The translations under genes were made by a program, and so were the position numbers. From a virus (taxonomy: Duplodnaviria > Heunggongvirae > Uroviricota > Caudoviricetes): a DNA stretch of 35,939 bases. Below are positions 1-35,939 of the stretch, piece after piece. The stretch's first letter is position 1, and each line of letters begins with the position of its first letter. The stretch is from IMG/VR virus record IMGVR_UViG_2627853983_000005, one strand, 5' to 3'. Under the pieces are notes generated by a model. It was not told where the DNA came from. It ran no database searches and saw only the letters and a program-made list of their open reading frames with translations.

Positions 1-2
1 AG

Positions 3-28
3 TTCTCGTAAACCGAGGTTTTAAATAA
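3..28. promoter_or_regulatory. gix/cix/hix-like invertase crossover site (left)
   Basis: TTCTCGTAAACC-GA-GGTTTTAAATAA: two 12-bp inverted half-sites around a 2-bp core, resembling recalled gix; bases 1-19 are the reverse complement of 35921-35939. Confidence 0.6.
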
Positions 29-82
29 TGGCCGTTTCTGGCCTGCATGGCATGATTTGCGCTTTTGGACGGGAGATTCAGT

Positions 83-682
83 GTGCTGATTGGCTATGTA
101 AGGGTATCAACAAATGACCAGAATACAGACCTGCAACGAAACGCTCTTGTTTGTGCAGGATGTGAACAAATATTTGAAGATAAATTAAGCGGGACAAAGA
201 CAGACCGACCGGGATTAAAACGCGCTTTAAAGCGCCTTCAAAAAGGTGACACGCTGGTTGTCTGGAAACTGGATCGCCTCGGGCGAAGCATGAAACATCT
301 GATTTCTCTCGTCGGGGAACTACGGGAGCGAGGGATTAATTTTCGCAGTCTGACCGACAGCATAGACACATCTTCTCCAATGGGGCGTTTTTTCTTCCAC
401 GTGATGGGTGCCCTGGCTGAAATGGAACGTGAATTAATTGTTGAACGTACACTGGCCGGGCTGGCGGCAGCGCGCGCAAGGGGGCGCACAGGCGGACGTC
501 GACCGAAGCTGACAAAAGAACAGCATGAGCAAATAGCAAGGCTAATCAAAAACGGGCACGACAGAAAACAACTGGCAATAATTTACGGCATTGGCACATC
601 GACGATTTATCGTTATCACCCTGTAGGCGATATACAGACTGAAGAAACAACCGGGCAGACTCAGGAAAATGAAAACCGCTAA
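83..682 (+). CDS. Serine DNA invertase, Gin/Pin/Cin/Hin family
   Basis: Translation from GTG at 83 reads MLIGYVRVSTNDQNTDLQRNAL..., with resolvase catalytic Ser motif and C-terminal HTH; closest to recalled e14 Pin. ORF track extends to a TTG at 65. Confidence 0.9.
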   Translation: MLIGYVRVSTNDQNTDLQRNALVCAGCEQIFEDKLSGTKTDRPGLKRALKRLQKGDTLVVWKLDRLGRSMKHLISLVGELRERGINFRSLTDSIDTSSPMGRFFFHVMGALAEMERELIVERTLAGLAAARARGRTGGRRPKLTKEQHEQIARLIKNGHDRKQLAIIYGIGTSTIYRYHPVGDIQTEETTGQTQENENR

Positions 683-703
683 TCTGACCATTAGCGGTTT
701 TTG
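672..703. terminator. Bidirectional rho-independent terminator between convergent invertase and U
   Basis: Perfect 12-bp stem AAAACCGCTAAT / ATTAGCGGTTTT with 6-nt loop, flanked by A/T runs. Confidence 0.6.
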
Positions 704-710
704 TGTTAAA

Positions 711-1205
711 TCAGAACAGCCCTTTAACTGAACTGGCCGCGCTGTTAAGAGATGATGTCACCTTATCTTTGAAGCCGGACAGCATATCACTGAACGATGA
801 GGATTGCAGGCGCTCCCGCAAATCCTCATCACAGCGTTCAAGAGTCAGTGAAAATTCTATCTTTTTCGCCTTACCGTAGCGATCAAACTCGGAGCGGGTC
901 GTATTCGTTTCAGTCAGGACATACATGCCGTAAATCTGCCCGACGCCATCAATCAAAGGCCAGGGTCGTCCTGTATACGCCTGCGTGGTCAGCAGCGACA
1001 GCGACACTTCGCCACCTGTAATTTCAGGATAAAGCACACCAGAAAGAACGATGCGATCATCACCTGCACCGATATACTGCCAGCTTGCTGAACGGTTAAC
1101 GCGTTCATTTTTCACATGCCGCCAGCTTTTGTTTTGCTGTAACTGCTGATGCGGCAGCGTGCGCAGCTCAAAAACAAACATGCCGTAGATCATCATCATG
1201 GCCAT
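711..1205 (-). CDS. U: Tail protein gpU
   Basis: 164 aa, directly downstream of tape measure gene in tail operon; size and position match P2 U. Confidence 0.75.
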   Translation of the reverse strand: MAMMMIYGMFVFELRTLPHQQLQQNKSWRHVKNERVNRSASWQYIGAGDDRIVLSGVLYPEITGGEVSLSLLTTQAYTGRPWPLIDGVGQIYGMYVLTETNTTRSEFDRYGKAKKIEFSLTLERCDEDLRERLQSSSFSDMLSGFKDKVTSSLNSAASSVKGLF

Positions 1206-1211
1206 GACTCC

Positions 1212-4055
1212 TCAATCTTTATCGTAAAAACTGCCACGCCCGGCACGGGCGCGCCGTTCCATTTCTGCCCTGACCATTTCACCGACCAGTTTCGCCAGTT
1301 CGCGGGGATTCTGCGTAACAACGTTATGCAGATGAACATGAATTTCACCACCAAATCCGGAGGCAACAGGCTCCCGGTTACGGGAAGTTACAGGAACTGA
1401 TGCCACTGGAGATCGTATAGCCTCCGCCACCGGGCGGGAGCTGGCCGCAACAACAGGGACCAGCGCCGGAGGCAGCGGAGCCGGGACCACGGGTGTGATA
1501 TTAATTGCGGGGGCAGGCTTACTGACCTGCGCAATCTTCCGCTCCTGCCACTCCCCACGAACAGCAAGTGCTCGGGGCAGGTTTTTAAAGACAATATCGC
1601 CGGGGCCAATGCGTTTTTTCGTCTCCTCAACCAGCTTACCTGTGTTATCAGCAATTTTGCTGAGTCTGCGCAGCGTACCGGTATTGCTGTCTGTGAGCGG
1701 TTTATTGTCTTTGGGGTTATCACCTCCGGTGCCATTGCCATTTTCCACAGGCTTCGGCGGATTGATTTTCGCCAGGTCCCCCTGAAGCAAGGCAACCTTG
1801 TCCTGAAGAATGGCCGCACGCTGTGCGTCTTCGATTTTCTTGCGCGCCCTTTCCGCTTCATCCGGAAGCACACCAAGCTTTTCAAGTATCCACGCCAGCG
1901 TATCCAGCAACATTTTTGCAGGTGTCAGAACAAGTTGTAACGCACCGCCAAGAACGTTACCGAATATCTCGCCAGCACTGGTACATTTATCCAGAGTTTC
2001 CTTGCTGGACTCCATCGGAGACAGCAGCGATTTAAACCAGTTAAACACCTGGCTGATCCCACTCCCGATTGCGTCAAAAACAGGACCAAACCGTTCAAAG
2101 GTTTCGCGCAACGGGGTCAGCCTTTCCATAATCCCGCTGAACACCCCGGCAAAAAATGCCCTGATGGGATCCCAGTATTTCCAGATGAGAACGGCAGCTC
2201 CGGCAAGCGCAGCCACGATAAGGCCGACCGGACTGAACAACGCCCCGATAGCGCCCCCCAGTAACGAAACGGAACCCGTCACCATTCCCCATAGTGCTGG
2301 CAGGAGTCTGACAGCATTCATTGAACCGGTCAGGAGGGAAAAGCCAAGACGCAGTTTTGCCAGCGGGCCAGCAAGCACACCAATAGCCAGCGACAACGAG
2401 CCAACCGTTGCAGTCATTGCCAGCAACGCACCGCCTGCTATCAGTAGCTGGCGCGTCAGTACCGGATGGGCCTGCGCCAGCGAGGTGATTTTTTCAAGCA
2501 CCCGCGTGAGCCACTGCGTGACAGAACGCAGCGGACCGTCAACCAGATCACTGATGCGAATACGAAGACCTTCCCATGCGCTGTCGAGATTTTTCAGGTC
2601 CCCATCAAGATTATCGGCCATTACTTTTGCAACGCGATCGGCCTCTCCCCTTGCCCCCTGCAATTCTCTGGTCAGTTTTTGCAGCTCTCCTGAACCAGCC
2701 GCCGCAACAAGCGTCTGCAAACCAACGAACGCCTCTTCTCCGGCGATGTCCTTGAAGAAGGAAACCTGGTCCACCTGTCCGTATTTTTGTGTCGCCTTAT
2801 AGAGATCAAGCAGCACATCCTCCATCGGGCGCATTTTGCCTCTGGCGTCAGCAACTGACACCCCCAGCTCTTTCAGCGCATCAGCCGCAGCTTTTGGCGG
2901 TGATGCAAGGCGGGACAGACTTGCGCGCATGGCCGTACCAGCATCGCTTCCACGAAGACCATTATTGGCAAGCATCCCGGCCATGGCTGCCGCTTCTTCA
3001 AGACTGATACCAAGTTTTGCGGCAACCGGACCGGTATACTTCATGGTTTCGCCCAGCGCGCGTAAATCAGTATTGGTCCGGGTGAATGCCGCTGTCAGCG
3101 TATCGCCAACCCGGTCCATTTGATCGGCTGTCAGGTTGAACTGTGTGAGGATATTGGAGCCTATATCAGCCGTCTCGCCGAGTTCGACGCCACCTGCCAG
3201 CGCCATATTAAGAACACCGGGCAATGCGGCCTGAATGGCCTGCGGAGTAAAACCAGCCATTGCCAGAAAGCTCTGCCCACTGGCGGCATCACTCGCAGTA
3301 AACTGTGTTTCAGAGCCAAGTTTTAACGCCTGCTCACGCAGCGCCTTAAACTGCGGGCTGTTTTTGTCGATTCGCGTCAGCGCCTGAACGCGGGACATCT
3401 CTTTGCCGAACCCGATCGCGGGCTGCAAAAAACGCCCGGCAGCATAGCCGCCCGCCGCTGCCGCACCAATTGCCAGCGCACCACCTGTTTTCAGTTTTCC
3501 CGCGGTTTCCTGCGCGCGCGAATACCGCTCACGAGCCTGCGTTACACGCGCAAGCGCCTGCCGTTCGCGTTCAAGCTGGTTGTTGTATTGTTCGGTGCGT
3601 CTGATGGCCTGCTGGATGGTGTTATCGCTGCCTGTCAGGGAAATGCCGTGGCGTTTCAGTTCTCCGCCAAGCTCCCGCATTTTCTGAATTTCCCGTGTGC
3701 GCGATTCATTCAGGCGTTCAAGCCGGGTGCTTAACTGCTGCATCAGCTTTTGTTGTTTTTCGCTGAGCACTGTACCCGTGCGTTGTAACTGATTAAGGGC
3801 GTTAAGCTGGCGTCGTGCTTTCACGATACCCGCATCCGCTTTACTGACAGCGTCGCGGGCGCGCTCAAATGAACGCGCCTGACGCTCGAGATTTTTGATC
3901 GCCCCCTGCGTTCGCTGAATGGAGTCACCAAACTGCCCCATCAGGCGGCGGGCGTTTTCGGCAGGCCGGGTCAGCCTGTCAACGGCGCTGAAAGCGACCC
4001 GGATGTCAAGAGTCTTCATTATCTGCATTCCCGCTGCGAAGTGCCGCCCGCTCAC
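1212..4055 (-). CDS. T: Tail tape measure protein gpT
   Basis: 947-aa ORF, coiled-coil N-terminal half, Gly/Ala-rich hydrophobic central segment, follows E/E'. True start may be an internal Met near 4019-4028. Confidence 0.85.
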   Translation of the reverse strand: MSGRHFAAGMQIMKTLDIRVAFSAVDRLTRPAENARRLMGQFGDSIQRTQGAIKNLERQARSFERARDAVSKADAGIVKARRQLNALNQLQRTGTVLSEKQQKLMQQLSTRLERLNESRTREIQKMRELGGELKRHGISLTGSDNTIQQAIRRTEQYNNQLERERQALARVTQARERYSRAQETAGKLKTGGALAIGAAAAGGYAAGRFLQPAIGFGKEMSRVQALTRIDKNSPQFKALREQALKLGSETQFTASDAASGQSFLAMAGFTPQAIQAALPGVLNMALAGGVELGETADIGSNILTQFNLTADQMDRVGDTLTAAFTRTNTDLRALGETMKYTGPVAAKLGISLEEAAAMAGMLANNGLRGSDAGTAMRASLSRLASPPKAAADALKELGVSVADARGKMRPMEDVLLDLYKATQKYGQVDQVSFFKDIAGEEAFVGLQTLVAAAGSGELQKLTRELQGARGEADRVAKVMADNLDGDLKNLDSAWEGLRIRISDLVDGPLRSVTQWLTRVLEKITSLAQAHPVLTRQLLIAGGALLAMTATVGSLSLAIGVLAGPLAKLRLGFSLLTGSMNAVRLLPALWGMVTGSVSLLGGAIGALFSPVGLIVAALAGAAVLIWKYWDPIRAFFAGVFSGIMERLTPLRETFERFGPVFDAIGSGISQVFNWFKSLLSPMESSKETLDKCTSAGEIFGNVLGGALQLVLTPAKMLLDTLAWILEKLGVLPDEAERARKKIEDAQRAAILQDKVALLQGDLAKINPPKPVENGNGTGGDNPKDNKPLTDSNTGTLRRLSKIADNTGKLVEETKKRIGPGDIVFKNLPRALAVRGEWQERKIAQVSKPAPAINITPVVPAPLPPALVPVVAASSRPVAEAIRSPVASVPVTSRNREPVASGFGGEIHVHLHNVVTQNPRELAKLVGEMVRAEMERRARAGRGSFYDKD

Positions 4056-4274
4056 GCCAGCTAACCACTTCGCCGGGCGTCATCATGAAGATTTCGGCGG
4101 GCGACCAGTTGAAAATGGCGGCAATATCCGCCACCAGATCTTCGATGTGCTCAAAGCACACCAGGGTGATTACGCTGCCGTCTCCTGCACGCTCTTCGCG
4201 CCAGAGTCTGGCTCGCTCATAAAATTTACAGCCACAGCGCACAACTGAATAAAATCGCGTGACGACATTTTTTT
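4006..4274 (-). CDS. E' extension reached by programmed -1 frameshift (gpE+E' product)
   Basis: A AAA AAA run at 4268-4274 (minus strand) near E codon 91; the -1 frame is open from there to the stop at 4006. Confidence 0.5.
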
Positions 4275-4544
4275 AATCATCACTTCATCCAGTCGTGGCG
4301 AGGTCACGCGAGGCAACAGCGTGAACATGGTATCCGCTTTCAGATTCAGCACATCAGACAGCGACAGACCACGCAGGGATCCCGCCTGCTCAATAGCCCC
4401 GGTGATCTCCACATATGTGATTTTTTCGGCACCACGCTCAATTGGCCGGGAAAGTTTTACACCACGTTCGACAGCCATATCCTCACCTGACGTCACATCA
4501 TCCGCTACGGTGTTATTCCGGGTTTCAGTATCGATATCTTTCAT
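4170..4544 (-). CDS. E: Tail assembly chaperone gpE
   Basis: ORF starting MKDIDTETRNN between tail tube and tape measure genes; contains A7 slippery run near codon 91. Confidence 0.7.
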   Translation of the reverse strand: MKDIDTETRNNTVADDVTSGEDMAVERGVKLSRPIERGAEKITYVEITGAIEQAGSLRGLSLSDVLNLKADTMFTLLPRVTSPRLDEVMIKKMSSRDFIQLCAVAVNFMSEPDSGAKSVQETAA

Positions 4545-4599
4545 CAGTTGTCTCCTTTTCAGTCAGAGGCGACGCACTGCGCCGCCTGCATATTACTTA

Positions 4600-5112
4600 T
4601 CAGCCAAGCCCAAGCGCGGAACGAATGCGGTCAGGCACAATGTCCTTGCCGTCCTTCCGGTAGATGTGGTTCAACAGGTCGATTTCCCACAGCGGGCGAT
4701 CGTTAACGCTCAGCTTGTAGTAGGTGTTTTTGACAGCGTAAGTGTGTGATGTGGCTTCGCCCTGTTTGGCCTCCCCCATATCAATTTCCGTCACACGCCC
4801 GCGCATCTCGATTTCATACAGATCGCTTTCTGCATCGGTGTAATATTCACCCGCAAAACGCAGCAGCGTGCCGTCAATCGTGCCGCCATACTTAAGGAAC
4901 AGTGCACGAACAGCTCCCCCCATGACAAAGCTCGCATCAAGCGCGGAGTCGTCCAGACCGAGATCAATACTTACTGCTCCCATCATGCCACCACCACGAT
5001 AGCTGTCGGTTTTGCGCGTCAGTTTGGGCGGCGTGACGGATGTCACTTTACCCACTTCGTTTTCACCATCCACAAACAACGTAAAAAAGCGAAGATGTTT
5101 TGGTACAGCCAT
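4600..5112 (-). CDS. FII: Tail tube protein FII
   Basis: 170 aa, immediately downstream of sheath gene; size and position as P2 FII. Confidence 0.85.
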   Translation of the reverse strand: MAVPKHLRFFTLFVDGENEVGKVTSVTPPKLTRKTDSYRGGGMMGAVSIDLGLDDSALDASFVMGGAVRALFLKYGGTIDGTLLRFAGEYYTDAESDLYEIEMRGRVTEIDMGEAKQGEATSHTYAVKNTYYKLSVNDRPLWEIDLLNHIYRKDGKDIVPDRIRSALGLG

Positions 5113-6296
5113 CAGGCACCTCCCAGCACCGCAAATGCGGGACCAAAGAATTCATCAGTAAACGTCTGGTAAAGCTCCATGTCTTCCAGCGGGGGAACGG
5201 GCGTATATTTGTAGCGAATACGCACACGCCCCTGACGTAAATCCGTGGTGCCGTTATCCACCACGTCATACCAGCACTCCGCGCCAATCAGTTTCCCGGC
5301 AGTAACCAGCGAATCCAATTTTGCCCTGATGGCACTGATAACATCCTTCACGTTCGCAGGCGTCAGTGGACTGTCGATGGTTTCAAACTGCGCTTCCGCA
5401 ATTGAATCAGCCAGCACCTGTGCGGTTCGGGTATACACCTCAAAGATGTAGGCGTTCGTTTCCGGTGTGCGGTTGCCCCAGAAGCGGAACCCGTTACGAC
5501 GAATAATGGTCGTGATTTCTTTGTTGTTGAGGCTGTTGGCATCACTGTCTTCGGCCTGTAACGACCAGAACACATGCCTCGACATCCCCAGCACATTTTT
5601 AACCGGAACGTTGGACAGCGATTTGTGCCAGCCCTGCTCATGGTCAATGTACGCACGAAGGCCGCACGCATAAGCAGGCGCGGGGAACGTTTCGTTTTTG
5701 CCACTTTTCGGGTTGTAGGCGATGAAGTCAGGCCATAAGAGCATCACCTCACGTTCGTTGAATTTCTGGCGGTAGGTAATCGCCTCAGCCATCGTGTTAC
5801 AACCATGACATGTGGCATACACAAACGCGCGCAGTTTACCCGCAATCACGCACAGGGATTTTGTCACCGCCTCCGTGTCCAGCTCCGGCGCGGCCAGAAT
5901 ACGCGGACGGTATCCGATGCTTTCATCCTGCTCTGCAACAAGCAGCGCATACATCCCCGTATAGCTGCCGTCAGATTCAGAACCACCGATAACCAGTTGA
6001 TCCTGCGTCCTACCGCCTTCTTCTTTGTGTTCAGCCACGCGAACGACGATCACTTTTGTGCTCACCTGGTCTGCGATAGCCTTAAGCGCACGATAAAGCG
6101 TCCCCGTAGTCCCGCATTTTCCCAGCACGTCATTGACGCGGGTCAGCAGTGTGGGCTTGTTCAGCGGGAACAGCTCCGCATCCGCATCATCCGCCGTTGC
6201 CACGATACCGATAACGCTGGAATCAACATCATTAATCGCTGTTACCAGGTCGGTACTTTCCGTGACACGGGCACCATGAAAACGAGTTTCACTCAT
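5112..6296 (-). CDS. FI: Contractile tail sheath protein FI
   Basis: 394 aa with conserved sheath motifs (KLRAF, AYRQ, EQGWHK, LIRRNGFRFWGNRT, TPVPPLE) recalled from P2 FI. Confidence 0.9.
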   Translation of the reverse strand: MSETRFHGARVTESTDLVTAINDVDSSVIGIVATADDADAELFPLNKPTLLTRVNDVLGKCGTTGTLYRALKAIADQVSTKVIVVRVAEHKEEGGRTQDQLVIGGSESDGSYTGMYALLVAEQDESIGYRPRILAAPELDTEAVTKSLCVIAGKLRAFVYATCHGCNTMAEAITYRQKFNEREVMLLWPDFIAYNPKSGKNETFPAPAYACGLRAYIDHEQGWHKSLSNVPVKNVLGMSRHVFWSLQAEDSDANSLNNKEITTIIRRNGFRFWGNRTPETNAYIFEVYTRTAQVLADSIAEAQFETIDSPLTPANVKDVISAIRAKLDSLVTAGKLIGAECWYDVVDNGTTDLRQGRVRIRYKYTPVPPLEDMELYQTFTDEFFGPAFAVLGGA

Positions 6297-6453
6297 AGCT
6301 TCAGCCCCTTGTATCCGTTAAATGATTCGGCAACAATCATCACCCACCACGCGCGTAATCTCACCCCTGCGCCGTTCTCCCGCCACGGCGACAACAAAAA
6401 GCAGTAACCCCCTCCGCACGCACATGCGACCATGCCGCACAGGGAGGGAGCAG

Positions 6454-7563
6454 ATGACCGACACCACCATGCAATTGCTCAGTCAGGGCACAGACCCCGT
6501 GAAAATGCCGGATTTTGATATTCTCGCGGAGGGTAAAACGCTGTCAGGCGTGGCAGAGCGCCTGATGAGCCTGTCACTGACCGACAACCGGGGATTTGAG
6601 GCGGACCAGCTCACCATCACGCTGGATGATGCGGATGGTCAGTTGCAGCTACCGCCACGGGGCGCGCGCCTGACGGTTCTCATTGGCTGGAAAGGAGAAC
6701 CGCTGACAGAAAAAGGCACTTACATTGTTGATGAAATCGCTCACGAAGGACCGCCGGACAGGCTGACTGTTTCAGCCAGAAGCGCAGATTTTCGGGATGA
6801 ATTTAACGTTAAACGTGAGGTGTCCTGGCATGATGTGACCGTTGAGCGTGTGGTATCCGCCATCGCTCATCGGTATGGTCTGAAACCGCAAATCAGCGAA
6901 ATGCTGATGGATATCGAAATCGACCACGCCGACCAGACCGAAGAAAGCGACATGTCCTTCCTTACGCGCATGGCGGAAATGCTGGGCGCAATCACCACGG
7001 TAAAAAGCGGTAATCTGTTATTCATCATGCCCGGCGGTGGCGTGAACGCACAGGGCCAGCCGTTGCCATCGTTTGCCATCACACGCAGCAGCGGCGATCG
7101 CCATCAGTTCCGCATTGCTGACCGCGAAGCGTATACGGGGGTACGCGCTTACTGGCTTGATCTTAATTACGGGAAAAAGAAAAAAGTCAGCGTGAAACGC
7201 CGTAAACCGCCAAAACCCAAAAAGGAGAAAAGCAGCAGCCGCGAAGGTGATTATATGGAAGGCGCGGAAGGCAATGTGTTTGTGTTACGCAAGACTTATC
7301 AGAACGAGCAGGCAGCAAGACGCGCAGCGGCGGCAAAGTGGCAGCAACTACAACGCGGAGCCGCATCATTCTCCATCACGCTGGCGCGTGGACGTGCAGA
7401 ACTCTACCCCGAAATGCATGGCACGGTAACAGGATTTAAAAGCGAGATTGATAATCAGGACTGGATCATTGCAAAAGCCGAGCACACCATTGATAACAGC
7501 GGTTTTACCACGCAGCTTGAGCTTGAGGCAAAAATCCCGGAATGGATAGCGGAAACAGAGTGA
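6454..7563 (+). CDS. D: Tail/baseplate hub protein gpD (gp27/VgrG-like)
   Basis: ATG at 6454 with GGAGGGAG RBS; 369 aa; immediately upstream of ogr as in P2. ORF track start 6322 lacks an RBS. Confidence 0.85.
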   Translation: MTDTTMQLLSQGTDPVKMPDFDILAEGKTLSGVAERLMSLSLTDNRGFEADQLTITLDDADGQLQLPPRGARLTVLIGWKGEPLTEKGTYIVDEIAHEGPPDRLTVSARSADFRDEFNVKREVSWHDVTVERVVSAIAHRYGLKPQISEMLMDIEIDHADQTEESDMSFLTRMAEMLGAITTVKSGNLLFIMPGGGVNAQGQPLPSFAITRSSGDRHQFRIADREAYTGVRAYWLDLNYGKKKKVSVKRRKPPKPKKEKSSSREGDYMEGAEGNVFVLRKTYQNEQAARRAAAAKWQQLQRGAASFSITLARGRAELYPEMHGTVTGFKSEIDNQDWIIAKAEHTIDNSGFTTQLELEAKIPEWIAETE

Positions 7564-7603
7564 GCAACTTAGAATAGGCAGCACCACGTTAAGGGAGGTC
7601 GCT

Positions 7604-7864
7604 ATGTTCCGTTGTCCGCTTTGTGGCGCATCTGCCCGTATCCGCACCAGTCGTCCGGAAAATGATTCAAACACCGTGCGGCAAAAGTATTACCAGTGTA
7701 ACAATCTGGAATGCGGCGTATGCTTCTCAACACTGGAAGCTTTCCATAAATTCACATCAAAACACGCCTCCGGCGTTCACTCTTCAGAAGGTATCCCGTG
7801 GCATGATCTGCCAGCTTCACACAGGGGAAACAATCAGATGAGTTTGCCTTTATCTCAGAATTAA
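7604..7864 (+). CDS. ogr: Late gene transcriptional activator, Ogr/Delta zinc-finger family
   Basis: MFRCPLCGASARIRTS...YYQCNNLECGVCF: C-x2-C ... C-x4-C zinc finger; position after D as in P2. Confidence 0.85.
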   Translation: MFRCPLCGASARIRTSRPENDSNTVRQKYYQCNNLECGVCFSTLEAFHKFTSKHASGVHSSEGIPWHDLPASHRGNNQMSLPLSQN

Positions 7865-7952
7865 CAGGCAGAATTGCCGGAGTAACAAAAAAGCGATAGA
7901 TTACGTGCGGGTGCCTTTCGGCTGATGGTCGGAGGGAATACCCGAAGGCCAG

Positions 7953-8138
7953 ATGTGGAAAGGCCCCGAGTCAACTTTAACGTTAACCCGAGGCCCTAAC
8001 CATCTACCCTCAGCAAGTGATAGGTTAGCGCCTCCCCGAAAAAGGAGCAAGCGCTATGTCGCAAAAATCGCTTACGGCCATCACATTCTGCGTGACGGCA
8101 ATCCTCATCATCTGGATGCTGCACGGTTCGCTGTGTGA
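7953..8138 (+). CDS. mok-like overlapping reading frame of hok locus (tentative)
   Basis: 61-codon ORF starting upstream of and overlapping hok in another frame, as mok does in hok/sok loci. Confidence 0.3.
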   Translation: MWKGPESTLTLTRGPNHLPSASDRLAPPRKRSKRYVAKIAYGHHILRDGNPHHLDAARFAV

Positions 8139-8196
8139 AATACGGATGAGTTTCTGGGGAGCGGAGTTTGCGGCGTTCTTACAGTGTAAGCAGTAA
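8056..8196 (+). CDS. hok: Hok/Gef-family type I toxin (small membrane peptide)
   Basis: 46 aa MSQKSLTAITFCVTAILIIWMLHGSLCEIRMSFWGAEFAAFLQCKQ: N-terminal TM helix, SLCEIR and AAF motifs of Hok/Gef; AAGGAG RBS 8 nt upstream; below ORF-track size cut-off. Confidence 0.75.
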   Translation: MSQKSLTAITFCVTAILIIWMLHGSLCEIRMSFWGAEFAAFLQCKQ

Positions 8197-8289
8197 GGAA
8201 ACCGCGACGGGGAAGGCAACTTCCCCGTCAATCGGTTGCCAGGGTAAAGGTCGAAAAGGCACCCTATTTCCAGTTGACGTGAACAACAA

Positions 8290-8322
8290 GCCCGCAGCGT
8301 AAAAACTGCGGGTTTTCTTTTT
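8290..8322 (+). terminator. Rho-independent terminator ending hok/ogr transcript
   Basis: Stem GCCCGCAG/CTGCGGGT with 8-nt loop followed by TTTCTTTTT. Confidence 0.6.
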
Positions 8323-8356
8323 GGTTCCCTCACTCATGAGGACACCAAAAAACAAA

Positions 8357-8385
8357 GCCCACAGCATAGAAGCTGTGGGCTTTTT
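8357..8385. terminator. Second hairpin terminator, bidirectional
   Basis: 9-bp stem GCCCACAGC/GCTGTGGGC followed by TTTTT; A-run on the other side. Confidence 0.55.
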
Positions 8386-8395
8386 GCATTCAAAG

Positions 8396-8590
8396 ATGGA
8401 CGTTATATGGACACTTAAAAATAAAATCCATTTATTTTCAAATGATTAAACCTCTACTTAAAGCGCCCGCAGGCGCTTTAACGTTTCTTGCCCCTCCTGA
8501 TGATTTACTTATTTTTCAACGAATAAGCCAAAACAGGGGGAACAAATTAACACAAATTATAACTAATCGATGGACAGTTTATGGACACTT
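8396..8590. other. Putative attP region with Int arm-type direct repeats
   Basis: ATGGACGTTATATGGACACTT (8396-8416) and ATGGACAGTTTATGGACACTT (8570-8590) flank an AT-rich stretch and a GCGCC hairpin (8460-8479); lies at int 3' end where P2 attP sits. Confidence 0.4.
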
Positions 8591-9570
8591 TCAGCCAGCG
8601 GATTAAAGTTGATCGCGTCCAGTAAAAAGTCCGGCGAAAAATGAGCGTACGTCATTGTTTGCTGAATCGTTGCGTGCCCCAGGATTCGTTGCAACGTAAC
8701 AATATTTCCGCCATTCATCATAAAGTGTGTGGCAAATGTATGACGCATGACATGCGTAGCCTGCCCCTTCGGCAAATCCGGTTTCACCTCCTGAAGAATC
8801 TCCCGGAACTTCAGATAATCAACCTGATACAATAACCCCGTTCGACGGGTTTTAATCAGAGGCACGACCGAATCCGCCACAGGAACCGAACGGGATTTTC
8901 CGTTTTTGGTGTTAAAGAACGTCACCCGGTTGCCAACGATATGCTCTCCACGTAGTTCCGATGCTTCACTCCATCGGGCACCAGTAGAAAGACACAGAAT
9001 GGCAACACGACGCACATCACCCTCCAGTCGCTCAAGAAGCCGTTCAATCTCATCATCAGAAAGAAAGGCCATCTCTGTGTTCTGAACTTTCAGTTTTCGT
9101 ATACCGCGTACAGGGTTCGCGTTGTGAAAGACCTCAGCTTCAATCAGCACCGTGAACATGGTAGACAGTACGCATAAGTCACGATTAATACTGGACGGCA
9201 TTAATCCGGCCTGTAATTTCTCTGACCGATATTCAAGCATAAATTTTCGCGTCATCTGACTGGCGCGAGGATCTCCCATTTCACGAACAACCTTCCCTAG
9301 CCTAACCCTGTAGCTATCCCCGTAAGCCTGATTACGCCCATCAAGCATCCACCACGCATCAAGCAGCTCTGATAATCGCCGCTGATCAGCTGGCTTAGCC
9401 TGCCATGGCTTGTCATGAAAGTTCTGTAACACATACTTCTCAAACTCCTGAGCCTTTGATTTCAGGGCAAAGATTTTTCGAATCCGCTTTCCTTCCGCCC
9501 CCTGCGGTCTGACATCGACCTGATAACGTCCGTCTTTGAGTTGCTTAATCGACATGATTAGCCCCTCCAA
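8563..9570 (-). CDS. int: Tyrosine integrase, P2-type
   Basis: 335 aa with C-terminal catalytic region (...ATHVMRHTFATHF...LGHATIQQTMTYAH); adjacent to C repressor as in P2. Confidence 0.9.
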   Translation of the reverse strand: MEGLIMSIKQLKDGRYQVDVRPQGAEGKRIRKIFALKSKAQEFEKYVLQNFHDKPWQAKPADQRRLSELLDAWWMLDGRNQAYGDSYRVRLGKVVREMGDPRASQMTRKFMLEYRSEKLQAGLMPSSINRDLCVLSTMFTVLIEAEVFHNANPVRGIRKLKVQNTEMAFLSDDEIERLLERLEGDVRRVAILCLSTGARWSEASELRGEHIVGNRVTFFNTKNGKSRSVPVADSVVPLIKTRRTGLLYQVDYLKFREILQEVKPDLPKGQATHVMRHTFATHFMMNGGNIVTLQRILGHATIQQTMTYAHFSPDFLLDAINFNPLAESVHKLSID

Positions 9571-9624
9571 CGGATAAATTAACTAAACACTCCTTGCGAT
9601 ATGTAATTCGCTCAATGTGTAGAG

Positions 9625-9966
9625 TCAGCCAACATTGCGGCCTGATCGGGGTGATTTTTGGGTAATACCGATTGAAACCTGATCGCCCTCCGACTGAATA
9701 GATCCATCAAGAGAGAGAGCCGGAGCAATCTGCCCGGCGACAGGTAGCGTCTTATCTTTTATTAGCCACAGCATGTATTTTTCAAAGCGATCGACTTGCA
9801 GAACCGCCTCAACGATTTTTGCTCTAGCGTTCTTTTGCCCCGATTCGTAATTCCTTATGGTTGCCAAAGACAACCCAGTAATATCCGCAAACTGCTTTTG
9901 TGTTAACCCTTCCGCCTTACGTATCTGACGTAACTTTTTTGCGTAGTCTATTGACAAGATAACCAT
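9625..9966 (-). CDS. C: Immunity repressor C (HTH)
   Basis: HTH ...LTQKQFADITGLSLATIRNYESGQ and QIAPAL motif resembling recalled P2 C; start taken at ATG 9966 (ORF track uses TTG at 10020). Confidence 0.8.
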   Translation of the reverse strand: MVILSIDYAKKLRQIRKAEGLTQKQFADITGLSLATIRNYESGQKNARAKIVEAVLQVDRFEKYMLWLIKDKTLPVAGQIAPALSLDGSIQSEGDQVSIGITQKSPRSGRNVG

Positions 9967-9987
9967 TTGAGTATTAACCTCTCGCAC

Positions 9988-10011
9988 AAAGATAACCTTT
10001 TGGTTATCTTT
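9988..10011. promoter_or_regulatory. Operator-like palindrome in C/cox promoter region
   Basis: AAAGATAACC-TTTT-GGTTATCTTT perfect 10-bp inverted repeat 22 bp upstream of C start. Confidence 0.5.
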
Positions 10012-10070
10012 ACAAGCCAAAACAAACCATCACAAGGCGCGACAAGCGCACCAACGCAAGAGGATAACAA

Positions 10071-10592
10071 ATGCGGGACTTCATTGCCGATAAAGAGTTA
10101 TCTGACCACCAACCACTTCAGGAAAGTGACGCACTCAGCGGATCCATTGATGCCGCCAACGACGACGAGCACGAAGAAAACAAGAAAAAGCGTTCCTACA
10201 AAAAAGGAGCGACTTTGCGGCTGGATGGTCCGATCGCCGGGCTTTGCTCTCTGGAAAAAGGCGCGGCATATATTGGGCTAACAAAATCTGCACTGCGCGT
10301 AGCCATTCATCGCGGTCAAATGCCGGGACACAAGACGCGCACAAACCCGGAAGATGAAAACTCAGACGGAGTATGGTGGTTTAACGCCAAAGAGTGGGAC
10401 AAGTTGGCTGATGAGCTACCAGAGCACGAGCCCCCAGAATGGCACAACTGGAAAAGTTACTGGACGTATGACCGCCAGAAAAGGAAGTTCTCTCCAGCTA
10501 ATAAAGAAGACTGCCAGACCATTAACGGTAAGCGAGTTTATACAGGCAGAAGCTCAAAACTGGACCAACTCAGAAACAACAGAGGCAACTAA
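10071..10592 (+). CDS. Cox/Apl-like early regulator, putative excisionase
   Basis: First gene of rightward early operon, facing C; central HTH-like segment AAYIGLTKSALRVAIHRGQMPG; acidic N-terminus. Alternative TTG start at 10215 with AAGGAG RBS. Confidence 0.5.
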   Translation: MRDFIADKELSDHQPLQESDALSGSIDAANDDEHEENKKKRSYKKGATLRLDGPIAGLCSLEKGAAYIGLTKSALRVAIHRGQMPGHKTRTNPEDENSDGVWWFNAKEWDKLADELPEHEPPEWHNWKSYWTYDRQKRKFSPANKEDCQTINGKRVYTGRSSKLDQLRNNRGN

Positions 10593-10596
10593 TCGT

Positions 10597-11019
10597 ATGA
10601 AAACAAACACGTCAGATTTCACAATAACTATTTCAAAAAATGACCAAGCATTAATTGATAACCTGAAATACCTTGCGGAAAAACATAATAACGGACGAAT
10701 TGCAATTAATTTACGACACATCACAGGAGTAACAATTGTAACCAGTTACTGGCATCTATATCTAATCGCTAAATCAGTACTTGAAAACAAAGATTCTGTT
10801 GTCAATGGAAGAGATATAGATACTCTTCCTGCACAAATCAAACCGATAGCCTATCAATTGCGTAATCGTTTTAAAAATGAAGGTGGGATTATATTTGACT
10901 TTCCCGCAGCTGTAGCCGTGAGCTTCTCTCGGGGGGATATACTTCACTCATTTCGTTTTGCTCTATCAGGTGACGAGACATTATGGCAGCTAGAAGATGC
11001 CGGGAGCAGCCCGGCATAA
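10597..11019 (+). CDS. Hypothetical protein in AT-rich island
   Basis: ATG 10597 with AGAGG RBS; 141 aa; sharp drop in GC relative to flanks. Confidence 0.55.
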   Translation: MKTNTSDFTITISKNDQALIDNLKYLAEKHNNGRIAINLRHITGVTIVTSYWHLYLIAKSVLENKDSVVNGRDIDTLPAQIKPIAYQLRNRFKNEGGIIFDFPAAVAVSFSRGDILHSFRFALSGDETLWQLEDAGSSPA

Positions 11020-11025
11020 ATCAAA

Positions 11026-11217
11026 TTAAAAATCAACCAGTTGTGTGACAGGTGGGTATTTACGCTGAATTTTGTCAGTTACTAACGCCAGTAATATATG
11101 AATCTCTGTGTTTAATGCGTCTTTATCACCCGTCGTTTTTACCCTGGGAGGGTTAATGTTATCCAGAGCAGCACTAAGTTCACTCAACAAATTAACAACT
11201 TTTTTATCTTCTGACAT
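11026..11217 (-). CDS. Hypothetical small protein (63 aa), antisense to early operon
   Basis: AAGAGG RBS 6 nt upstream of ATG; convergent with previous gene; AT-rich. Confidence 0.5.
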   Translation of the reverse strand: MSEDKKVVNLLSELSAALDNINPPRVKTTGDKDALNTEIHILLALVTDKIQRKYPPVTQLVDF

Positions 11218-11354
11218 GAAAACCTCTTAACAATTTAATTAAACATAAGCCAGGACCTGAACCGGCCAGTCCAAGTCCTAGACACACAAAAAAAATACCA
11301 CAAATCAATACAAGGTGACACGAGTACACCTTACCGAAGGTACAGAGTTTTAAT

Positions 11355-11705
11355 ATGAAACTACAGCGCAATTCTTCACAGCAGCGCTTCCGCAACGGTG
11401 CGGAACGCCATGCTAACCGTTTCGCTACCAGTGCATCACGTAGCAACTCTCGCTACAGCCTGAGCGAAACACACGCAACGCCGGATGGCTACCCAGTAAA
11501 ACAAATTGGTGAACACACTTGGCTGATTGAAAAAGCAGGAATCGTGGTTCACAGATGCCAGCGCAACCCATTTACCGGAAACCGCATTTTTGCACTGAGC
11601 AACGGCGACAATCAGTTCGGGCAGGATTTCACATTATACGAAGCACTTCGCACGGTTGATCGTCTGCTTCACGGGCAAAGTTTTATTAAACAGGCTGATT
11701 TATAA
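11355..11705 (+). CDS. Hypothetical early protein
   Basis: 116-aa ORF in early operon. Confidence 0.6.
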   Translation: MKLQRNSSQQRFRNGAERHANRFATSASRSNSRYSLSETHATPDGYPVKQIGEHTWLIEKAGIVVHRCQRNPFTGNRIFALSNGDNQFGQDFTLYEALRTVDRLLHGQSFIKQADL

Positions 11706-11715
11706 CAGGTGCTTT

Positions 11716-11994
11716 ATGACCAAAGAGCATGCACAAGGTGTATTTATCCGTTTTATTGATTTTCGCGGTGAACTGTTATTACGCGCATCAGCCATTGACG
11801 GAGTTGTTCCATCCGAAAAAAATGCAGCTACTTACGTTTATCTGAACGGCACGCGCCTGACCGTAGAACTTCCGTACCAGACTGTACACGAAATCATTAG
11901 CGAAGCGGAAAAAGCACGTAAGACTAATGGCGATGAACCCTATATCGAAATTATTTGTATGGATTCAGAAGCAGAAATTCAGAAAGCAGATTAA
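11716..11994 (+). CDS. Hypothetical early protein
   Basis: ATG 11716 with AGGTG RBS, in frame with ORF 11656-11994. Confidence 0.55.
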   Translation: MTKEHAQGVFIRFIDFRGELLLRASAIDGVVPSEKNAATYVYLNGTRLTVELPYQTVHEIISEAEKARKTNGDEPYIEIICMDSEAEIQKAD

Positions 11995-12005
11995 AGGGCG
12001 TTGCG

Positions 12006-12248
12006 ATGGGCAAAGAATATAAAACTCTCATTAACAAAGCACTTGAGCGTTTTTATTTTCGCTTAAGTGCATCAGGCGCTCATGCTGAACGTGCAGCCCG
12101 TGACTCATTGACCAGGGCAATCCGGAGTCTGTATGACGTGGCTTTTTACGCTGATGATCTGGATGCACTTAACGAACTTTCCGAGCTGATCTGTGCCGCA
12201 GAATGCGGGGAACATATTGAACCGTATAAGCTGGGGAATATCGCATGA
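12006..12248 (+). CDS. Hypothetical early protein
   Basis: ATG 12006 with AAGGG RBS; stop overlaps next start (ATGA). Confidence 0.55.
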   Translation: MGKEYKTLINKALERFYFRLSASGAHAERAARDSLTRAIRSLYDVAFYADDLDALNELSELICAAECGEHIEPYKLGNIA

Positions 12249-12358
12249 GTATATTTATGTCATGGATTGTTCTGATTATTTCAGTGGTCTGCGCAATTGG
12301 CATTGTGCGAATTATTCATTCAGTAAAAAAGATTGAACGTTTTTTCACTGGTGAATAA
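12245..12358 (+). CDS. Possible small single-TM peptide (37 aa)
   Basis: MSIFMSWIVLIISVVCAIGIVRIIHSVKKIERFFTGE; start overlaps previous stop (ATGA coupling). Confidence 0.3.
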   Translation: MSIFMSWIVLIISVVCAIGIVRIIHSVKKIERFFTGE

Positions 12359-12451
12359 CGATACAAATAAAACATCAAATTAAATAAGAAAACGTGAAAA
12401 CCATCCGTATTAACGGAGGTATTCGCACACGCAAATAACGGAGATACAAAA

Positions 12452-12862
12452 ATGCACGCAAAAGAAGAAGGTATCATCAGAGCACTGAAAGAAATTTCAA
12501 AGACAGAAAACGAAGTAGCGAAAAAAGCCATAGCAAATAATCATATGGACGTCGCAACCCACACACTGATAGTCGCAAGAGTCACGGCAGAAGCAGCCGA
12601 AATTATCGCAAAACAGGATGCTGAACTGGCGGTTCTCAGAACACAACCAGTCACCGGACTGGATTTGTCTAACACCGGACGCCTTATTTACACAATTGGC
12701 TCGGAGCTACAGCGATACACCATTATCGCCGGGTTACAGGATAAATACCTGATCACTCCTCACCCCATAAGGGAATCAGAAATTCTGACAAATCTCCGCC
12801 TGATAGAGCGCTCTCAAGTCGCATTCATTGATGACGCACAGTGCACCGTATTTAACGCATAG
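12452..12862 (+). CDS. Hypothetical early protein
   Basis: 136-aa ORF with AGGT/GGAG-type RBS upstream. Confidence 0.6.
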   Translation: MHAKEEGIIRALKEISKTENEVAKKAIANNHMDVATHTLIVARVTAEAAEIIAKQDAELAVLRTQPVTGLDLSNTGRLIYTIGSELQRYTIIAGLQDKYLITPHPIRESEILTNLRLIERSQVAFIDDAQCTVFNA

Positions 12863-12885
12863 AGTTACTGGACAAAGGGGGCGCA

Positions 12886-13089
12886 ATGGCAATTAAGCAT
12901 TTTCCCGTCGTTCGCTTTACCTCCAGAGGGCGCGAATACGAGGTCGACGAACGCCTGATTACCACTATCGACAAACATCGTTCGGAAAAGGATGCACACC
13001 ACATCTACCTCACTGACGGCACTTACTTCTGCGCCACTAATGTGGCGCGGGTAAACCTTATCCGACAGGTACAGGAGCCACGCAGATGA
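12886..13089 (+). CDS. Hypothetical early protein
   Basis: 67-aa ORF; stop overlaps next start. Confidence 0.5.
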   Translation: MAIKHFPVVRFTSRGREYEVDERLITTIDKHRSEKDAHHIYLTDGTYFCATNVARVNLIRQVQEPRR

Positions 13090-13352
13090 CCATTCTGGAC
13101 TACATCGCTACTCATCCGGGGTGTAGCGGCGGAGAGATCGCCGCAGCACTGAATACTCCAACCACAGCCATTAATGCTGAGTTACGCCAACTTTGGCGCG
13201 GCGGCTTAGTCATCAGAACAAACCGCAGCACAGGTGGTCGCGCTCGCAAAACTGGAGGCCAGGCTTCTTACCACGTAAACCCGATGCCGTTCGGGTGTAG
13301 CAATCCACTTACTCACATGTTTAACCAGCTACTGAAGGAAGCCAGAACATGA
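13086..13352 (+). CDS. Hypothetical early protein, possible winged-helix
   Basis: 88-aa ORF translationally coupled to neighbours. Confidence 0.55.
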   Translation: MTILDYIATHPGCSGGEIAAALNTPTTAINAELRQLWRGGLVIRTNRSTGGRARKTGGQASYHVNPMPFGCSNPLTHMFNQLLKEART

Positions 13353-13648
13353 GCACCATCAACCACCAGAAGCTACGCGAACTGGCATTTGCCCTGCAAC
13401 GAATGGCAACACCTCAAAAATTACTGGCATTTCGCGCAATGCTCTCGCCGTCTGCTGCGCTGGCATTGCTGGATGAGCTGGAGCACGCCAGAACCACGGC
13501 TCCTGCCATTCGCCTGACGCTCCATCATGAAATCGCTGATTTCTGCGCGACATTGGAGGTGCCAGGCGAACCGGAAACGCCGGAAGCAATACAGCAAGAG
13601 CTGCTGCAACGTATTGACAAGGTTTTTGATTTTTTTCTGAACCAGTAA
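13349..13648 (+). CDS. Hypothetical early protein
   Basis: 99-aa ORF translationally coupled (ATGA overlap). Confidence 0.55.
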   Translation: MSTINHQKLRELAFALQRMATPQKLLAFRAMLSPSAALALLDELEHARTTAPAIRLTLHHEIADFCATLEVPGEPETPEAIQQELLQRIDKVFDFFLNQ

Positions 13649-13970
13649 GAAACCAGAGCATGCACACACAAAAAAACCGCTTGCCATGCCGCAATCAGTC
13701 AGGTTACATTTCCGCTGCACCTCATAAAACGGGTGCCGGGTTTCGCAGCCTGCTGACTACACAAGCGCACAACCGCGCCAGCGGTTTTTTTGTGCGTACT
13801 GTATTGCCACGTTTTTTTCGCGTCAGAATTATGGCGGGGCGTACGGGGCCGACTTCGGTCGGGCCGGGTTCTTGTGTAGCCGGTACTGCGAACCTCGTAC
13901 GTCTCGCCACCCACAGTTTCGCAGCTCTGGATGGTGAGTTTTCACAACTTACTACACAAGGGGCCACACC

Positions 13971-14201
13971 ATGGCAAACCGCAAACAGCACCGCGCTATC
14001 GCGGAGCGTCGTCACATCCAGACTGAAATCAACCGCAGACTTTCCCGCGCATCACGCGTCGCGCAAATCATGCACATCAATATGCTGCATGAGCGCAGCC
14101 ACGCACTATCAAACATTTATTCCGCCTCTGTTTTCAGCTATCTGGCGGATGATCTGCACGAGCTTCAACAGCTCATCCAGCAGCAAAACAAACTCCATTA
14201 A
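13971..14201 (+). CDS. Hypothetical small basic protein
   Basis: 76-aa ORF with AAGGGG RBS after a structured non-coding stretch. Confidence 0.45.
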   Translation: MANRKQHRAIAERRHIQTEINRRLSRASRVAQIMHINMLHERSHALSNIYSASVFSYLADDLHELQQLIQQQNKLH

Positions 14202-14273
14202 TTCCTGTTCCGGGCCTTTCCTGCACCTTGCGGCGGGAGGCCTTCGCACATCTGTAACAAGAGGATTGCCGCA

Positions 14274-14639
14274 ATGATTCTCGCCAACGACTTTCTTGAA
14301 TACCTGCTCAATACAGAACGTGATCTTGCCGCTCGCGTGCGTGATCGTTATGACATGTACCTGAAATCCCTGCCTGTACCGCAGCTCGCTGACGGAAAGA
14401 TTGTTATTGATGGTCGCTACATGATTGACAGCCACGAGGGAAATTACAGGCTTTACCGCATTGAAGGTGGCACCCCGTCCGTTATTGGCATTTACCAGCG
14501 CCCATCCTCTGCAATCGTCGATGTGATTGCCGACAGCATCCGCATCACACATCGCCATGCCGACACAGAAGACACCGTGCTGGAAATTCAGCGGCTGGCT
14601 ACAGTCTGCCGCGACACCCTGAATGGCATGACGAAGTAA
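14274..14639 (+). CDS. Hypothetical early protein upstream of A
   Basis: 121-aa ORF with AAGAGGA RBS. Confidence 0.55.
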   Translation: MILANDFLEYLLNTERDLAARVRDRYDMYLKSLPVPQLADGKIVIDGRYMIDSHEGNYRLYRIEGGTPSVIGIYQRPSSAIVDVIADSIRITHRHADTEDTVLEIQRLATVCRDTLNGMTK

Positions 14640-14645
14640 ATCACT

Positions 14646-17468
14646 ATGACGGCAGAGTACCTCAGGGACTGGCAACAACCGCGCCACGCAGTGGGGCGTG
14701 AAGGAACGGGGATCCCCGCTCCTGAATCCGCGCTTTCCTCCTGGCTGGATGCCTACCGGGCAGAGAACGAGCGCCGCCAGGAAATGGCTGATGCGGCGTT
14801 CTCAGCCACGCCGCTGGGCAACCTGATTAATAAAAGCCTGGACGCACAGGAAAAACAGGACAAAACCATCACACTGGCAGGAGACGCCAGAAAACAGGCA
14901 CGTGGCGCGGTGGATGAAGCCATGGCCTCGCTGCGCCTGCTGCCGTCCTATCTGCGCGATCCGCTTATTCGCCACCTCTCCTTCCTGCGCAAAAAACAGG
15001 AAGCCGATCGCCGGAAAGGCAAAAAGAGCTGGCAGGCGGAACGCTATGCACGCGGAACCCTGCGCAAAATATTCGAACGTCTGGATAGCACTGACGGACG
15101 CTGGCTGACACCGGGTTATCGCTCCCTTGCCGGACGCGAACGCCTGGACGATTTGCTTTACCTGCCGCAGCTCAACAAACACCAGATACAGACGCTGGCC
15201 ACCATGACGGCGGCGATGTTCAGCAGCACCTTCGAAAAACTCTGCGATGGCTTTGGCGCGACCGATGGCGAGCTGACCATGGATGTAACCCTGAAGGCGT
15301 ATCAGATGCTGGCCCGCATGGCGTTACACCTGCACGCCATGCCTCCACATTATGACGCACTGACAACAGACAAAGACCGGAGGAACGAACCGGACACGGA
15401 GCTGCTGCCGGGCGCAATCCTTCGCCTGACCTGTGCGGAATGGTGGAAACGCAAACTGTGGCTGTTACGTTGCGAGTGGAGAGAAGAACAACTCCGCGCC
15501 GCCTGTCTGGTTTCCAGAAAAACATCACCCTATCTGAGCCAGGACGCGTTAAGCGAGTTTCGCGCACAGCGCGAGAAAACACGCGATTTCCTGAAAAGTT
15601 TCATGCTGGAAAATGAAGACGGGTTCACGATTGATCTCGAGACAGTGTATTACGCGGGAGTAAGTAACCCGGTTCACCGTAAGGCAGAAATGATGGCCAC
15701 CATGAAGGGACTGGAACTTCTGGCCGAAGCCCGTGGCGACAAAGCGGTGTTTCTGACTGTCACCTGCCCGTCAAAATACCACGCCACAACGGAGAACGGT
15801 CATCCGAATCCCAAATGGAACGGGGCCACAATGCGCGACTCCAGCGATTACCTGGTTAACACGTTTTTTGCGGCGGTCCGCAAAAAACTGAACCGCGACG
15901 GCCTGCGCTGGTATGGCATCCGCACGGTGGAGCCTCATCATGACGGCACCGTGCACTGGCATATGATGGTCTTTGCACATCCGGAAGAAATCGACACCAT
16001 TGTGTCCCATACCCGCGATATTGCCATTCAGGAAGACCGCCACGAGCTGGGCAATGATATTACTCCGCGCTTTAAGGTGGAGTATGTCGACGGCTCAAAA
16101 GGCACGCCAACCAGCTACATCGCCACCTACATCGGAAAGAACCTGGACAGCCGCGCCGTGGATGGCATCGACCCGAAAACGGGCAAGCCACGCGTGGACC
16201 ACGAAACCGGAAAATCAATGGCCGAGAGCGTGGAGCGCGCCATCGGCTGGGCGCGCCTTCACCGGGTCCGTCAGTTCCAGTTCTTTGGCATCCCCTCCCG
16301 TCAGGTGTGGCGTGAACTGCGCCGCCTTGCCAGCCAGATGGCACGCAATCCGGAAGGCCCGCAACGGCTGAAAGATGATGCAATGGATGCGGTACTCGCT
16401 GCCGCCGATGCCGGGTGTTTTGCCACCTACATTGAAAAACAGGGTGGCGTGCTTGTTCCACGCAAGGACTACCTGATTCGCACCGCCTACGACCTCGCAG
16501 ATGAGCTGAACGATTACGGCGAACAGAGCGTACAGATTTACGGGATCTGGTCACCACTCATCGGGGAATCCTCCCGTGTGTGCACGCATCCGGATAACTG
16601 GAAGCTGGTAAGACGTAAACCGGAAGCGGAAGACAGCGCCCGCGAAAATGGTTTTGACCTTCAGGGCGGCCCTGCCGCCCCTTGGACTCGTGGCAATAAC
16701 TGTCCCCGTGTACAGGAAACGGACAACAACGGGACAGAACAGCCGGAAGAACGGCCAGCACCGTGGCCGCAGCTCCCTGACGGCGTTGAAGTGAACGAAT
16801 GGATGCGCTCACTGAAACGACACGAACGCCGGGCGCTGATGCGTTCGCTTCGTGACAAACAGGCAAAAAACAGCAGCGATGAAATGCAGAGCTGGACACA
16901 GAGCCGCAAACAGCAGCGGCCTTTGCCTGATAACCACGAATTACTCGCTAAAGAATGGCGGGAGTCTGCTGAATCTCTCGGCCTGCATATCGGTGAACAA
17001 CAGATGCAGCACCTGTTACGGGGCGGCAGTCTGTACGTTGACGGCAGCATCATTGCACCGCAGGGATTTGAAATTGTACGCAAACCGGATACCCGCCCGG
17101 ACAGCCGAATCACGCAGCTCTGGCAGCGCCTGAGCCGTAATCATGGCGTAAGCAGCACGGAGATCCGCCATAACCCGGTCGCCAGCTATCTGGCACAGCT
17201 GGGGGCATCAGACCCTGAAGCCGCCGCACGCCTGGCATCCACACTTCAGCAGGGCCAGAACACCATGAAAACACCCGTTACCGTGCTTTCTGACATGCTG
17301 CGCGCCATCCGCGACGCAGAGCACGCACAGAGAATCAGTGAAACCACTGAACGCGCCAGCCGCAAAGCAGACCTGCTGCGGGGTGGCCTGACCAGTGGAA
17401 ACAAAAAACAGACAGAAACGGGACTTACGAATCCCGTAAATGAGCAAAAAACGCGCAGCGATATATGA
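14646..17468 (+). CDS. A: Rolling-circle replication initiator gpA (HUH endonuclease)
   Basis: HUH motif HHDGTVHWHMMVFAHP and paired-Tyr motif TSYIATYIGKN; 940 aa, about 180 aa longer than recalled P2 A at the C-terminus. Confidence 0.9.
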   Translation: MTAEYLRDWQQPRHAVGREGTGIPAPESALSSWLDAYRAENERRQEMADAAFSATPLGNLINKSLDAQEKQDKTITLAGDARKQARGAVDEAMASLRLLPSYLRDPLIRHLSFLRKKQEADRRKGKKSWQAERYARGTLRKIFERLDSTDGRWLTPGYRSLAGRERLDDLLYLPQLNKHQIQTLATMTAAMFSSTFEKLCDGFGATDGELTMDVTLKAYQMLARMALHLHAMPPHYDALTTDKDRRNEPDTELLPGAILRLTCAEWWKRKLWLLRCEWREEQLRAACLVSRKTSPYLSQDALSEFRAQREKTRDFLKSFMLENEDGFTIDLETVYYAGVSNPVHRKAEMMATMKGLELLAEARGDKAVFLTVTCPSKYHATTENGHPNPKWNGATMRDSSDYLVNTFFAAVRKKLNRDGLRWYGIRTVEPHHDGTVHWHMMVFAHPEEIDTIVSHTRDIAIQEDRHELGNDITPRFKVEYVDGSKGTPTSYIATYIGKNLDSRAVDGIDPKTGKPRVDHETGKSMAESVERAIGWARLHRVRQFQFFGIPSRQVWRELRRLASQMARNPEGPQRLKDDAMDAVLAAADAGCFATYIEKQGGVLVPRKDYLIRTAYDLADELNDYGEQSVQIYGIWSPLIGESSRVCTHPDNWKLVRRKPEAEDSARENGFDLQGGPAAPWTRGNNCPRVQETDNNGTEQPEERPAPWPQLPDGVEVNEWMRSLKRHERRALMRSLRDKQAKNSSDEMQSWTQSRKQQRPLPDNHELLAKEWRESAESLGLHIGEQQMQHLLRGGSLYVDGSIIAPQGFEIVRKPDTRPDSRITQLWQRLSRNHGVSSTEIRHNPVASYLAQLGASDPEAAARLASTLQQGQNTMKTPVTVLSDMLRAIRDAEHAQRISETTERASRKADLLRGGLTSGNKKQTETGLTNPVNEQKTRSDI

Positions 17469-17515
17469 AGCGCGCACAAAACAGGCAAAAACGGGATTTC
17501 AGAATCCCGTAAACG
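17405..17515 (+). repeat. Two ~38-bp direct repeats each containing a hairpin; candidate parC-like centromere or regulatory site
   Basis: AAAACAGRCARAAACGGGAYTTMNGAATCCCGTAAAYGA at 17405-17443 and 17477-17515; hairpin cores ACGGGA...TCCCGT at 17418-17437 and 17491-17510, directly upstream of parM. Confidence 0.45.
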
Positions 17516-17544
17516 ATTAATTAATCAACATAAGGAAAAGCGAC

Positions 17545-18504
17545 ATGAAAATTTGTATCGACGACGGCTCCACCAACATCAAGCTGGCATGGACTGAGAA
17601 TGGCGAACGCCGCAACGCCATCAGCCCGAACAGCTTCAAGTCGGAATGGTCTGCGCCGTTCGGTGGCATGCAGCCCGCGAACTACATGCTTGATGGCGTG
17701 CGCTATGGTTTTGATCCGGTTAGCGATCGCTTTGTCCAGACGACCGACACGCAATACCAGTACAGCGATGTGAATGTAATCGCCATTCATCACGCGCTGG
17801 TCAAATCAGGCATCACGCCACAGGAGGTGGATGTGGTTGTCACCCTGCCACTGAGCGAGTATTTCGACACAAACGCACAGCCGGACATGGCCAACATCAA
17901 CCGCAAAAAAGCGAACGTTATGCGCCCGGTGGAATACCAGAACGGCGAAGCATTCACTATCCGTAACGTGCGGGTTATGCCTGAATCCATTCCGGCTGGC
18001 TTTAAAGCACTGGCTGACATGAGTCCGTTTGAATCCCTGCTGATTGTGGATTTAGGCGGAACCACGCTGGATGTGGCAAAGGTTCAAGGGCAACTGGCAG
18101 GTATCAGCCAGGTGTTTTGCGATCCACACGTAGGCGTTTCCCTGATGGCCGATGCCGTACTGTCGGTGATGGCCACTAACGGTATGCGCACCAGTCACCA
18201 CATCGCCAATACCATTATCGAACATCGCCATGATGAAGCCTGGCTGCGCCAGCACATCCACAATGACGCGCATTACGCCAGCCTGATGGCGGTTATTCGT
18301 GAAAAGGAAGAAACACTGAAACAACGCGTGATCCGCGCGCTGGCGGTTTTTTCGGGTTACGGGCGGGTGATGGTTGTCGGTGGAGGGGCGGAGATTGTGG
18401 CACCCGCTATCCGCGAAGTCTGCGGAGTTAATGCGACTTTCATCGCGGACGGGGTGCCACAGTTTGCTCTGGTTAATGGGCTGTACGCAATGGACAAGGA
18501 GTAA
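17545..18504 (+). CDS. parM: Actin-like segregation ATPase, ParM/StbA family
   Basis: N-terminus MKICIDDGSTNIKLAW...ISPNSFKSEW...YQYSDVNVIAIHHAL matches recalled R1 ParM/StbA phosphate-binding motifs; 319 aa. Confidence 0.9.
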   Translation: MKICIDDGSTNIKLAWTENGERRNAISPNSFKSEWSAPFGGMQPANYMLDGVRYGFDPVSDRFVQTTDTQYQYSDVNVIAIHHALVKSGITPQEVDVVVTLPLSEYFDTNAQPDMANINRKKANVMRPVEYQNGEAFTIRNVRVMPESIPAGFKALADMSPFESLLIVDLGGTTLDVAKVQGQLAGISQVFCDPHVGVSLMADAVLSVMATNGMRTSHHIANTIIEHRHDEAWLRQHIHNDAHYASLMAVIREKEETLKQRVIRALAVFSGYGRVMVVGGGAEIVAPAIREVCGVNATFIADGVPQFALVNGLYAMDKE

Positions 18505-18508
18505 ACCA

Positions 18509-18823
18509 ATGACGACACCAACCAGACGGATAAGTTTCTATCTGAAGCCCGCCGCCGTCAAGAGTGAACAGGAGGCGTGCAATTACCTCGATAGCCTGCC
18601 AGCCTCCGAACGCAGCCGCGCGCAACGCGCGGCCTTTCTGGCTGGGCTAGCGCTCATAAAGCGCAACCCAGCATTTGCCTACTGGATGGCCGAATGGCCA
18701 GAGGACAACCTCCCCTTCAATACCGTTAGCATCAAGGAAACATACCAGGATAATCAGCCTAGCGGAGTTGAATGCAATTTTTATAAAATAAAAAAGAATA
18801 TTCAGACCTTATTCCCAGAATAA
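18509..18823 (+). CDS. parR: ParR/StbB-like centromere-binding adaptor
   Basis: AAGGAG RBS; RRISFYLKP...LDSLPASERSRAQRAAFLAGLALIK resembles recalled R1 ParR ribbon-helix-helix N-terminus; directly downstream of parM. Confidence 0.8.
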   Translation: MTTPTRRISFYLKPAAVKSEQEACNYLDSLPASERSRAQRAAFLAGLALIKRNPAFAYWMAEWPEDNLPFNTVSIKETYQDNQPSGVECNFYKIKKNIQTLFPE

Positions 18824-18906
18824 TCTGATAATTGTATGTGAACTAATAAAATACAGACCAACACATCATTCTGGCACCCTTGCTAACAGGGTGCCAATGT
18901 TTCAAA

Positions 18907-19749
18907 TCATGATGAAATTGCCGAAGTTTTTTTATCGTGCTGAAGTACCGCAAATGCCATTAAAACCTCAAGAGAATAGCGGCGATAATACTTAACAAAA
19001 CCATAATAAAATACTCGGGATGCAGCAATACAAAACAAGAGAAGAAAACAAAAAGGTAACAGTCTGATATTTATATCTATTAAAAAGGATAGAAGGAGCA
19101 GGAACATAAGCAACCAGACTGAAGCGAGAAAAACAAATGTAATGTTTCTACAAAAACCATACAAAGCAACATAGTTTTGCATTTTCACCTGATGATTTTT
19201 AGAATGTTCATACACATAATGATAAGCAAGGCGAAAAAGATCGCCCCTCAAGCCCTTACGTCGATATAGCGTAGATACAGAAAAAACATTTATATAACCA
19301 TCTCGTATTTGCGGCCAAAAGACTTTAATAAGTATAGAATGCAGTGTGGTTTTATGATGTTCTGCTTTATCAAAAGCTGATACAGGAAATAAAAAAACTC
19401 CACGAATAAAATTAACTATACTGAACTTAGTATTATGTCGTTTTATTTTCAGGGAGCTTCTTTTAGAAAACAGATAAATTGAAGGATACCCAAGTTTACT
19501 GTTCATGTATTTTTCAATTAAACAGGATGATAGAATAGATATGAAGTGACCTGAAATATATGATAGAACGATTAATACCACATATATAAATACACTTATT
19601 ATTTCTTTATATTTCAGGATATGGTTAAGAATACCTTCTATATAAACAGGGTTAATTTCAATAGAAAACAAAAAAAGGATAAACAGGAATAACCCACCTG
19701 GAATTAGATAGCCCAAAAAGTCATAAAATGAAAACGGATTCTGTGTCAC
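18907..19749 (-). CDS. Hypothetical integral membrane protein (2 N-terminal and 2 C-terminal TM helices), second gene of AT-rich cassette
   Basis: 280 aa; GTG start with CAGGGGGAAG RBS; very low GC; hydrophobic segments at both ends with a soluble middle. Confidence 0.6.
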   Translation of the reverse strand: MTQNPFSFYDFLGYLIPGGLFLFILFLFSIEINPVYIEGILNHILKYKEIISVFIYVVLIVLSYISGHFISILSSCLIEKYMNSKLGYPSIYLFSKRSSLKIKRHNTKFSIVNFIRGVFLFPVSAFDKAEHHKTTLHSILIKVFWPQIRDGYINVFSVSTLYRRKGLRGDLFRLAYHYVYEHSKNHQVKMQNYVALYGFCRNITFVFLASVWLLMFLLLLSFLIDINIRLLPFCFLLLFCIAASRVFYYGFVKYYRRYSLEVLMAFAVLQHDKKTSAISS

Positions 19750-19788
19750 ACTTCCCCCTGTGTTACTTGTAAATTAAAGGGTAAAACA

Positions 19789-20286
19789 TTATTTGTTTTT
19801 CCGTAAAGGATTAGCTTTCCATCTTCTTACTAACCATTCGAATTCTTGATATGTAGTATCCGAATTAATGCTTTCTCTGATTGCTTTAATTAATGGCTCG
19901 GCAATATCATATGTCTCTACAACTGTTGTGTAAGATGTTCTTTTTATCATTTTTTCATCATAAATACCTTCACGAATACTTACAGCAACTCGCTCGTAAA
20001 AATTTAAAATATATTGAAATTTTCGACGCTCGGCCATTTCTTCATCTGTTATTATGCAACCATCACAAGGAAAAACATAAGAACGAAATGATTTGCCTGA
20101 ACGATGCACTTGTTTCAGGGTATGCAATGACTCTATATATTGCATATCTTGCCGACTCTCAAAAAGAAAGTTGGCCGTTTGAGTTTTTTTTGCGGTACGC
20201 ACATTGTAGATAATGGTTCCAATGGCAACCAAAACGCCAAGCAGAACAATAGCATTGCTGATGATTTGTAGTGTTATTGGGTTCAT
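19789..20286 (-). CDS. Hypothetical single-pass membrane protein, first gene of AT-rich cassette
   Basis: 165 aa; N-terminal TM helix MNPITLQIISNAIVLLGVLVAIGTIIY then soluble domain; weak RBS. Confidence 0.6.
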   Translation of the reverse strand: MNPITLQIISNAIVLLGVLVAIGTIIYNVRTAKKTQTANFLFESRQDMQYIESLHTLKQVHRSGKSFRSYVFPCDGCIITDEEMAERRKFQYILNFYERVAVSIREGIYDEKMIKRTSYTTVVETYDIAEPLIKAIRESINSDTTYQEFEWLVRRWKANPLRKNK

Positions 20287-20299
20287 CCTATTTCATCCA

Positions 20300-20326
20300 T
20301 AAAAAAGGCGGGGAGCAAATCCCCGC
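20300..20326 (-). terminator. Rho-independent terminator/attenuator just upstream of AT-rich cassette
   Basis: On minus strand: stem GGCGGGGA/TCCCCGCC, 5-nt loop, then T6 run; ends 14 nt before cassette start codon. Confidence 0.55.
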
Positions 20327-21009
20327 CTCATTAGAGGTCAACGTAGCTTAGAAACCATCAAATTCATCATACATTTTTTTCATATCAACCCCCTCATAGA
20401 AATCATAACCACGTTTTGTGGTTTTTGTGACGTATAAACTACATCAAAGGCAAGCCACGGTCAAATATATAGGCATGCTTACCTGCACAAAAGTGCACAA
20501 ATTTGCACAATTTTTTTGAACGACTTTTTACCCTTCCGGCCCGCATGGCGGCTGGATCCGTCAAGGATCCGTGCGTGCACAAAAAAACGCGCTTTTTCTG
20601 CGCGCAGGTGACGGGGGAACAGCCCGCGTTTCAGGGGGTAAATAGCATTCCCTGAACGATGTCGCAGAGACACAACAGAATGGCCATATTTCTCACGCTG
20701 AGCATGAAAAAGGCGTGAGGGCTTTTGATTTGATGGGGTGAAAGGTAAGGCCGTCAAAATCGCACTGAGGCAGCGAGAACATGCAGTCAACGCGGTGGAA
20801 TTGCGTAAGAGTCTGACCGTCGATGGTGGCGATAAACTGGAAGGCGTCGTGAAATTATCTGATTGATACAGGAGCTGGAGAGCCGGGGCATAAATTTTTT
20901 ATGCCCCGGCGAAGCAGCAGACAAGCGAAGCGCGTCAGCGATACGGCACCTTGCCGACCATACTTCATAAGTGCAAAATACGAGCAAAGAAATCAATGGA
21001 GGCTGTCTT

Positions 21010-21534
21010 ATGGTCATTAATTACAAGCAGTTAAGAGAAAAACGGGAGCAGGTAAAGGAGAGCTTTCGCCGCAATGAAGATCTGACCCCGCTTGTACGCC
21101 TTGCCCAGGGCATTGTTGATGCTTATGAAATCTCGCTGGAGCTGCCATCACAGACCTGGACAGATAGCGACGGTAATCGCCAGCATTACGTTTCATGCGG
21201 ACTGGAAGCAGCCGAAGGATTTCGCAGAATGCCTTTATCCCAGATCCCTGCCGCTACCCCCAAAGCACGGGGCAGCAATGATGAGCGAAAACTGACTTTT
21301 AGTATTGAAACGGTGGTTGACGACACACCTGGCGAAGTCGCGTTCGTGCACACTCCTGTTTCGATCGCAATGTATAACGATGAAATACAGGTTCGCGTTA
21401 ATAATAATATCGTGCCACTTAAAGAAGGTAATTCACCCTACACCACCGTTTGTGAAGCCATTCAATATTACGTTCTCTCTGAAATTGATAATCTCAAGCC
21501 TGACGGCACCCAGAAAATGGTTCAACTCTGGTAA
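21010..21534 (+). CDS. Hypothetical protein between cos-proximal region and portal gene
   Basis: ATG 21010 with GGAGG RBS; 174 aa; convergent with Q. Confidence 0.5.
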   Translation: MVINYKQLREKREQVKESFRRNEDLTPLVRLAQGIVDAYEISLELPSQTWTDSDGNRQHYVSCGLEAAEGFRRMPLSQIPAATPKARGSNDERKLTFSIETVVDDTPGEVAFVHTPVSIAMYNDEIQVRVNNNIVPLKEGNSPYTTVCEAIQYYVLSEIDNLKPDGTQKMVQLW

Positions 21535-21540
21535 AAAGGA

Positions 21541-21565
21541 CAGCCCCATCACGGGGCTGTTTTTT
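21541..21565. terminator. Bidirectional terminator between convergent ORF and Q
   Basis: Stem CAGCCCC/GGGGCTG with 5-nt loop, T6 on + strand and T-rich on - strand. Confidence 0.55.
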
Positions 21566-22595
21566 CATCAAGAAGAGCATAAGAGTTAAAACGGATCACC
21601 TCTTCGCCAAGCCAGTCATTGATGTGCTTCATAGCCTCCATAACGGGCATCAGCTCGTTAATTGCGTAAACCCGCGCTGCCTTCTCCACATCGCCAAACG
21701 CACTTTTTTCGCCCGGCATCGCCCCCATCAGTTGCGGCGGAACGCGGTGCGCAGCCAGCACATCATCACGGGATGCCGCCTTAACATTCATGAATTCATC
21801 TTTTGCGGTGATCTGCTGGAACGGCAAAATTTGCACCCCCTCTTTGCCCCCGTTGGGCGCATGAATGAGCACGTTTTTAAACGCACCACCACCACGTGCC
21901 CCCTGTAGCGTTTCTTTCAGGGAGTCCATGCTTTCGCGGTTTACCTGCGCTGCACCGATGTAGATGATGCACCCGGCGTGGGATCCGTTGTCGTAGTACA
22001 GTTTTCTGAACATGTCCGCCGAATGAGAAAGGCTGGCCGAGAGTAATGCGCCAAGATATTCCGGCATGCCGTAGATTTCCTGGTTAATATCCGGATTCAT
22101 CAGGTGGCACACTTTGCCAGGACGAAACTGAAACGCGTCCTTGCCATCCTGCACATACCACCATGATTCAAGATCGCTTCCGCGTCGCATGTATTTCGCC
22201 AGGGCGTGCCGTAATTTAAGCGGTTCGCCGAGCATATTGCTTCGAAGCTCAAGGAATGCGTTACCGAACACAAACCAGTCCAGCGCCAGCGCCGAGAAAT
22301 CCTGCCGGGAAAGCAGCGGGTGCGGGATGTAGCAACCGAGTAATACATTGCGCTTAAAGTAAAGCGCAGACTGATGCCAGGACGTTTGCCGGGCTGCTCT
22401 TGCCAGACCGTACCAGTCCACCGGGGTTTCATACCACCGCCCGTTATCAGCACAGTACATATTGTCCAGCAGGTCATGCCCGGTCAGGCGATAAGGACCA
22501 TCAAATGTGAATGCACTGAGCGATGATTCTTTCCTGAGCGCATCAGCGAGATCAATGCGTGAACTCATGCGCACTTTTTTATTTTTTCTGCTCAT
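21549..22595 (-). CDS. Q: Portal protein gpQ
   Basis: 348 aa; start overlaps terminase stop; position and size as P2 Q. Confidence 0.9.
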   Translation of the reverse strand: MSRKNKKVRMSSRIDLADALRKESSLSAFTFDGPYRLTGHDLLDNMYCADNGRWYETPVDWYGLARAARQTSWHQSALYFKRNVLLGCYIPHPLLSRQDFSALALDWFVFGNAFLELRSNMLGEPLKLRHALAKYMRRGSDLESWWYVQDGKDAFQFRPGKVCHLMNPDINQEIYGMPEYLGALLSASLSHSADMFRKLYYDNGSHAGCIIYIGAAQVNRESMDSLKETLQGARGGGAFKNVLIHAPNGGKEGVQILPFQQITAKDEFMNVKAASRDDVLAAHRVPPQLMGAMPGEKSAFGDVEKAARVYAINELMPVMEAMKHINDWLGEEVIRFNSYALLDEKTAP

Positions 22596-24346
22596 CAGAA
22601 CTCCATAACCATGAAACGCTCGTTTTCTCCTTCGCCGCCAATTGGTTCGTTAATGACAGCAAGCATGGTTGCCCACGCAAGGTCGCCGTGGCTGATCCCC
22701 CTCGCGCGGTCCGTTTCGTAAGTGATAAAGCCGCCCGGTGTTTTCACCTTACGCACGGCGTTAAAGGCCGCGACCAGCTCGCGTTCGGCGCGATCGTATT
22801 CCCACCGCCCGGCACGCATTATTTGCAGCATTTTCAGTACCAGCGACCGTTTTGATGACAGCGTGAAGGTGTACGGAATAGCAGCAGGGAAAAACCGCTT
22901 CACTATCTGATAAACAGCCTCCCCGTTCCCGCCCGTCACATCAATGCCGATGTGTTCCACGTTGTAGCGACACGTGAACTCTTCAATGACTCTGGCCTGT
23001 TCTTCAAACTCCAGCCCCTGAACGCGTCGCGTCTCCACCGTTCGAAAACGGCCGCCAGGAACAGCCGGAGGAACCACCACGGACACAGCGCCGCTGTCGC
23101 CGTTGCCACTACTGCCGTTTGCGTCATACCCAATCCATACCGGACGATTCCCCATCGGGCGGGGAGCAAAAGGTTTCCAGTCTTTCCAGTCGTCGTATCC
23201 GTCAACACCGCAGCCAATCAGGATATTCAGGTTAAATGCCGATTCCCCTTCGCGGACAAACTCACACATATAGAGATTGAGGAACTCGTCTTCGGTGTTT
23301 TCATCACGAATTTCGTCGATATCGGTGTGTTTCCAGCCGTGATTAACCACATCTTCCAGCGTGACAATTTGCCGCCACGTCCGGTCAGGGCAGATAAGCC
23401 CATTATGCAGCGTTTTCCAGTCCACAGAAAAACGCTGGCGTTTATGCGAGGCCTTTTTCTCGTTCCAGCGGTCGCCGTTCCAGTAGGCGTATGCCTCGTG
23501 CGTTTCGGTGGATGGCGTGGAGAAGTAGGTGCGCCGCAGTCCGCTGAGGGTTGCCATAGCGCCAGCCACCTTGCGCAGTTCAGCAAAGCGACTGACCCAG
23601 AAAAATTCATCAAAATAAAAATTGCCCGTATAGGACTGTGCCGACGCAGCAGAAGTGCCGAGAAAATGCAGCTCTGCGCCGTTGGAGAGGATGATTTTAT
23701 CGCCCCCTTTCAGCTCCACATCAACTTCAGCCGCGGCCTTCTGAATAATGCTTTTAAACTGGAACGCCTGACGACGCGACGCAGACAAAAAAATCTGGTT
23801 ACGCTGGTAAGGTTGCGCCACATCGTCACGCAGCGCCATCAGCAGTGCTTCCTGTGCAAAATACCAGGTCGCCCCAATCTGTCGGGATTTCAGGATCATC
23901 CTGTTACGTATCCCGGCTTCCCTGCAAAGGGTCAGGGAGTCAAACCAGCCCCGCTGATGCCACTCCAGCCTGCTGATGATTTTTTCCCGCAGTGCGGCAA
24001 TCTGTTCCGGCGTGAAATGATTTTTGAGTTTTTTCGCCCGGCCTTTCTTTCCTGCGGCCATCACATCCGGCTGGCCATCATGCAGCTTTTTAAGCTGCCG
24101 GGTCAGCAGGTCTATTTCCTTAAAGTCACCGCCTGTTTTATTCTGTTTTTCAGTAAGCTGGATGAGGCGCGCATCGATGGACTGCGTGACACGCTGCACG
24201 GGTGGCGTTTCATCCCACTGGTCACGTTTTTTCCACGCATAAATCGTGTTCGGGTTTATTCCCATCAGACGTGATATTTCTGCGGGCGGATAACCCTGCC
24301 AGTAAAGTTGCCGCGCACGCTGGCGCACAAAAGCGTCCTGAATCAT
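22595..24346 (-). CDS. P: Terminase large (ATPase) subunit gpP
   Basis: 583 aa; N-terminal HTH; Q-P pair divergent from O as in P2. Confidence 0.9.
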   Translation of the reverse strand: MIQDAFVRQRARQLYWQGYPPAEISRLMGINPNTIYAWKKRDQWDETPPVQRVTQSIDARLIQLTEKQNKTGGDFKEIDLLTRQLKKLHDGQPDVMAAGKKGRAKKLKNHFTPEQIAALREKIISRLEWHQRGWFDSLTLCREAGIRNRMILKSRQIGATWYFAQEALLMALRDDVAQPYQRNQIFLSASRRQAFQFKSIIQKAAAEVDVELKGGDKIILSNGAELHFLGTSAASAQSYTGNFYFDEFFWVSRFAELRKVAGAMATLSGLRRTYFSTPSTETHEAYAYWNGDRWNEKKASHKRQRFSVDWKTLHNGLICPDRTWRQIVTLEDVVNHGWKHTDIDEIRDENTEDEFLNLYMCEFVREGESAFNLNILIGCGVDGYDDWKDWKPFAPRPMGNRPVWIGYDANGSSGNGDSGAVSVVVPPAVPGGRFRTVETRRVQGLEFEEQARVIEEFTCRYNVEHIGIDVTGGNGEAVYQIVKRFFPAAIPYTFTLSSKRSLVLKMLQIMRAGRWEYDRAERELVAAFNAVRKVKTPGGFITYETDRARGISHGDLAWATMLAVINEPIGGEGENERFMVMEF

Positions 24347-24500
24347 TGCTCCCCCTGAGTAATTACAGGAAGATTACCCGCGCGCGAAACTGTTCTCCTT
24401 AACCCTCTGTTCTGACTGTTTTCTTACAACAAAAGCCCTTTGTATCAGCCTGTTACGCTTTGCCATCATGACTGAAGAACCAGTCAGAGGGGCAAAAACT

Positions 24501-25337
24501 ATGGCTAATGAAAAAAAGACATCCCGCAAAAAGTTTCGCGTGGCTGTCTCCGGATCAACTGTTGATGGCCGTGAAATCAGTCCGGTGCATCTGCGTGAAG
24601 CCGCCGAGAACTTCAACCCGGATGTTTACGCTGCCCGCGTGAACGTTGAGCACTATCTCTCGCCATGTCCGTCAAGCGAATTTTCCGCAATGGGCGATGT
24701 CACCGCACTGAGTACGGAAGACATTACGGAAGGTCCGCTGGCCGGACGTACTGCGCTGTATGCAGAAATCGAACCGACCGAGCGCATGAAGCAGCTTGTC
24801 GCTGACGGCAAGAAAATCTATTCCAGTATCGAACTGCACCCGCAGTTCTCCGTTAACGGGCGCGCCTATCTGGTCGGGCTGGCGATGACCGACACCCCGG
24901 CAAGCCTGGGCACTGAGCGCCTGAAATTCACGGCACAGCAACGTCAGGCGGTGATGACGTTCAACAGTATCCAGGGTGAAGCACCGCTTATCTCCGAAGC
25001 CATCGAGTCTGAAATCATCGAAATGGCAGAACAACGCCAGGAAGAAGGCACCCAGTGGTTTAACCGCGTAATGGGGATTATTGGTCGTGGCCGCAAAGCG
25101 GATGACGCCAGTTTCTCCCGAATTCAGGAAGCGGTGGAAGGCGTTGCAACGTCACAGGCCGACATTATCGACCGTTTTAATGTGCTGGAAACCCGCCATC
25201 AGCAGGACCGCCAGAAAATCACGTCACTGACCACAGAGCTGACAGCATTGAAGGAAAAACTGCGCACGCAGGACGGCGATCCGCAGAACCGCTTCACCGC
25301 AACGGGCGCAGCCTCCGACCAGCTGGCTGACTTCTGA
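24501..25337 (+). CDS. O: Capsid scaffolding protein gpO
   Basis: ATG 24501 with GAGGGG RBS; motifs FRVAVSGSTVDGREIS and GRAYLVGLAMTDTPASLGTE match recalled P2 O. Confidence 0.85.
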   Translation: MANEKKTSRKKFRVAVSGSTVDGREISPVHLREAAENFNPDVYAARVNVEHYLSPCPSSEFSAMGDVTALSTEDITEGPLAGRTALYAEIEPTERMKQLVADGKKIYSSIELHPQFSVNGRAYLVGLAMTDTPASLGTERLKFTAQQRQAVMTFNSIQGEAPLISEAIESEIIEMAEQRQEEGTQWFNRVMGIIGRGRKADDASFSRIQEAVEGVATSQADIIDRFNVLETRHQQDRQKITSLTTELTALKEKLRTQDGDPQNRFTATGAASDQLADF

Positions 25338-25360
25338 TAAGACAAAGGAGCAAATTTTTT

Positions 25361-26413
25361 ATGAATCTGGTGATGTCAGATATTACCCGCAACAAGCTGG
25401 GTTGCTATATGGCGCAGCAGGCGTCGCTTAACAATATCCCGGTATCTGCACTGGTATCGCGATTTACCGTGGAACCCGCGGTGCAGCAGCGTTTTGAAAA
25501 CGCCTCAAAGGAAAGTACCGAATTTACGAAAAGAATTAACGTGATCGGCGTGACCGACCAGAAAGGCGAAAAAATCCTCCTGGACACCACCGGGCCAATT
25601 GCGCGCACGAATAGCAGTTATGACGGCATCAAACGCCGTAACCCGAATAACGTGATCGATATGAAGTCTCGTCAGTACCAGTGCGAACAGGTGAACTACG
25701 ATACCTTTATTTCGTACCCACAGCTTGATACCTGGGCGGCCCACAGCGATTTTCAGTCCCGTATCAGTACACAGATCGCCCGGCAGGTAGCGCTTGATCG
25801 CATCATGATTGGCTTTAACGGCACATCCCACGCCTACGAGTCTGATTTTCACACCAACAAGCTGCTTCAGGACGTTAACGTGGGCTGGCTGGAGCACATC
25901 AGAACCGATGCCAGCGAGCGCGTAATGAATGACGTGACGCTGACCTCCCGCAACATGGACAACACTGTGGCGCACGCGGGTAAGTATGCGAATGCCGATG
26001 CTCTGGTACAGGATGCGCGCTCATCCCTGCTGGATGAATGGCACAAGGAAGCTGACGACCTCGCGGTGATTATGGGGCGCAACCTGTTTAACTCGCTGCG
26101 TCTGCCCGTGCTGAACAGCATCAGCGGCCAGAATCCCAATGCGGAATTACTTGCCGGGCAGCTCATCCTGTCATCGCGCACCATTGGCGGGCTGGGCGTG
26201 TTCCTTGCGCCGTTCTTCCCGGATGCAACGATGCTTATCACCTCGTTCAACAACCTGTCGATTTACTGGCAGAAAGGTTCAATGCGTCGCCTGATGAAAG
26301 ACGAGCCGGAATACAACCGCATCGCCACCTACCAGTCCATCAATGACGCTTATGTCGTTGAAGACTATGGCAAGTGCGCGATGGTCACTGGCCTGAAGTT
26401 CGCCGACAGCTAA
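25361..26413 (+). CDS. N: Major capsid protein gpN
   Basis: 350 aa following O; AGGAG RBS. Confidence 0.9.
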   Translation: MNLVMSDITRNKLGCYMAQQASLNNIPVSALVSRFTVEPAVQQRFENASKESTEFTKRINVIGVTDQKGEKILLDTTGPIARTNSSYDGIKRRNPNNVIDMKSRQYQCEQVNYDTFISYPQLDTWAAHSDFQSRISTQIARQVALDRIMIGFNGTSHAYESDFHTNKLLQDVNVGWLEHIRTDASERVMNDVTLTSRNMDNTVAHAGKYANADALVQDARSSLLDEWHKEADDLAVIMGRNLFNSLRLPVLNSISGQNPNAELLAGQLILSSRTIGGLGVFLAPFFPDATMLITSFNNLSIYWQKGSMRRLMKDEPEYNRIATYQSINDAYVVEDYGKCAMVTGLKFADS

Positions 26414-26422
26414 TCAACTCAC

Positions 26423-26441
26423 GGCGGGCATCATGCCCGCC
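26423..26441 (+). promoter_or_regulatory. Stable hairpin just after capsid gene
   Basis: GGCGGGCAT-C-ATGCCCGCC: 9-bp stem with 1-nt loop, no T-run; possible partial terminator or mRNA stabiliser. Confidence 0.35.
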
Positions 26442-26458
26442 TGTAACGGAGAGAAAAA

Positions 26459-27259
26459 ATGATTACTCCTGCACAACAACACTGGCAGAACGTGATGGCA
26501 CAGCGCGCAGGCCGGGCGAATGAAGGTGTGGACCACGCCGCGTGTACCGCGCATGAAGAGGTGCTGTATCGTCTGCGTCTGGCACAGGCCAGGCTAAAGG
26601 CCATACAGGCCAGAAGCGCGAAAGCCGCCATCAAAAAAGAGTTGTTGCCGGACTTTTCCGGCTGGATTGAGGGAACGCTGGAGGCTGACGGCGGGCAACA
26701 GGACGAAGTAATTGCCACGCTGATGGTGTGGGCGATTGACTGCGGCGATCTTCCGCTGGCGCTGCGTATTGGTGCATATGTGGTCCGTCACAACCTCATC
26801 ATGCCGGATAACTTTGGCCGTACTGCTGCCACGGTACTGACCGAAGAAATCTGCAACCCGGTACTGACGCAGGCTGGGACGGATGCCGACGCGGATTTAT
26901 CCGCCTTTATCGAACCACTGGACACACTTTGGGAAATTATCGCCAACCAGGACATGCCGGACGAAGTGCGCGCCAAATTATGCAAGGCGTGTGCCTTTGC
27001 CCGTCGTGGCCTGACCGATGCAGACAACATGGCCTCATCACTGAAGCTGCTGCGCGAAGCGATGCACCTGAACCCGAACGCAGGTGTGAAACGCGAGATT
27101 GCAACCCTTTCCCGCGCCCTGAAAAAAGCCGATTCCGCAGCCGAACCAGAAGACGCCAGCGCACAGCAGGCGCAGGACGAAAGCAGCAAAAGTAAAAAGA
27201 CAACGCGGAAGCCTGCAACACGAAAAACCACCGCGACGCAGAAGGCAAAGCGCGGTTAA
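26459..27259 (+). CDS. M: Terminase small/endonuclease subunit gpM
   Basis: 266 aa after N; basic Lys/Arg-rich C-terminal tail. Confidence 0.85.
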   Translation: MITPAQQHWQNVMAQRAGRANEGVDHAACTAHEEVLYRLRLAQARLKAIQARSAKAAIKKELLPDFSGWIEGTLEADGGQQDEVIATLMVWAIDCGDLPLALRIGAYVVRHNLIMPDNFGRTAATVLTEEICNPVLTQAGTDADADLSAFIEPLDTLWEIIANQDMPDEVRAKLCKACAFARRGLTDADNMASSLKLLREAMHLNPNAGVKREIATLSRALKKADSAAEPEDASAQQAQDESSKSKKTTRKPATRKTTATQKAKRG

Positions 27260-27360
27260 CGACTGACCCCGTCAGCGGGCGGCGTGCGCGGTGTTCCGGT
27301 TTGACTCCGTGACCGTTTACACCGCGCACCCACCGCCCGATTTTTTCAGGAGTGAACCCC

Positions 27361-27855
27361 ATGAGTATGGTTGCCAGAACTAACCCCGGCCCCGCAGAGG
27401 ACGACATCACCGACACCGATGATGGCGATACCCGTATTTCAGCGGGTGCATTCTGGCCGGATATTGTGCTGCGCGAGCTGCGTCTGGCGGTACGACTGCC
27501 GGGCCGCGTGACCACCTCCCGCCTGCTGCATACCGCCACCGGGGCCATAGCACACGTTACCCGCGAGCTGGAAGCATGGCAGCAGGAACAACAGGCGGCT
27601 GGCTATCAGACGCTGGCCGATGTTCCGGCCCCTGTAATTAACGGAGAAAGCGTCAATCTCTGGCACTGGCGCAATGCTGTTTATACCGCCACACGCGCCC
27701 TGATTCTGGAGCGTTACCGCGATGCGGACACAACGGACAAGGGCGACCGCCGGGCGGACGCACTGGATATACAGACATCGGATTTGTGGCGCGATGTGAG
27801 CTGGGCCATCTCTGACATTCTGGGACGACCGCGAATGTTTGCGGAGCTGTGCTGA
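27361..27855 (+). CDS. L: Head completion/stabilisation protein gpL
   Basis: ATG 27361 with AGGAG RBS; 164 aa; position as P2 L. Confidence 0.8.
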   Translation: MSMVARTNPGPAEDDITDTDDGDTRISAGAFWPDIVLRELRLAVRLPGRVTTSRLLHTATGAIAHVTRELEAWQQEQQAAGYQTLADVPAPVINGESVNLWHWRNAVYTATRALILERYRDADTTDKGDRRADALDIQTSDLWRDVSWAISDILGRPRMFAELC

Positions 27856-28055
27856 TGAAAGTGAAGGCACTGGAAGGCGACACCGTGGATTCGCTCTGTT
27901 TCCGGTACTACGGCACGACACAGGGCGTCACCGAAAAGGTGCTGGATGCCAACCCCGGACTCTGTCAGCAGGTATTTCTGGACGCCGGGCAGGAAGTGGA
28001 GATGCCGGAGCCGGAGAAGAAGAAACGAGAAATGATTCAGTTGTGGGGGGAGTAG
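27849..28055 (+). CDS. X: Tail protein X (LysM-like)
   Basis: 68 aa between L and holin as in P2. Confidence 0.75.
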   Translation: MLMKVKALEGDTVDSLCFRYYGTTQGVTEKVLDANPGLCQQVFLDAGQEVEMPEPEKKKREMIQLWGE

Positions 28056-28057
28056 CA

Positions 28058-28381
28058 GTGAGCACCATTCAAACAGGGATCACAGAGCAGGTTATTGCGT
28101 GGCTCTTTGACCACCTGCCAACGGTGTATGCAGTAGGCGCGGCGGTCAGCATTTCCGCGCTGATGAGTCTTTATGACGGACGAACACTGGTTCAGACCGT
28201 AACGGGATCGCTGGCGTGCGGCGTTCTTGCCATGGCCGTGGCCGGGTCGCTGCGCTTCTTCGGGATCCCTGAGGATGCAGTGACGTTTTTTGGTGCCTCA
28301 ATCGGTTTTATGGGCGCAGAGAAAGCACGCGACAAGGTTATTGCAATATTTGATCGCAGGGTGAAGGAGAGGAACGAATGA
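28058..28381 (+). CDS. Holin (putative, 3 TM helices)
   Basis: GTG 28058 after GGGGGG; hydrophobic segments; immediately upstream of endolysin. Confidence 0.6.
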   Translation: MSTIQTGITEQVIAWLFDHLPTVYAVGAAVSISALMSLYDGRTLVQTVTGSLACGVLAMAVAGSLRFFGIPEDAVTFFGASIGFMGAEKARDKVIAIFDRRVKERNE

Positions 28382-28770
28382 GCAACACATTTAAATTCAG
28401 CAGCCGGAGCGAAAAGAATTTGCAGGGTGTAAATCCTGATCTGGTGAAAGTGACCCGACGGGCGCTGGAAATCTCGGAAGTGGATTTTGGTATCACCGAA
28501 GGATTGCGCAGTCGTTATCGTCAGAAGCAGCTCGTGACCACAGGCAAGAGCCAGACCATGAACAGTCGCCATCTCACAGGGCATGCCGTGGATGTTGTGG
28601 CTTATGTCGGCAACCAGGTGTCATGGGAATGGCCGCTGTACGAAAAAATCGCAGCAGCATTCAGACAGGCCAGCCAGGAACTGAATATTCCGGTGGAATG
28701 GGGCGGCGACTGGAAGACCCTGAAAGACGGACCGCATTTTCAGTTACCACACGGAGCCTATCCGGCATGA
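28378..28770 (+). CDS. Endolysin, L-alanyl-D-glutamate peptidase (M15 family)
   Basis: Motifs SRHLTGHAVDVV and DGPHFQL typical of M15/VanY-like phage endopeptidases; 130 aa. Confidence 0.75.
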   Translation: MSNTFKFSSRSEKNLQGVNPDLVKVTRRALEISEVDFGITEGLRSRYRQKQLVTTGKSQTMNSRHLTGHAVDVVAYVGNQVSWEWPLYEKIAAAFRQASQELNIPVEWGGDWKTLKDGPHFQLPHGAYPA

Positions 28771-29162
28771 AGCTCTGGCCCACGCTTGGCGTCGCTTTCC
28801 TTCTGATTACATCCATGCGTCTGTCGTGGTCGCTGGGCCGGGAGAACGCCAGAAACGAAGCGCAGGCCAGCACCCTGAAAAGTACCGTCGACACACTGAA
28901 TATCATCAGCGCCGGGGTACAGGATATGCAGCAGGTGCTGGCTCAGCTCCGCGCGGAAAATCAGCAACGCAATCAGGACGGAGAGGTAAGACGTGAACAG
29001 CTACGCAACGATATTGCAAAAGATGAATGCGCCCACGCTTTGCCTGACGCTCGTTTTACTGACAGGTTGCGCAGGCACGCAGAACGCGCCAGGGCCAGCG
29101 CCGTCAGTCCGGCTTATACCGCAGACGCTGACCATGCCGGTAACGCCTCCCCCCTTCCCTGA
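28767..29162 (+). CDS. i-spanin (Rz/LysB-like)
   Basis: ATG overlaps endolysin stop; N-terminal TM then coiled-coil; next ORF embedded out of frame. Confidence 0.6.
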   Translation: MKLWPTLGVAFLLITSMRLSWSLGRENARNEAQASTLKSTVDTLNIISAGVQDMQQVLAQLRAENQQRNQDGEVRREQLRNDIAKDECAHALPDARFTDRLRRHAERARASAVSPAYTADADHAGNASPLP

Positions 29163-29304
29163 CCCACCCACATGGGGAAACCTCGGAATATGGGGCGACC
29201 GCCTTCTGGATGCACTGGAAACCTGTAACGCGGATAAACGGGCCATTGCTGAACTGGATAAGAGAATAGCCGAACTGACACACCAGACGGGAGTAACACA
29301 ATGA
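29023..29304 (+). CDS. o-spanin lipoprotein (Rz1/LysC-like)
   Basis: Lipobox LLTGC after signal peptide; Pro-rich; embedded in +1 frame of i-spanin. Confidence 0.6.
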   Translation: MNAPTLCLTLVLLTGCAGTQNAPGPAPSVRLIPQTLTMPVTPPPFPDPPTWGNLGIWGDRLLDALETCNADKRAIAELDKRIAELTHQTGVTQ

Positions 29305-31178
29305 CCAGTAAGAACTTTGCACTGATTACAGCCATGACACAGGCTGAACTGACTCAAAAGGTGAATGAACATCTTGCGAAAGGGTGGCATCTTCAGGGGG
29401 AGACGCGGGTTGCCTACGAACCCGGCACCCCGTGGTATCTAATGCAGGCAATGGTGGCCGATGGCACTACAGACATCTCACCTGATTCCCCCCAGCACGG
29501 CAGCGTGCCGGAGTGGTATTACGTGGTGGTACTTGCTGGTCAATCCAATGCCATGTCATATGGTGAGGGAATGCCGCTGCCGGATTCTTACGATGCGCCC
29601 CACCCACGCATTAAGCAACTGGCCCGTCGCAACACAGTGACTCCCGGTGGTAAAGCATGCGCATTTAACGACATCATTCCGGCAGACCACTGCCTGCATG
29701 ATGTTCAGGATATGAGCGCACTGAATCACCCGAATGCAGACCTGAGCAAAGGGCAGTATGGCTGTGTCGGACAGGGCTTGCATATTGCCAAACGCCTGTT
29801 GCCTTACATTCCACAGAATGCCGGGATTTTACTGGTTCCATGCTGTCGTGGTGGTTCGGCATTCACCCAGGGCGCGGAGGGGACATTCAGCGAGTCCACA
29901 GGAGCCAGTCAGGATTCGGCTCGCTGGGGTGTGGGTAAACCTTTATATCAGGACCTGATTTTGCGCACGAAGGCCGCATTGCAGAAAAACCCAAAAAACA
30001 TGCTGCTGGCCGTATGCTGGATGCAGGGCGAATTTGACATGAGCGCCGCTACGTACTCACAGCAACCTCCGCTGTTTACGGCCATGCTGAAACAGTTTCG
30101 TGCGGACATTACCGAGTTTAACACGCAGTGTCATGGAGGCAGAGCGGCAAGTGTGCCATGGATTTGTGGTGACACGACGTATTACTGGAAAAACACCTAC
30201 GGCACGCAGTACGACACCATTTACGGGGCGTACAAAAACAGGGAGAGCGACAACGTTTTCTTTGTGCCGTTCCTGACCGATGGTAGTGGCAACAATACCT
30301 CCACCAACGCACCAACGGAAGATCCGGATGCTGCAAGTGAGGGATATTACGGTTCGGCATCCCGAACGAACAAAAACTGGGTATCATCAAATCGCCAGAC
30401 GCATTTCAGCTCATGGGCGCGTCGTGGCATTATTCCCGATCGTATGGCAACCGCTATTCTGAACGTAGCCGGTCGCACCTTAGCCTTCATCAGTGGTAAG
30501 GCACCGGAAATCAAACCCTCGCCCGGCGGCGACACGCCATCGGGGCCGTCTGAAGATGCATCCGTACGCACAATCTCCCTGTTGCCGACAGCCGGAGATG
30601 CTGCTGCGCAGGGCTGGAGCATTAAGAATGGCGGAATTCAGTTGTCAGAGGGTGTATTTAAGATCACCAAGCAGAGCAATAAAGCCTGGTCCCTGACGCG
30701 CCCGGTGGATGACGCAGTCTCCCTGCTGACACGGGGTGGCAGACTGAGCTGTAAGTTTCGACTGTCAGGCGCACTGACCAACAATCAGTTCGGTCTGGGA
30801 ATTTATCTGTATACCGATGTAGCGTTACCTGACGTCGTGGCGATGACCGGGACTGGTAACCCGTTCCTGATGTCGTTCTTCACCCAGACCACAGACGGCA
30901 AACTGAATCTGATGCATCACAAGAAAGCAGGAAACACAAAGTTGGGCGAGTTCGGGAATTACAGTAACGACTGGCAGACGCTGGAGCTGGTGTTCACCGC
31001 CGGCAGTGCCACGGTTACTCCGAAACTGAATGGAGTGGCTGGCCCGGCATTCCAGGTCATAAAAGACAGTCTGACACTGGGGCTGAATGCGCTGACGTTA
31101 ACTGATATCACTAAAAATGCCGCGTACGGCGTCGATATCGGCAGCCTGGTGCTGGAAATCAATAATCCCGCAGCATAA
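29301..31178 (+). CDS. NanS-like sialate 9-O-acetylesterase moron (N-terminal DUF1737-like, SASA/SGNH esterase core, C-terminal domain of unknown function)
   Basis: VVVLAGQSNAMSYGEG, HPRIKQLAR, CCRGGSAF, WMQGEFD motifs as recalled for E. coli NanS and prophage NanS-p; 625 aa; inserted between spanins and R. Confidence 0.7.
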   Translation: MTSKNFALITAMTQAELTQKVNEHLAKGWHLQGETRVAYEPGTPWYLMQAMVADGTTDISPDSPQHGSVPEWYYVVVLAGQSNAMSYGEGMPLPDSYDAPHPRIKQLARRNTVTPGGKACAFNDIIPADHCLHDVQDMSALNHPNADLSKGQYGCVGQGLHIAKRLLPYIPQNAGILLVPCCRGGSAFTQGAEGTFSESTGASQDSARWGVGKPLYQDLILRTKAALQKNPKNMLLAVCWMQGEFDMSAATYSQQPPLFTAMLKQFRADITEFNTQCHGGRAASVPWICGDTTYYWKNTYGTQYDTIYGAYKNRESDNVFFVPFLTDGSGNNTSTNAPTEDPDAASEGYYGSASRTNKNWVSSNRQTHFSSWARRGIIPDRMATAILNVAGRTLAFISGKAPEIKPSPGGDTPSGPSEDASVRTISLLPTAGDAAAQGWSIKNGGIQLSEGVFKITKQSNKAWSLTRPVDDAVSLLTRGGRLSCKFRLSGALTNNQFGLGIYLYTDVALPDVVAMTGTGNPFLMSFFTQTTDGKLNLMHHKKAGNTKLGEFGNYSNDWQTLELVFTAGSATVTPKLNGVAGPAFQVIKDSLTLGLNALTLTDITKNAAYGVDIGSLVLEINNPAA

Positions 31179-31201
31179 GGAAGAGCAGGAGAGCAAAACA
31201 G

Positions 31202-31669
31202 ATGCTTAAGACAAACAGTCTGCGAGAGTCCATGCTTCATGGGTGTCGGTGGTGCCAGGCTAATCCCGAGAAATTCACCATTTTCGTGGAGAGCGGCAAC
31301 ATTGAAACGACCGGAGAAGCGCCCTCGTTTGTTTACCGCTATCAGATGGTGATGTTTGTCATGGATTACGCCGGAGAGCTGGACGACCTCACGCTGCCGC
31401 TGCTGGCGTGGTTATCCGAAAATCAGCCACAGTTGTTGCTCAATCCGGAGCGTAATCAGGACATCAAATTTTCTGCCGTTATCAATGACGATGACAGCGC
31501 CGATCTCCTGTTTACGCTCCCCCTGCGGGAACGCGTTCGCATCACGCGCAACAGTCAGGGCACACCGCAGGCAGAACACCTGCCGGAGCCAAAACCCCGT
31601 CTGCCTTCTTCCGAAGGCGACTGGTCGCATGTATTCCAGGATGTGACGTGGGGTGAAAGCGATGGATAA
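31202..31669 (+). CDS. R: Tail completion protein gpR
   Basis: 155 aa, size and position as P2 R. Confidence 0.8.
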   Translation: MLKTNSLRESMLHGCRWCQANPEKFTIFVESGNIETTGEAPSFVYRYQMVMFVMDYAGELDDLTLPLLAWLSENQPQLLLNPERNQDIKFSAVINDDDSADLLFTLPLRERVRITRNSQGTPQAEHLPEPKPRLPSSEGDWSHVFQDVTWGESDG

Positions 31670-32297
31670 GGCATTCACCCGCGTGGATGAAACCTTTGAG
31701 GCTATCCGCGACAGCCTGAATCAGCAGGCCATCAATAACATCGCCAGAAAGCTGGCACAGGATTTACGTCGCGCCCAGCAGGCACGTATCCGGTCACAAA
31801 AAGCGCCGGACGGGACCGAATGGACACCACGCAGACGCCGCGTAACCCGGATACAGGAGCGCATTCGCTTTATCTGGAATAACGAAGCACGCACGCTGAA
31901 AAACTGGCATCACGACACAGGGAAATACGGGCGAACCATTACCGGGTGGGATGAGGATAAAAACAATATCCGCACGTTTTACCGGGATGACATCGACCGT
32001 TTTCTGGAAATACGCACCCGGCGCATCAACCAGGACAGCACAAAGCGCGTCCCCATGTTCGTAAAACTGCGCACCGCCCGCTACCTGAAAGCCCGTGCAG
32101 ATGCCTCCGGTGTGACGGTGGGTTACAGCGGCGTGGCCGCACGTATTGCACGCGTTCATCAGTTCGGTGAGCGCGATCAGGTTGCGCCGGGCATTTTCAC
32201 CGATTACCCGGTACGTGAGCTGTTGGGTATCAGCCAGGCAGATGAGCGCCTGATTTATAACACGGTGCTGGGCCGGATTGCGGAGGCTGTACGGTGA
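31662..32297 (+). CDS. S: Tail completion protein gpS
   Basis: Starts MDKAFTRV; overlaps R stop; 211 aa. Confidence 0.75.
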   Translation: MDKAFTRVDETFEAIRDSLNQQAINNIARKLAQDLRRAQQARIRSQKAPDGTEWTPRRRRVTRIQERIRFIWNNEARTLKNWHHDTGKYGRTITGWDEDKNNIRTFYRDDIDRFLEIRTRRINQDSTKRVPMFVKLRTARYLKARADASGVTVGYSGVAARIARVHQFGERDQVAPGIFTDYPVRELLGISQADERLIYNTVLGRIAEAVR

Positions 32298-32875
32298 GCG
32301 CAGAACTCATGCGACTGCTGAGCAACATCATCCGCACCGGGATCATCTCTGAAGTTGATGAGAAGTCCTGGCGCGTGCGCGTTCGCAGCGGCGAACTGGA
32401 AACAGGCTGGTTGCGCTGGAACACCACGCGCGCGGGAGCCTTCAATGTGTGGCTGCCGCCATCACCAGGCGAACAGGTGGTAATTGCCTGCATTGGCGGC
32501 AACCCGGAAACCGCCATGATAATTGGCAGCCTGTGGAGTGATGCCAGTCCGGCCCCCGGCAAAAGCCTGAAAGAAATCGTGGTCAGCGCGCCGGATGGCG
32601 CGGTGTTCCGCTACGACGCAGACGCTGGCGCACTGAGCGCCAGCGGCATGAAAACAGCCACCCTGCAGGCATCCGTCAGCGTGACACTGGATACGCCCGT
32701 CGTGGAATGCACAAACCTTCTGAGAACGGCGACGCTTGACGTCACAAAAGAGGGAAAGATGAGCGGCAATATCACGCACAGCGGCGGCAATTTCACCTCA
32801 AACGGCATTACCGTGCATACGCATAAGCACGGTGGCGTTAAAGGTGGCAGCGATTCGACAGGAGGCCCGCAGTGA
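32294..32875 (+). CDS. V: Baseplate central spike gpV
   Basis: 193 aa; position as P2 V. Confidence 0.85.
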   Translation: MSAELMRLLSNIIRTGIISEVDEKSWRVRVRSGELETGWLRWNTTRAGAFNVWLPPSPGEQVVIACIGGNPETAMIIGSLWSDASPAPGKSLKEIVVSAPDGAVFRYDADAGALSASGMKTATLQASVSVTLDTPVVECTNLLRTATLDVTKEGKMSGNITHSGGNFTSNGITVHTHKHGGVKGGSDSTGGPQ

Positions 32876-33222
32876 CAACCCGCTACACAGGAATGAACCC
32901 GGACGGGACGGGAAACCTGAACGATATGGAGCACCTGAAACAGTCAGTCAGGGACATCCTGATCACCCCGCTGGCAAGCCGGGTTATGCGACGGGAATAT
33001 GGCAGCCTTGTGCCTGATTTGATTGACGAACCCATGAATAACACCACGCGTCTGCAATGCATGAGTGCTGCCGTGATTGCGCTGACACGATGGGAACCCC
33101 GCATTGCCCTGGACGCCATCGACGTTGTCTGGAAGGCAGGAGGCCGCGCCGGGGTGACGCTGTCGGGCACTGTCATGCAGACCATGCAGAATGTTGAATT
33201 AACCATCACGCTGAGAGAGTAA
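32872..33222 (+). CDS. W: Baseplate wedge protein gpW (gp25-like)
   Basis: 116 aa; position and size as P2 W. Confidence 0.85.
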   Translation: MTTRYTGMNPDGTGNLNDMEHLKQSVRDILITPLASRVMRREYGSLVPDLIDEPMNNTTRLQCMSAAVIALTRWEPRIALDAIDVVWKAGGRAGVTLSGTVMQTMQNVELTITLRE

Positions 33223-33225
33223 ATC

Positions 33226-34122
33226 ATGCCTGCTGTTGATCTTTCCCAGTTACCGGAACCCGCCATCATCGCGGAGCCTGATTTTGAGGCAATTCTGGCT
33301 GACACAAAGGCCATGATGATTGCGTCCTATCCTGCCGAACAGCGTGAAGCCGTCTCCGCCGCGCTGGAGCTGGAATCAGAACCCCTGAACGTTATCGCTC
33401 AAACCATGTCGTTTCGTGAAATGCTGTTACGCCAGCGGGTTAACGAGGGCGCACGCGCCTGCATGTTAAGCCACGGTTCAGGGACAAACCTGGACAACCT
33501 CGCGGGCAATATGAACACAAAGCGCCTGGTTATCACTCCGGCAACGGATACCACCGACGCGGTGATGGAGAGCGACACCTCGCTGAGACTGCGGGCGCAG
33601 CGGGCGTATGACGGCCTGAGTGTTGCTGGCCCGTCAGGTGCATACGAGTATTTTGCACGCAGCGCCAGCGGTCTGGTGCGTGATGCGCGGGCCATCAGCC
33701 CGTCTCCGGCCTGTGTGACGGTTTCCATTCTGTCCACTGAAGGCGACGGCACAGCAACGGAGGCGTTGCTTAATACCGTTCGCGCCGTTCTGAATGCAGA
33801 GGATACCCGCCCGGTGGCCGACCGACTGACCGTACAGAGCGCCAGCATCGTGACATGGCGGCTGAATGCAAAACTGTACTTTTACCCCGGCCCGGAATCC
33901 GAACCTATTCTGGCTGCGGCTGAATCGTCGTTCAGGAAGTGGCTGGCTGAGCAGGGGCTTATTGGTCAGGACGTGGCGTTGTCAGCCATTGCTGCCGCAC
34001 TTCATGTGCACGGCGTGCAACGCGTGGAGATAATCGAACCCACACAGAATATGGCCATCAGCGACATACAGGCGGCGCGCTGTGAGTCATTCACCATCAG
34101 CGAAGGTGGGCGTAATGAGTAA
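33226..34122 (+). CDS. J: Baseplate wedge protein gpJ
   Basis: 298 aa; position and size as P2 J. Confidence 0.85.
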   Translation: MPAVDLSQLPEPAIIAEPDFEAILADTKAMMIASYPAEQREAVSAALELESEPLNVIAQTMSFREMLLRQRVNEGARACMLSHGSGTNLDNLAGNMNTKRLVITPATDTTDAVMESDTSLRLRAQRAYDGLSVAGPSGAYEYFARSASGLVRDARAISPSPACVTVSILSTEGDGTATEALLNTVRAVLNAEDTRPVADRLTVQSASIVTWRLNAKLYFYPGPESEPILAAAESSFRKWLAEQGLIGQDVALSAIAAALHVHGVQRVEIIEPTQNMAISDIQAARCESFTISEGGRNE

Positions 34123-34645
34123 TTCACTGTTACCGCCATCAGCCAGCAATTTCATGCGTTGCGCCGAAGCTGTCGGAGCGCGCATTACAGACATCCCGGT
34201 AGACCTCAACACGCTGTGGTCACCGGACACCTGCCCGGTGCATCTGCTGCCTTATCTCGCCTGGGCATTTTCCGTTGACCGCTGGGATCGCAACTGGCCG
34301 GAAGAGACAAAGCGACAGGTGATTCGTGATGCATGGCTGATACACCGACACAAAGGGACCATCAGCGCACTGCGCCGGGCCATTGAGCCGCTGGGATACC
34401 TCATTCGCGTGTCTGAGTGGTGGGAGTTCGGCGGAGAACCGGGAACATTTACCGTTGAAGTCGGCACGCTGGACAGTGGCGTGACGGAGGAAATGTATCT
34501 GGAAATGGAGCGGTTGATTGCTGATGCCCGCCCGGTCAGCCGCCACATGACAGGGCTGAATATCATTCAGGAGATTCAGGGAGATATTTTCGCGGCGGCA
34601 GCAACTTACGACGGCGAAGTCATTACCATTTATCCGGACGATTAA
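34115..34645 (+). CDS. I: Baseplate protein gpI
   Basis: ATG 34115 overlapping J stop; 176 aa. Confidence 0.85.
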   Translation: MSNSLLPPSASNFMRCAEAVGARITDIPVDLNTLWSPDTCPVHLLPYLAWAFSVDRWDRNWPEETKRQVIRDAWLIHRHKGTISALRRAIEPLGYLIRVSEWWEFGGEPGTFTVEVGTLDSGVTEEMYLEMERLIADARPVSRHMTGLNIIQEIQGDIFAAAATYDGEVITIYPDD

Positions 34646-34646
34646 G

Positions 34647-35939: not shown

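Follow-up and report, generated by a model that had tools for sequence, protein, structure and literature searches.

Genomic position of the nanS-p gene

The window, that is the whole stretch of 35,939 nucleotides that was analysed (IMG/VR record IMGVR_UViG_2627853983_000005), is the excised form of a P88-like prophage (Xuanwuvirus, Peduoviridae) of E. coli ST131 and is identical to the one of strain EC958. In the ORF list of the window a frame on the plus strand at 29301..31178 starts with ATG, encodes 625 amino acids and ends with TAA at 31176-31178; it is a homologue of nanS-p. The genes and segments concerned are given below (position, strand, description).

25361..26413, plus strand: P2-family major capsid protein gpN, by analogy a candidate docking partner of the N-terminal module of the NanS-p homologue
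28378..28770, plus strand: M15 peptidase endolysin
28767..29162, plus strand: Rz-like i-spanin (DUF2570)
29044..29304, plus strand: lysC, Rz1-like o-spanin, nested in and overlapping the i-spanin gene, its stop overlapping the nanS-p start
29249..31243, plus strand: segment of 1995 bp replacing 93 bp of P88 (blastn, alignments), composed of the last 18 lysC codons, nanS-p, a 23-nt spacer and the first 14 R codons
29301..31178, plus strand: nanS-p homologue, 625 aa (RefSeq WP_000202148.1; Pfam domains, PDB matches and a full-length phrog_143 match)
31202..31669, plus strand: gene R homologue (tail completion / tail terminator), directly 3' of nanS-p

The gene sits in an unbroken, co-directional and tightly packed cluster of P2-type late genes. 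PHROG matches upstream comprise the terminase small subunit, head-tail adaptor, tail protein X, M15 endolysin, Rz-like i-spanin and Rz1-like o-spanin, and those downstream the tail terminator/completion proteins (R, S) and baseplate V and W. These neighbours agree with an earlier note, made from the sequence alone, in which the gene was placed between the spanins and R of a P2-like late cluster. The protein of 625 aa described there, with its start overlapping the o-spanin stop, is listed exactly so, and the overlap of four nucleotides can be read in caATGAcc, where the nanS-p ATG (29301-29303) runs into the lysC TGA (29302-29304). GGGAG is found 8-12 nt 5' of the ATG, and the TAA is followed by a 23-nt spacer with AGGAG and by the ATG of gene R at 31202. 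The tail-fibre genes of the window lie beyond 34.6 kb. The inverted tail-sheath operon was considered as a sign of a rearranged, defective prophage, which was ruled out as P88 has the same order.

The gene is 100% identical to the EC958 locus and, equated by position and identity, is very probably EC958_1029 of Kakkanat 2017. Over-expression of EC958_1029 gave no motility phenotype, unlike that of its paralogue EC958_1546 (PMC5425062), a result which is silent on esterase activity. In RefSeq, WP_000202148.1 carries the label 'DUF6645 domain-containing protein'; it could take the name sialate O-acetylesterase NanS-p.

Domain structure and catalytic residues

The protein consists of three domains joined by two linkers, with the following parts (position, strand, description).

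29301..29459, plus strand: N-terminal DUF1737 module, aa 1-53 (PF08410), P2-type variant with the conserved loop EPG[TV]PWYLMQAM
29460..29504, plus strand: linker 1, aa 54-68, DGTTDISPDSPQHGS...; the DNA match to lambdoid nanS-p starts just after it, at gene nt 207
29505..30464, plus strand: SASA/SGNH catalytic domain, aa 69-388, homologous to E. coli NanS (3pt5 match)
29538..29552, plus strand: block I GQSNA with Ser82 (codon 29544-29546), the predicted nucleophile, equivalent to NanS Ser19
30402..30404, plus strand: codon of His368, the predicted catalytic base in block V THFSS, equivalent to the histidine of NanS SHFS
30465..30587, plus strand: linker 2, aa 389-429, rich in Pro, Ser and Gly
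30588..31175, plus strand: C-terminal lectin-like jelly-roll domain (DUF6645, PF20350; 6yp6), the NanS-p C-terminal domain

A domain search for SASA and DUF1737 had been proposed in the earlier note, and both were detected above the Pfam thresholds: SASA (PF03629) with 44.3 bits at a cut-off of 24.8, and DUF1737 (PF08410, aa 4-53) with 28.8 bits at a cut-off of 24. The lack of a SASA match, named in the note as a refuting outcome, was thus not observed. DUF6645 (PF20350) was also found above threshold, with 70.2 bits. Residues 69-388 match E. coli NanS (PDB 3pt5), of which both structure and enzymology have been characterised, with E 1.7e-125 and 423 bits. Besides the GQSNA block (80-84), already recognised in the note together with further NanS motifs, the remaining three SGNH blocks are intact, i.e. 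RGGSAF at 183-188, MQGEFD at 241-246 and FSS following H368; the block list of 3PT5 agrees with GQSNA, RGGSAF, MQGEFD and HFSS of the window protein (PMC10792757). Ser82, the blocks of the oxyanion hole and His368 are all in place.

The C-terminal stretch of about 230 aa had been taken for an extra domain. Since residues 430-622 match the NanS-p C-terminal domain of PDB 6yp6, a crystal structure from phi24B (E 1.7e-29), it is the standard C-terminal domain of this family, and the DUF6645/6yp6 match rules out a novel addition. Its fold and proposed carbohydrate binding are attributed to Franke et al. 2020 in the accounts given by PMC10462455 and PMC8065619. When the four aromatics of the phi24B C-terminal binding site were mapped onto the window protein from a printed alignment, inconsistent offsets were obtained. 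Within the 625 residues neither a signal peptide nor a hydrophobic segment was detected (maximal 19-aa hydropathy 1.27), and no SSP processing motif was found.

Carrier phage and prevalence

In P88, the nearest relative, and in six other Xuanwuvirus records the site is empty, lysC being directly followed by R. The gene joined to a P88-type lysC was found in approximately 376 of 5426 complete E. coli genomes (about 7%), ST131 reference strains included, and P88-type phages without nanS-p in 689 genomes. The strains listed with nanS-p at the P88-type junction are largely O25b:H4/ST131, so that much of this abundance is clonal. Intact homologues of 642-656 aa occupy the same position between lysC and R in a second P2-like backbone, whose capsid protein is only 62% identical. 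Megablast of this second backbone against phages gave no match, and its nearest deposited relatives in a capsid protein search are again P88-like phages, at the same 62% identity. In IMG/VR all 33 loci have P2-like genes upstream of nanS-p.

Given these genome counts and the homologue in a second P2-like backbone, it can be said that nanS-p is common in P2-like phages, which corrects the earlier note, where such cargo was known from lambdoid and not from P2-like phages. No published description of nanS-p in P2-like phages was found. Some P88-type copies (loci L019, L024, L005 and L025) carry internal deletions, therefore the gene is dispensable for the phage.

N-terminal module and mosaic history

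The identity of the protein to lambdoid NanS-p changes abruptly along its length. Residues 1-68 are only 29% identical, compared with 86% for the remainder, and the boundary falls exactly after DUF1737 and its linker. For the DUF1737 module 32% identity to NanS-p of phage 434 was obtained, and 29-34% to lambdoid N-terminal domains in general. From nucleotide 207 of the gene onwards the DNA is 85% identical to nanS-p of phage 434, H-19B and Stx1a phages, and residues 69-625 are 86% identical to the phage 434 protein.

Relatives of the P2-type N-terminal module are few. An exhaustive phmmer search of 1.84 billion representatives gave only 10 at E<=1e-3, and the N-terminal 72 aa, used as the query of a word-indexed protein search, retrieved near-identical fragments only. 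No match was confirmed in GTDB species representatives, and with tblastn the module was not detected in 50,697 phage records except for three identical ones; it seems to be confined to E. coli prophages that are missing from representative genomes. In complete E. coli genomes it is always joined to a P88-type lysC (376/376). Its identity tracks the backbone, with 75-100% among modules of one backbone, 57-66% from one P2-like backbone to the other and about 30% to lambdoid modules; the identity of the catalytic domain, in contrast, does not. The most conserved stretch, EPG[TV]PWYLMQAM, stands at the loop equivalent to the anchor loop of phi24B, with W45-Y46 in the loop. A single-sequence AlphaFold model of the module (helix 14-26, strands 35-39, 45-53 and 56-61) reached a pLDDT of 58.5, which is too poor for fold comparison; the phi24B domain has one helix and three antiparallel strands, with an aromatic anchor in its last loop. 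The closest stand-alone DUF1737 proteins (P0016-P0018), of marginal homology with E about 1e-4, lie on short contigs or in early regions with RecT and DnaJ-like genes; they do not support a head-module location as a general rule, nor do they speak strongly against one. On these comparisons the N-terminal module is a separate type present only in P2-like phages, and in all other respects the protein is an ordinary member of the NanS-p family.

Single 90%-identity clusters hold the same enzyme body fused to either P2-type or lambdoid-type N-terminal modules, and the conversion tracts preserve the reading frame, giving products of 625-627 aa. We infer that co-resident nanS-p alleles have replaced the enzyme body on repeated occasions by gene conversion. 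The junction ggagtaacacaATGA is common to the window and to locus L033 of the other P2-like lineage. Because the lysC end, the ribosome-binding site, the start codon and the N-terminal module are all shared with that lineage, direct insertion from a lambdoid phage at this site was rejected.

Locus L006 is a hybrid in which nanS-p paralogy has led to rearrangement between prophages. Paralogues of nanS-p thus serve as recombination substrates between prophages, and they also break short-read assemblies.

Proposed function and expression

With a probability of about 0.85, the frame encodes a complete, probably active NanS-p, i.e. a three-domain sialate 9-O-acetylesterase carried by a P88-like phage of E. 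coli ST131. NanS-p enzymes are active esterases on Neu5,9Ac2, de-O-acetylate mucin glycans and support the growth of lysogens, and esterase activity has been demonstrated for the EDL933 and O104:H4 alleles (PMC8065619). The gene would be transcribed and translated as part of the late (Ogr-type) operon once the prophage is induced and, as a cytoplasmic protein, its product would leave the cell only at lysis. Directed to the glycan by its C-terminal domain, the released enzyme would strip the 9-O-acetyl groups of free Neu5,9Ac2 and of the sialoglycans in mucin. The sialic acid would thereby be opened to attack by sialidases and, in surviving sibling lysogens, to catabolism by the nan pathway, an effect demonstrated in experiments with NanS-p of EHEC prophages. 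The N-terminal module would be a separate, backbone-linked unit which, by analogy with phi24B gp84, may tether a part of the enzyme to the capsid. ST131 also possesses chromosomal NanS-like genes and a lambdoid nanS-p, and for this reason any nutritional benefit would be redundant.

An increase of nanS-p expression on induction has been reported (PMC10462455). In the window the exact P2 late-promoter motif TGT-N12-ACA has three matches compared with 8.6 expected, none of them at the start of the late operon, and it is uninformative for this genus; as the motif does not stand at the expected places, the late-operon assignment rests on gene packing and on homology with P2. Signals of the gene's own were looked for by consensus scans only: two promoter-like sites were found with 2.2 expected, and five terminator-like sites with 4.0 expected, none of the latter flanking nanS-p on the plus strand. 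The single promoter-like match upstream of the gene ends on the start codon. The earlier note had called the gene a moron. It is indeed an extra gene between lysC and R, which are adjacent in P88, but since a promoter and terminator of its own were not detected, the term applies in a loose sense only.

Possible display on the capsid

The most serious alternative concerns the site of action. According to a preprint (bioRxiv 10.64898/2026.04.10.717836), DUF1737 docks NanS-p onto the phi24B capsid: gp84 (NanS-p) is present at full length in fresh virions, and residues 2-57 assemble into a hexamer within the pore of the hexon with Tyr42 as the anchor. A virion-displayed esterase, which the earlier note did not foresee, is for this reason plausible here too. 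DUF1737 would dock protein hexamers onto gpN hexons, fresh virions would carry the esterase and lectin domains, and the particle would be aided in binding or crossing O-acetylated sialomucin; the enzyme might later be clipped off. The gene would then be an accessory structural gene and not lysogenic-conversion cargo; this reading overlaps with the released esterase and differs from it in the beneficiary and the site of action. It is regarded as a real possibility, although not the expected outcome.

Several observations point in this direction, namely the module boundary at which identity rises from 29% to 86%, the presence of one enzyme body on both types of N-terminal module, the constant association of the P2-type module with P88-type lysC and of all 33 IMG/VR loci with P2-like upstream genes, the module identity that follows the backbone, and the position of the most conserved stretch at the equivalent of the anchor loop. 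The centre of gpN hexamers is the binding site of P4 Psu and can thus accept a decoration protein.

There are, however, opposing arguments. The linkage of the module has a neutral explanation: as lysC is without lambdoid homology and the N-terminal modules have diverged too far to allow crossovers, exchange can only start 3' of the module. In phi24B binding is limited to flat facet-centre hexons of a T=9 shell (10.64898/2026.04.10.717836), which a T=7 P2-type capsid does not have. The closest stand-alone DUF1737 relatives, marginal as their homology is, lie in early regions and not in head modules. Furthermore, the model of the module, with a pLDDT of 58, does not allow a comparison, the SSP processing motif is absent and the supporting source is a preprint. 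It is therefore with reserve, as a tentative proposal, that DUF1737 may be seen as a docking module specific to the capsid type, with the esterase and lectin body as an exchangeable payload and the P2-type module attaching the esterase to P2-like hexons. Should this be true, P88-like virions of ST131 in the gut or urinary tract would be active mucus-glycan-editing particles, the first enzymatic capsid decoration described for Peduoviridae, with a payload kept current through conversion by lambdoid alleles that share the cell.

Alternative explanations

Morons are usually expressed from the repressed prophage. The gene could accordingly be a lysogenic-conversion gene, a classical moron with its own promoter and uninduced expression, whose esterase, intracellular or leaked, would allow each lysogen to grow on Neu5,9Ac2. 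EHEC strains do require their nanS-p genes for this growth, and in the second P2-like lineage a terminator-like hairpin and about 400 nt of spacer lie 3' of the gene. In the window, however, the gene is not set off by spacers, as it overlaps lysC by 4 nt and is separated from R by 23 nt; promoter-like counts are at chance level with the one upstream match ending on the start codon, nanS-p of Stx phages is induced along with the late genes, and a protein without a signal peptide has no obvious route to an extracellular substrate unless the cell is lysed. This explanation is considered improbable.

It is also hardly likely that the gene is a neutral or decaying passenger, kept through the successful clone ST131 and homologous recombination without a selected function in the phage. 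The copies with internal deletions, the 689 genomes in which P88-type phages lack the gene, the largely clonal abundance and the inter-prophage rearrangements driven by paralogy (as in the L006 hybrid) would all fit such decay. Against it stand the intact frame with all catalytic blocks kept and tight translational coupling, the intact homologues at the same site of a backbone with so diverged a capsid, and conversion tracts that stay in frame.

Least credible of all is a receptor or surface enzyme which, like the SGNH esterases of tailspikes, would remove O-acetyl groups from O-antigen or capsule (e.g. O-acetylated polysialic acid) and so aid adsorption or block superinfection: a review considers this possibility for NanS-p (PMC8065619), prophages often encode tail proteins that are SGNH esterases, Klebsiella Peduoviridae included (PMC12115436), and modification of a sialylated receptor was suggested in the earlier note, but the suggestion found no support. 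The gene lies outside the tail-fibre module and no tail-attachment domain was found in its product, the closely homologous enzyme NanS is most active on 9-O-acetyl Neu5Ac, and the same enzyme body circulates in phages with unrelated tails and receptors.

Comparison with known systems

Studies of NanS-p have dealt almost exclusively with Shiga-toxin phages of EHEC, in which it is an accessory. The present locus reveals it as a late gene that P2-like prophages of extra-intestinal pathogenic E. coli frequently carry. The NanS-p proteins of lambdoid and Stx phages (933W Z1466/L0105, phi24B vb_24B_21 = gp84, 434 CPT_434_71, EC958_1546) have the same architecture of DUF1737, SASA and lectin-like domain; common to both groups are the lack of a signal peptide, the location in the late region beside lysis genes and the carriage by E. 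coli prophages. The carrier is different, as the window represents a P2-like myovirus (Xuanwuvirus) and not a lambdoid phage. Lambdoid nanS-p usually stands between Q/stx and holin S, whereas the window gene follows the spanins and precedes the tail gene R, with its start overlapping the lysC stop. The N-terminal module of the window protein is moreover a distinct subtype with a loop longer by four residues (EPGTPWY). The enzyme body thus crosses unrelated phage families and the small N-terminal module stays with the backbone.

E. coli NanS (YjhS, 3PT5), a chromosomal 9-O-acetyl-N-acetylneuraminate esterase encoded in the nanCMS operon, is a single-domain protein and has an N-terminal leader. 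The catalytic domain of the window protein can be aligned with it over the full length and has the same SGNH/SASA blocks, among them the unusual features of this family, a QGE motif and the lack of a block V Asp. The window protein has added N- and C-terminal domains, is devoid of the leader, is encoded by a phage and is presumably under late control.

phi24B gp84 likewise begins with DUF1737, from which a flexible linker leads to the same enzyme. It is borne by a T=9 capsid, as opposed to a P2-type gpN capsid, presumably T=7; the sequence of the anchor loop of the window protein differs and the SSP-type processing motif is absent from it. Should the N-terminal module anchor the protein to the capsid, as reported for phi24B, virions of several phage families would be capable of de-acetylating sialic acid, and the locus would constitute a natural experiment on the matching of decoration modules to capsids.

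The SGNH O-acetylesterases of tail spikes and tail fibres from Klebsiella and Acinetobacter prophages (PMC12115436) are also SGNH-fold carbohydrate esterases of temperate phages and are made late. They are receptor-binding proteins with tail-attachment domains, are encoded in the tail-fibre module and act on bacterial polysaccharides (PMC12115436), and the window gene has none of these features.

With regard to genome position, a comparison is offered by P2-like phages themselves. They have variable accessory loci, the hotspots of the old/tin and Z/fun type, which resemble the nanS-p site in being occupied or empty in close relatives at a fixed point between conserved genes. The nanS-p site differs in that it lies inside the late morphogenesis/lysis operon, has no detected promoter of its own and is not a classical P2 hotspot.

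Identity of the NanS-p homologue

At sequence level, the 625-aa product of ORF 29301..31178 (+ strand, ATG start) is a NanS-p by every criterion of the family. The coordinates in the earlier note agree exactly with the ORF list, and the SASA and DUF1737 domains that it had proposed to look for were both matched.

Pfam domains of the NanS-p homologue, all above the curated cut-offs
aa 4-53: DUF1737, 28.8 bits
aa 75-271: SASA, 44.3 bits
aa 476-586: DUF6645, 70.2 bits

In a search of solved structures, aa 69-388 were aligned end to end with E. coli NanS/YjhS (3pt5, E 1.7e-125) and aa 430-622 with the crystallised NanS-p C-terminal domain (6yp6, E 1.7e-29). A structural survey lists the blocks GQSNA, RGGSAF, MQGEFD and ...SHFS in 3PT5 (PMC10792757), and all four are found in the window protein (80-84, 183-188, 241-246 and H368-FSS respectively). 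The NanS-like identity with its GQSNA block is thereby borne out, while the supposed extra C-terminal domain proved, by the DUF6645 and 6yp6 matches, to be the regular third NanS-p domain, described as a lectin-like jelly roll and proposed carbohydrate binder (Franke et al. 2020, as cited in PMC10462455 and PMC8065619). The full-length PHROGs match is phrog_143, annotated “unknown function”; NCBIfam has no model for the protein and RefSeq names it “DUF6645 domain-containing protein”. None of its 625 residues form a hydrophobic stretch suitable for a signal peptide or membrane anchor. Nor does the protein belong to the tail esterases.

Position in the late cluster

The ATG (29301) overlaps the TGA of the upstream o-spanin gene lysC (29302-29304) by 4 nt; the start region reads ...acgggagtaacacaATGAccagt... 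with a Shine-Dalgarno-like GGGAG upstream. After the TAA (31176-31178) come 23 nt with AGGAG and then the next ORF start (31202). GC content (0.54; GC3 0.59-0.60) is close to that of neighbouring genes. According to PHROG annotation, the gene is preceded by terminase small subunit gpM, head-tail adaptor gpL, gpX, an M15 endolysin and Rz-like and Rz1-like spanins, and followed by tail terminator/completion genes R and S and baseplate genes V and W, with intergenic gaps of at most 92 nt from gpM (26459) to J (34122). Gene order is that of phage P88 (Xuanwuvirus, Peduoviridae), in which the tail-sheath operon likewise has the opposite orientation. Consensus scans gave promoter-like and terminator-like sites only at chance frequency, none of which brackets nanS-p on the + strand. 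The earlier note was right about the overlap with the o-spanin stop, the P2-like context and the place between spanins and R; its term “moron”, in the classical sense of a gene with its own promoter, was not borne out. Its observation and core interpretation hold.

Seven deposited Xuanwuvirus genomes, P88 among them, match the flanks at 96% and have no nanS-p; window 29249..31243 (1995 bp) stands in place of 93 bp of P88. On the left the transition is abrupt and falls within lysC, which means that the final 18 o-spanin codons arrived with the insert; on the right the change is gradual, in roughly the first 60 nt of R. The lysC frame runs into the start of R in P88 and into that of nanS-p in the window.

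Other features of the prophage

The window is 100% identical to the prophage adjoining serS in E. coli O25b:H4-ST131 strain EC958. It represents an excised or circular form, as both prophage ends are joined in it: at 8480-8562 the right end (ogr/hok side, 23 nt from serS in EC958) is fused to the left end (integrase ORF 8563..9570, minus), the prophage parts being window 1-8479 and 8900-35939. This implies an attP and an excision-competent phage. Between window end (35939) and start (1), near a DNA invertase ORF (65..682), 2718 bp of EC958 are absent (27041-29758 of the EC958 locus, L002), comprising a tail-fibre C-terminus, two tail-fibre assembly genes and an inverted partial fibre gene. This places the opening of the window at the invertible tail-fibre segment, where inversion heterogeneity probably broke the assembly. 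In the tail-fibre region (35172-35516) about 214 bp are directly repeated at 86% identity with an offset of about 130 bp, as shown by self-overlapping blast matches against both P88 and EC958. Window 8323-11347 (integrase, C repressor, Cox) and early segment 12433-12874 have no megablast match to P88; judged by this, the immunity and integration module is different from that of P88, with a serS-adjacent site in EC958. A low-GC island (18564-20483, GC 0.31-0.39 vs about 0.55) between parM/partition genes and the portal gene replaces a different P88 segment and holds two ORFs:

18907..19749, minus strand: ORF of 280 aa
19789..20286, minus strand: ORF of 165 aa, DUF4760 in RefSeq

PADLOC gave only a weak Csx27-like match (E 1.2e-5); the island is a candidate for anti-phage cargo because its position recalls the P2 old/tin-type hotspot.

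Frequency and earlier records

The first 200 nt of nanS-p were present in 376 of 5426 complete E. coli genomes, as was a 400-nt probe of the lysC 3' end and N-terminal module; the complete lysC-nanS-p-R arrangement was found in 373 and the empty P88-type junction in 689. Many listed carriers belong to ST131 (EC958, JJ1887, O25b:H4 strains), next to bovine and other isolates, and the exact protein occurs on at least 999 contigs of a large collection. The Phi4 gene EC958_1546 was reported to have three paralogues, including EC958_1029, 82.7% identical over the whole protein, which was cloned and had no effect on motility (Kakkanat et al. 2017, PMC5425062); position and identity fit EC958_1029 being the nanS-p of the window. 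The NanS-p family, its chemistry and even this gene, as EC958_1029, are thus already in literature or databases. Full-text searches yielded no paper placing nanS-p in P2-like phages, and its P2-like context, frequency, second lineage and module swap appear to be undescribed.

Three deposited P88-type phage records, ON470599, ON470623 and PV468777, have an end inside nanS-p, at gene nt 1251 or 1464, and so contain a truncated gene; multi-copy paralogues probably break assemblies. In the P88-type prophage loci L019 (5223-5876), L024 (6205-6858), L005 and L025 the gene has internal deletions of about 1 kb or has partly lost the catalytic domain, so it is dispensable for the prophage.

Modular structure and origin

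DNA similarity (85%) to nanS-p of phage 434, H-19B and Stx1a phages begins only at gene nt 207. Identity to the phage 434 protein is 29% over aa 1-68 (DUF1737 domain and linker, the N-module) and 86% over aa 69-625 (the enzyme body). The N-terminal 72 aa gave only three tblastn matches, identical P88-type records, in 50,697 phage records, and exhaustive phmmer of the N-module against 1.84 billion representatives gave only 10 matches at E<=1e-3, none of them a lambdoid NanS-p. Single 90%-identity protein clusters combine one enzyme body with the P2-type module or either of two lambdoid ones.

Scanning IMG/VR with the P2-type module returned 33 loci, all from E. coli and all with P2-like genes upstream. 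The P88-type backbone accounts for 26 (capsid 99-100% identical), with the N-module 86-100% identical, 100% in most, and the catalytic and C-terminal domains 85%-100%. In a sliding window these loci show 100% identity in the flanks and over roughly the initial 400 nt of nanS-p; internal tracts (about 29700-30700) fall to 71-91% and are, judged from this pattern, gene-conversion patches. Hybrid locus L006 (7884-10431; also L018) has head and lysis genes of P88 type and a nanS-p whose 5' end is P2-type, after which a lambdoid cassette of holin, SAR endolysin and Rz takes the place of R; this points to recombination between different prophages through nanS-p paralogues.

The remaining seven loci share a second backbone, whose capsid is 62% identical to that of the window and 97-98% from locus to locus, and whose nearest deposited relatives are the P88 group; they carry 642-656-aa homologues in the same lysC-R position. 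The junction ggagtaacacaATGA is common to the window and this second lineage, and therefore nanS-p came to P88-type phages by way of a different P2-like phage rather than being captured separately from a lambdoid one. In second-backbone loci L031 (5218-5520), L033 (6972-7344) and L035 (7971-8373) nanS-p is followed by a GC-rich hairpin, with an A-run before and a T-poor tail, and by a spacer that separates it from R by about 370-400 nt (only 23 nt in the window); the L035 spacer holds a 54-aa hydrophobic ORF (8036..8200).

Function and possible virion display

NanS is an SGNH esterase with the highest activity on 9-O-acetyl Neu5Ac (PMC9487903). NanS-p proteins of EDL933 and O104:H4 are active enzymes that remove O-acetyl groups from mucin glycans and permit growth on Neu5,9Ac2 (PMC8065619), and nanS-p transcription rises under inducing conditions (PMC10462455). 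Since the catalytic blocks are conserved, the window protein would perform the same chemistry, and it would be set free at lysis, given the late-cluster position and lack of an export signal.

In phage phi24B the NanS-p protein gp84 is a virion protein, whose DUF1737 hexamer sits in hexon pores; it is full-length on fresh particles and clipped later (2026 preprint, 10.64898/2026.04.10.717836). The P2-type N-module could likewise be a capsid-specific docking unit: the module boundary fits this role, the module is strictly associated with P2-type backbones, and it tracks the backbone better than the enzyme body does. However, linkage alone predicts this pattern equally well, as phages of different families share nothing homologous ahead of the gene and their N-modules have diverged too far for recombination; moreover, the closest stand-alone relatives of the module are located in early regions, and its structure model was too weak to add support. 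With linkage equally explanatory and attempts at independent support failed, virion display is put at about one in three, and P2-like virions of ST131 whose capsid is decorated with the active enzyme are about as likely.

Overall the finding is mostly ordinary: an accessory enzyme well known from phages, here in a setting that is new but frequent. The only non-obvious result, and one that can be tested, is an N-terminal module specific to the phage backbone and joined to an enzyme body that can be exchanged. Compared with the NanS-p family, departures are limited to the carrier (Peduoviridae), the N-module subtype and the position, which is after the spanins, whereas NanS-p genes usually stand before the holin.
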